Positions 1 through 64,000 of a stretch of 64,000 nt of DNA are shown here, piece after piece. The notes below the pieces were generated by a model. That model saw nothing but the letters and a program-made list of their open reading frames with translations, was not told the origin of the DNA and did no database searches. Location of the stretch: contig CM126231.1 in assembly GCA_052327205.1 (NCBI GenBank), positions 26,908,001-26,972,000 of the forward strand, written 5' to 3'. This stretch comes from Somniosus microcephalus (lineage: Eukaryota). Position numbers and translations under genes: made by a program. Every line of letters starts with the position of its first letter. Within the stretch, counting starts at the first letter, position 1.

Positions 1-725
1 AGTTTTGTCTCACTGGGCCACCATAGGTTCTGACTATGGAGTGGGGGCACGTGCAACGTTTAAATCCACAAAAGGTGTTACTATCAACTTGAGATATATC
101 AATATCCATTATCCGGCACATATCTCAAGTTCCTGATACTGGCGTATTTTAAAGCTGATTTAGGATCTTGCACCAGTGAGGCCACAGTGATAACAGCCCT
201 TTTCCAAACCTGCAGGCCCACAATAACAGGGATTACAGCATAGAAACAGGCCGTTCAGTCCAACCAGTCCGCGTTGGTGCTTATCCTATACATGAGCAGT
301 ATCCTAACCCCGTGTGCCAGCCCGGTTCCCATACCTCTTTATTCCCCATTTCTTCAACCGCCTACCTAACCTATTAAATATTGTTAAACCGAGGCCCTGT
401 CTGCCCTCTCAAGTGCATGTAAAGGATCCCAATGGCACTATTTCGAAGCAGAGCAGCGGAGTTATCCCCGGTGGCCTGGCCAATATTTATCCGTCAACCA
501 ACATCACTAAAAGAACCGATTATCTGGTCATTACCTCAATGCTGTGTGTGGGAGCTTACTGTTTTTTTTCCAATCGCCCGCGAGAGAGCGTCTAGCAACT
601 CTTTTCCAGGAACAGTAAATCTCTTGGTTCATTTATTGCCCCCGCCTCTCCAGTGCTTTAAAGTAAGACTGCATTCCCATCTGTCATTCTCACAGCCATG
701 CTATGCTGCCTCACCATTTGTTATA

Positions 726-1236
726 CAGGTAGACTATCCTTTATCCGAAAACCTCGGGACCAGCCGTGTGTCGGTTTTCGGAGAATTTCGGATTTCGGAA
801 GGTGGGTCGGCAGGGGTCCGCGGGGGGGTCGGCGGGGGGTCGTGCGCACGACTTACGCTGACGCTCAGCGTAAGTCGGCGGGGGTTGGGGTCCGCGGGGG
901 GGTCGGCGGGGGGGTCGTGCGCACGACTTACGCTGACGCTCAGCGTAAGTCGGCGGGGGTCGGGGTCGGCGGGGGTCCGTGCGGGGGTCGGGGCCGGCGG
1001 GGGTCCGCGGGGTGGTCGGCGGGGGGTCGTGCGCACGACTTACGCTGACGCTCAGCGTAAGTCGGCGGGGGTCGGGGTCGGCGGGGGCCGGCGGGGGTCC
1101 GCGGGGGGGTCGGGGCCGGCAGGGGTCCGCGGGGGGTCGTGCGCACGACTTACGCTGGACTTACGCTGACCAAAAAAACCTTCGGTTTTTAGAGGGTTTC
1201 GGTTTTCGGAAGTCCGGATAAAGGGTAGTCTACCTG
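726..1236. mobile_element. Tc1/mariner (pogo/Tigger, MER46-like) MITE with GC-rich internal repeat array
   Basis: TA TSD; 22-bp TIR CAGGTAGACTA(T/C)CCTTTATCCG at both ends (1 mismatch); subterminal TTTCGGA motifs. Confidence 0.85.
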
Positions 1237-1756
1237 TATTAAACTTTATTTGCCATCATCTCTGCCTACTTGCTTTAATCTATCTGCCTATCCCCGGTCT
1301 CCTGGCCAATATTTATCCCTCAACCAACATCACTAAAAACAAATTTATATGTCCATTATCACATTGCTGTTTGTGGGAGCTTGCTGTGCGCAAGTTGGCT
1401 GCTGCGTTTCCTACATTACAACAGTAACTACACTTCAAAAAGTACTTCATTGGCTGTAAAGCGCTTTGGGACGTCCGGTGGTCATGAAAGGCGCTATATA
1501 AATGCAAGTCTTTCCTTTTTCGGAGGAATCATGTGTTTTCCAAAGGAAACATGAGAGAGGCGTTCTTCTGTGGTGCGTGCCTGACTCAGAGACGCGGGGG
1601 GCACAATTTGAACCTAACTCGTTCGTCGGGACACTGACGCTGGTCTTGCACGCCGCCCTATTTTACTCTCCAGTGGAGTCAGTGTAAAACCAGCATTCCT
1701 CCCGATCCTGTGGGTTTCCCGCCCAGCGTGATGGGTTAAAATTGAAAGAAAAACAA

Positions 1757-2207
1757 AAGAAAGACTTGCATTTATAGAGCGCCTTTCACGACCACCGGAT
1801 ATCCCAAAACGCTTTACAGCCAATGAAGTACTGTTTTGAAGTGGAGTCACTGTTGTAATGTGGGAAACACGGCAGCCAATTTGCACACAGCAAGCTCCCA
1901 CAAACAGCAATGTGATAATGACCAGATAATCTGTTTTAGATATTGATTGAGGGATAAATATTGGCCGGGACACTGGGGATAACTCCCCTGCTCTTTTTCT
2001 AAATAATGCCATGAGATCTTTTATGTTCACCGGAGAGAGCAGACGCGGCCTCGGTTTAACGTCTCATCTGACAGTGCAGCGCTCCCTCAGCACTGCACTG
2101 GGAGTGTCAGCCTAGATTTTTGTGCTCAAGTCTCTGGAGTGGGACTTGAACCCACAACCTTCGGACTCCGAGGTGAGGGCGCTACCCACTGAGCCACAGC
2201 TGTGTCA
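1757..2207 (-). mobile_element. tRNA-derived Deu-domain SINE (SacSINE1-like), full length
   Basis: Head GCTGTGGCTCAGTGGGTAGC with B-box GGTTCAAGTCCC, Deu-like core GAGACGTTAAACCGAGG, tail GGCGCT.TATAAATGCAAGTCTTTCT. Confidence 0.85.
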
Positions 2208-2963
2208 GTTACACAATTAAATTGGCCCCATTCTTGATTCATTATCTGTCTTTTATCCATCAACTTAAAATTTTTCCTCCGAAACTTGCAGCACCCTTTT
2301 GTGTAAATAGTGAGGAACTGAACGAGCCAGGAGACTGTGGCGTGCAGCCTAGGCCAGAGTGATAGGAAAAACCAGGCCTCACACATGTGATGGTCTGGAG
2401 TTTCTGTTTATTCAGCAAGATAGGAATTATGCTTTGTAACTGTAAAGTTTATTCAGCGGGTTAAGGGTTACTCACTGTGTAACTGTATGGAATGGCTGTT
2501 TATTGAACGGGAAGATTTACAGCTTGTGTAACACGAGCTGATTATGCATTCAGCAGGTTAAGGGGTTATACTCTTCATAACGAAGAATGCTGTCTCCGAA
2601 TCTACTCAAGATGTGCATTTATCTTGTACACTTTGCATTCTTTCGCCCCGCCCCACCCAATTCCCACACTAAAGGCTGTGAAGAGAGCCAATTCCTAGCT
2701 CTCTGCCTCTGCTGTTGTATAACTGGAATGTATGCTGGGTTGTTATTGACTTCCCTATTTCTCCTCGTCCCCCCCCGGGTAAGTGTTTATTTCTGGCTAT
2801 TTCCCAGTTGACCGACCGAGCTTAAGGCCAATAAGCCAAGTCCTGTTTTTGGAATTGCCAGGTTTTACCAGGGCATAACTTACCAGCTGTCTCTAGGAAC
2901 TGGGGCCACTTCTAGTGCACAGGCAAATATCGAAAATCCTATAAGAAAAACCAGTGTGACTTA

Positions 2964-3902
2964 GGGGGAGAAATTGACCTCCTTTGCGCCTCCCGTCAGT
3001 GCTTCGGGGGTGGGGGGGGGGGAGCGATAACGGGGCGCTAAGGGCTTACCGACTGGCCGTGGCAAAATTACCGACGCCCGTGAACTTCCATGGCGGGGCG
3101 CTAAAGCTTGCCGTCTCGATCTCCTGTGCCCCGGAGATGGTGACATCATCCGGCGCATGGCGCCCTGGGTGTAGAATTCGCTTCCGCCCCCTGCAGCATC
3201 GCCAGGCGTCAACAGGCCGGCCGCTTGGGGAGTGCTGATTAAAGGCAGTGGTGGTCAGGTAGGCCAACAAGTAATAATGTCCCCAGTGACATGAATCAGT
3301 CATTCATGAAAGAAAGACTTATGAAATAATACTGAGCAGCCTATGGGTGGCGCTGTCGAGAGAGAGTATAAATACTCGGGCACGGGCCCAGCTTGCGCAG
3401 GACATTCTTAACAGGAACTAGTGAAGGACACAACTAGACCTCCATGTTGTATAACAGTTGATTAAAGCTTTGTTTAACGCTTAGACCAAGTGCCTAGTAG
3501 TTTTCTTACGTCACCCAGTGTGCTGTATTTTGATGTTTTATTCCCAGCCCGCGATTGATCAGCCCTGCACTCTCTTGGGCTGCTGTGCGCGTATCGCCGG
3601 TGCCGTCGACGACCATTCCCAGCCTTCGATGACCGCAGCATTGGCCCTTCCCTTTAAGGGAGGGAAGGAGCCTGCAAAACCGGCAGCGCTGCCCTGAACA
3701 TTGCTCAGCGCTCTGCTGCTACTGCCCTGTCGCTCCCTATAGCGCTCTAAGGGAAGTGGTAGCGCCCGATTTAGCGCTCCACTTCCCTCTTGGAGCGCTA
3801 AACTGGAAGTTCCCGTTGGAATCAATTGCGTAGCGCCCGGCGATACTTTTGCGCTCCCGCTAAAGTTAGCTCCCAAACGGGGCACTACGCAATTTCTAGC
3901 CC
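2964..3902. mobile_element. GC-rich Harbinger-like MITE interrupted by a solo LTR; related fragments at ~5120-5570, ~38225-38581 and ~53970-54665
   Basis: GGGGAGAAATTG...CAATTTCTAGCCC ends; CpG-rich GCGCTA/TAGCGC motifs shared with 59430-60130; TSD not clean. Confidence 0.6.
3287..3513 (+). mobile_element. solo LTR (227 bp)
   Basis: TGACAT...ACGTCA termini, perfect 5-bp TSD CCCAG, internal TATAAATA and ATTAAA; related to 31258-31474. Confidence 0.85.
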
Positions 3903-3979
3903 TTTGTCTTTGATTCTGATTGTTTGGCCTTTGCAGCGATGTGATCTAAAGAAAGAATGTTGTCTCCGAAGTTATATAC

Positions 3980-4420
3980 TTTTACAACCTCAGGGCATCC
4001 CAAAGTGTTTTACAGCCAATGAAGTACTTTTGAAGTGTAGTCACTGTTGTAATGTAGGAAACAAGGCAGCCAATTTGCACAGCAAGCTCCCACACACAGC
4101 AATGTGATAATGACCAGACCATCTCTTTTAGTGATGTTGGTTGAGGGATAAATATTGTCCAGGACACCGAGGATAACTCCCCCCCCTGCTCTTCTTCGAA
4201 ATAGCACCATGAGATCTTTTACATCCACCTGAGAGAGCAGACGGGGCCTTGGTCTAACGTCTCATCCGAAAGACACCACCTCCGATAGTGCGGCACTCCC
4301 TCAGCACTGCACTGGAGTGTCGGCCTAGATTTTTGTGCTACAAGTCTCTGGAGTGGGACTTGAACCCACAACCGTCTGACTCAGAGGGAAGGGTGCCACC
4401 CACTGAGCCACAGCTGACAC
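3980..4420 (-). mobile_element. Deu-domain SINE
   Basis: Same consensus as 1757-2207; partial plus-strand copies also at ~385-560 and ~1290-1517. Confidence 0.8.
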
Positions 4421-5674
4421 TTAGGCGAGTGATTCCCTGGCTCTGGCTTGCTGTAGCGCCAGCAACTGGGTCCACATTGTGCTGTGTTTTTAGATGCTTT
4501 CTACTTTCCGAGAATGCTATCCATTAATGGTATTATTTTCCAATTCTGAATGCATTGACTCACTAAGGAACTATTGCATGACTGGTGGTCACCTCCTGTT
4601 CCCTCATTTATGCGCCCCTATTCATGCATGAACCTTGACCTGTGACTATCGACAATGGAGGCCGTCACTGCCCACCAGGCCTGCCGTCACCCAGCATCCA
4701 CGTATATACTCGCAGAAGAGCTTGCTGCACAGGAGCAGGAAGCCAGTTTAACTCTTTCTCCCATCCTCGAATCCACAGGAGCTGCCGCTGGTCCAACTCG
4801 GGCTGAAACCTAGGACTTCCGGGTCTGTGCAGTTCAGACAAGAGACGGACCAAAGTTCTCTGGCCCAAAACATCAACATATCTTTTTTTCCTTCATAGAT
4901 TTTGCTGATCAGTGGAATGTCTAGCATTTCATTTTCGATCTCCAGCACTTCGCCTCTGAGCCGTTGAGATGGTACAATCAAAGTTCTCCTGTCTCAGTCT
5001 AACGTAAAATAACATTTGGATGACTTGAGATGGGGGGCAGTCCAAATGGACCTTCTCTGTGCCCCAGTGGCTGGTTCTGTGGTTGGCTTCAACTGGCCCT
5101 GCAGGACGAAAGTTTAAATATGGCCTAAGGGGACGCAAAGCAACTAGCACCTGGGCACGGCGCCGCTAACGCTTCCCGCGAAATTCAGCAGGAGGTTAGC
5201 GGCGGCGGTAGCCGGTAACGCCCCTCGGCACTGACGTCACCGCCGTGCGCAGCATCCCACTCGCGCCCCGGCTGCAAACTTGGGTCGCGCCCCCTGACCT
5301 ACCGCCGGACGCTATGCCCGACAGGGTCAGGGGGGCATACATGCGGCCGGGGCGGCGATATTTAAAGGGGAGGTGCTGGGTCACGGTTCGCGCTGTGCAA
5401 GGCCCCTCCCCAAGGGGAGGAAGGCCTGCGCGTGGCACTGCGGCACGCTACCCTGCTTGGGGCGCTACCATTGCATTTTGGGCGCGGGGGCGCTAACTTT
5501 TTCGGGGCACTAAAAGTGGTGTCCCGGCGAAGTTAGCGCCCCAAAGGGAACGCGACCCAATTTTTGCCCCGTGTGAGATCTGAATCTTGCAGCAAGGAAT
5601 GTAAAACGGTAATGAAAGTGGGTATTTAAAAGCCACCCAGCTTTCGTAGATTTTGGGAGAATCTGCATTGTCAG

Positions 5675-6694
5675 GAGTGTAGCTCTGATTCCCCCGCCCC
5701 TCACCATCCCCACCCCCCACCCCGCCCCAAGGAATTTCCTGTTTTTTTTGAGAACATTGTCTTTCTTTATGGGCGCCCTGGTGAAAGTGAAGGATTGTAC
5801 ATCACTGATGCTCTTTGCATGCTCTGTTTCACTTTGTTCTGTCTGTGAATCCGAAGATCTGATAAGAATCTAGTGAGCGCTGGCGTGCGAACTTTGTATT
5901 CTTTCGGTTCGCTGAACCCTTCGTTTTGATTGATATTGTTCTGCGCTTGTTAAACATTTCACAAGCAAGGAACCCCTGACAGACTGCACCAAATATTAGT
6001 GTTTTTGAAAAAAGTGAATCACTTCTTTGTGTGAAGTCCATGACTTCATCCTCACTGCTCAACCAGCACAATGTCCCATGGCGCCTCACAGGAGCGTTAT
6101 CAAAGAAAATTAGACGCTGAGCCCCAGAGAGATATTAGAACAGGTGACCAAAAGCTTGGTCAACAAGGTAGGTTTTAAGGAGCATCTTAAAGGAGGAGTG
6201 AGAGGTGAAGAGGTTTAGGGAGGGAATTCCAGAGCTAAGGGCCACAGCGGCTGAATGCATGACCGCCAATGGTGGAGCGATTAAATTCGGAGATGTGCTG
6301 GAGGCCAGAATTGCGGGAGTACAGATATCTCGGAGGGCTGTAGGGCTGGAGGAGGTGACAGAGGTAGGGAGGGGCGGGAGGCTGAGAATTTTAAAGTCGA
6401 GGCGTTGCTTAACCGGGAGCCAGTGTAGGTCAGCGAGCCCTGGGGTGATGGGTGAACGGGACTTGGTGCGAGTTGGGATTTGGGCGGCAGAGTTTTGGAT
6501 GAGCTCAAGTTTATGGAGGCCGGCCAGGAGAGCATTGGAATAGTCAAGTCTAGAGGCAACAGCCTGGATGGGCTGAGGCAGGGGGCAGAGTCCAGTGATG
6601 TTACGGAGATGGAAATAGGCGGTCGTAGTGATGGCGCCAATGTCTGGTCAGAAGCTCATCTCAGGGTCAAATACGACACCAAGGTTGCGAACAG
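5675..6694 (+). repeat. ~1-kb direct duplication, second copy at 13361-14364
   Basis: Both begin GAGTGTAGCTCTGATT, share ~400 bp of non-LINE sequence and an L2 fragment with the same junctions. Confidence 0.85.
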
Positions 6695-6860
6695 CTACTT
6701 GCAAATTACTTATGACTGAGTTTGGCGTGGACAGTGCAGAGGTGAACCTTGAATAATTGCGCTATCTCTGAGACTGTGTGTGTATTGTGACCCAGACTGT
6801 GCAGCATTGATGCATTTTCTCTTTGCTGCCGTCCGGCAGATCCGATGCCAGAATTGCTTA

Positions 6861-7300
6861 GAAAGAAAGACTTGCATTCATATAGCACCTTTCACAACCT
6901 CAGGAAAGCTATGCACAACCAATTACGTTCTTTTGAAGTGCAGTCACTGTTGTCATGTGGGAAACGTGGCAGCCAATTTGCGCACAGCAAGCTCCCACAA
7001 ACAGCGATGTGATAATGACCAGATAATCTGCCTTTAGGTGTTGGTTGAGGGATAAATATTGACCAGGACTCTGGGGAGAACGCCCCTGCTCTCTTCGAAT
7101 AGTGCCATGGAATCTTTTGCGTCCACCTCAGAGGGCAGATGGGGCCGCGATTTAACGTCTCATCCGAAAGACGGCACCTCCGACAGTGCGGCACTCCCTC
7201 AGCACCGCACTGGGAGTGTCAGCCTGGATTTTGTGCTCAAGTCTCTGGAGTGGGACTTGAACCCACGACCTTCAGAGGCGATGAGTGCTGCCATCTGAGC
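6861..7300 (-). mobile_element. Deu-domain SINE
   Basis: Same consensus. Confidence 0.8.
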
Positions 7301-7391
7301 CATGACCATGAGAGTTTAGGACCTAGTTATCAGTCAGTCTTTTTGCAGAGTAGGTCCCGCTGCTCTGAAGAATTATCGGGCCTTGTGTTGC

Positions 7392-7749
7392 TTAGGCCAA
7401 GGAATCCAGCCCGTCTACAGCACTTGCCCAAACGTTTCCTTCAACTCATCGGAAATCTCTCTGGGTAGAGGAGATCTGGCTGTGACGACAGCCCAGCCAG
7501 CGCATCACCAGACTGGTTCCATTCTACAGGCAGAGGAAACACGGCAGAGAGAGACTAAAATATAAAAGAGCTGGTGGATAGTTTAGTCTCTCTCTGCCGT
7601 GTTTCCTCTACCAGTAGAATGGAACCAGTCTGGTGATGCGCTGGCTGGGCTGTTGTCACAGCCAGATCTCCTCTACCCAGAGAGATTTCCGATGAGTTGA
7701 AGGAAATGTTTGGGCAAGTGCTGTAGACGGGCTGGATTCCTTGGCCTAA
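7392..7749. repeat. near-perfect long inverted repeat / foldback MITE
   Basis: Arms 7392-7563 and 7578-7749 (172 bp each, 5 mismatches by manual count), 14-nt loop; GGCC ends flanked by TA. Confidence 0.92.
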
Positions 7750-9114
7750 TTACAGGCATTGTGTGTTGGGGAAGGAATGGGGAACCATTCCGAAGCAACA
7801 GACAGCGGCTGAATCCTCTTCCTGCAGGTTACTGGGAGCCAGAGCTGTGTAGGTGTGCCCCAATCATTAGATCATTGTAAACCAGATTAGATTCGTGATA
7901 AGAGCTCACCCTAGGGGTGTGGGGTTGGGGTGGGGGTCGGAATACAATGCATTCCTCATCAGGGTCATCGGCATGGCGAATACTTCTAAACTACAGACAA
8001 ACTTCTCACATCTTTAAGTGCTTTGTTTTTTACATTTAAGAGATGTCCGTCTAAAATGAACTTCAGTCGAAATCAAGTAGATTTAGAACAGTGGGTGCGG
8101 CCGCATTCATTGCCACTGTACCTTCTCGGCATCTTGTGCTTTCATTTCAGACCGGCTCCTTAACCCCCTCTGTTTTTCACCTGTCCCATTTTTCTAACGA
8201 TTCCCCTGGACCTTCCAAAGCTGGTAACTGTTCACATGACCTTTGTTTCTTTAATTTCTTCAATGCTGCTTTCCAACATCCAACAATCATTACACGGGTA
8301 TCGCCTCGAACGTTGTAAAACATCCCAAGGCGCTTCACAGGAGCGTCATCAAACAAAACTTGACACCGAGCCAAGGAAGGAGATATTAGGACAGGTGACT
8401 AAATGCTTGGTCAAAGAGGTAGGCTTTAAGCAGCATCTTGGGATGAGAGGGCTGTCCTATGAGGAGAGATTGAGTAGAATGGGCCGATACTCTCTGGAGT
8501 TTAGAAGAATGAGAGGTGATCTCATTGAAACATACAAGATTCTGAGGGGGATTGACAGGGTAGATTCTGAGAGGTTGTTTCCCCCGGCTGGAGAGTCTAG
8601 AACTAGGGGGCATAGTCTCAGGATAAGGGGTCGGCCTTTTAAGACTGAGATGAGGAGGAATTTCTTCACTGAGGGCTGTGACTGCTCTACCCCAGAGGGC
8701 TGTGGATGCTGAGTCTTTGAGTATATTCAAGGCTGAGATAGATTTTTTTTTGGACTCTAGGGAAATTGAGGGATATGGAGATCGGGCAGGAAAGTGGAGT
8801 TGAGGTGGATGATCAGCCATGATCTTATTGAATGGCGGAGCAGGCTCGAGGGGCCGAATGCCCGACTCCTCTTATTCCTTATGTTCTTAAAGGAGGAGAG
8901 AGATGGAGAGGTGATGTTGAGGGAATCCCCTTTAAACTGCCACTTGAACACAGCAGAATTATCCTCCCAAAAAACCTCCTGATACCAGAACACAGCACTC
9001 GAGCAGAACCTGAACGAGTTAGTGAAATGCAGGTGGAGCTTTTGCTGTCCCGCATTCTTAAAACCAGCAGAAAGCTTGCTCGGAAAGGTCACCGCAGCAA
9101 ATGAAGATAGAAAG

Positions 9115-9815
9115 AAAGAAACAATTTGCATTTCAATAGCGCCTCTCACGACCTCAGGACATCCCGAAGTGCTTTACAGCCAATGAAGTACTTTTTGAAG
9201 TGTAGTCACTGTTGTAATGCAGGAAACACAGCAAGCTCCCACAAACAACAATGTGATAATGACCAGATAATCTGCTTTTTGTTATGTTGATTGAGGAATA
9301 AAATATTGGCCAGAACACCAGAGATAATTTTTGCCTCGCACCATCATCCCTTTTGTCTCTTAATCTCTCCTGCCTTCCGCCCTATCACAGACCTCCCCTT
9401 TTGTTCTTTCCTCCCCTCCCCCCTCTCCCTGCCCCTACACTTGCTTAAAAACCTCTTCCATCTCCAGCTTTTTCCAGTTCTGACAAAGGATTATGGACCT
9501 GAAACGTTAACTCTGTTTCTCCCTCCACCGATGCTGTCTGACCTGCTGAGTGATTCCAGCATTTTCTGTTTTTACACCAGAGATAACTCCCGTGCTCTAA
9601 TCGAAATTAGTGCCATGGGATCTTTTACATCCACCTGAGAGAGCAGACGGGGCCTCGGTTTAACATCTCATCTGTAAGATGGCACCTCAGACAGTGCAGC
9701 ACTCCCTCAGCACTGCACTGGAGTGTCAGCCTAGATTTTCGTGCTCATGCCTCCGGAGTGGGCCTTGAACCCACAGCCTTCTGACTCCGAGGCGAGGTGT
9801 GCTACCAACTGAGCT
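9115..9815 (-). mobile_element. Deu-domain SINE split by a Penelope-like insertion
   Basis: SINE consensus resumes after 9573. Confidence 0.8.
9328..9573 (+). mobile_element. Penelope-like element terminal fragment with 13-bp TSD
   Basis: Flanked by ACACCAGAGATAA (9315-9327 and 9574-9586); ends with CTGAC..AGG...CCTGAAACGTTAACTCTGTTTCT...GATGCTG.CTGACCTGCTGAG...CAGCATTTTCTG. Related pieces at ~35260-35296, 47018-47093 and ~63210-63595. Confidence 0.65.
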
Positions 9816-10126
9816 ACTAAGGCTGACCAGGTATGCAGCCAGGGAAACAAACAGGAGCACTGAAAAGCTGAGCTTCCATCTCTTCAGTGCTGGAGACAGC
9901 TTCGCCCCTGAGATGAGCGTCACCTTTGGCCTCTGAGGCTCCAGGGGCATCAGGCCCGCTGTCCATCTCACTCGGGGAGCACCGCACAAGAGCAGTAGAT
10001 CAGGAGCACAAACACCTAGGTGACCTGGCGCAAAGCGTAGTCACGGTGCGCCGAGGCAAATGCAGGCAGGCGATTTGAAGTGTTAGATCAATGAGCTCGG
10101 AAGGGAAGCAGAGGCAAACAATCGTA

Positions 10127-10519
10127 ATAGAAACATAGAAACATAGAAGATAGGAGCAGGAGTAGGCCATTCGGCCCTTCGAGCCTGCTCCGCCATTCAA
10201 CGAGATCATGGCTGATCATCCAAACCCTAGCACCCGGTCCCTACACCGACAGCCATCCCACCCAAGCCCTATCCCCGTAACCCCGTAACCCCACGTATTT
10301 AATCCTCCCTAACACTAAGGGCCAATTTTTATCATGGCCAATCAACCTAACCCGCACATCTTTGGACTGTGGGAGGAAACCGGAGCACCCGGAGGAAACC
10401 CACGCAAACACGGGGAGAATGTGCAAACTCCACACAGACAGTCACCCGAGGCCGGATTTGAACCCGGGTCCCTGGCGCTGTGAGGCAACAGTGCTAACCA
10501 CTATGCCACCGTGCTGCCC
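10127..10519 (-). mobile_element. HE1/V-SINE (elasmobranch tRNA-derived SINE) with CR1-type 3' tail
   Basis: Head GGCAGCACGGTGGCATAGTGGTTAGCACTG; V-domain TGTGTGGAGTTTGCACATTCTCCCCGTG...CTCCGGTTTCCTCCCACAGTCCAAAGA; tail shared with the local CR1s. Confidence 0.85.
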
Positions 10520-11736
10520 ATCTCTGCCCATCTGCCCATCGTCTCTGAATGGAAAACATAATCGGTTTTCAAAATAACTTGAATGTAGAGAAACGTTGTT
10601 CAAAGTCGAGGAAGAACTTGAGGAAATGGCTGGAAGTGAAAGAAGCCACGAGCTGAACTTAAATTGAAGAACAGTCTCTTCACACTTGGACTGACTGTGT
10701 TATGGGATGGTCTGTCGCTTAGTGCAGTCAATACTGATGGATAAATGGGAACTGGGAGAATTCTGGACACAGCAGGTAGAAGGACAGAAACCTTGTTAGT
10801 GAAACACATGTTGGTGTGTGAGAATTCAAGAAAATATTAAGTAACTATGTGTTAAATGATTTACAGAGTGGGTGGTTTGTGTCTAATGGTTGCAGCTCTG
10901 GGTGCGGTATTTTAAATGAGGGCCTTCCACTCCAGATACTGTTTCATCCTACTTTTATTTTTGTGTCTCTCTCTCTTTGCATTAGAACATTACAAACCTA
11001 CCAAAACCGTCCACAACAGCCAATCATCTGGACAGTAAGTGCACTCGAAAACAGTCTCGATTGTAAAATGTCAGGGATTATATGGCGGCCCCAGTTATCG
11101 TTTGTTTCCGTGGTGACACTGTGTGCTGCCCCCCCCCCCCCCCGCCAATGGGTGGACTTGGATCGGACCGCAGAAACCGCGTCCGTTACAAATTGCTCCA
11201 ATTAATTCATCTGTTCGAGCAAGATAGCCGCGGAAGGTTACCCGGCTCTGGCACCTCCTTTGAGGCAGCTGACTTGATGTGGGGACAAGCGGAGGTCAGC
11301 GTCCTCTTCCCGTGGCTGCAGAACTTGGCTGGTGAGAGGCACGCTCAATTTCTGTGCCACAGCATCCCTTCACTCTGGCAGGGGGCACCTCCAGGCACGC
11401 CGTGATCTATTTTTTTTTCCTCGGTGCTAGGGGGGTCCCTGCTGCTTTGGGTTAGCAGCGTTCTCCAAACCGCTCTTGATTTTGTTCACCGCGCACAGGT
11501 GGCCGAAAGCTGGCGGACCTCTGCACCTGGTGTTGGTCACGGGGTTGTGAGTTGCAATGAAGTGGTCGATTTTACCAGTACGCAGCGATTTGAGGAGAGA
11601 ATTCGAACGAACCGACAATCGCTGTCTTACCCAATGGTCCACTGGGAAAACCAGTCCATCTCTGATTTACACCTAATTAATGATATACCTGTTACTAGTC
11701 TAATCTGCTGCTTTTCACCTCTCCTACATTTAATAA

Positions 11737-11824
11737 ATGGACCTGACACAAGACCAGAGGCTCCCGCCTGTTCACAGTCACACAAATGAACCACTGGCAG
11801 CGAGACAAAGTGGAATCGTTCCAG
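11737..11824 (+). CDS. small single-pass membrane protein, coding exon 1
   Basis: ATG(G) preceded by in-frame TAA TAA; MDLTQDQRLPPVHSHTNEPLAARQSGIVP(G); strong CAG|GTAAGA donor, phase 1. The start codon is less certain than the donor. Confidence 0.6.
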
Positions 11825-13739
11825 GTAAGAAATGTGTGATCTTGTCTTATCCATAAATATTTTGGGGCTCTAGGGGAATCGAGGGATATGGAGAACGGGC
11901 GGGGAAAGTGGAGTTTTGAGGTTGAAGATCAGCCATGATCTTATTGAATGGCGGAGCAGGCTCGAAGGACCTTCTGGCCTACTCCTGCTCCTTATTCTTG
12001 TGTTCCTTCAAAGCAATGCTACTCATTGGGCTTGGGATCATGATATGCTTATATTGCAGGTACCTGATGGTTTTGCTGAGGCAGAGTTTACATTGCAGGT
12101 ATATCAGCCCTTAATGGGATATTAATAGTCATGCTAGATCCCTTCGGTCTACTGCAATGCTAGAATTAATTTCATCCATTGAATCAAACACCATGACAGT
12201 GAAGGCTTCCATATTGAACATGGGGGAACTCAATCTTATCATAGAATCATAGACTAGTACAACACAGAAGGAGGCCATTCGGCCCATCGAGTCTGTGCCG
12301 GCTCTTTCGAACAGTAATCCAGTCAGTCCCACTCCCCCGCTCTTTCCCCAGATCCCTGCAATATTTTCTCCTTCAAGTATTTATCCAATTCCCTTTTGAA
12401 GGCTACTATTGAATCTGTATCCACCGCCCTATCAGGCCGTGCATTCCAAATTCTAACCACTCGTGTAAAATTTCTCCTCCTGTCGCCTCGGGTTCTTTTG
12501 CCAATCACCTTAAATCTGAGCCCTCAGGTTATCGACCCTTCGGCCATTGGAAACAGTTTTTTCTTTATTTACTCTATCTAAACCCTCCATGATTTTAATC
12601 TGTGGCTCAAATCGTAAAACTATTTGGTTATGTGTCGATGTGTGGTAAGATTTCTTCTGCTATTTGCGGAGAAATTGTAAATACGTGATTTTAAAGAATG
12701 ATTTTACAATGTTTCTACTACAACAACAACAACTTGTATTTCTATAGCACCTTTAACATTGTAAAACGTCCCAAGGTGCTTCACAGGATCGTTATCAGAC
12801 AAAAATTGACACCGAGCCACATAAGGAGACATTAGGAGAGGAAAGAGGTAGGTTCTAAGGAGCGTCTTGAAGGGAGAAAGAGAAGCGGAGAGGTTTAGGG
12901 AGGGAATTCCGGAGCTTATGGTCCAGGCAGCTGAAGGCACGGCCGCCAATGGTGGAGGGATTAAAATTGGGGATGCGCAAGTGGCCAGAATTGGAGGAGT
13001 GTAGAGATCTGAGGGTTGTAGGGCTGGAGGAGGTTAAAGAGATAATAGGGAGAGGCGAGGCCATGGAGGGATTTGAAAACGAGGATGAGAATTTTGAAAT
13101 CGAGGCTTTGCCGGACCGGGACCCAGTGTAGGTCAGTGAGCACAGGGGTGATGGGCGAAAGGGGATTGGAGTTAGGACAAGGCCTGTAGAGTTTTGGATG
13201 AGCTCATGTTTATGGAGGGTGAAAGATGGGAGGCCAGGAGTGCGTTGGAATAGTCAAGTCTAGAGGTAACCAAGGCATGGATGAGGGTTTCAGCAGCAGA
13301 TGAGCTGAGGTAGGGGTGGAGTCGGACGATGTTACGGAGGTGGAAATAGGTGGTCTTGGTGAGTGTAGCTCTGATTTTCCCGCCCCTCACCACCCCAAGG
13401 AATTTCCTGTTTCTTTTGAGAACATTGTCTTTCTTTTTGGGCTCCTTGGTGAAAGTGAAGGATTGTGCATCACTGATGCTCTTTGCACGCTCTGTTTCAC
13501 TTTGTTCTGTCTGTGAATCTGAAGATCTGATAAGAATCTAGTGAGCGCTGGCGTGTGAACTTTGTATTCTTTCGGTTCGCTGAACCCTTTGTTTTGATCG
13601 ATATTGTTCTGCGCTTGTTAAACATTTCACAAGCGAGGAACCCCTGACAGACTGCACCAAATATTAGTGTTTTTGAAAAAGTGAATCACTTCTTTGTGTG
13701 AAGTCCATGACTTCCTCTTCACTGCTTAACCAGCACAAT

Positions 13740-15450
13740 GTCCCATGGCGCCTCACAGGGGCGTTATCAAAGAAAATTAGACGCTGAGCCCCATAGAGAT
13801 ATTGGAGCAGGTGACCAAAAGCTTGGTCAACAAGGTAGGTTTTAGGGAGCATCTTAAAGGAGGAGAGAGAGGTGAAGAGGTTTAGGGAGGGAATTCCAGA
13901 GCTAAGGGCTACAGCGGCTGAATGCATGGCTGCCAATGGTGGAGCGATTAAATTCAGAGATGTGCAAGAGGCCAGGATTGCAGGAGTACAGATATCTCGG
14001 AGGGTTGTAGGGCTGGAGGAGGTGACGGAGATAGGGAAGGGCGGGAGGCTGAGAATTTTAAAATCGAGGCGTTGCTTAACCGGGAGCCAATGTAGGTCAG
14101 CGAGCACTGGGGTGATGGGTGAACGGGACTTGGTGCGTGTTGGGATATGGGCGGCAGAGTTTTGGATGTGCTCAGGTTTATGGAGGCTCGCCAGGAGCGC
14201 ATTGGAATAGTCAAGCCTAGAGGCAACAACAGCCTGGATGAGCTGAGGCAGGGGGCAGAGTCCAGTGATGTTACGGAGATGGAAATAGGCGGTCTTAGTG
14301 ATGGCACCAGTGTGTGGTCAGAAGCTCATCTCAGGGTCAAATACGACACCAAGGTTGCGAACAGTCTGGTTCAGCCTCAGACAGTTGCCAGGGAGAGGGA
14401 CGGAGTTTGTGGCAGGGACCGAAGACAATGGCTTCGGTCTTCCCAGTATTTAGTTGGAGGAAATTTCTGCTCATCCGGTACTGGAAGTCGGACAAGCAGT
14501 CTGACAATTTAGAGACAGTGGAGGGTTTGACAGAGGAGTAATAATGAGGTAGAGCTGGGGGGTCATCAGCGTACATGTGGAAACTGACGCTGTGTTTTCA
14601 GATGATGTCGATGAGAAATAGAAGGGGGCCAAGGATAGATCCTTGGGGGACACTAGAGGTAATGGAGCCGGAAGAGAATCCATTGCCGCCGATTCGCTGG
14701 CTGAGATTAGATAGATAAGAATTGAACCAGGCAACTGCAGTCCCACCCAGCTGGATGACAGTGGAGAGGCGTTGGAGGAGGATGGTGTGGTTAACTGTGT
14801 CACAGGCTGCAGACTGGTCGAGAAGGATGAGGAGTGTTAATTTACCATGGTCACAGTCACATAGGATGTCAGTTGTGACTCTGACGAGAGCTGTTTTGGT
14901 TCTGTGGCAGGGGCGGAAACCTGATTGGAGGGATTCAGACACGGAGTTCCGGGAAAGATGGGCACGGATTCGGGAGATAACAGATGAGCAGAGTCGGGCA
15001 ATGTTACGGAGGTGGAAATAGGCGGTCTTAGTGATGGAGCGGATATGTGGTCAGAAGTTCATCTCGGGGTCAAATATCACCAAGGTTGCGAACAGTCTGG
15101 TTCAGCCTCAAGACAGTTGCCAGGGAGAAGGACCGAGTCGGTGGATATTAAGGGAATCAAGGGATATGGGGCTAGTGCAGGAAAGTGGAGATGAGGTAGA
15201 AGATCAGCCATGATCTTATTGAATGGTGGAGCAGGCTCAAGGGGCCAAATGGCCGACTCCTGTTCCTAGTTCTTACATTAACAGCACTTTCAAGGACTTT
15301 TGGAGAGGAAAGGGAAGTTGGAGATGGGGCGGTAGTTTGCAAGGACGGAGGGGTCAAGGGTTGGTTATTGGAGGAGAGGGGTGATGACGGCAGATTTGAA
15401 GGAGAGGGGGACAGTACCTGAGGAGAGCGAACCGTTAACAACGTCAGCTA
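13740..15450 (-). mobile_element. L2 LINE fragments (also ~6075-6695 and ~12720-13355)
   Basis: [57 protein letters not shown]. Confidence 0.88.
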
Positions 15451-15594
15451 ACAGCACACAGAGGAAACACTCTTTCGCGTCTAATCCACAGGCTTTGTGA
15501 CTGAAACGGTAATGAGCTCGTGAGTTTAAAAATACCCACTGTACATTGATTGGTTGACTGGCGTTAAAATGAAATTTTGCAAACTACTTTCCAG

Positions 15595-15679
15595 GTATTG
15601 TAGCAGCAACGATATTTATTGTCCTCCTGCTGGGATTATACACCATTCTGTGGAAATGCATGAGTTTCCAGGCGAAAAG
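15595..15679 (+). CDS. small single-pass membrane protein, transmembrane exon (85 bp)
   Basis: CTACTTTCCAG acceptor; (G)IVAATIFIVLLLGLYTILWKCMSFQAK(R); AAG|GTAAGA donor; phase 1 to 2; hydrophobic helix followed by WKC. Confidence 0.75.
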
Positions 15680-16357
15680 GTAAGAAGGGTGTCAACAGTT
15701 TGATGTGTTTGTCACTGCACGCAGTACAGTACTGACCTCCGTACACATACAGCAGACCAGCTGCAGAGCCAGCATCCTTCAATGCTCTCCACAATATACT
15801 TGAATTTATATTTTACAGCCAATAATTTTTGTATTAAGAACATAAGAACATCAGAAATAGGAGCAGGAGTCGGCCACACGGCCCCTCGAGCCTGCTCCGC
15901 CATTCAATAAGATCATGGCTGATCTTTGACCTCAACTCCACTTTCCCGCTCGATCCCCATATCCCTCGATTCCCCATGAGTTCAAAAATCTATCGATCAC
16001 AGCCTTGAATATACTCAACGACTCAGCATTCGCAGCCCTCTGGGGCAGAGAATTCCAAAGATTCACAACCCTCTGAGTGAAGAAATTCCTCCTCGTCTCA
16101 GTCTTAAATGGCCGACCCCTTATCCTGAGACTATGGCCCCTAGTTCTAGACTCTCCAGCCAGGGGACACAACCTCTCCGCCTCTACCCTGTCAATCCCCC
16201 TCAGAATCTTGTGTTTCAATTAGATCACCTCTCATTCTTCTAAACTCCGGAGAGTATCGGCCCATTCTACTCAATCTCTTCTCATAGGACAGCCCTCTCA
16301 TCCCAGGAATCAATCTAATATTGAAAGTTATCATAGCTCTGCATTTTAAGAAACTGT

Positions 16358-17178
16358 GGGAGTGATTTTGCCAATGGGGGCGTGTTGGAGGCGGGGCTGC
16401 TGCTTGTCGGGTTTTAGCCCCGCCTCCATCAACGTCTGGCCAACCCATGCTAGTTTCCCTTGATTGACCTTGTTAAGCCCACCCAGCAGGCTTAGCAGGC
16501 CAATTAAGGGAAAGCCGGTTACTGGTGATGTCAGCGAGTGACGTTTCATCTGTCAAGAGCTTTTGACAGATGAATTGTCATCGTTTGAGAGTTCTGTGAA
16601 GCAGTCAAACACTGATGATCTGTCTTCTAACTTGAGACCTGGGACACAGGCTTACTTAGAGATCTCTCCTGAGCAGAAAGCAGAAGGCTGATGCATTTGA
16701 GAATGTAGCGGCCACTCTGCTTTCTCTGCCGGTGAGATGAGGGACTCCCGAGACCTGAAGGGTTGAAGCCTGGAGGAAGAAGCAAAGGTAAGTAAAGCTT
16801 TTAAAACCCTTAAGACTCACCTCACACACTTACCTCTGCACACATGCACCCATCACTCACCTGCACACCGGACATCTCGGCCCCTCCGACCCCCGCAGAC
16901 CCACGGCTCGCCTCACTGACCCTGGCGAGGTTCGGAGCCGTCAGGAAGCCCACACTTTAGGTGGCAAAATAGGGATTATCCAAAAAACTGCCTGTTCACT
17001 ACCTGTGAACAGGCAGTTAATTGGCACTAATCCTCTTCCTGCCTTGAGGAGGCAGCTCGCAGCGCGGGTCGGGTACCCGCCTCCTGGGAAGGTGGCACGG
17101 AGACGGGATGGGTACCCGCTCCCAGATTCTGCCATTTTCCCGGCAGTCCCGCCTCCCCAGGGCTGGGAAAATTGCCCC
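16358..17178. mobile_element. more diverged copy of the same Harbinger-like family (a partial copy also at ~23351-23708)
   Basis: Shares TTGATTGACCTTGTTAAGCC, GCAGGCCAATTAAGGG and the internal TTTCATCTGTCAA palindrome; GGG...ATTTT and AAAATTGCCCC ends. Confidence 0.7.
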
Positions 17179-17608
17179 CCGCCCCCCTGTGAGTGCAATA
17201 TCTAACTCTGCTCAGCAACACCTCCTCCCAACATTCCCTCCTGCGGTGGAAATCTGTAATTCAAACAGATCCTAATGTGAGCAACAATTGGGGCTCCTTT
17301 TCACACTCGGCGGGTCGAGCGTGCCTTTGTGCAATAGTGCGAAACAGGCGATGGCGAGCCGGCAGCTCGTTTTACATCTCCTTCCCCCCCCCCCCTTTTA
17401 CTTTCCATCGAAGTCACTCGGGAGAGATGGAAAACGCGACTGTCGACTCGCTATCGCCCGGTGTACACTACCGCATAAAGCCCCGGCCTGCCCCAGGGGC
17501 TCGGCTACGAGCCGTCACTTCTAGCTGATAATTTATTACCGTTGATCCCTTCCAAAAATGATTTTTTCCCCCCCCTCTCTCTCATTTCCTCCCCATCCCC
17601 ATCTGCAG

Positions 17609-17669
17609 GTACAAAGGGAACAGAAGGTCAAGGCAGAAGATTCACCATCCAGCCGCAGTCTCCTGCTGA
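17609..17669 (+). CDS. small single-pass membrane protein, terminal coding exon
   Basis: Long polypyrimidine tract plus TGCAG acceptor; in phase 2 it reads (R)YKGNRRSRQKIHHPAAVSC then TGA; basic cytoplasmic tail. Confidence 0.65.
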
Positions 17670-18089
17670 CGGAAGGTTTAGCAGCATCCTGTACATCAGC
17701 CTGGACGGCCTAGCTTATTCCAGATGCTTCGAAGAGAACACACCTCTTTCGCTTGGGGAATTCACAGTGCTGGCTTGTCCGCACGCTAATCACGGCAGCA
17801 TTTCAAACGGTGCCGTGTGCGGGTTGCATCTTACAAGCCTCTCCTAATTCTAGCTCACTTAAGAACGGCTCCTGCCCTTTATTAGTCCCCAGCTGTCGCC
17901 CCCACAATCCTCCATTAGCAGAAGTGGGTATTGGTTAGCGGGAAAGGTGTCTTTCTAGATGCGAGTGGAAACAAAATAGATGGGAGAATGGAACGGCAAA
18001 CGAATTGTAAGTTTTTTCTTTTAGCCCCCCCTGACTTTCTGTACGTACAAGCGCCACTTTTATTGACGATTACGAAAAAGAAAAGTCAA

Positions 18090-18095
18090 ATTAAA
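18090..18095 (+). terminator. candidate poly(A) signal (ATTAAA) for the small membrane protein gene
   Basis: ATTAAA about 420 nt after the TGA, followed by T/GT-rich sequence. Confidence 0.3.
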
Positions 18096-18369
18096 ATACG
18101 AAGGTTGAAAACTGGCTGGATACTGTAGCCTCTTTGCTGTCTCAGCTCTTTCGACTTGGTCTGGATTGTGCTGATGCTCCGGTGTTCCATCAGGATGTGT
18201 CCTGGGGATTGAATCTCTTGTCACCAGCAGGGGGAAAAATGGCTTTTTGGTGTTTTTCCCTCAAATTTGGGCCACGTTTTGCTGATGTGACAGAGTGAAG
18301 AACATTCTTTCCTGCAGCCCCCCCTGAAGACGACTTTGTGTTGATGTCAGCTGTAGAAACATTGGGAAT

Positions 18370-20270
18370 AATAAAAAAAACTCTCCTCATTTCAGTCCAA
18401 AATGGCTGACCCTTTATCCTGAGACTGTGACCCCTGGTTCTAGACTCCCCAGCCGGGGGAAACATCCTCCCTGCATCTACCCTGTCAAGCCCTGAAGAAT
18501 TTTATATGTTGCAATGAGATCACCTCTCATTCTTCTAAACTCTAGGGAAATATAGGGCTCGTCTACTCGATCTCTCCTCGTAGGGCAATCCCCCCATCCC
18601 AGGAATCAGTCGAGTAATCCTTTGTTGCACTCCCTCTAAGACAAGGAGACCAAAACTCTGCACAGTACTCCAGGTGTGGTCTCACCAAGGCCCTACATAA
18701 TTGCAGTAAGACTTCTTTACTCTTGTACTCCAATCCTTTTGTAATAAAGGTCAACATGCCATTTGCTTTCCTAATTGCTTGCTGTACCCGTGTGTTAACG
18801 TTCTGTGATTTGTGTACAAGGACACCCAGGTCCCTCTGAACACCAACATTTCCCAATCTCTCGCCACTTAAAAAATACTTTGCTTTTCTATTTTTCCTAC
18901 CAAAATGGATAACTTCACATTTCTCCACATTATGTTCCATCTGCCATGTTCTTGCTCACTCACTTAACCTATCTATATCCCTTTGCAGCCTCTTTGCATC
19001 CTCCTCACAACTTACTTTCCCACCCAGCTTTGTATCATCAGAAAACTTGGATACATTACACTCAGTCCCCTAATCTAAGTCATTGATATAGATTGTAAAT
19101 AGCTGAGGCCCAAACACTGATCCTTGCGGCACCCCACTAGTTACAGCCTGCCAACCCAAAAATGACCCGTTTACTCCTACTCCCTGTTTCTTGTCCATTG
19201 ATCTTCAATCAATGCTAATATATAAAGGAAAGACTTGCATTTCTATAGTGCCTGGTCACGACCACCAGGCGTCCCAAAGTGCTTTACAGCCAATGAAGTA
19301 CTGTCACTGTTGTAATGTAGGAAACGCGGCAGCCAATTTGCGCACAGCAAGCTCCCACAAACCGCAATATGATAATGACCAGATAATCTGTTTTAGTGAT
19401 GTTGAGGGATAAATATTGGCCAGGCCACCGGGGATAACTCCCCTGCTCCTCTTCGAAAGAGTGCCCTGGGAGAGCAGACAAGACCCCAGTTTAATGTCTC
19501 ATCTGAAAGACAGCACCTCTGACAGTGCAGCACTCCCTCAGTACTGCACTGTCAGCCTGGGTTTTCGTGCTCCAGTCTCTTGGAGTGGGACTATGAACCC
19601 ACAGCTTCTGACTCAGAGGTGAGAGTGCTACCCACAGAGCTACTGGCTGACATTATATATTACCCCCAATCCCATGAGCCCTAATTTTGTGCAATAACCT
19701 CTTGTGTGGCACATTATCGAATGCTTTTTGAAAATCCAAATACACTACATCCACTGGTTCCCCCTTATCTACCCTGCCAGTTACAACCTCAAAAAGCTCC
19801 AACAGATTTGTCAAACACTATTTCCTTTTCATAAATCAGTGTCGACACTGCCCAATCATATTATGATTTTCTAATTGCCCTGTTATCACGTCCTTAATAA
19901 TATCCAGCATTTTCCTGATGACTGATATCAGGCTAACTGGCCGATAGTTCCCTGTTTCCTCTCTCCCTCCTTTCTTGAATAGCGGGGTTACGTTTGCTAC
20001 CTTCCAATCTGCTGGGACCATTCTAGAATCTAGGGAATTCTGGAAGATCAAAACCAATGCATCCACTATCTCTGTAGCCACCTCTTTCAAAACCCTGGGA
20101 GTAGGCCATCAGGTCCAGGGGATTTGTCGGCTTTTAGTCCCATTAATTTCTCCAGTAGTATTTCTTTACTAATACTAATTTCTTTAAGTTCCTCATTCTC
20201 ACTAGACCCTTCGTTCCCCACTATTTCCGAGATGTTTTTTGTGTCTTCTTCCATGAAGACAGATATAAAG
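18370..20270 (-). mobile_element. CR1 LINE ORF2 fragment (frameshifted RT) with nested SINE
   Basis: Peptides [55 protein letters not shown]. Confidence 0.9.
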
Positions 20271-21004
20271 TATTTGAGGTGTTTAAGATGATTAAAGGAT
20301 TTGATAGGGTAGAGAGAAACCATTTCCATTTGGGGTGGGCCCAGAATAAGGGGGCATAACCTTAAAATTAGAGCCAGGCCATTCAGAGGTGATGTCAGGA
20401 AGCACTTCTTCACACACAAAGGGTAGTGAAAATCTGGAAAACTCTTCCCCCCAAAAGGCTGTTGAGGTTGGGGGTCAATTGAAAATTTCAAAACTGAGAT
20501 TGATAGATTTTTGTTAAGGCGAGGGTATTAAAGGTTACGGATCCAAGGCGGGTAAATAGAGTTAAAATACAGATCAGCAATGATCTAATTGAATGCCGGA
20601 ACAGGCTAGAGGGGCTGAATGGCCTCCTCCTGTTCCTATACATGTCGGACACAAAGCTGACCAAAATAAATGTTGGTTTCTTTGACTCTTAAGTTTATTA
20701 ACCCATGAAGACAACAACGTTATGACAGTCAGAAATGCAACAGAACAAAATTCTGTAGGTATTTACTCTGTACAACAAATATTATCATCTCCATTAAAGA
20801 AACATATAAATACAAAAGGTATGTAACACCACATTCTTTCCTGTTTCATTAGATCAAAAAGTAACTTCACTATATTGCATCACTGCAGTGCTTTTTGTCG
20901 GCGAGGGGCAGGTTCAAGGAGCAGTAAGGAATGGGAAATATTTTACTTTTCCTATTCTTTATTCAGTGTTTTTGTGATTCTGCACAAATCAATGCTTACC
21001 GCAG

Positions 21005-21459
21005 GGTCAACCAGTGGCTCAGTGGGTGGCACACTTGCCTCTGAGTCAGAAGGTTGTGGGTTCAAGTCCCACTCCAGAGACTTGAGCACATAAATCTAGG
21101 CTGACACTGCAGTGCAGTGCTGAGGGAGTGCTGCACTGTCGGAGGTGCCGTCTTTCGGATGAGACATTAAACCGAGGCCCCGTCTGCTCTCTCAGGTGGA
21201 CGTAAAAGATCCCACGGCACTATTTAGAAGAAGAGCAGGGGAGTTCTTCCTGGGGCCAATATTTATCTCTAAACCAACACCCAAAAACAGATTATCTGGT
21301 CATTGCTGTGTGTGGGAGCTTGCTGTGTGCAAATTAGCTGCTGTGTTGCCTACATTACAACAGTGACTCCACTTCAAAAGCTTTGCATTGACTGTAAAGT
21401 GTTTTGGGACATCCTGAGGTCGTGAAAGGCACTATATAAATACAAGTCTTTCTTTCTTT
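21005..21459 (+). mobile_element. Deu-domain SINE
   Basis: Full-length consensus match. Confidence 0.82.
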
Positions 21460-23738
21460 GCACACTTGTTACTGTATTCTGCAAAGGAGTGCAACATGTT
21501 GGAGTAAATTCAAGATCAACACTGAACAAGCCACTCTTTCGAATGGGAAGAACTTAGAAAAGCACAGTACATTCTGCTAAATTATAACTTAATTCCTCTG
21601 AATAGACGATATCTTTTTCAAATTCTAGAAGTGCGGTTTGTCAACAGTAGTGAATCAAAGTAATTTCCTGGCCTTATTGAGAGAGGTTCCGACGCCATCA
21701 TATTCCAATAATCACTTGTAGGTGGCTTTATTCCTCTTTCTCTCGCTCTCTCACTGATTTCTAAAACTCATGGGAAACATTTGCCATTTTAATTCCAAGG
21801 GGTCAGACATGGTGAATGGGAGAAATGTTTAAGTAATGCGGGTTAGATTAAGCAGCTTTATTCGCAATCACTCGGTCTGTTCAAACCTTGCCCATCAATG
21901 CTGCGTTTCAGTGACCAAAGCTCCAATCCGCCCCCAGGCGTGGGATTTTAAAATCGATGGGGCCCAGACTCCTTGCACAGGGTATGGTCAGAACCACTGC
22001 TCCCGAATTAACCGCACGCGGCAGGAATCATGCTGTTATTTAAATTCGGAATTGCAAAATTAATCTCGGAACTGTCGGCTCTTCCATTTTCACCAGAAAG
22101 ATGAAGTGATGTTTGATGGATAGGACACCTGGAATGAGGGAACTGTTTCGCTGGAGGGGTCCACTCATCACACACTGTATGGGAGGGGGGTGGGGAAGGG
22201 TTAACAAACTTTTTTATTCATTCTCGGGATGTGGGCGTGACTGGCAAGGCCGGCATTTATTGCCCATCCCTACTGCTAAGGTGATGATGCACTCTGAAGT
22301 GACCCAGCAAGCCAGCCAGTCAGCCACGTTGGTGTGGGGCTGGTTATATTGGTCCACTAACCCCATTAGTGATCCAGTTGGGTTTTCACGATGCTCCGAC
22401 AGCTTCATGGTCACTTTTACTGAAATCAGCTTTTTAATTCCAGATTTTTAAAAAAAAACTGATTTCAAATTCTCAAACTGCCATGGCAGGATTTGAACTA
22501 CCATTCTCTGGATTACTAGGCCAATAACTACAATACCGTTCCCAACTTACTCCCCCAATGCCGACAGGTAATGGTTGGGAATTCTACTTTACCTGCTGCC
22601 TTCTGTAGAATTAAAAGGAGAGGACGGCCGGCCGATTCTAGCACTCCTCGCCAGCCCTTCCCGCCCAAACCCCCGAGAGCACACGGCTATCCGAGTCTAT
22701 TATATCAGGGCGAGTGGGAGGATCCTGTCACTCGATCCCGGGCAAGTTTACAAATTGAGGCATTTTGATGGGTAAATCGGGAGAAACTGTTTCCAGTGGC
22801 AGGAGGGTCAGGAACCAGAGGACACAGATTTAAGATAATCGGCAAAAGAACCAGAGGCGAGATGAGGAGAAATGTTTTTTACGCAGCGAGTTATGATCTG
22901 GAATGCGCTGCCTGAAAGGGCGTTGGAAGCAGATTCAATAGTAACTTTCAAAGGGGAATTGGATAAATACTTGAAGGGGAAAAATATGCAGGGCTGTGGG
23001 GAAAGAGCAGGGGGGAGTGGGACTAATTGGATCGCTCTTTCAAAGAGCCGGCACAGGCACGATGGGCTGAATGGCCTCCTGTGCTTTATCATTCTATATT
23101 TTTACGTGATCTGTCCGGTTGGCTTTGGCAATGGAAAGTTGAGTAAGGAAATAGAAAACAAATATACCTGATGTTTCTTAACGCTGAGCTGGGAGCCCCT
23201 GGCATTGGTCAGGTGAGTTGCTGGAGGGTTTGTAGGAACAGGGGGGGGGAAGTTATGTCCAGCATTATTACCAGGACTCCTCAGTTGTGGCAAGGTCCTA
23301 GAATCGGGGAAGGGGTCAGAGGGTCTTCCCAGTATTGGGATAGAGTCTCTGGGGTAGATTTTCCCGAACCTGTCGGGAAGAAGACGGGACTTCCCCTTTC
23401 GGGCTTTTGACCCGCCTACTTTGACGTCTGGCCAATCCGCGTGATTTTCCCTTGATTGACCTTGTTAAGCCTGCCCAGCGGGCTCAGCAGGCCAATTAAG
23501 GGCCACCCGGCAACAGGTGACATCACAGACTGAAATTTCATTTGTCAAGAGTTCTTGACAGATGAAAATCAGTGTTTGACATCTGTTTCAAGCTGTCAAA
23601 TACTGACAGTCTGAGTTCTGACATGAGTCATTCTGCACAGACTCAGTTAGAACTCTTACCGGCACTCAAAGCTGAAGGCTGTCACTTTTCACAGATCGCA
23701 GCCGTTCAGCTAGTAGGCCACGGAAGAAGTGGCTGCAT

Positions 23739-23744
23739 TTTATT
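23739..23744 (-). terminator. candidate proximal polyadenylation signal of NPC1L1 (AATAAA)
   Basis: AATAAA on the minus strand about 360 nt after the stop codon. An alternative distal AATAAA lies at 20694-20699, after an AT-rich UTR-like stretch. Not resolvable without transcript data. Confidence 0.35.
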
Positions 23745-24104
23745 TCGTCGTTGCATCTGTGAGCAGGTGCTTGTATGTTGCAGGGAATACTGATGGCAGG
23801 CCGTGCAGTGAAATAAGAAGCCCATTCCACCGAGGAGGATATAGCAGGGAACTTAAGCTGCTGAAGAAATTGTATTAATTCTATATTTTACGATAGCTTA
23901 AAAAGTGACGAAGTTTTCACAGACACTTTTCCAGTGATGACGACATTGGGGGAATCCATTCTGCAGTGTTGCTGGAGGCCTGGGCCCGTGGCCGGTTAGC
24001 CCACCGCACATTAATTCATGATCAGCATGGAGAGCTCGGGAGCAGTTTTGTGTTTTTTAAAATCCCAACAGTTGCATGTGTTGAGAGCAGTGCATAAAAA
24101 GCCT

Positions 24105-24373
24105 TTAAAATGAAGTGACTGTGGGGCCCGTACAGTTCGGGTGAGTTTCTGACGAGGTAGACTCTTTCTCTGAAGAGGTTTTGCTGTTCCCAGGCACTGT
24201 GCGTTCTTCCGACTTGGCCATCCCGTTGCACTGTGCGGTTGACTGGGCTTTCTTATCCTCAGCAGGACCGTCATACCCAAAGTTCTGAAAGAAACTATTG
24301 GAATATATTTTCTCTGGCGGCTGCTCCTTGATCTCTTGCTGCTTCAGCAAGACAGCGATGTTGATGTTTGGTC
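24105..24373 (-). CDS. NPC1L1: NPC1L1 terminal coding exon (cytoplasmic tail)
   Basis: TTTACAG acceptor, then (G)PNINIAVLLKQQEIKEQPPEKIYSNSFFQNFGYDG...TVTSF and TAA; contains a YxNxxF motif. Confidence 0.88.
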
Positions 24374-24582
24374 CTGTAAATGGATGACAGTTGTTATTGT
24401 ACCGGGAAATGCGTCGTTCAGTTCCAGACAGCACCCAGCAGACCCCATTTCCATTGGCGTATTTTAAGTTTATATGTTAGGTGTGCCAACAGTTTAAACA
24501 ATTCCACAACTTGTCTTCAACACGAGCCTCACAGACATAAGCACAGAAAACAGGGAACATTCCAAAAGCAATCACGCTACGG

Positions 24583-25051
24583 TGTCGGCTCTGGCTCAGC
24601 GGGTAGCTCGCTCTCTCTCTCGCCACGGAGTCAGAAAGTTGTGGGTTCATAGCCCCACTCCAGAGATTTGAGCACAAAAATCCAGGCTGACACTCCCAGT
24701 GCGGTGCTGAGGGAGTGCTGCACTGTCGGAGGTGCCGTGTTTCGGATGAGACGTTAAACCGAGGCCCGTCTGCTCCCTCCGGTGGACATAAAAGATCCCA
24801 TAGCACTATTTTGAAGGAGAGCAGGGGAGTAATCCCCGGTGTCCTGGCCAATATTTATCCCTCAATCAACATCACTAAAACAGATCATCTGGTCATTATC
24901 ACGTTGCTGTTTGTGGGAGCTTGCTGTGCGCAAATTGGCTGCCGCGTTTCCTACAAGAGTGACTGCACTTCAAAAAATACTTCATTGGCTGTAAAGGGCT
25001 TTGAGATGTCCCGAGGTCATGAAAGGCGCTATATAAATGCAAGTCTTTCTT
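24583..25051 (+). mobile_element. Deu-domain SINE
   Basis: Full-length consensus match in the last NPC1L1 intron. Confidence 0.82.
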
Positions 25052-25221
25052 TACAGAGGAACCACAAAGGGAACTGAACAAACCAAATCAAATGGTGCCT
25101 GCAGTTACACCCACTACACCAACCACATGACTGTTCTTCCGCCACAAAGTCTTTCTGTTCTCCTTTACCTTTTGCTAATTTTCTCCATACTCCCTCATAA
25201 CTTTTACGATTCTCCATATTC

Positions 25222-25825
25222 AGGTCAGAAGCTGGTTATTCTGCGGAGAGTGTCTCAGCTCCTGACTCCCCAAAGCCTATCCACCATCTACAAGGCACAA
25301 GTCAGGAGTGTGATGGAATACTCTCCACTTGCCTGGATGAGTGCAGCTCCAACAACACTCAAGAAGCTCGACACCATCCAGGACAAAGCAGCCCGCTTGA
25401 TTGGCACCCCATCCACCACCTTAAACATTCACTCCCTACACCACCGGTGTACCGTGGCTGCAGTGTGTACCATCTACAAGATGTACTGCAGCAACTTGCC
25501 AAGGCTTCTTCAGCAGCACCTCCCAAACCCGCGACCTCTTCCACCTAGAAGGACAAGGGCAGCAGGTGCATGGGAACACCACCACCTCCAAGTTCCCCTC
25601 CACGTCACACACCACCCTGACTTGGAAATATATCGGCCGATCCTTCATCGTCGCTGGGTCAAAATCCTGGAACTCCCTCCCTACCAGCACTATGGGAGCA
25701 CCTTCACCACACGGACTGCAACGGTTCAAGGCGGCGGCTCGCCACCACATTCTCAAGGGCAATTAGGGATGGGCAATAAATGCTGGCCTTGCCAGTGACT
25801 CTCACATCCCATAAACAAATTTTAA
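25222..25825 (+). mobile_element. 3' fragment of a third non-LTR retrotransposon family. Other copies: ~35557-36590(-), 40090-40323 plus 45401-45972(-), 56530-56925(-)
   Basis: RT C-terminal peptide IYKAQVRSVMEYSPLAWMSAAPTTLKKLDTIQDKAARLIG; tail GGGATGGGCAATAAATGC. Clade not assigned. Confidence 0.82.
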
Positions 25826-26476
25826 AAAAATTCTTTATCCTGGTCCTGGCATTTGATTATTAACGGCCCCGTAAATGCCAAACGCTTCTATATCTCTCGT
25901 TTCTACTTTGATCTAATCTCTCTCCTCGTCCCTGGAACTCCAGCCTTACAAACATTCCCTTTTTTCCTTGCTGCAATACACTTGACTTGTATCCTTTCCA
26001 TCTTTTTAAAATACACAAGATATTGGATTATCTCCCCTAGACTCAAAGTGGTTAAGAGGAAATTTCTAACATTATAAAAGGCTTTCATAGGGTGAATGGG
26101 ATATTTTACTACTTTAAGACACTACTCCCATACAAGCTGTTGTTGAATAGGGAAAGACTATGTCCTCTGATTGGGAAGTCAATAATGTGGGGCCATCGAT
26201 TACCACCGCAAAATTACCAAATATTTCTTCTTCAAGTATTTATCCAGATTCCAGATCACAACCTGTGGTTTAAAGTATTTCTTGTTTTCCAATTTTTCCT
26301 GCTGTTTAATCTGGGTAAGGTCCCTTGCGATTAATTGGTGACTTTGTAAAGGAAGAAAGAAAGACTTGCATTTCTGTAGCGCCTTTCACGACCTCAGGAC
26401 GTCCCAAAGCGCTTTGCAGCCAATGAAGCACTTCTCTGAAGTGCAGTCACTGTTGTAATGCAGGGAATGTACTCAC

Positions 26477-26639
26477 CAAAGTAGCTGAGGAGCACAGGGA
26501 GGAACACGAGGCCGTGGACCAGGCCCATTAACGTGATCACGAGATTAAGACGAAAAAAGAAAATCTGGATGAGCTGAGCTCTAGCGAAATACAAGACAAT
26601 GATTCCAGGAAGGTTGGTCATCGCAACACCTGCAAACAC
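26477..26639 (-). CDS. NPC1L1: NPC1L1 coding exon (163 bp, last transmembrane helices)
   Basis: VFAGVAMTNLPGIIVLYFARAQLIQIFFFRLNLVITLMGLVHGLVFLPVLLSYF(G); CAG/GTGAG. GVAMTNLPG and AQLIQIFFFRLNL are NPC1L1-type rather than NPC1-type. Confidence 0.97.
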
Positions 26640-27699
26640 CTGGGAAAAAACAACACAGCAGCGGAACAGGTTAGTGAGGCTTTACCCTGGGCCGTGGCGA
26701 TGATACCTTCCTCATCAATACAGCGCTTATGGTGGTTTTATATACAACACGGGGCTCAGGCACCATTGGTTACTGATGCTTTTAGCGCATAGGGGACAGC
26801 TGTTTACCTGCTGTCCAAAGCAACACTGCTATATCAACATGGCAGCCTTGGCTCATTACATTACACAGGATATACGGCACAGAAACAGGCCATTCGGCCC
26901 AACCAGTCCATGCCGGTGTTTATGCTCCACTCGAGCCTCCTCCCGTCTTTCCTCATCTAACTCTATCAACATAACCCTCTATTCCCTTCTCCCTCATATG
27001 CTTGTCTAGCCTCCCCTTAAATGCATCGATACTATTCGCTTCAACCACTCCCTGTGGTAGCGAGTTCCACATTCTCACCACTCTCTGGGTAAAGAAGTTT
27101 CTCCTGAATTCCCTATTGGATTTCTTGGTGACTATCTTATATTGATGGCCTCTAGTTATGTTCTTCCCCACAAGTGGAAACATTCTCTCTGTATCCACTC
27201 TCAAAATCTTTCATAATTTTAAAGACCTCTATTAGGTCACCCCCAGCCTTCTTTTTTCAAGAGAAAAGAGACCCAGCCTGTTCATCCTTTCCTGATATGT
27301 ATACCCTCGCATTTCTGGTATCATCCTTGTAAATCTTCTCTGCACCCTCTCCAGTGCCTCTATATTCTTTTTATAATATGGCAACCAGAACTGTACGCAG
27401 TACTCCAAGTGTGATCTAACCAAGGTTCGATGCAGGTTTAGCATAACTTCCCTACTTTTCAATTCTATCAAATCAGTCGCGCTTCTGAGTCAGAAGGTTG
27501 TGGGTTCAAGTCCCACTCCAGGGACTGAAGTGTCAGCCTAGAGTCTGTGCTCAAGTCGACTGCAGGCTGACACTTCAGTGCAGTACTGAGGAAGCGAACA
27601 GGTGTGATCGTGCTGGACTATCTGTTCATTTTACTTTACACTTTGCCCACTTGCCGCCAGCACCCCCCCCACCCGCCATGGCCCACTTGCCGTACATAC

Positions 27700-27813
27700 C
27701 GCGCTCCCCATGGTTGCCGTGGCCTCCTTTGCTCGTTCCACCTTGTTTCTCTTGGTGCTGATGGCAAACGACCGTGTCAGGTGAGAGACAAATTCCACAG
27801 ACATGCCCACGGC
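27700..27813 (-). CDS. NPC1L1: NPC1L1 coding exon (114 bp)
   Basis: AVGMSVEFVSHLTRSFAISTKRNKVERAKEATATMGSA; CAG/GTATG. Confidence 0.96.
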
Positions 27814-28256
27814 CTGAGGGATAAAACGTTGGCGTTAGACTCGAGGGTTTGATGCGAGAGGAGGGGGCAGAGTCGATGCCAGCTATCCCCCAATTGGCAT
27901 ACCTCCAGTCCCGGCAGCGCTGCTGTATGTGTGCCAGCCACTTCCTCAGAGGGAGCAGATGGGGAGGGAGGGAGGGGGAACTGGATCGAGCGTAAGGAGC
28001 ATTGCAAACAGGCGTACTGGCAGTTTGTAAATCTACATTCTTTGCTCGGGATCTGATGACCAAACTTTTCTACCCCATCTTAAATGCAACTTTTTGCAGT
28101 GTGCCTGCAGCTTTCTAACCGTATATCGTCTGTAGACAAATTACAATATTTACTGCAAGTTAGCGGGTTTTCTGAATTGGTGACATCAGCATTTCGGTGT
28201 TAAAGCAACAGAAACTCGTTTAACAAAAAGAAAACTGGATAATGATTTGAATGGAG

Positions 28257-28418
28257 GCTAAAATGGGGCAGGGTGTAAATCAGGCAGAGTGTAAATAGGA
28301 CAGGGTTAAAATCGAGTGGGGTGTAAATAGGACAGGGTTAAAATCGAGTGGGGTGTAAATAGGGCGGGATTAAAATCGAGTGGGGTGTAAATAGGGCGGG
28401 CTGTAAATTGGTCAGGGT
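28257..28418. repeat. minisatellite, 32-bp period (two related 16-mers)
   Basis: GTGTAAATAGG(AC/GC)(A/G)GG(G/A)TTAAAATCGAGTGGG about 3.5 times, plus degenerate flanking units. Confidence 0.85.
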
Positions 28419-28916
28419 GCATGTTGGTGGCCATTTACCATCAAAGTCAGATGTACTAAGTGAGCAAGTCATGCAAGAAGGCGGCTTACAAAAACCAAAT
28501 CAACAATTGCTGCAGAGTATCGAATCTTGTTGCAACAAAATGAGCTATGCCCACTCCTGCATAAATGCATATTGCAGCCACGTTTGTTGACAGGTTATTA
28601 ATTGCAGAAAAAACAAGTTATTCTCTCATTTCCCGTAAAAAGAGAATTCTTTGGCCCCGGACCTTTCAGCGTCGACACTCTATGCCTCCATACTGATGCC
28701 TGCTTTTTCATTTCTCAAAAAGGTACTTCTTATCATTTAAAGGTTTGCAAATGTAACTAAGCCCTGCTTCAAATCTTAGTTGAACAATTCCAACATTTGC
28801 AGTTGGAACGTGTTGTTGCTCGCCTGAGTGGGAGAAGCCGAGTGGGGTCGCGTTCGGAGACAGCCGCTTTCTTTGCAGCTAAAACCGAACTTTCTGAAAG
28901 AACATCGGATTCTTAC

Positions 28917-29148
28917 CGTAACCAGATTGATGAGAGACACAGCGTTGAAGTCGATGCCCCAGAGCGTCATCACTCCCACCGTGTCCACGACGATCATGAC
29001 AATTGTGATCAGGTTCAGAAAGCCCGACTGGATGTCCATTCCAAGCAGAACACAGCAGACCACAAAGGTTGGGATCAGACACAGCCCAATATTGAAAATC
29101 CCCTCGTTCACTACGGTCAGATACTGTTCATAATAGACATAAGTGATC
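28917..29148 (-). CDS. NPC1L1: NPC1L1 coding exon (232 bp, transmembrane helices)
   Basis: ITYVYYEQYLTVVNEGIFNIGLCLIPTFVVCCVLLGMDIQSGFLNLITIVMIVVDTVGVMTLWGIDFNAVSLINLVT; CAG/GTAAG. Confidence 0.96.
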
Positions 29149-30496
29149 CTGTAATGCAGAGAAAGTAAAACCACCTCAGCAATTCCCTGCAGAACACACA
29201 CACCGCTACTGATTATGGTTCTCCCACTGACTGAAGTGGCCAAGGCATTGCTTAACTGAGGCATACAGACCTGAGGGTGCTCAAAATTAGGAGGGATTTT
29301 GATAGAGTGAATAAGGAGATGCAGTTTCTCGTGGCAGGAGGGTCAGTAACCAGAGGACACAGATTTAAGGTCATAAGAACATCAGACATAGGAGCAGGAG
29401 GAGGTCATTCGCCACCTTGATCCTCCTCCGCCATTTAATAAGATCATGGCTGATCTGATCTTGGCCTCAACTCCACTTCCCTGCCCGCTCCCCATAACCC
29501 TCGACTCCCTTATCGTTCAAAAATCTGTCTATCTCCACCTTAAATATATTCAATGACTCCGCCTCCACAGCTCTCTGGGGAAGAGAATTCCACAGATTCA
29601 CGACCCTCTGAGAAGAAATTCCTCCTCATTTCCGATTTAAAAGGGTTTCCCCTTATCCTGATTCCCCCACGAGGGGAAACATCCTCTCCGCATCTACCCT
29701 GTCGAGCCCCTTCAGAATCTTATATGTTTCAATAAGATCCCCTCTCATTCTTCTAAACTCCAATGAGTGTAGGCCCAACCTGCTCAACCTTTCTTCATAA
29801 GACAACCCCTTCATCTCCGGAATCAGCCTCGTGAACCTTCTCTGAACTGCCTCCAATGCAAGTATATCCTTCCTTAAATAAGGAGACCAAAACTGTACGC
29901 AGTACTCCAGGTGTGGTCTCACCAGTGCCCTGTACAGTTGTAACAGGACTTTCCTACTTTTATACTCCATTCCCTTTGCAATAATTGACAAAAGAAGTGA
30001 GGGGTGTAGAGAGGGATTCTAGAGTAGGCGGGCGATGGTTTGCTCACACATGAACGATGTCTCCTCGGTTAAGGTCACCAGAGAGAACTGTAGTCAATTC
30101 TTTAAGAGAAGAGGGAAAAGCAGAGAATAAAAATAAAGGCAATGTTTATAATGTGTGTGAATACGCTGTTTGAAATTGATGATCTGGTAATATTTATAAT
30201 TCGAGCACTGGCGCTCTGCATAATAGGTCAGGAATCCTCTCGCGCAATACACAGATCATTAAAGGTGGGGATGAAGGTAAAACAAGCCATGGAACATACA
30301 AATGGGATTCTGGGTTTTATATATGGAGGCACTGAATATAAAAGCACATTTTTTTTTTGCAAAATATTGTTTAAGGCACAGTTGAAGTATTGCATGCAGT
30401 CCTGGCCATCAGGTTGTAGGCGGGCTAATGGAGGCATGGCAGGGGGCAGCAAAGATTCACGGACATGATACCAAAAGGGAGATTATTATAGTTATA

Positions 30497-30910
30497 AAGA
30501 AAGAACTTGCATTTCTACAGCGCCTTTCACGACCTCAGGACGTCCCAAAGCGCTTTACAGCCAATGAAGTACTTCTGAAGTGTAGTCGCTGTTGTAATGT
30601 AGGAAACGCGGTAGCCAATTTGCGCACAGCAAGCTCCCACAAACAGCACTGAGTTGATGACCAGAAGATCTGTTTATAGTGATGTTGATTGAGGGATAAA
30701 TATTGGCCTCCCCCTTCGAAATCGTGCCCGTCGGATCTTTTACGCCCACCCGAGAGAGCAGACGGGGCCTCGGTTTAACGCCTCATCTGAAAGACGGCGC
30801 CTCCGGCAGTGCAGCACTCCCTCAGCTGGAGTGTCAGCCTAGGTGATATAATCAAGTTTCTGGAGTGGGACTTGAACCCACAACCTTCTGACTCAGAGAC
30901 GCGGGTGCTA
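30497..30910 (-). mobile_element. Deu-domain SINE
   Basis: Consensus match with internal deletions. Confidence 0.78.
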
Positions 30911-31257
30911 AAAGGCTTGGAAAAGTTCGGGCACGTTTCAATGGAACAGAACGGCAGAAATCGAGTGAAGGTGTTGAAGATTCTGAAAGGTTTTGAGAGA
31001 ATAAATAGTGAAAGCTCATTGGTTGGGGAATCGGTAACAAGGAAAGTTAGAAGGGGTTTTGTTCCGCGAGGGTTCTTAGAATATTGACGGTCATATCATT
31101 CAAAAAAGAATTGGCTAAGAGTTAGGAAAAGAAGAATATGGGGAATGGCCATGAAAATGGGATGAGAGTCAGTGGCTACTGTTGATGCAGAAAAGGGTCA
31201 CAACCTGATCCCTTATATATCAGGGACTCAATTGGCTTTCTTTTTTGCCATAATTAC

Positions 31258-31474
31258 TGTCATAAATCGCAACTTCTACAAGAAGTACTACTGAACGGCC
31301 AACTGAGGGTGCCGCCCGAGGAGTATAAATACTCGGGCGTGGGCCCACCTTGGCCAGAGACAGTCTGGAAACAGGAAGCTAGTGACTACTAACTAGACCT
31401 CCATGTTTTGTTACAAGTCGATTAAAGCCTTGCTTTATGTACAACCAAGTGCGTAGTGAGTCTTTATTACATCA
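31258..31474 (+). mobile_element. solo LTR (217 bp), same broad family as 3287-3513
   Basis: TG...CA termini, perfect 5-bp TSD ATTAC; shares the blocks GAGTATAAATACTCGGGC, AACTAGACCTCCATGTT and GATTAAAGC. Confidence 0.85.
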
Positions 31475-32827
31475 ATTACTATGAAAAGTAAATTTAAGAC
31501 ATCTCAGAAAAAGCCAGTCTGTGTGAACATGTTCTGAAGTAGGAGTCTACCATTTTATAGAGATGGGGGGGATCAATTAAATGGGGCTGACTGTTTTTGG
31601 TGATGGAGAGGAGCGTTTCACGGGAGACATCTAGTGGCAGAACTCGATACTACAGCACAAGGATTGCCTCGTTACCCTGCCGTTGCTTTGCCGTAAGCCT
31701 CGTTTACACACGTGACAGGGTTTCCCTTGCACTTCCGCAAATTAGTGCTGGTAAGTGCAGCAAAATGAGGCCATCACTTCTAGTTCATCCTTCCGTAGAG
31801 GCCGACTATCCCCCTATCACAGCCTCTGGAGCGACTACTTTATCTGGTATCAATGTGTGAAGAAGTGCTTCCCGACACCAGTCTTCACTTTCCCTTTTAC
31901 TAGAACGTACATTTGTCCCTTTATCCGACTGTTAATTTGGATCCATTGAGTGACTTCCCTGCCTCTTTAGGGAACCGAGGTTGGGTTTTCCTAACCTTTC
32001 CTCAGAGCCCAATCCTCTGGCGTCAGGGATCACCCCGGCAGGGCCTTCTCTGCACCGCTTTCAGGGTTTAGCTGCTTCCTTGGTGACCAGAACTGGACCC
32101 ATTACACAAGGTGTGGTCTGACCAGAGCATTATACAAGCTCAGCACGCAGCTAGACAATGCTCTGGCCAGACAACAGATTGGATCCCGAGTGTCAGAGAA
32201 AAGATTCTAGATGTTTATAACACAGATGGTCATTTGGTCAATCATGTGTCTGCTAGAACAATACCAAACGAATTCCATTGCCCTACTCTCTGCCCATTGT
32301 CCAGGTCTTCCTCTACTTCAAATATTTATCTATTTTCCTTAAAAGGTTCAACGGTCTCTGCCTTGACTATTCCCTACGGTAAAGCATTCCATGCTCCGAC
32401 ATCACCCTGTAAAGACATTTCTCTGAACCTCTCTCTTAGTAACAATTTTAAATTGGTGATCCCCAACTGGGGGAGATAGCCTTTCGCTGATCACCCTACC
32501 CGTCACAATATTTTTAAAAACTCTGTTAAATCTCCTCTTGGCCCTCTCGGCACCAGTCAAAATAATCCCAGTGTCTAAAGTCTCTCCTTATAACGATAGT
32601 TTTGCATCACTGGCGTCATCCAGGTGGATCTATGCTGAATATTCCCTATGGCTTTAATGTTCTTTCTCTAATGTGGTACCTAAACTGCACAATAATCTAT
32701 CTAGGCCTAATCATTGCCTTCTACAAATTTATCACCACCCCTTTGCTCTTGTATTCTATGCTTCTATTAATAAAACCCAAAATACAGTTGGGCTTTTTAT
32801 GACATTATCTGCCTGCACTTGGATTTG

Positions 32828-33283
32828 TGTTAGCTGTGGCTCAGTGGGCAGCACTCGCGCCTCTGAGTCAGAAGGTTGTGGGTTCAAGTCCCACTCCAGG
32901 GACTTGAGCACAAAAATCTAGGCTGACACTCCCAGTACAGAGCTGAGGGAGTGCTGCCTTTTGGATGAGATGTTAAACCGAGGCCCCGTCCGCTTTCTCA
33001 GGTGGATGTAAAAGATCACATGGCACTATTTCGAAGAAGAGCAGGGGGAGTTATCCCCCAGTGTCCTGGCCAATATTTATCCCTCAACCAACATCACCTA
33101 AAAACAGATTATCTGGTCATCATCACATTGCTGTTTGTGCGAGCTTGCTGTGTGCAAATTGGCTGCCGCGTTTCCCTACATTACAACAGTAACTGCACTT
33201 CAAAAAAAAACTTAATTGGCTTTAAAGCACTTTGAAACGTCCAGTGTCGTGAAAGGCGCTATATAAATGCAAGTCTTTCTTTT
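32828..33283 (+). mobile_element. Deu-domain SINE
   Basis: Consensus match. Confidence 0.82.
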
Positions 33284-33860
33284 TATTTTCACCCCAGAGT
33301 TCTGGTCCTCCACATCCCTCAGAGACGTTCATTGAGCATAGACTCCCATTCCTTATTTTCCCCCACAAAATGTATTATCTCACATTTCGCCACGTTTAAT
33401 TGCATTTGCCACCTGTCTGCCCATCCCACTAATTGGTCCATGTCCTCAATATCACTTGTCAGTAGCTCCTGGTGCCGACTTTCCACCTGGTGAGGGATTA
33501 CAGCGGCATCGGTCAGTTGACCAACGGGCGACAGTCTTCCCCGGAGGACAGGGACGGATGTCCGTGCCTGTCCTGTCCTGTTGTAGGACAGGCACGGACT
33601 TCCAGCTCTTTAGGAAAGTCGTGGAAATCCTAGGACAATGAAAAGGGCACACAGAGACTTTACATAACAGATCCCCTTTTCCTTTCCATTCTGCCTGGGA
33701 ACCGAGCATTCCCCGGAAAGGAATATCTGGGCAAGTGTTTCTGATTGAAGAGCTTGCTGTTACCGGCCCATGAATGGCAGAATGGAGGGTGTTACTAAGA
33801 TACTAATACCCACTTCATTACATAAGCAGCTCTAACCTTCGGCCTTGAATGAAAACTTAC

Positions 33861-34011
33861 GTGTAAGGGAAGACTTCAAAGTTTGGGTCAGTTCCAGGAA
33901 TTTTTCTCATGCTTTCTGTGATGTTGGCTGAGAGCTTTCGGGCTACTTTGAGGGCTGCAGTGTATTCCTGTGAGTTTTTCAGAGGTATGTGATATGCCAT
34001 GAATCTGGAGG
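33861..34011 (-). CDS. NPC1L1: NPC1L1 coding exon (151 bp)
   Basis: ASRFMAYHIPLKNSQEYTAALKVARKLSANITESMRKIPGTDPNFEVFPYT; CAG/GTAAG boundaries; close match to the NPC1L1 ASRFMAYH...GTDP.FEVFPYT pattern. Confidence 0.96.
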
Positions 34012-34374
34012 CTGGTGAACAATACAGGTGTGAGGTTAGACATTTCCGATTTCAGGTGACTATCGAGTTTCAATAAATACCGCTAACTTTCCTTCTGCGA
34101 GTAGGTCCGAGTAACACAGGACTCAATGTCCCGTCATGGATACAGATTCAATAGTAGCCTCCAAAAGGCAATTGGATAAATACTTGGAGGGAGAAAAAAA
34201 TTGCAGGGATATGGGGAAAGAGCGGGACTAACTGGATTGCTCTTCGAATGAGCCGGCGCAGACTTGATGGGCCGAATGGCTTCTGTCTGTGCTGCAAGAT
34301 TCTAAGATTCTATATTAAATGCTGGAAGCACAACGTTGAACAGAGAATAACGATTAATGCTGGGTGGGCACTGT

Positions 34375-35215
34375 GGGCTGGATTTTCATTCAGAAGTCGG
34401 GGTGGAGGCGGGACTACAACTTTTGGGGTTGTAGTCCCGCCTCCATCAAGATGCGGCCAATCCACGCGATTTTAACTTGATTGACCTTGTTGAGCCCGCC
34501 CAGTGGGCTCAGCAGGCCAATTAAGGGCCACCCGGCAACAGGTGACATCACAGACTGAAATTTCATCTGTCAAGACATTTTGACAGATGAAATATCAGCG
34601 TTTCACAGCTGTTTGAAGCTGTCAAACACGGGCAGTCTTACTTCTAACATGAGTCCTTCTCCACAGACTCAGTTAGAAATCTCTCCTGCACAGAAAGCTG
34701 AAGGCTGTCACTTTTGACAGTTCGCAGCCATTCTGCTTTCTGTGCCGGTGAGACGAGGGACTCCCGAGACCTAAAGGAAGGAAGGCTGAAAAGGTAAGAA
34801 AATGTATGTAAAACTTATTTAATCACTTTAGACACACCAAACACACTTACCTTTGCACTCATGCACACATCACTGACCTGAACACCGACATCTCGACCCC
34901 TCCAAGTCCTTCAACCCGACGGCCCGCCTCCTCTAACCTGGCGTGGTTTGGAGCCGTCGGGATTCCCACAGTTCAAGCTTAAATAGGGATTAGGCTAAAA
35001 ACTGCCTGTTAGCTACCTGTTAACAGGCAGTTAATTGGCACTAATCCCTTCCCGCCTCGGGGAGGCGGCTCCCAGTGCGGGGCGGGTACCCGCCTCCTTT
35101 GAAACGGGCATGGAGGCGGGTTGGGGGCGGGATGGGGTCGGGACCCCCGATTTCGGGAATTTAACCCCCCGCACGCCTCCAAACCCGACTCCACGGCACA
35201 ATGAAAATCGAGCCC
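34375..35215. mobile_element. PIF/Harbinger-like non-autonomous DNA transposon
   Basis: TIR GGGCTGGATTTTCATT...AATGAAAATCGAGCCC; 3-bp TSD TGT. Confidence 0.82.
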
Positions 35216-35369
35216 TGTGTGTCCGGATTGGATGAAGTTGGTATTTTTCTACACCGATAAATCTGCTGAGTATTTCCAGCATTTTCTGTTTTTATTTTGT
35301 TCCTTACGTTGTTGGATGCAAAGGTGCAAAAACATTTTGCTTCTAAATTAATACAGTCCCAACACTTAC

Positions 35370-35425
35370 CCAAGATCTCTCCTTCTTTGCCTCTTTTCAC
35401 TGCATTTCCATAAGCTCCCAAACCT
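35370..35425 (-). CDS. NPC1L1: NPC1L1 small coding exon (56 bp)
   Basis: GLGAYGNAVKRGKEGEIL; TTTTCAG acceptor, GTAAG donor; keeps frame between neighbouring exons. Confidence 0.9.
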
Positions 35426-36019
35426 CTGAAAAGTAAAGTGCATCCTTACAGCGAGTGAAATGTGTAATACGAAAATATGGAATGAGAAAAGACCATTAAA
35501 TCTTCTAAACCTGTTCAATCCACTTATAATGACTGTTATAAGGTCTACCTGACTTTTTTAAAAATTATTTGTTCATGGGATGTGAGCGTCTCCGGCAATG
35601 CCAGCATTTATTGCCCATCCCTACTTGCCCTTGAGAAGGTGGTGGTGAGCCGCCTTCTTGAACCGCAGCAGTCCGTGCGGTGAAGGTACTCCCACAGTGC
35701 TGTTAGGGGGGGAGTTCCAGGATTTTGACCCAACGACGATGAAGGATTGGCGATATAATTTCAAGTCAGGATTGTGGGGTACTTGGAGGTGGTGGTATTT
35801 CCATGTGCCTGCTGCCCATGTCCTTCTAGGTGGAAGAGGTCGCGGGTTTGTTAGGTGCTGCCAAAGAAGCCTTGGCGAGTTGCTGCAGTGCATCTTGTAG
35901 ATGGTACACACTGCAGCCACGGTGCGCCGGTGGTGGAGGGAGTGAATGTTTAAGGTGATGGATGGAGTGCCAATCAAGCGGGCTGTTTTGTCCTGAATGG
36001 TGTCGAGCTTCTTGAGTGT

Positions 36020-36536
36020 TCTTGCCATGGAAGGAGTTCAGCGAAGATTCACAAGGCTGATCCCTGGGATGGCAGGAATGACGTATGAGGAGAGATTGGG
36101 TCGATTGGGCTTATACTCGCTGGAGTTTAGAAGAATGAGAGGGGATCTCATCGAAACGTATAAAATTCTGACAGGTCTGGACAAACTAGATGCAGGTAGA
36201 ATGTTCCCGATGGTCAGAGAGTCCAGAACCAGGGGTCATAGTCTAAGGATAAGGGGTAAGCCATTTAGGACAGAGATGAGGAAGAATTTCTTCACCCAGA
36301 GAGTGGTGAACCTGTGGAATTCTCTACCACAGAAGGCGGTTGAGGCCAAGTCTTTAAATATATTAAAGAAGGAGTTAGATATATTTCTTAGAGCTAAAGG
36401 TATCAAGGGATATGGGGAGAAGGCAGGTACGGGGTACTGAGTTTGGATGATCAGCCATGATCTCATCGAATGGCGGAGCAGGCTCAAGGGGCCGAATGGC
36501 CTACTCCTGCTCCTATCTTCTATGTTTCTATGTTTC
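36020..36536 (+). mobile_element. CR1 3' fragment inserted into another LINE. Similar CR1 3' fragments: ~8439-8888(+), 11863-12005(+), 12240-12600(-), 15835-16318(-), 20275-20640(+), 22765-23100(+), 26870-27465(-), 29373-29985(-), 37430-38100(-), 47640-48230(+), 48720-49190(+), 51125-51730(-), 53255-53670(-), 54765-55083(+), 56945-57350(+)
   Basis: Recurrent peptide [16 protein letters not shown]...TRGHSL...RNFFTQRVV.LWNSLP and the GAATGGCGGAGCAGGCTCGAGGGGCCGAATGGCCTACTCCTGCTCC tail. Confidence 0.88.
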
Positions 36537-37023
36537 AATGGAGCTGCACTCATCCAGGCAAGTGGAGAGTATTCCATCACACTCCTTTCAATACCCCAAA
36601 GGAGAATCCAAAAAGTAGGCAAGATCCCTGGGTAGATGAAGTTCTGTATGACCTGTCTAAGTGTGGTGAGTACATGCACCTTATGTGAGGTACGGAGTCA
36701 TATCTTTGTCACTCTTCTTAACACTTCTTCAATGCATCAGTGTCCTTTTAAATGGATGCCTGCGATTCACACAATATTCAAAATAAACATGAAAAAAAAT
36801 CTTTCTAACTGAATGAAACATTTGATCCTAAGTTATGTATGTTCTATAATACAATTTGCAGCATAGGAGGAGGCCGCTGGGCCTGAGTCATTGCTAGTTC
36901 TTCAACTGGAAATATTTACTGGCATCTCGCATTCGCTGCCGTCAGTGACCCTAAGCCATCTACTCTGAGCTCACAGTCCGACTATGGCTACCCTGCTGTC
37001 TGCTGATGCTGGGCGGAACTTAC

Positions 37024-37153
37024 CCTTTGGAACACTTAAGCGTGGGAACATCATTCAGGAAATATTGCAGGTATTTGTTGAACTGTTCTACGGTGGGCCT
37101 GATGATGCCATTCTGATTTGGTGGCATGCACTTCTTAATGCAGGACAGCTGAT
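37024..37153 (-). CDS. NPC1L1: NPC1L1 coding exon (130 bp)
   Basis: (N)QLSCIKKCMPPNQNGIIRPTVEQFNKYLQYFLNDVPTLKCSK(G); CAG/GTAAG; phase 1 to 2. Confidence 0.93.
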
Positions 37154-38689
37154 CTGGATGAAAACAAATGGAATCAGAGTCAGTGGATTTCTCTTAGACA
37201 AAAAAAATATATATTGGTGTCTCAAAGTCTCAATTGGACAACCCACACTTGCTGCAGTCACTTTTTGTATTTGTTCACGGGATGTGGGCGTCGCTGGCAA
37301 GACCAGCATTTATTGCCCATCCCTAATTGCCCTCGAGAAGGTGATGGTGAACCGCCTTCTTGAACCGCTGCAGTTCATGTGCTGCAGGTACTCTCACCGT
37401 GCTGTTAGTATACTTCTTTGTAGCGGTTTAAGAACATAAGAAATAGGAGCAGGAGTCGGCCATACGGCCCCGCGAGCCTGCTCCGCCATTCAATAAGATC
37501 ATGGCTGATCTTCGACCTCAACTCCACTTTCCTGCCTGATCTCCATATCCCTTGATTCCCCTAGAGTCCAAAAATCTATCGATCTCAGCCTTGAATACAC
37601 TCAAAGACTCAGCATTCACAGCCCTCTGGGGCAGAGAATTCCAAAGATTCACAACCCTCTGAGTGAAGAAATTCCTTCTCATCTCAGTCTTAAATGGCCG
37701 ACCCCTTATCCTGAGACTATGTCCCCTAGTTGTAGACACTCCAGCCAGGGGGAAACAACCTCTCAGCATCTACCCTGTCAATCCATCAGAATCTTGTATG
37801 TTTCAATGAGATCACCTCTCATTCTTCTAAACTCCAGAGAGTATCGGCCCATTCTCCACAATCTCTCATCATAGGACAGCCCTCTCATCCCAGGAATCAA
37901 TCTAGTGAACCTTCGTTGCACCGCCTCCAAGGTAAGTATATCCTTCCTTAGATAAGGAGACCAAAACAGTGCCCAGTACTCCAGGTGTGGTCTCACCAAG
38001 GCCCTGTACAATTGGAGCAAGACTTCCTTACTCTTATACTCCAACCCCTTGCAATAAAGGCCAACATGCCATTTGCCTTCCTTATTGCTTGCTGTACCAA
38101 ACCTAGCATGCATGCAGGTACAACTGAGTGGCTTGCTGGGCCATTTCCGAGGGTAGTTAAGAGTCAACCACATTGCTGTGGGTCTGGAGTCACATATAGG
38201 CTCAGACCAGGTAAGGATGGCAGATTTTGGCCAGCACCCCGCGGGGGGACGGCAGAAGGGGCAGGTGCTGGCAGGCGGCCAGCAAAAAAAAAAGGGGCCG
38301 CCCGGCACCTCCCCTTTAAATATCGCCGCCCCGGCCGCACGTGCGCCCCCCCGACGTAGCGTCTGGTGGTACGTCAGGGGGCGCAACCGAAGTTCGCGGC
38401 CGGGGCGCTGCGCACGGCGATGATGTCATCGCCGGAGGCACAGCACCGTGGGGCGCTACCAGCTACCGACGCTGCTAACCTCCCGCTGAATTTCGCGGGA
38501 GGCATCAGCGGCGCCGCGCCCGGGCGTTAGTTGCATTTGGGGCACTAACGGGAGGTGCAAAGCAACCGAATTTTGCCCCCCTTATCTATAAACTATCCTT
38601 CTTCAACTCGTGAAAGTAGGCCAAGCCGTCCCCGAGGTTCGAGGGGTGCATCGCTCTTTTGACACTTTTGTTTTTGATCAAATATAGAA

Positions 38690-40072
38690 TCATAGAATCG
38701 TAGATTAGAATCATCGAATGGATACAGCACAGAAGGAGGCCATTCGGCAAGAGCACTTCAGCTATTTCCACTCCCCCGCCCTTTCCCCGTAGCCCGGCAA
38801 AAAACATTTTCAGGTACTTATCCAACTCCCTTTTGAAAGCCGTGATTGAATCTGCCTCCACCACCCTTTCAGGCAGTACATTCCAGATCCTAACCACTCG
38901 CTGCGTAAAAAAATGTTTTCCCTCATGTCGCCTTTGGTTCTTCTGCCAATCACCTTAAATCTGTGTCCTCTGGTTCTCGACCCTTCCGCCAATGGGAACA
39001 GTTTCTCTCTATCTACTCTGTCCAGACCCCTCATGATTTTGAACACCTCGATCAAATCTCCTCTCAACCTTCACTGCTCTAAGGAGAACCACCGCAGCTT
39101 CTCAGTCTATCCACGCAACTGAAGTCTCTCATCCCTGGAATCATTCTCGTAAATCTTTTCTGCACCCTCTCTCAGGCCTTCACATCCTTCCTAAAGTGCA
39201 GTGCCCAGAATTGGACACAATACTCTAGTTGAGGCCGAACCAGTGTTTTATACAGGTTCATCATAATTTCCATGCTTTTGTACTCTGTACCTCTATTCAT
39301 GAAGCCCAGGATCCCGTAAGCTTTTTTTAACTGCTTTCTCAACCTGCCCTGCCACCATCAACGATTTGTGCACACATACCCCAAGGTCTCTCTGTTCATG
39401 CACCCCCTTTAGGATTGTACCCTTTAGTTTATATTTCCTCTCTTCATTCTTTCTACCAAAATGTATCACTTTGCACTTTTCTGCGTTAAATTTCATCTGC
39501 CACGTGTCCGCCTATTCCACCACCTGTCTATGTCCTCTTGAAGTCTATCACTATCCTCCTCACCGTTCACTATACTTCCAAGTTTTGTGTCATCTGCAAA
39601 TTTTGAAATTGTGCCCTGTACACCCAAGTCCAAGTCATTAATATATATCAAGAAAAGCAGTGGTCCTAGTACCGACCCATGGGGAACACCACTGTATACC
39701 ATCCTCCAGTCCAAAAAACAACCGTTCACCACTGCTCTCTGTTTCCTGTCACTTAGCCAATTTCGTATCCATGCTGCCACTGTCCCTTTCATTCCACGGG
39801 CTTCAATTTTGCTGGCAAGCCTATTATGTGGCACTTTGTCAAACGCCTTTTGGAAATCCATATACACCACATCAACCACATTGCCCTCATCAACCCTCTC
39901 TGTTACCTCATCAAAAAACTCGATCAAATTGGTTAAACATGATTTGCCTTTAACAAATCTGTGCTGGCTTTCCTTAATTAATCCACACTTGACCAAGTGA
40001 CTGTTAATTTTGTCCCGGATTATTGTTTCTAAAAGTTTCCCCACTACCGAGGTTAAACTGACCGGCCTGTAG
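38690..40072 (-). mobile_element. CR1 LINE 3' fragment (RT core)
   Basis: YMDFQKAFDKVPH, SGVPHGSVLGPLLFLIYINDL, KFADDTK; ends in (ATTCT/ATGATTCT)n tail. Confidence 0.92.
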
Positions 40073-40323
40073 TTTTTTTAAAATTTTTTTTTTAAATTCA
40101 TTGATGGGATGTGGGCGTCACTGGCTGGCTAGGCCTGCATTCAGTGCCCATCCCTAATTGCCCTTGAGAAGATGGTGGTGAGCCACCTTCTTGAACCGCT
40201 GCAGTCCATATGGTGTAGGTACACCCACAATGCTGTTAGGAAGGGAGTTCCAGGATTTTGGCCCAGCGACAGTGAAGGAACGGCGATACAGGTCCAAGTC
40301 AGGATGGTGTGTGACTTGCAGGG

Positions 40324-40504
40324 TGTTGTGTATGTACCTTTAAGAGAATAAATGGTCTCAGACTGCAGTACCGGCAGTGACCACCCCTGTATAAAAGGCG
40401 CTAGTGAGCCTCTGTGTTTTCAATTTCCCTATTGACTTCAATCAGTAAAGACTTGTTTTGTTCAACTCCTGCTGTCCGTGTCTCAATCATTCACGGACAT
40501 AATA
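40324..40504 (+). repeat. 5' LTR
   Basis: TGTTGTG...ACATAATA; TATA box TATAAAAG and AGTAAA poly(A)-like signal; direct repeat of 45220-45400. Confidence 0.95.
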
Positions 40505-41151
40505 CTGGCGACGAGCAGATACGAACTTACCTACAGTCTGCACCACCTCCTGGGATCCATTCCTGCAGCGAAGTGAGCAGAGGTCGAGGCCAGAAGGAAG
40601 AAAGAAGCAGTAGAAATGGGTGTTGACCATGGGCATCCGCCCCTGTGTTAGCGGAGTTGAAGATTGCTGGAGAAGCTGTCGAAAGCGGGGCCTGATTCCT
40701 GTCGACGGTGCTTCAGCTAATCGGGCTGGTGGCAGGTAGTACACTGATCCTTCCTGGGCTGCGGCGTTCGCGAACTCAAGCGGGTGGCTTGCAACGGGGC
40801 CGAGCAGCGTTGTTGGGAAGAGGAGAGAGAGAGGGTGGAGCACACAGGGCACGGCCGGTGCTACAAAGCCGGGCTGCGTATAGACCCGAGAAGAGGGAGG
40901 CAAGAGTCCCATAGGGTTGTTCCACGACGGGAAAATAATAAAAAAAGAAATATTAAACGCGCAAGAAACCGCGAGGAGCTGCAGGTTGCAACGGAAACCG
41001 CGGAAAGCAACGCTAGCAACAGCGGGGAAGAAGGCAAAGCGCGGGAGGCGCCATCTTAATCAGCGGGGAAGAAGGCAAAGCGCGGGAGTTGCCATTTTGT
41101 TAAATCGGGGAAGAAGGCAAAGCGCGGGAGGCGCCATTTTAGATTTTCAAG

Positions 41152-44100
41152 ATGCCGAAGACTGGCTGTATCACTGCCTTTGATAATACAATAGAGGACT
41201 GGACCACGTATGTGGAAAGAGTCGAGGTATATTGCGAGGCAAACGAAATAGCCGATGAGAAAAAGGCATCGGTATTGCTAAACTTAATGGGCGCTAGAAC
41301 GTACGGCCTATTGCGGGACCTGATTACTCCAGCCAAACCGAAGGCGAAGAGTTTTAACGAAATTGTTGCTGTCCTACAGGAACACCTAAACCCTGCACCG
41401 CTGTTGATAGCAGAAAGATTTAATTTCCACAGGAGAACTCAGCATAAAGATGAGAGCAATGCTGAGTACCTTACGGAACTACGCAAGCTATCAAAGCACT
41501 GCCAGTTTGGAGCAGGACTGGCAGATACCCTACGGGACAAATTTGTCTGTGGACTCCTGAGTGAAGGAACACAGAAGAAGTTACTCTCAGAGAAAGAGCT
41601 GACGCTAGATAAGGCTTTCAGCGTGGCAGTACCGTACGAAGCAGCAGCCAGGGGAGCTGCGGAAATTCAACAAAAGCCACAGGAATACGGCACCCACGAA
41701 ATGACACGGGGATTTGCAAAATGTTATCACTGCGGCAGAACTAACCATGACCAGAAGGACTGTTGGTCCAAAGACAAAATATGCAGGCAATGCGGAAAGA
41801 TGGGACACATTGCACGAGTTTGCAGGTCTGGGAAGAAGACCAGTGACAACAAAAAGGCTACTAAGGAACCGTACAAGAAAGTACAAAAGATGACGGACAG
41901 CAGTTCCGAAGACCAGATGAGCGATAGTGAATCCGGGAACAGGAGACTAAGCTGTCTCAAACTTCACAATGTAATCGCAAAAGAGGATCACCGAACCATT
42001 TGGGCCACCCTCACGATAGCAGGGTCCCAAGTTAAAATGGAATTGGATACAGGATCAGCGCTAACTGTCATGAATCGACGAGACTACGAGCGGCTATTCT
42101 CACACATACCCTTGAGAGAGACATCCATCGTCTTGACGACGTATACGGGGCAAAAAGTGTACCCCAGAGGAAAAATAAGGGTGCCTGTCGAATACAACGG
42201 CAAGAAAATATGGAAATTGTATCTCTACATACTGCAAAATGGTGGACCACCATTATTGGGACGTGAATGGATCAGGAAGATAAGCTTAGATTGGCACTCC
42301 ATTCATGCAATGACGGTGGACGGTAAAAAAGATGACGACGTCACTCCTGGACGATTGTCAACAATCTTAGCTAACGCCAAAGAGGTATTTCAACAAGAAC
42401 TGGGCACTCTTAAAGGCGTAACCGCCTCGATAAAAATAGAAGAGAATGCAATTCCCAAGTTTTTCAAAGCAAGACCGGTACCATATGCAATTCGCCCAGC
42501 CGTCGAGGCAGAGCTGGAGAATCTGGAGAAGGCGGGCGTGTTGTCTAAGGTCGACTGGAGCGAGTGGGCGACACCCATCATTCCTGTCATGAAGAAAACA
42601 TTAAGCAATAAGTCTGAGGAGCCAAGGAAGGTTCGCATCTGTGGGGATTTCAAGGTGACGGTGAACCCAGTCCTTCACACAGTACAATATCCTCTTCCAA
42701 GGATAGAAGACATCTTCGCCTCACTGTCTGAAGGGAAGCGTTTTACAAAAATTGACCTAGCACAAGCATATTTGCAGATGGAGGTTGAAGACTCCTCTAG
42801 GAAGTATCTCACGATAAACACTCACAAAGGTCTTTACCAGTATCATCGATTGGTATTCGGAGTAGCATTGGCTCCGGCGATATGGCAAAGAGCGATGGAA
42901 CAAGTCCTGCAAGGGATTCCGGGGACTCAGTGTTACTTGGACGACATCCTTGTGACAGGTGAAGATGACAGTGAACACCTTAACAACCTAGAACAGGTGC
43001 TCACTAGACTACGGGAACATGGGCTACGAGCCAACCGCCCCAAGTGCGAGTTTTTTAAGAAACAGATATCGTATTGTGGCCACGTGATTGATGAAGAGGG
43101 GTTACACAAGTCCCCTGACAAAATTGAAGCGGTTGTTAAGGCCCCAGCGCCTGAAAATGTGTCGCAACTGAGGTCATTCCTCGGATTGGTGAATTACTAC
43201 CATAAGTTTTTGCCGAATTTGTCGACAATTCTGCACCTACTGAACGCCCTGCTATGAACGGGAGTAGCATGGAAATGGAGCAATGATTGTAAGCGGGCCT
43301 TTCAGAAGAGTAATGACTTAATCACTTCAAGAGAAGTATTGGCTCACTACAACCCAGCACTGCCGATCAGACTGGCGTGTGATGCGTCTCCCTACGGCAT
43401 TGGGGCGGTACTGTCACATAAATTCCTTGATGGTTTAGAGAGGCCGATAGCTTTTGTGTCACGCTCGTTAACTTCTGCCGAGCGTAACAACGCCCAGATT
43501 GACAGAGAGGCCCTCAGCCTAGTGTGGGGGGTGAAGAAGTTCAATCACTATCTGCACGGTCAAAAATTTACTCTACTAACCGATCATCAACCTCTTGTCT
43601 CCATTTTCAACCCTCAGAAGGGCGTACCGATAATGACAGCACAACGGCTGCAGAGGTGGTCCCTTTTCCTAGGGGCACACCAATATGACATCGAGTACAA
43701 AGGAACTAAACAGCATGGGAATGCTGATGGATTGTCACGCCTACCGTTGCCGACGGTGGAAGAAGAAGACCTTGCAGTGGATCCAATGGAGTTATTCCAC
43801 TTGACCATAGTCGAATGTCTCCCTGCGACGAATGCAAACATAGAAAAGGAAACCCGGAATGACCCGACACTATCACGGGTCTATGATTTAATGGTGAAGG
43901 GATGGCCAGCACATGGCGAACCACTGCTGCCAGCATTCTCGCCGAGAAGAGAACAGCTGTCAGTGTGCAGAGGAACCTTGATGTGTGGGTCCAGAGTAGT
44001 AATTCCACCTAAGTTGACGGATAGAGTGCTCAATGAGCTTCATGAGGGTCATCTGGGTGGGGTAAAAATGAAGAACTTAGCCAGAGCATTTGTGTGGTGG

Positions 44101-45111
44101 CCGGGAATCGATAGAGAAATCGAAGAGATGACCAAGAGCTGTGCAGGATGCCAGAAGGTCCAAAACGCCCCACCACAAGCTCCTGTGCATCCATGGGAGT
44201 GGCCCTCATCTCCATGGCAAAGGGTGCACATTGATTTTGCTGGTCCCTTCATGGACTCGATGTTTTTAATTGCGGTGGATGCACATTCAAAGTGGCCAGA
44301 GGTAATAAAAATGTCCTCAACCACCACGGAAAAAACTATCACAGTTTTACGAACCATATTCGCCAGGAATGGGCTGCCTGAACAGATTTGCTCTGACAAT
44401 GGACCACAGTTTGTGTCTGAAGATTTCCGGAGGTTCTTAAAGAACAATGGTGTTAAGCATTACACATCTGCCCCATATCATCCAGCTACTAATGGATTGG
44501 CCGAGAGGTTTGTTCAAACATTCAAGAAGGCTATCAAGGCAATGTGTAATGAAGATATACCCCTACAACACAAGGTGGACAACGTCTTGTTTGCCTACCG
44601 GAATGCGACACATGCAGTTACCAACCAAACTCCAGCCATGATGTTCTTCAATCGAAGACTACGATGCCGCTTGGATTTGGTTAAGCCAAACGTCCGAAGA
44701 GATGTGGAGAACAGGCAGTTTCAGAATATGAATGAAAGGCCGACCAGGAGTTTTAAGATAGGTCAACCAGTTTTGGCCCGGGACTACCGCACTGAGAAAT
44801 GGCAGCCAGGAACGATTTGTACACGACAAGGACCTCTCATGTATACCGTGGACGTTGGAGAGAGCACTGTAAGACGCCATGCTGACCAGATTCTAGAGTC
44901 ACTGGAAAACGTCAACTCCACACCACGATCTGATACACCTGGCAATGAAATCGACGTACCAATTGCAGCTACCGCAGAATCGGTGATATTGGAAGCAGAT
45001 GAACCAAACAAAGACATTGATCCCGACTCAACCTTGCCAGAAGAACCTGATACCCCAAAGAGGCGTTATCCAGACAGAATCAGGAAGCCTCCTCAAAGAC
45101 TGAACTTATAA
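41152..45111 (+). pseudogene. Gypsy gag-pol polyprotein interrupted by one in-frame TGA (43255-43257)
   Basis: ORFs 41152-43257 and 43339-45111 are in the same frame. Two CCHC knuckles, protease LDTGS, RT YLDD, RNase H (CDAS), integrase HHCC and DFAGP/SDNG/AERF; order PR-RT-RH-IN identifies Gypsy. Confidence 0.95.
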
Positions 45112-45219
45112 TTGCTTAAACTTAACCAATGTATCTAGCAACCGTAATTGTGATTGTAATTAGTTATCATTTAGTTGTTAAATGAATGTTATGTACTGTT
45201 TATCTAAAAGGGGAGGAAT

Positions 45220-45400
45220 TGTTGTGTATGTACCTTTAAGAGAATAACTGGTCTCAGACTGCAGTACTGGCAGTGACCACCCCTGTATAAAAGGCGCTAG
45301 TGAGCCTCTGTGTTTTCAGTTTCCCTATTGACTTCAATCAGTAAAGACTTGTTTTGTTCAACTCCTGCTGTCCGTGTCACAATCATTCACGGACATAATA
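45220..45400 (+). repeat. 3' LTR
   Basis: Follows the PPT; 177/181 identical to the 5' LTR by manual comparison. Confidence 0.95.
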
Positions 45401-46063
45401 GAGGGGAACTTGTAGGTGGTGATGTTCCCATGCGTCTGCTGCCCTTGTCCTTCTAAGTGGTAGAGGTTGTGGGTTTGGAAGGTGCTGTTGAAGGAGCTTT
45501 GCCGAGTTGCTGCAGTGCATCTTGTAGATGGTACACACTGCAGCCACAGTGCGCCGGTGGTGGAGGGAGTGAATGTTGAAGGTGGTGGATGAAGTGCCAA
45601 TGAAGCGGGCTGCTTTATCCTGAATGGTGTCGAGCTTCTTGAGTGTTGTTGGAGCTGCACTCATCCAGGCAAGTGGAGAGTATTCCATCACACTCCTGAC
45701 TTGTGCCTTGTAGATGGTGGAAAGGCTTTGGGGAGTCAGGAGGTGAGACACTCGCCGCAGAATTCCCAGCCTCTGGCCTGCTCTTGTAGCCACAGTATTT
45801 ATATGGCTGGTCCAGTTCAGTTTCTGATCAATGGTAACCCCCAGGATGTTGATAGTGGGGGATTCAGCGATGGTAATGCCATTGAATGTCAAGGGGAGAT
45901 GGTTAGAATCTCGCTTGTTGGAGATGGTCATTGCCTGGCACTTGTGTGGTGCGAATGTTACTTGCCACTTGTCAGTAGTTGCTGGGTTTATCCTTACAAC
46001 CTTTTCTTTGTAGCAATTAGTTCTAAACAAAGCTAGAAAATGTAGATGGAAAAGATTCCTTAC

Positions 46064-46191
46064 TAGATGTAGCTGGGCAGAATTCGCCCTTATTGGGTCC
46101 AAAGAGATGCAGCCGACAGCAGCGTGATATTGGGTTCAGCCAGTCAATAAAATCATCCACCCACGAGGAGGCAGGGATGGCCAAATAAGAC
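46064..46191 (-). CDS. NPC1L1: NPC1L1 coding exon (128 bp; not in ORF track)
   Basis: Manual translation SYLAIPASSWVDDFIDWLNPISRCCRLHLFGPNKGEFCPATS; CAG acceptor, GTAAG donor; phase 2 to 1. Confidence 0.95.
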
Positions 46192-47292
46192 CTGAGGATT
46201 AAAGAGGTTTTCCAGCATGAGAAAAATAAAACAAGGTGGTTCGAAGCATTGTAATGGCTCAGCTTTAAGGGGATATGGTATATCAGAGGGTGGGAGGAGG
46301 CTCTCGTGGAGCATAAACACCGGCATAGACCAGTTGGGCCGAATGAATGGCCGGTTTCTGTGCTGTAGAGTCTATGTGATCACACTGCTGCTTCTGTTAT
46401 TCAGGACTGCTTCTTACATACAAACACAACCAGACAATGCTACAGCCAGAAAGAGGTCTCTGACCCACTGTCCTTGCATTGGCTCTTTGAAGGAGCCAAT
46501 TCTCAGTCCTATTCCCCTGCCACTTCCCCATCCTTTTCTTCAAATATTTTACAGCTCCTCTTTTTAGATCTGTTATAGATTCTTCTTCCACCTCGGTTCC
46601 TGGTCGGGTGTTCGAACGCCCTCTGCCTCCGAAAGAAAATCTATACTTTCTCCATTCGTTTGACGACGACTTTAAAATTATGCCCTCCAGTCACCAACCA
46701 GTGGAAGTAATTGTTTCCCCGACCCCCCTCATCAAAACCCTTTAATGACGTTGAACACCTCTATCAGGTCTCCCTTTTTCACCTTCTTGTGACTAAATCC
46801 AGAGAATGTAGATCGCTGGCTTTGCATGCTACCGAACCATTGGAAGTTGGGGACAATATATATTAACAAAAACAATAAATGAACACAATCTTCCTGCTGT
46901 ATATTGTAGCTGACCTTTAGAAGCACAGTCTTTCTTCTCTCATACTTCCTCACTGTGAGAGCTAACTGGCTTGATCTATCGCTCTGAAGATTCCAAAACC
47001 AACACATTAATTACACATCTGACGAAGGGTCATCGACCTGAAACATTGACTCTGTTTCTCTCTACTCGACGCTGCCTGACCTGCTGAGTATTTGTGCTGT
47101 GACGTGGTTCTGATCATTTTCTGTATTGTTAATGGGGCGGAATGGCTTCACGGTAAATGACAATCAATACTTCACTCAGCGCCGAGTGTGGAAAGACTAC
47201 ACCGCACACACACAGTTTGTGCAAAAACCGCCGCAACACTTGAGATTTTAGCGTGTAAAGGAAGCGTTCACGTTGAACCCAATGAGACTCAC

Positions 47293-47483
47293 ACTTGTGG
47301 GAAGTCTGTGGCATACTGGATCTTCTGGGTCATGGAGTTGCCGTCACATCCCACGCTGGAGCAGACACCATTCATTCCATCCACAGTGGTGAAATTGTAC
47401 CCAGCAGTCGTAACAAAGTACACAGGCACACCCACTTCAAAATACTTGTTAAGGGCAGCAAAGTAATCCAACATATACGAGTC
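47293..47483 (-). CDS. NPC1L1: NPC1L1 coding exon (191 bp, C-terminal luminal domain)
   Basis: DSYMLDYFAALNKYFEVGVPVYFVTTAGYNFTTVDGMNGVCSSVGCDGNSMTQKIQYATDFPQ; CAG/GTGAG boundaries. Confidence 0.96.
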
Positions 47484-49535
47484 CTGACAAGACATAACAA
47501 AGAGGCAAGTTTATATCAGACAACTAGGCCGCATCATACACGATGATGTACTTTAACATGAATTGTGGATTAGCGGGAATCTTTTGTCGGTGTTCGACGG
47601 AGTAGAAATTGGATCACGCTGTGCAGGTTTTACAGGGTCCAATAGAAAAGTTGTGTTAAACTTGTATGGAGCTTGGTTAGACCACACTTGGAGTACAGTG
47701 AACAGTTCTGGTCTCCATATTATAAAAAGGATATAGAGGCACTGGAGAGGGTGCAAAAAGGATTTACTAGAATGATACCGGGACTGAGTGGTTATACCTT
47801 TCAGGAAAGAGTGAACAGGCTGGGGCTCTTTTCTCTAGAATGAGGGTGAGCTGCCAGGTTATTCTTTAAGATTATGAAATGGGTCGATAGGGTAGATGTA
47901 GAGAAGATGTTTCCACTTGCAGGCAAGACCAGAACTAAGGGCCATAAATATAAGACAGTCACTAATAAATCCAAGAGGGAATTCAGGAGAAACTTCTTTA
48001 CCCAGAGAGTGGTTAGAATGTGGAACTCGCTACCACAGGGAGTGGTTGAGGTGAATAGCATAGATACATTTAAGGGGAAGCTAGATAAACACGAGGGAGA
48101 AAGGAATAGAAGGATATGCTGATGGGGTGAGATGAAGAGGGGTGGCAGGAGGCTCGCGTGGAGCATAAACACTGGCATGGACCAGTTGGGCCGAATGGCC
48201 TGTTTCTGTGCTGTAAATACTGTGTAACATGTAACTATATGGCGGCTGGTGAGCGCGCTCAACTGGCGCCGGAGGTACGCTGCCCACCATATTGGCAAAG
48301 GCCCCGCCATAGGCGACCAGAGAACAGGCCTAACACAGGCATTAGGACCTCTGAATGCACCGTGTATGACCGATGGAGGCTGCCACTGGAAAGGTTAAGT
48401 GTTAAAATTTTACTGACCTTATTGTGGCTCCACATTAAATACACGGGTCGCTGCTGGACCCCACTCCCCCCCCCCCCCCCCCACCCCTGGACCCTCCTTA
48501 CTACCTCCAGCCATCAGATGACCTTGGTACCTCCTGCAAACCGGTAATAAACAACTGAAGCTGGCAGGCCAGTTTCTCACAGCCCTGCCACCATCTCTTT
48601 AGGCGATTGCAACCGTCAGTGATGGAGCCTTCAACCATCACAGCCTCACTCTTTGAAACCCGCTCCCAAAAACTTCAACCTTTAAAAGCTTGATATGAAA
48701 CAGCACAAAACCGGTGTTTGACTAGAATGGTTCCAGGGATGAGGGGTTACAGTTTCGTGGATAGACTGGAGAAGCTGGGGTTGTTCTCCTTGGAACAGAG
48801 AAAGCCAAGAGGAGATTTGATAGAGGTGTTCAAAATCATGAAGGGTTTAGATCGAGTAAATAAAGAGAAACTGTTTCCAGTGGCTGAAGGGTCGATAACC
48901 AGAGGGCCCAGATTTAAGATGATTGGCAAAAGAACCAGAGGTGACAGGAGGAATTTTTTTTTCACGAAACGAGTGGTTAGGATTTGGAATGCACTGCCTG
49001 ATAGGGCGGTGGAAGCAGATTCAATCGTGGCTTTCAAAAGGGAGTTGGATAAGTATCTGAAGGAAAGAAATTTGCAGGACTACAGGGAAAGGGCGGGGGA
49101 GTGGGACTAGCTGAAGAACCCTTGCAGAGAGCCGGCACGGGCTCGACGGGTTGAATGGCCTTCTTCCGTGCTGTAACCATTCTATGATTCTAAATGTAAT
49201 ACCTCACACTTATCTGGGTTGAAGTTTATTTGCCAATTATCTGCCCATTCTGCAAGTTTATCAATGTCTTCTTGTAATTTGTTGCAGTCCTCCTCAGTGT
49301 TGACTATCCCCCCCCCCCCCCAATTTAGTGATGTGTGACTCAGGAGGCAAGGAGCAGCGAGAGAAGATACTTACTTTGTGTGAAGTAGTGAGGAAAGACT
49401 GAAGGAAAGATTTGCATTTATACAGCCTGTTCTAACATCTTTTGGAAATGTCTTGTCGCAATTTGCATCCCATAAATTATTTGAAGGGTAGTGACTGCGA
49501 TTTTGTGGCAATGCAGCAACCATTTTGTACACATC

Positions 49536-50370
49536 GGGCAGGATTTTCATTGGGCCGTGGGGGCGGGATTGGAGGCGTGTGGGGGGTTAAAATCCCGAAA
49601 TCGGGGGGGCACAAACCCAGCCCGCCCCCAACCCGCCTCCATGCCAGTTTTAAAGGAGGCGGGTACCCGCCCCGCACTGGGACCTGCCTCTCTGAGGCGG
49701 TAAGGGGATTAGTGCCAATTAACTGCCTGTTAACAGGTAGTTAACAGGCAGTTTTTAGCCTAATCCCTATTTTCATTCTTGAAGTGTGGGATTCCCGACG
49801 GCTCCAAACCACGCCAAGTTAGCGAGGTGGACCGTCGGGCTGAAGGGCTTGGAGGGTTCAAGATGTCCGGTGTTCAGGTGAGTGATGGGTGCATGAGTGC
49901 AGAGGTAAGTGTGTTTGGTGTGTTTAAAGTGTTTAAAGAAGTTTTACTTACCTTTGCAGCCTTCCTTCCTTCAGGTCTCGGGAGTCCCTCATCTCACCGG
50001 CACTGAAAGCAGAATGGCCGCGATCTGTCAAAAGTTCCAGCATTCAGCTTTCTGTTCCGGGGAGATCTCTAATTCATCCTGACAGGAAGGAATTAACTTG
50101 GAGTACAGATTGTCAGTGTTTGACAGCTTCAAACAGCTGTGAAACGCTGATATTTCATCTGTCAAAAGGTCTTGACAGATGAAATATCAATCTGTGACGT
50201 CACCTGTCGCCGGGTGGCCCTTAATTGGCCTGCTGAGCCCGCTGGGCGGGCTCAACAAGGTCAATCAAGTCAAAATCGTGTGGGTTGGCTAGAACTCGAT
50301 GGAGGCGGGACTACAACCCCGAAAGTTGTAGTCCCATCTCCTACCCGCCTCCTCAATGAATATCCAGCCC
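49536..50370. mobile_element. PIF/Harbinger-like element, same family as 34375-35215, inverted
   Basis: GGGCAGGATTTTCATT...AATGAATATCCAGCCC; 3-bp TSD ATC; colinear with the reverse complement of the 34.4-kb copy. Confidence 0.82.
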
Positions 50371-51743
50371 ATCATGTCCCACAACAATAATTACTTTCAG
50401 TTACATAGAGTTTATATAAAGAGCCTTTAATGTAGGAAACTTTACAGGGAAGAAATGCAGCAGAAGAGTAAAGAAAGATGACTTGACCCAGGGATGGAAA
50501 GTTAAGTTCTAAGGATGCTTTGAAAGGCAGGGGTTTTTGGGAGAGAGTTTCAAAGAGTAAGGCTGTGATGGCTTAAGGGTCTGTCACTGACGGTGGAGTG
50601 GAGGGAAGGGGGATCGACTAGAGTTGGAGGACCGAAGTACACGCCCAGGGACACGAGGCTGGAGCAGATCGCAGAGATAGTGTGAGGCACTGTTGAGGGG
50701 CAATCGAACAATGGAAGTGTATGAGGACAGGAATGATGGGCCAATGCGACTCATTGGGGGACAGGAGTGAGGGCAGCGGAGTTTATATACGGTGGAGCAG
50801 AGGAGCATGTTGGAGAAGTTCGTCCTGGAGGTAACAAAAGTTTGTAAAAATGTTTCAGCAACAGTGAAGGTAAAGGAAGGATGCAGTGGCCAATATGCCA
50901 GAGGTGGAAGAAAATAGCAATGAGGTAAATGATCAATTCATCTGTTATTTGGTGCAATTATTTGGGAGAAGAATGTTGGCCAGTCCTACAGGACAACTCT
51001 CGGCTCCTCTTTGAATAGTGGTGCAAGATCTTCAATGCATTGGTTGGGTATCTTATGTAAAGGACAGGACACCTGACAATCTAGGATACTACTCCAGTGC
51101 AATACTGAGGAAGTGCTGCATTAGAAAGAACATAAGAACATAAGAAATAGGAGCAGGAGTAGGCCCCTCGAGCCTGCTCCGCCATTCAATAAGATCATGG
51201 CTGATCTGATCCTAACCGCCAATCCACTATCACAGAACCATCTCCTGAATCTAACAGAATTAGACACCCAAAATAGGAGCAGGATCAGGCTACACGGCCC
51301 CTGGGCCCGCTCCGCTACCCACAGGGCCATGACCGATCCGAACCTAGACTCATGTCCAAATTCCTGCCCGCTCCCCATAACCCTTAATTCCCTTTACTTC
51401 TAGGAAACTGTCTATTTCTGTTTTAAATTTATGTAATGATGTAGCTTCTACAGCTTTTTGGGGCAGCATATTCCATGGACCTACCACCCTCTGAGTGAAG
51501 TAGTTCCTCCTCATCTCAGTTTTGAAAGAGCAGCCCCTTATTCTAAGACTATGCCCCCTAGTTCTAGTTTCACCCATCATCGGGAACATCCTCCCCGCAT
51601 CCACCCGATCCAACCCCTTCACAATCTTATATGTTTCAATAAGATCGCCTCTTATTCTTCTGAACTCCAATGAGTAGAGTCCCAATCTACTCAACCTCTC
51701 CTCATATGTCCATCCCCTCATCCCCGGGACAGGTAGACAGACA

Positions 51744-52204
51744 GACTTGCATTTCTATAGCGCCTTTCATGACCACCGGACATCTCAAAGCGCTTTACAG
51801 CCAATGAAGTACTTTTTGAAGTGGAGTCACTGTTGTAATGTGGGAAACACAGCAGCCAATTTGCGCACAGCAAGCTCCCACAAACAGCAATGTGATAATG
51901 ACCAGATAATCTGTTTTTGTTATGTCGGTTGAGGGAGATATATTGGTCCAGGACACCGGGGAGAACTCCCCTGCTCTTCTTCAAAATAGTGCCATGGGAT
52001 CTTTTACATCCACTTAAGAGAGCAGACAGGGCCTCGGTTTAATGTCTCATCCGAAAGACAGCACCTCCGACAGTGCAGCACTCCCTCAGCACTGCACTGG
52101 TATGTTAGCCTAGCTTTATGTGCTCAAGTCCCTGGAGTGGGACTTGAACCCACAACCATTCTGACTCAGAGGAGAGTGTGCTACCCACTGAGCCACAGCT
52201 GACA
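51744..52204 (-). mobile_element. Deu-domain SINE (further copies or fragments at ~19214-19651, ~26353-26461, ~59302-59429, ~61430-61648)
   Basis: Consensus match. Confidence 0.82.
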
Positions 52205-52380
52205 CTGCATTAAGCCCCTGATGTGGAACCCAAACCTATAACCTCTGACCCAGGGACTGGAGTGCTGCCATTGAGCCAAGCTGGCCGCAGGTGGTGTAGG
52301 AGAAAGAGTAATCGAGCAAGAGTGGCTGGTTGACTGAAAGGTTTGGCCATGTGGAAGAGACACAATGGATGAATACTGAC

Positions 52381-52470
52381 CGTTGGCAACGCAAGCTCCT
52401 GATCGAGGCCCACTTGAACGTGTAGCATTAAGAATATTCCAGCACACAACATGAAGAGAAACAGGATGAT
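52381..52470 (-). CDS. NPC1L1: NPC1L1 coding exon (90 bp)
   Basis: IILFLFMLCAGIFLMLHVQVGLDQELALPT; poly-T TAG acceptor, GTCAG donor; VGLDQELALP motif. Confidence 0.94.
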
Positions 52471-55422
52471 CTAGAAAAAAAATAGGAAAGTCAAATACAG
52501 GAAACTTTGGTTTATCTGGAGGTTAACTGTCTGGAATGCTCGAGTCACCGGCAAAAACCAGGAGCCGTTTCGTTAGGTTTTTTTTCTTTTCGTTGCTTTT
52601 TTTTCACCAGTCAGGCTCTGCAAGGTCTCGCTGAAGCTGTTGCTAAGCTACAGAGATGCTTGCAAGGTACGGCCAACTGTTTAGAAGCTGTTGCTAAGCA
52701 ACAGGGTTTGTTGCCAGATACGGAGCTCAAAATCTCCGTATGTTTCAACATTAGCGCTGGTTTATCCGGCAGTTTTGATGGGACGGCAACAGCTCGGTCC
52801 CGTCGGTGCCGGATAGCACAATGTTTCCTGTACTCTGAAGTATCAGCATAGAACTAGAGGATGCAGTTTTAAAATGGACAAGCGACAAGTGAGACCAGAC
52901 ACGAGAGGAACCTTTTATTTCTCCCACAGAGAGGTGAATATATGGAACAAACTCATGCCAACATACGAGATTGAGGGGCAGGAAAAGATCAGCTGGTCCA
53001 TCAAGCCTGCCCAACACTCACGACCCAACGAAACATTTCCTCTCTCCCAACATCCTGCCGCCTCGCTCTGCCCCCACACCTCCGCCGCCATGTGATCTCC
53101 TGGGGGAGGGAAAACAACAGCGAAAAACCCAGGGCCAATGAGGGAAAAAAATACTCTGGAAATCCCGGCAAAAGCAGTTGGTGACGTCAAGTCTTTGGAG
53201 GGACAGAGTTCACCAAAGCAGAACCAAAGAGGCCCAGCCATGTTGAGACTGATATAGAAACATAGAAACATGGAAGATAGGAGCCTGCTCCGCCATTTAA
53301 TGAGATCATGGCTGATCATCCAAATTCAGTACCCTGTCCCTGCCTTCTCTCCATATCCCATGATCCCTTTAGCCTTAAGAAATATATCTAACTCCTTCTT
53401 GAATATATTTAATGAATTGGCCTGAATTGCCTTCTGTGGTAGAGAATTCCACAGGTTCACCACTCTCTGGGTGAAGAAATTCCTCCTCATCTCTGTCCTA
53501 AATGGTTTTCCCCTTATCCTTAGACTGTGACCCCTGGTTCTGGACTCCTCCGCCATCGGGAACATCCTTCCTGCATCTAGTCTGTCTAGTCCTGTTAGAA
53601 TTTTATAAGTTTCAATGAGATCCCCTCTCATTCTTCTAAACTCCAGCGAGTATAAGCTCAATCGACCCATATTACTCCTGCTGCCGCCTCCATACTTGCC
53701 CACGTCGTGATCGAACCCCAGCAGCCCCGCTCCGCCCCACCGCACGTACCTTGATGGCGGCCAGTGCTGTCGGATATTGGCCAGCCGTAATCTGCCATGC
53801 TGCGTTGGGATGCCCGCCTGGTGCCCCATAGCTCACCGGCCTCGCTGTAAAGGAGGCCGGGACCTCTTCACCTCGGGTACGGGTGCCCTTTCACTTTGTT
53901 TCTGCCTGGCACTTCTCTCCCACTCCCCTACCACACACACCCAGCCTGGCAACAGATTAAAGCAGCTTTCTTTCCAATTTTAAAATTACAATCGGCCCGG
54001 AATTTGCGGGGAAATGCCTCCAATCCGCAAATAAAGTGCCCGCGGACCCGGGGCCTCGGGAGGTACGCAGACTCGCGGTCCTGGGGCTCTCCGGGTGCCC
54101 GCGGGTAGAGGCCCATGTATCCCAGGGCGCAGGCGGTTCGCAAGCGCCTCTGGGATCACGCAGGCCAGACCAATGAATGACAGTAGGGAATCCCCATTCA
54201 TGCTTATGGGGAGCCCGTATGTAAAGAAACCCCTTAAGCATGAATGGGAATACCCCAAAAAATACATCTACACATCAAATAAATAAAAAAAAACACCATC
54301 ACATATTTAAAATTAATTAAAATGGCATTTAATTAAATATTTAAAACAAAAATTTAAATTTTTGAAAAATAATTTTACATGTTTTAAAGGGGCTAAAAAT
54401 AAACAGCTTATTTAACAAGTTTTTAAATGTATAAATTAATGATAAAATGTTATTTCTCTGTTTTTTAATACTCTTATGCTGAAAGAATTTCACAGGTATT
54501 CGTTGGGCAGAAGTTCTGCCCACGGACGCCGATGAATTTTCTTGACAGATCGCAAGTTCCGGGTTTTAGCGCATGCGGAGCGCACGCCTGAACCCGGAAC
54601 TCGCATGGCCCTTACGGGCGCGGGCGCACCTCGCACACACCCGTAGGGACCACAAATTACAGCCCACAGAGTCTACAGCACAGAAACTGGCCATTCGGCC
54701 CAACTGGTCCGTGCTGGTGTTTATGCTCCACACGAGCCTCCTCCCACCCCTACTTCATCTCACGGGGAGTCCAGAACCAGGGGTCACAGTCTAAGGATAA
54801 GGGGTAAGCCATTTAGGACAGAGATGAGGAGGAATTTCTTCACCCAGAGAGTGGTGAACCTGTGAAATTCTCTACCGCAGAAGGCAGTTGAGGCCAATTC
54901 ATTAAATATATTCAAGAAAGAGTTGGATATATTTCTTAAGGCTAAAGGGATCAAGGGATATGGGGAGAAAGCAGGGACAGGGTACTGAGTTTGGATGATC
55001 AGCCATGATCTCATTAAATGGCGGAACAGGCTCGAGGGGCCGAATGGCCGACTCCTGCTCCTATCTTCTATGTTTCTATGTTTCACCCCATCAACATATC
55101 CTTCTATTCTTTTCTCCCTCATGTACTTATCGAGCTTCCCCTTAAATGCATCTATACTATCCGCCTCAACCAGTCCCTGTGGTAGTGAGTTCCACATTCT
55201 CACCACTCTCTGGGCAAAGGAGTTTCTCCTGAATTCCTTATTGGATTTATTAATGACTATCTTATATTTAAGACCCCTATTTTTGATCTGCCCCACAAAC
55301 ATTATCTCTACGTCTACCCTATCAAGCCCCTTCATAATTTTAAAGCCCTCTATCAGGTCACCCCTCAGCCTTCTCTTTTCTAAAGAAAAGAGCCCCAGCC
55401 TGTTCAGCCTTATCTCTCAGTA

Positions 55423-55997
55423 CAGGTAGGCTACCCTTTATCCGAACTTCCGAAAACCGAAACCCTCTAAAAACCGACGGTTTTTTCGTTCAGCGCAAGT
55501 CGTGCGCACGACCCCGACCCCGCCGACCCCCCGCCGGCCCCCCACCCTTTCGGATAAGGGATAGTTTATCCTTTATCCGCACTTCCGAAAACCGAAATCC
55601 TCTGAAAACCGAAAGGTTTCGTTCAGCGTAAGTCGTGCGCATGACCCCGACCCCCGCCGACCCCCACCCCCGACCCCCTGCCGACCCCCCGCCGACCCCG
55701 ACCCCTGCCGACCCCCACCCCGACCCCCGCCGACCCCGCCGACCCCCTGCCGACCCCCGCCGACCCCGACCCCCCCGCCGACCCCGACCCCGCCGACCCC
55801 CCCGCCGACCCCCCGCCGACCCCGACCCCCGCCGACCCCCCGCCGACCCCCCGCCGACCCCGACCCCCGCCGACCCCCGCCGACCCCCACCCCCGACAAA
55901 TTTCCCAGTCTTATAAAATACCTTCTGAAATCCGAAATTTTCCGAAAACCGAAACACGGCTGGTCCCGAGGTTTTCGGATAAAGGATAGTCTACCTG
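55423..55997. mobile_element. second copy of the Tigger-like MITE, opposite orientation, inserted in a CR1 fragment
   Basis: TA TSD, same TIRs, (CCGACCCC)n interior, internal duplication of one end. Confidence 0.85.
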
Positions 55998-56211
55998 TAT
56001 AGGCATCATCCCTGTCAATCTTTTTTGCACCTTCTCCAGTGCCTCTATATCCTTTTTGTAAGATGGAGACTAGAACTGTGCAGAGTACTGCACCTGTGGT
56101 CGAACCAAGGTTCGATACAAGTTTAACATAATTTCCCTGCTTTTCAATTCTGTTCCTCTAGAAATGAACCCCAGTGCTTGGTTTAAAAATTCTGGGTCTT
56201 TGTTTTCTTAC

Positions 56212-56349
56212 CACAATTATCCTCGTAACAGAGTGAAGCAGAAAAGGGGCATAATACTCCCTCATAAAGGGCAGCAAAATCCCATTGCTTTTCTTCTTTT
56301 TCTTTTTACCTTTCGAGCGAATGCAACAACAGACATCAAATTTGGCCAC
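56212..56349 (-). CDS. NPC1L1: NPC1L1 coding exon (138 bp)
   Basis: VAKFDVCCCIRSKGKKKKKKSNGILLPFMREYYAPFLLHSVTRIIV; CAG acceptor, GTAAG donor; DVCCC and YAPFLL are typical of NPC1L1. Confidence 0.94.
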
Positions 56350-57590
56350 CTGCAAGAGAGACCGGAGTGAAGTCAGTCAGCTACGGGTTATATGTTTATA
56401 GCACGCTTTTAATATAAAGAAATGCATATTTTCACTATTTACATGAACTAATCACAGATATTAACATCGTGATACATTAACTTAATCAGAGTGGCATGTT
56501 CCGAAGAGCTGCACTATTTTGAGGGTGAAATAGCACTTTTTAAAAAAATCGTTTATGGGATGTGGGCATCGCTGGCAAGGCCGGCATTTATTGCCCATCC
56601 CTAGTTGCCATTGAGAAGGTGGTGGTGAGTCGCCTCCTTGAACCGCTGCAGTCCATGTGGTGAAGGTACTCCCACAGTTGCTGTTAGGGAGGGAGTTCCA
56701 GGATTTTGACCCAGCGGCGATGACGGATCGGCGATATACTTCTAAGTCAGGATGGTGTGTGACTTGGAGGGGAACTCGGAGGTGGTGGTGTTCCCATGCG
56801 CCTGCTGCCCTTGTCCTTCTAGGTGGTAGAAAGTCGCGGGTTTGGGAGGTGCTGCCAAAGATGCCTTGGCGAGTTGCCGCAGTGCACCTTGGAGATGGCA
56901 CACACTGCAGCCACGGTACGCCAGTGTTCACTCAACTCTTTTTGTTTTCTTTGGAACAGAGGAGGCCGAGGGGAGATTTAATTGAGGTGTATAAAATGAT
57001 GAGGGGCCCAGATAGAGTGGATAGGAAGGACCTATTTCCCTTAGCAGAGAGGTCAATAACCAGGGGGCTTGGATTTAAAGTAATTGGTAGAAGGATTAGA
57101 GACGAGTTGAAGAGAATTTTTTTTCACCCAGAGGGTGGTGGGGGTCTGGAACTCACTGCCTGAAAGGGCGGTTGAGGCAGAAACCCTCACCGCGTTTAAA
57201 AAGTACTTGGATATGCACTTGAAGTGCCGTAACCTACAGGGCTACGGACCAAGAGCTGGAAAGTGGGATGAGGCTGGAGAGCTCTTTTGGCCGGCACAGA
57301 CACGATGGGCCGAATGGCTTCCTTCTGTGCCGTAAATTTCTATGATTCTATAACTCCACTTCTATAGATTATTTGATGCAGGACTGTAGTTACTAAAGTA
57401 TTCTGTGAACCATCAATATCTAGTTTTAGAGGAAAGAGTCTTCGCTCGTAACCTCTGTAAGTGAAAGAACCAAAAATCACGACTGTTTGATTGTCTGATA
57501 GCTCCGAGGGAAATAAGCCAATTATCACAGCCCAAGGTGAAACTAAAAGGGTCGTACGGAGCAGCGTGCAGTGGATGTTGTACATCGTAC

Positions 57591-57718
57591 CTCCTCTCTC
57601 TGTGCGTCCAGGGACATCAGGGCCACGAATGTCGACATCTGGAGCAGAAAGTCGAAGAACACAGCCAGCGCCGCGTACAGTGCGAAGGCTCGGACCGCCG
57701 GCATATTGGTGAGGGCAC
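57591..57718 (-). CDS. NPC1L1: NPC1L1 coding exon (128 bp, end of sterol-sensing domain)
   Basis: (G)[42 protein letters not shown], with the NPC1-family MPAV motif; AG/GT boundaries; phase 1 to 0. Confidence 0.95.
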
Positions 57719-58169
57719 CTGTGTCAAGGATCGTGTGTTGGTGAGTGAGTCCCACTGATGGTGTTACCGTCTGCAGAACCAACTCGGTTCAAATGCCGAG
57801 AGTTTTTCTTTGTCCTCCCCTATTCTCTGTTACGTGGGAAAGTACTGGCTCACAAGAGGCTCGTCCCAAGAACTAATGCCGCTTAAATCGGCCACTGCCT
57901 GCTTTCCAGTGCTTGTTTCAGGGGTAGCGCTTCAAGGGTGGAAGCAGTCTTCTGATTCAATCCACTGTGCAGTTTAGATGCAGCCCGTGGCTCTGAGTGT
58001 CAGTGAGCTGCTGACAAGCCCTGGGGGGGGTGACTCGACTCAGCTCTTTTGTCCTCTATCCACACGCCTGCATTTTCCAGCCAGCCTCACTGGGCGGCGA
58101 TCAGCAGTGACATTCCCGGCTGATTTTTATCCTTCTCCCTACCTTGGGGATACCAAGACCCAATCCTAA

Positions 58170-58900
58170 CATAGAAGGAGCAGGAGTAGGCCATTCGGCC
58201 CCTCGAGCCTGCTCTGCCATTTAATGAGATCATGGCTGATCATCCAAATTCAGTACCCTGTCCCTGCTTTCTCCCCATATTCCTTGATCCCTTTAGCCTT
58301 AAGAAATATATCTAACTCCTTCTTGAATATATTTAATGAATTGGCCTCAACTACCTTCTGAGGTAGAGAATTCCACAGGTTCACCGCTCTCTGGGTGAAG
58401 AAATTCCTCCTCATCTCTGTCCTAAATGGCTTACCCCTTATCCTTAGACTGTGACCCCTGGTTCTGGACTCCCCCGCCATCGGGAACATCCTTCCTGCAT
58501 CTAGTCTGTCTAGTCCTGTTAGAACTTTATAAGTTTCAATGAGATCCCCTCTCATTCTTCTAAACTCTAGCGAATACAAGCCCAATCGACCCAATCTCTC
58601 TTCATACATCATTCCTGCCATCCCAGGTATCAGTCTGGTGAATCTTCGCTGCACTCCCTCCATGGCAAGAACATCCTTCCTCAGATAAGGCGACCAAAAC
58701 TGCACACAATACTCAAGGTGTGGTCTCACCAAGGCCCTGTACAATTGCAGCAAGACATCCTTGTTCCTGTACTCGAATCCTCTTGCTATGAAGGCCAGCA
58801 TACCATTTGCCTTCTTAACCGCCTGCTGCACCTGCATGCTTACCTTCAGCGACTGGTGCACAAGGACACCCAGGTCTTGTTGCACTTCCCCTTTTCCCAA
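58170..58900 (-). mobile_element. young CR1 3' fragment
   Basis: Open RT C-terminus [24 protein letters not shown]...GEKAGTGY plus 3' UTR stem-loop. Confidence 0.92.
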
Positions 58901-59429
58901 TCTAACGACCCCACTGTTACCCTGGATGACATCAGTTAACTCAGACCTGACAAGGGCGGACGTTTTGTGATGCTGGAGAGGACCACACCATTGGGTGCAT
59001 TTACCCCCCGCACCTCCCCCCCTCACCCTGAGACATTGGCAAAAGCAACAAGTTAGAAATGCTTTGGTGACTTCCTACTATTTTATTATTATTTGAATTT
59101 TTCATTCACTACATTTCTAACCATTACCTTCCCTGTGGCAAACTCGAACACTACTCTAGATACACTGCCCACCACGTTAGACATCCACCTTTAATGCGGC
59201 ACTCACTTATTAAATCGGTCAAAAAGCGATAACGATTGGCCATTTGTATTAACATCAATTTCAAAGTTGCCGGTTATAGCCTCTTAAATGCTCCAGGGAT
59301 TGTCAGCCATGGCTCAGTTGGTAGCACTCCCGCCTCTGGGGTAGGAGCTTGTGAGGTTCAAGAGCAGGGAGTTCCTCCCTGGTGTCCTTGCCAATATTTA
59401 TCCCTCAACCAACATCACTAAAACAGATT

Positions 59430-60130
59430 GGGCTAGAAATTCAGTGGGCTTTGCGCCCAGTTACCGCCCAAATAGGGTTTCTGCGCCAGTGTAAGAGGGT
59501 GCGCTGATATTCAGCGCTGCGGTAATGGCGGCAGTAGCCGGTAGCGCTGCGCCGACACTGATGACGTCATCGGTGTGCGCAGTGCCCCGGTTCCGCCCTG
59601 CTTCCGGCCCAAACCCCATATTTAGTTGCGGCCGCCTCTTCTGCAGCGGCCGCAAACAGCGATTGAAAAACGGGGCCGTACTGCTGCGCTACTGGGGCGC
59701 TTTAAGGTGGAGGTGTGGCCGGCCGCTTTTTCGGCGGCCGCCTGCCCGCACCTCCTTCCCCGGCCTCCTCCACCCCTCCCCCCCGCGGCATTGCCGGCTG
59801 CTTTCCGTGAGCCCGGCACTTCTCCGTGGTGCCGGGCTCATTTGCCGGCACAATCCAGCGGCGATCTCACTGTTGCAGGCACCTCCCCCTTAAGAGAAGG
59901 AGGAGGCCTGCAGTACCACAGCCTGCCGCTCCGCAGCGGGTGGCGCAGCGGGGCCTACAGTGCAGAAATTCAGTTTCAGCGCCCCAAGCGGGGGCAGGCA
60001 CACCCTGGAATAGCGGCCGGTTCCGACTTGGGGCGCAAAAGCCGAATATCTGACGGGCACACCTGGCTCCGCGCGCAGCGCTAACTTTTGGGCGTTAGCC
60101 TGCTGGCGGGCCTTACTGAATTTCTAGGCC
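59430..60130. mobile_element. GC-rich Harbinger-like MITE inserted into a SINE
   Basis: TIR GGGCTAGAAATTCAGT / ACTGAATTTCTAGGCC (15/16); 3-bp TSD ATT splitting SINE consensus AACAGATTATC. Confidence 0.82.
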
Positions 60131-60157
60131 ATTATCTTTTACTGAGATGAGGTACTG

Positions 60158-61040
60158 CAAATGGTATGTTGGCCTTCGTAGCGAGAGGGTTTGAGTACAG
60201 GAACAAGGATGTCTTGCTGCAGTTGTACAGGGCCTTGGTGAGACCACATCTTGAGTATTGTGTGCAGTTTAGGTCGCCTTATCTGAGGAAGGATGTTCTT
60301 GCCATGGAAGGAGTTCAGCGAAGATTCACCAGACTGATACCTGGGATGGCAGGAATGACGTATGAGGAGAGATTGGGTCGACTGGGCTTATACTCGCTGG
60401 AGTTTAGAAGAATGAGAGGGGATCTCATTGAAACTTATAGAATTCTGACAGGACTGGACAGACTAGATGCAGGAAGGATGTTCCTGATGGTCGGGGAGTC
60501 CAGAACCAGGGGTCAGATTCTAAGGATAAGGGGTAAGCCATTTAGGACAGAGATGAGGAGGAATTTCTTCACCCAGAGAGTGGTGAACCTGTGGAATTCT
60601 CTACCACAGAAGGCAGTAGAGGCCAATTCATTAAATATATTCAAGAAGGAGTTGGATATATTTCTTAAGGCTAAAGGGATCAAGGGGTATGGGGAGAAGG
60701 CAGGGACAGGGTCCTGAATTTGGATGATCAGCCATGATCGCATTGAATGGCGGAGCAGGCTCGAGGGGCCGAATGGCCTACTCCTGCTCCTATCTTCTAT
60801 GTTTCTATGATTCTAGGAGGAATTTCTTCACTCAGAGGGCCATGAATCTTTGGAATTCTCTGCCCCAGAGGGCTGTGGATGCTGAGTCTTTGAGTGTATT
60901 CAAGGCTGGGATCAATAGATTTTTGGACTCTCGGGGAATCGAGGGATATGGGGATCGAGCAGGAAAGTGGAGTTGAGGTCGATGATCAGCCATGATCTTA
61001 TTGAATGGCGGAGCAGGCTTGAGGGGCCGTATGGCCTACT
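60158..61040 (+). mobile_element. young CR1 3' fragment followed by a second CR1 3' end
   Basis: ORF 60166-60717 is near-identical to the 58250-58810 peptide; a second tail runs from ~60815. Confidence 0.9.
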
Positions 61041-63000
61041 TCTGCTCCTATTTCTTATTTAGGGCAGGAACAGCCGTGCTTACTGACTAATGGCAAGGTT
61101 TCGCCGTCAGCTATTGGCACAGAATCAATCAGCTCATCAAGGATAGAGCAACGGTTAGTGTTAAAGTTGGGCAGTTCCCGCGCACGGTAAAGTTCAAAGT
61201 TAGCACCTTTTTGTTCTGTGTCAGTAGTCTGCACAACTAACTTGAGGTGTTCAAAAGCACCACTCCAACAGATTCAAATAATAAAACTAATTGAATTCCC
61301 AGTGGTTATGCATCAGTTTGGCACTTTCCCCTTCAAGTCAACACATGTTATAAATCAGCGATGACAACATTCTTGTTATATAACACTACCACGTAAGCAG
61401 AATGGTTTCCCCCTTTTGGCACAGTGTGGCAGTCGTGGCTCAGTGGGTAGCACCCTCGCCTCTGAGTCAGAAGGTTGTGGGTTCAAGTCCCACTCCAGAG
61501 ACATAAGCACAGGCTGACACTCCAGTGCAGTGCTGAGGGAGTGCTGCACTGTCAAAGGTGCCGTCTTTCGGATGAGATGTTCAACCCCGTCTGCGCTCTC
61601 AGGTGGATGTAAACGATCTCATGACACTATTTCGAAGAAGAGCAGGGCAATTAACTCAACCGGGACAAGACAACACTTGTAGCAATGGGTAATGTTTACC
61701 ATTCAGATTGTTACATGTACATTACTGCAGTTAGATATGTCTTTCTCCATTGGAAATCACAATCTGTCTGTGACTCCGTTCAAGAAGGGAGCCCAAGTAA
61801 CTATCGTCCAGTTAGTCTAACATCAGTTATGGGCAAATCTTAGAATCCATAATCATTTGAGATAATATTATTGAGCATTTAGGGCGATAATTAATAACAA
61901 CCAGCATGTTAGTAAAGGCATGTCGTGTTTTACAAATTTAATGGAGTCTTTTGAAGAAATGTACAGATAAAGAGAATGCAGTAGATGCAGTGTAAATGGA
62001 TCTTCAGAAGGTATATGATAAGATGTCTAATCAAATTTACAAACATTATTACTAAAATTCAGGCCTATGGTAGGAAGTCAGTAACAGACAAAAAGGGTCA
62101 GGAGAAATGGGCGTCGCTCAGATTGGAGAAGGATTGGAAATGGAGTATCCCAGAGGTCGTTGCTGACCTGTTTTTGTCCTTGATATACATGGACTTGGGC
62201 AAAGGGAGCACAATAGTGACATTTGCTGATGACTCCAAAGTAAGGGGTTTGGCAAACAGCGAGGAGGGGCTGAAAGAAACTTGAGGAAGACTGCATTAAA
62301 TTTTGGGACTTGCCTTAGATATTGCCTTGCGTACAGAGGTGCTAGTCAGTGGTATCATTGTCTTACTTTATGGGTATGACCGTACAGCCCAATATCTAAC
62401 TGTACAATAGGGAAACCCAGGAGCATATCATAGTACCCCCTTGTGATCTGAGCTGGATGTTTGTGTCTTTTTGCAATAAGAAAATAAGAACATAAGAAAT
62501 AGGAGCAGGAGTAGGCCGTATGGCCCCTTGAGCCTGCTCCGCCATTCAATAAGATCATGGCTGATCTTCGACCTCAATTCCCGCCTGATCCCCATATCCT
62601 TTGATTTCCCCTAGAGTCCAAAAATCTCTCAGCCTTGAATATACTTAACAAAATGTGTGGGATTTGTGACGCAAGTACAGGGGTAAGGGAGAAAGTTCAG
62701 TTTTTGGTGATAGTCATGGTATCTTGTAAAACAGGAGCATATCATATGCAAAATGCAAGCGTGGTAAAAACAATGAGTGATACTTCCTTTTATGTTGCAT
62801 ATTAGTCTTCACTATGAGATCTCACTGGGAGAATAGCATGGAATTACATAGAATTTACAGCACAGAACTTGGCCATTTGGCCCAACCGGTGTCTGCTCCA
62901 CACGAGCTTCCGATGCAGAAATTCTAATAACCTCCACACACACACAAGGATTTTCATCCATCGTTTAGGTGAAAGAGTAAAAAATGAATAGAAATCTTAC

Positions 63001-63115
63001 CAAGAAAGAAACAGATGGACTCCGAGATGCTGCAGAGAAGCATGCTCGGGGCAACGTCTCCCAACACACGGCCAATCTGATCTTCCCTTCGTTCTCCTGC
63101 TTTCCTCTCATCCCG
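63001..63115 (-). CDS. NPC1L1: NPC1L1 coding exon (115 bp, sterol-sensing domain region)
   Basis: Translates [38 protein letters not shown](G). Acceptor CAG (ctg at 63116-63118), donor GTAAG (cttac at 62996-63000). Confidence 0.93.
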
Positions 63116-64000
63116 CTGTTGATTGAAACACAGAGTGAGCATGGCGTGTTCTGATTGGAGCAAGATTCCCGGGTCAGGTTTTGATGAACTGCTAGCCTTC
63201 CGGACTCAATATCGAGTTCAACAATTTCAGATCATAACCTCGGCCCCTATTACATTTTTACTTATATTTTTTCCCACCCCTTTGTTTTGGGTTTTCCCTC
63301 CCCCCCCTTTCCTTTTTTTTCTCTCTCCCACATGGCAGCTGTCTCCCACCCTGCCAGTACACTTCACACCTAATCTGAGCCGCCTCTTGTTTCCACTGTC
63401 CTATTACCATCTCGTCTGGTTTTGAATACCTCTTAATGTCTCTTTACTTCTTTTGTTCTATCGCAGCCCTGCCTTCGATCTATTTCATTTCCTTTCCAGT
63501 TTTGAAAAAGGGTTTCGACCCGAAACGTCGACTCTAATTTCTCTCCACGGATGTTGCCTGGCCTGCTGAGTTTTTCTAGCATTTTCTGTTGTTATTCCAC
63601 ATCCCTTTGTTCGGACAGCCTCTTGTTTCCGGATACAGGAAGAAGCTGGTCTTCTGCTGGGCAAGTCTGACCTCCAGCCTCTGTCGCAACCTTCTCTATT
63701 TTCTCTATTTTACTGCGGCGGCAGTAATTCAGAACTTTCCTCTCTTGTGCCTTCCATGCGACAAATAAACCATCCTACCCACTCTTCCTCCTCCCTGAGT
63801 CCTCACCGTGTTGAAATCAAGACTGATTTTAATCTAACTTAATTCTTCCACAGGTCCTGAAAACTGTGAAATTCTTCATTTCCTTCAGTCTCCCTTTCTC
63901 AATTCAATTCAATTCAATTTTATTTGTCATATATGCAGCAGACGTGTGTACTGCACAATGAAATGTTGATTTTTACGAGTCCTCCCAACGTTGGAATAAA

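Follow-up and report, generated by a model that had tools for sequence, protein, structure and literature searches.

The sb:cb288 and NPC1L1 genes in the window

The window, a stretch of 64,000 nucleotides from the Greenland shark (Somniosus microcephalus), carries coding exons of two genes in tail-to-tail arrangement, as the sequence-only reading had proposed. The plus-strand gene is, judged by sequence comparison, the shark orthologue of zebrafish sb:cb288, and the exons on the minus strand belong to NPC1L1.

The plus-strand exons were compared by tblastn with the Heptranchias protein XP_067857735.1 as query. The most upstream, at 10986–11034 (49 nt, phase 0 in and phase 1 out), reads as having a TAG acceptor with an 81% pyrimidine tract and a GTAAGT donor. 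It matches Heptranchias residues 23–40 (E 0.011) and opens with an N-glycosylation sequon, and it holds no in-frame ATG. The coding exon at 11753–11824 (72 nt, phase 1 to phase 1) encodes the polar outer segment and the beginning of a GxxxGxxxA motif (76%, E 6e-8), and has a GTAAGA donor and a weak AAG acceptor (58% pyrimidine). The transmembrane helix and the juxtamembrane W-K-C-M are encoded at 15595–15679 (85 nt, phase 1 to phase 2), between a CAG acceptor and a GTAAGA donor (E 4e-12), and this exon returned 13 matches down to E 9e-9 when 1.84 billion representatives were searched. The last coding exon, 17609–17669 (61 nt), follows a CAG acceptor with a 90% pyrimidine tract and encodes a basic cytoplasmic tail ending in a PDZ-ligand-like Cys before a TGA stop (E 3e-6). 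The likely 3' UTR is a non-repeat stretch at 17670–18375 of the same strand, and contains the hexamers ATTAAA (at 18090) and AATAAA (at 18370).

On the minus strand, the likely last coding exon of NPC1L1 was placed at 24105–24373 by reading the sequence, from a frame open to 24105 and a phase-1 CAG acceptor. NPC1L1 thus likely ends at 24105, some 6.4 kb away from the stop codon of sb:cb288. An exon at 26477–26648, with a donor at 26477 and an approximate upstream boundary, encodes the last transmembrane helices and matches residues 1209–1271 of NPC1L1 in the PDB (phmmer E 4e-25). Further transmembrane helices are encoded at 28914–29156, a matched stretch with approximate boundaries, corresponding to residues 1094–1174 (E 2e-31). 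In this PDB search the minus-strand exons match NPC1L1 better than NPC1. The expected synteny with npc1l1 may hold in zebrafish, the one other species covered, where sb:cb288 and npc1l1 transcripts occupy consecutive rows (51528 and 51529) of a gffcompare table; the adjacency appears to be kept if the rows follow coordinates. The apparent persistence beside npc1l1 in zebrafish counts against a partner other than NPC1L1.

The sequence-only reading had described a three-exon gene for a protein of 77 residues. Its exons 11737–11824 (88 nt), 15595–15679 and 17609–17669 can indeed be joined, with phases 1 and 2 at the junctions, to give an open frame of 234 nt (77 codons and the stop), and all three are clear of the within-window repeats, which make up 46% of the window; the model as a whole was not confirmed, as it had overlooked the coding exon at 10986–11034. 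When the whole window was scanned on both strands for exon-like pieces of 60–130 nt encoding a 19-residue hydrophobic stretch, only 15595–15679 and one NPC1L1 exon (in three overlapping rows) were found, and the exon set exceeds chance expectation. That the exons came together by chance or belong to a dead pseudogene, to which the absence of the start exon from the window might point, is extremely unlikely, as four intact homologous exons lie in order and in phase, the branch length is short and ordinary (0.12), and the zebrafish gene is expressed and has an identical intron chain in its RefSeq and Ensembl models.

When 10986–11034 is joined to the AAG acceptor at 11753, 68 of 88 residues (77%) match the Heptranchias sb:cb288 protein with no gaps, compared with 62/88 for Heterodontus and 63/88 for Carcharodon, and the alignment score to Heptranchias is 348 for this four-exon model vs 289 for the 77-residue one. 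The four-exon model also outscores the shorter one against the Heterodontus, Carcharodon and Scyliorhinus proteins; with Rhincodon and zebrafish the two models are level, and with two rays, coelacanth and Xenopus the four-exon model falls behind. The exon that follows 10986–11034 probably begins at 11753, the first AG (11751–11752) after a stretch without one (11699–11750), and the ATG at 11737 is likely to be intronic in the main transcript. The segment 11737–11752, which holds this ATG and the next codons on the plus strand, may be what is left of an exon that was once longer, or a short isoform may begin there; similar residues are coding in rays and coelacanth and absent in four sharks. 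No start-codon exon turned up anywhere in the window, where the best score was 16.75 vs leave-one-out scores of 41.8–62.2. The full product is predicted to be roughly 110 residues long.

It is improbable that the 77-residue form from ATG 11737 is the main product in the Greenland shark. The ATG is in frame, the acceptor at 11753 is weak, the proteins of rays, coelacanth and Xenopus give slightly better alignments with the short form, a Rhincodon Met sits at the same offset, and the long form's start-codon exon has not turned up in the window. However, 10986–11034 has kept its homology, its frame is open and its splice sites are strong, and once joined on it rebuilds the Heptranchias protein without a gap; five cartilaginous fishes have a common upstream start segment; and the short form would carry no sequon, though 76 of 78 homologues do.

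The sb:cb288 family and its distribution

The gene had been called hidden and left without a symbol. It is not hidden: orthologues carry RefSeq annotation in at least five sharks, and the name “uncharacterized protein sb:cb288” is already in use for proteins of several sharks and many fishes. The suspected kinship to uncharacterised small membrane proteins of teleosts proved correct, the family being sb:cb288, which includes the zebrafish gene (NCBI gene 321191, ENSDARG00000117312 / CABZ01044746.1) and Xenopus tropicalis LOC100496891. In a tree of 31 rows the Greenland shark protein is sister to that of Heptranchias (support 99/92), within a cartilaginous-fish clade of 8 rows (support 99/95). 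Among 85 named matches from incomplete searches none is from an amniote, all being from fishes and amphibians, and a loss of sb:cb288 in amniotes is suggested.

The family matches no Pfam family. Neither the helix exon nor 11737–11823 hit any Pfam family (0 for both), and the 31 family members searched at E up to 1 gave 12 scattered weak families, each matched by at most 3 of these members and the best at E 0.014. Malectin was the sole PDB match at E up to 10 (E 1.5). In the Atlas, a 36-residue piece retrieved nothing at 0.9 or above, and the Heptranchias protein retrieved two clusters at 0.96, an sb:cb288 cluster of 88 members and an unnamed one of 71 members from chordates, while its structure matches stayed below the threshold. 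A 104-residue cichlid member bears the name OSTM1 (the ClC-7 beta subunit), which is a mislabel, as its score against tilapia sb:cb288 is 515, close to its self-score of 534; the OSTM1 Pfam family gave no match in the 31 members.

Literature searches by gene names and ids turned up no functional study of sb:cb288, and a search for npc1l1 with synteny gave no relevant paper among the matches listed. The gene was not found in the supplements of PMC8517238 and PMC5574553, nor in 11 of the 14 supplementary files of PMC6363392 and 9 of the 10 of PMC9314398, blanks that are weakened by naming mismatches. The locus itself is ordinary, an orthologue of a gene annotated across many fishes; its value lies in an unstudied family with no Pfam profile, whose helix face is constant from sharks to frogs and which was not found in amniotes.

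Protein anatomy and the conserved helix face

The anatomy proposed earlier, in which a type III protein spans the membrane once and has a juxtamembrane Cys followed by a basic tail, is supported at the level of prediction by sequons, hydropathy and charge across 78 homologues; these rows are related and teleost-heavy, and the counts are thus not independent. N-terminal sequons occur in 76/78 (mean 2.41 vs 0.78 in shuffles) and a tail sequon in 7/78, a signal-like start is found in none by a crude hydropathy rule, the juxtamembrane Cys is present in 77/78, a charged residue in the helix in 0/78, and the mean net charge following the helix is +6.9. AlphaFold2 models the Carcharodon orthologue as a single confident helix (pTM 0.31) with a disordered outer part. 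The product thus looks like a glycosylated type III single-pass membrane protein.

Conservation is concentrated in the helix. The overall mean column identity is 17%, and all 10 invariant alignment columns lie in or at the helix, where the invariant face is made up of G, G, A, F, I, L, L, Y, L, W and M and GxxxGxxxA is present in 75/78. The periodicity of conservation peaks near 95 degrees, a value equalled by none of 5000 permutations. One-sided conservation of this kind would be equally expected from a homo-oligomer. A homodimer prediction for Carcharodon residues 50–100, run without an alignment, scored 0.08, which weighs neither for nor against binding.

The C-terminal end is constrained as well: the last residue is A, C, V, I, L or F in 72/78 homologues vs 18.5 expected, and 52/78 ends fit PDZ-class patterns vs 6.3 expected, 30 being class 1, 20 class 2 and 2 class 3, with 26 fitting none.

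Expression and possible function

In sorted zebrafish cells, fractions which do not isolate gut, sb:cb288 is enriched in kdrl+ (log2FC 1.67, padj 0.004) and pdgfrb+ cells (log2FC 1.64, padj 0.001), while npc1l1 is enriched in neither (-0.45, padj 0.80, and 0.47, padj 0.71), its counts being low (about 8–61) and leaning upward in pdgfrb+ cells under the V4.3 annotation (1.17, padj 0.21) (PMC7486121 and its supplements). The gene is also named as high in the zebrafish NKT cluster T5 (PMC10948150). These data, from zebrafish only, suggest expression in vascular, mesenchymal and NKT cells that does not follow npc1l1, and the differing expression of the two genes in sorted cells speaks against the link to NPC1L1 and the gut that had been put forward.

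The general idea of an accessory subunit, raised in the sequence-only reading, fares better, as such a role would fit the one-sided conservation of the helix and the anatomy of the protein. We give about an even chance to a process in which sb:cb288 packs the conserved face of its helix on a larger membrane protein, probably not NPC1L1, and ties it to a PDZ scaffold. Because a signal peptide is absent, the helix would act as a reverse signal anchor, so that the N-terminus with its sequons faces outward and the basic tail lies in the cytoplasm. The juxtamembrane Cys would then be palmitoylated, the invariant face would bind a partner helix within the bilayer, and the last residues would bind a PDZ domain, so fixing the location of the complex at the cell surface. 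The setting would be vascular, mesenchymal and lymphoid cells rather than enterocytes. More tentatively, sb:cb288 might be the first known member of a family of accessory subunits not yet described, with a face and PDZ-type tail kept from shark to frog and lost in the amniote ancestor. In aquatic vertebrates it would tune a channel, transporter or receptor of vascular and NKT-type cells.

Of the other explanations, self-association through the GxxxGxxxA face, as a glycophorin-like anchor from membrane to cytoskeleton or as a small oligomeric channel, is unlikely though the most serious. It would account for the motif in 75/78 and for the single conserved face, and would suit the predicted glycosylation, the disordered outer part and the PDZ-like end; weak Atlas feature leads also point there (glycophorin A at 0.83, small viral membrane proteins at 0.92–0.93). 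However, the invariant face runs along the whole helix and includes bulky F, Y, W and M, which exceeds a simple glycine zipper, no glycophorin Pfam family matched at E up to 1, and helices with no charged residue in any of the 78 homologues are a poor fit for a pore. The boldest alternative is that the partner is the neighbour NPC1L1, with sb:cb288 as its dedicated subunit in cholesterol uptake, kept adjacent and lost in amniotes. The tail-to-tail position in the Greenland shark, the zebrafish adjacency deduced from row order and an anatomy suited to an accessory subunit all agree with this, but vertebrate gene neighbourhoods commonly persist without common function, and NPC1L1 functions in mammals, where no orthologue of sb:cb288 was found. 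The enrichment in kdrl+ and pdgfrb+ cells, with none for npc1l1, and the high expression in the NKT cluster are also contrary to it, and we regard it as very unlikely.

It is slightly less probable still that sb:cb288 serves the T/NK lymphocytes of fishes and amphibians as a signalling adaptor, of the ITAM (CD3zeta, DAP12) or TRAP (LAT, PAG) type. The high expression named in cluster T5 and the short outer part, juxtamembrane Cys and basic tail recall such adaptors, but their hallmarks are a charged helix residue with an ITAM, or a CxxC with several tail tyrosine motifs. Among the 78 homologues there is no charged helix residue, no ITAM and no juxtamembrane CxxC, YxxPhi occurs in 2 and any tail tyrosine in 7, and the gene is enriched in non-lymphoid sorted cells as well. 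With these motifs missing, a signalling adaptor of either type was rejected; a weaker form of this reading would have the protein as a receptor partner that does not signal.

Several known small membrane proteins are reminiscent of sb:cb288. Glycophorin C and SMAGP-like type III glycoproteins have a glycosylated outer segment, no signal peptide, a small-xxx-small helix and a PDZ-type end; they resemble sb:cb288, by prediction, in type III topology, glycosylated N-terminus and basic tail, with no Pfam or PDB match. MAP17/PDZK1IP1 and SMIM24 are small, span the membrane once and pack their helix against a transporter; like sb:cb288 they have a juxtamembrane Cys, and they have a PDZ-binding end, which the sb:cb288 family may have too, going by the pattern in 52/78. 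MAP17, however, carries a signal peptide, whereas a signal-like start occurs in 0/78 sb:cb288 homologues, and kinship was rejected, there being no Pfam or PDB match either. KCNE proteins are likewise small and single-pass, of similar size, with a glycosylated N-terminus, no signal peptide and a basic tail, a likeness that is a functional analogy only. They are established channel subunits (bioRxiv 10.64898/2026.04.28.721385). Membership was rejected, with no match in Pfam (31 members, E up to 1) or the PDB (E up to 10), although most hits weaker than about E 0.1 are removed by HMMER's own filters in such searches. FXYD was rejected too, as the FxYD motif precedes the helix in 0/78 and the family is not among the 12 Pfam families matched at E up to 1, and TMIE (PF16038), an Atlas feature lead at 0.88, gave no Pfam match in the 31 members.

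The retention pattern suggested for sb:cb288 is like that of fish and amphibian genes absent from warm-blooded vertebrates. Among nine such genes listed with their Ensembl ids and descriptions, no entry speaks of a small single-pass protein, and one gene of this kind, c-answer, is LOC100135223, distinct from the Xenopus sb:cb288 gene.

Exon structure and family membership

On sequence grounds, we regard the locus as a genuine gene that adds an orthologue to sb:cb288, a family annotated but uncharacterised, and its exon structure is corrected here. The three segments proposed by the sequence-only reading (11737-11824, 15595-15679 and 17609-17669) and their splice signals lie at the coordinates claimed, and the spliced frame is open for 77 codons plus a stop. 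Repeats make up 46% of the window and all three segments fall outside them. When both strands of the window were scanned for exon-like pieces with a hydrophobic helix, nothing came up but the 15595-15679 exon and one exon of NPC1L1.

The three-exon, 77-residue model nevertheless missed an upstream exon. The orthologue from the shark Heptranchias (XP_067857735.1) gave four ordered tblastn matches in the window, at 10986-11039, 11752-11826, 15594-15689 and 17586-17666. The additional coding exon, 10986-11034 (49 nt, plus strand), is indicated by tblastn and by its splice signals (acceptor TAG, pyrimidine tract 81%, donor GTAAGT), and is without an ATG. Joining it to the AG at 11751-11752, the first one past a second pyrimidine tract, produces an 88-residue frame that matches Heptranchias at 68/88 positions without gaps (score 348, versus 289 for the short form starting at ATG 11737). 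Because splicing at 11751-11752 gives this ungapped, higher-scoring match, ATG 11737 is likely intronic, and a short isoform starting there may exist in addition. The four-exon model also outscores the short form against three further sharks and ties with it for Rhincodon and zebrafish, but the short form is ahead for two rays, coelacanth and Xenopus. The acceptor of this exon (11737-11752 region) seems to have shifted among lineages, as rays and coelacanth retain a few extra residues at the junction, galeomorph sharks and Heterodontus have one more residue, and Heptranchias and the present species have the fewest. For the start segment common to five cartilaginous fishes, the window maximum was only 16.75 versus 42-62 in leave-one-out tests, so the start-codon segment probably lies upstream of window base 1; the full product probably comprises about 110 residues.

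Searching 1.84 billion representatives with the 36-residue frame of the helix exon yielded 13 relatives. Ten were looked up: six, from Mobula, Heptranchias, Latimeria, Scyliorhinus, Rhincodon and Anoplopoma, go by "uncharacterized protein sb:cb288" and four, from two rays and a frog, by "uncharacterized protein". Three more searches brought the distinct matches to 91, including zebrafish XP_002663231.1 and Xenopus tropicalis LOC100496891. The 85 with a name all belong to cartilaginous fishes, ray-finned fishes, coelacanth or amphibians, with no amniote, lungfish or lamprey among them, and the other six are nearest to frog, newt or teleost members. This absence is suggestive only: one search, by word index, overlooked members already known (those of coelacanth and Carcharodon, for example), another scored no more than 8000 candidates, frogs were just above threshold in the helix-exon search, and a 71-member chordate cluster in the Atlas that also matched is unnamed. 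In a tree of 31 rows the window protein is sister to Heptranchias (99/92), inside the cartilaginous fishes (99/95). The OSTM1 label (chloride channel 7 beta subunit) on the cichlid family member KAL3975553.1 is an annotation error, given that protein's near-identity to tilapia sb:cb288.

Protein anatomy

Of 93 proteins, 78 were aligned, the omitted 15 being truncated, mis-spliced or same-species duplicate isoforms. Type III topology, as proposed from the window alone, is likewise predicted from the family, because N-terminal sequons occur in 76/78 (mean 2.41 versus 0.78 in shuffles; tail sequons in 7/78), a crude hydropathy rule found a signal-like start in 0/78, and the mean net charge past the helix is +6.9. 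AlphaFold2 gives the Carcharodon protein a single confident helix at residues 61-90, the remainder being disordered. Mean identity is 17%, and the 10 invariant columns are all in or at the helix, with invariant residues on one side (periodicity peak near 95 degrees, equalled in 0/5000 permutations). GxxxGxxxA is found in 75/78 and a juxtamembrane Cys in 77/78; none of the 78 helices contains a charged residue.

The C-terminal end, judging from the alignment, has been remodelled across lineages while keeping a hydrophobic character. Of the 78 final residues, 72 are A, C, V, I, L or F, versus 18.5 expected. Ends resembling PDZ ligands by class patterns number 52 versus 6.3 expected; the class of matching ends varies, and 26 fit no such pattern. 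The rows behind both counts are related. A C-terminal Cys is seen in sharks, coelacanth, bichir, sturgeon, eels, zebrafish, caecilian and newt. Most percomorphs carry S/T-x-V, which is PDZ-like of class 1, and frogs hydrophobic-x-V.

Possible role and neighbouring genes

In a search lying mostly within non-subscription literature we found no functional study of sb:cb288, only one main-text mention in a gene list and rows in supplementary tables. We favour, at even chances, an accessory subunit of a larger membrane protein. Beyond the sequence counts, we infer the steps: on insertion a reverse signal anchor would leave the glycosylated end outside, the basic tail and a palmitoylated Cys would hold the protein at the inner leaflet, a partner helix would dock on the invariant helix face, and the C-terminus would engage a PDZ scaffold, so setting surface location. 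KCNE, MAP17 and glycophorin C have a similar anatomy, and by analogy sb:cb288 may work like them, although searches with 31 family members in Pfam (to E 1) and in the PDB (to E 10) gave no match to any of the three. KCNE proteins are established single-pass subunits of channels (bioRxiv 10.64898/2026.04.28.721385). That the subunit role and a loss from amniotes are both true is doubtful. The main rival, in which the protein self-associates and serves as an anchor or a small oligomer, we judge unlikely.

A dedicated NPC1L1 subunit is suggested by the genomic neighbourhood. Two minus-strand exons in the window matched PDB NPC1L1 better than NPC1, and a further exon, likely the last of NPC1L1, ends at 24105 (minus strand), ~6.4 kb from the sb:cb288 stop. 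The tail-to-tail layout described earlier is correct. In a zebrafish gffcompare table among the supplements of PMC7486121, sb:cb288 and npc1l1 occupy consecutive rows and hence adjoin, provided that rows follow coordinates. The expression pattern speaks against such a subunit, which we hold to be very improbable. Zebrafish sb:cb288 (NCBI gene 321191, ENSDARG00000117312, CABZ01044746.1, chr8:40,502,765-40,526,398; identical RefSeq and Ensembl intron chains) is, in the supplements of PMC7486121, enriched in both the kdrl+ (log2FC 1.67, padj 0.004) and the pdgfrb+ fraction (1.64, padj 0.001), with no difference between Nr2f2+ and Nr2f2- endothelium (0.11, padj 0.92). In neither of the first two fractions is npc1l1 enriched (kdrl+ -0.45, padj 0.80; pdgfrb+ 0.47, padj 0.71, or 1.17, padj 0.21, under V4.3 annotation), at low counts in a dataset without a gut fraction. 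CABZ01044746 is also named in PMC10948150 among the high genes of kidney NKT cluster T5. A signalling immune adaptor is marginally less probable still, as the motifs of such proteins are largely missing: ITAM and CxxC are each absent from 78/78, and YxxPhi occurs in 2/78. FxYD is likewise absent from 78/78.

Repeats and mobile elements

A Gypsy-like retrotransposon gag-pol occupies 41143-45111 (plus strand) in one frame, with zinc knuckle, protease and reverse transcriptase followed by RNase H and integrase, interrupted by one stop (43255-43257). Two copies of a 1-kb repeat (93% identity) lie upstream of 10986 (5675-6694) and inside the intron 11824-15595 (13361-14364). Minus-strand fragments of LINE-type reverse transcriptase are located at 14601-15050, within an sb:cb288 intron, and at 39496-40077. 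There is also a long inverted duplication at about 7390-7750, its halves being reverse complements centred at about 7560, and, at about 800-1170, a G-rich tandem array in which a unit of ~30 bases recurs.
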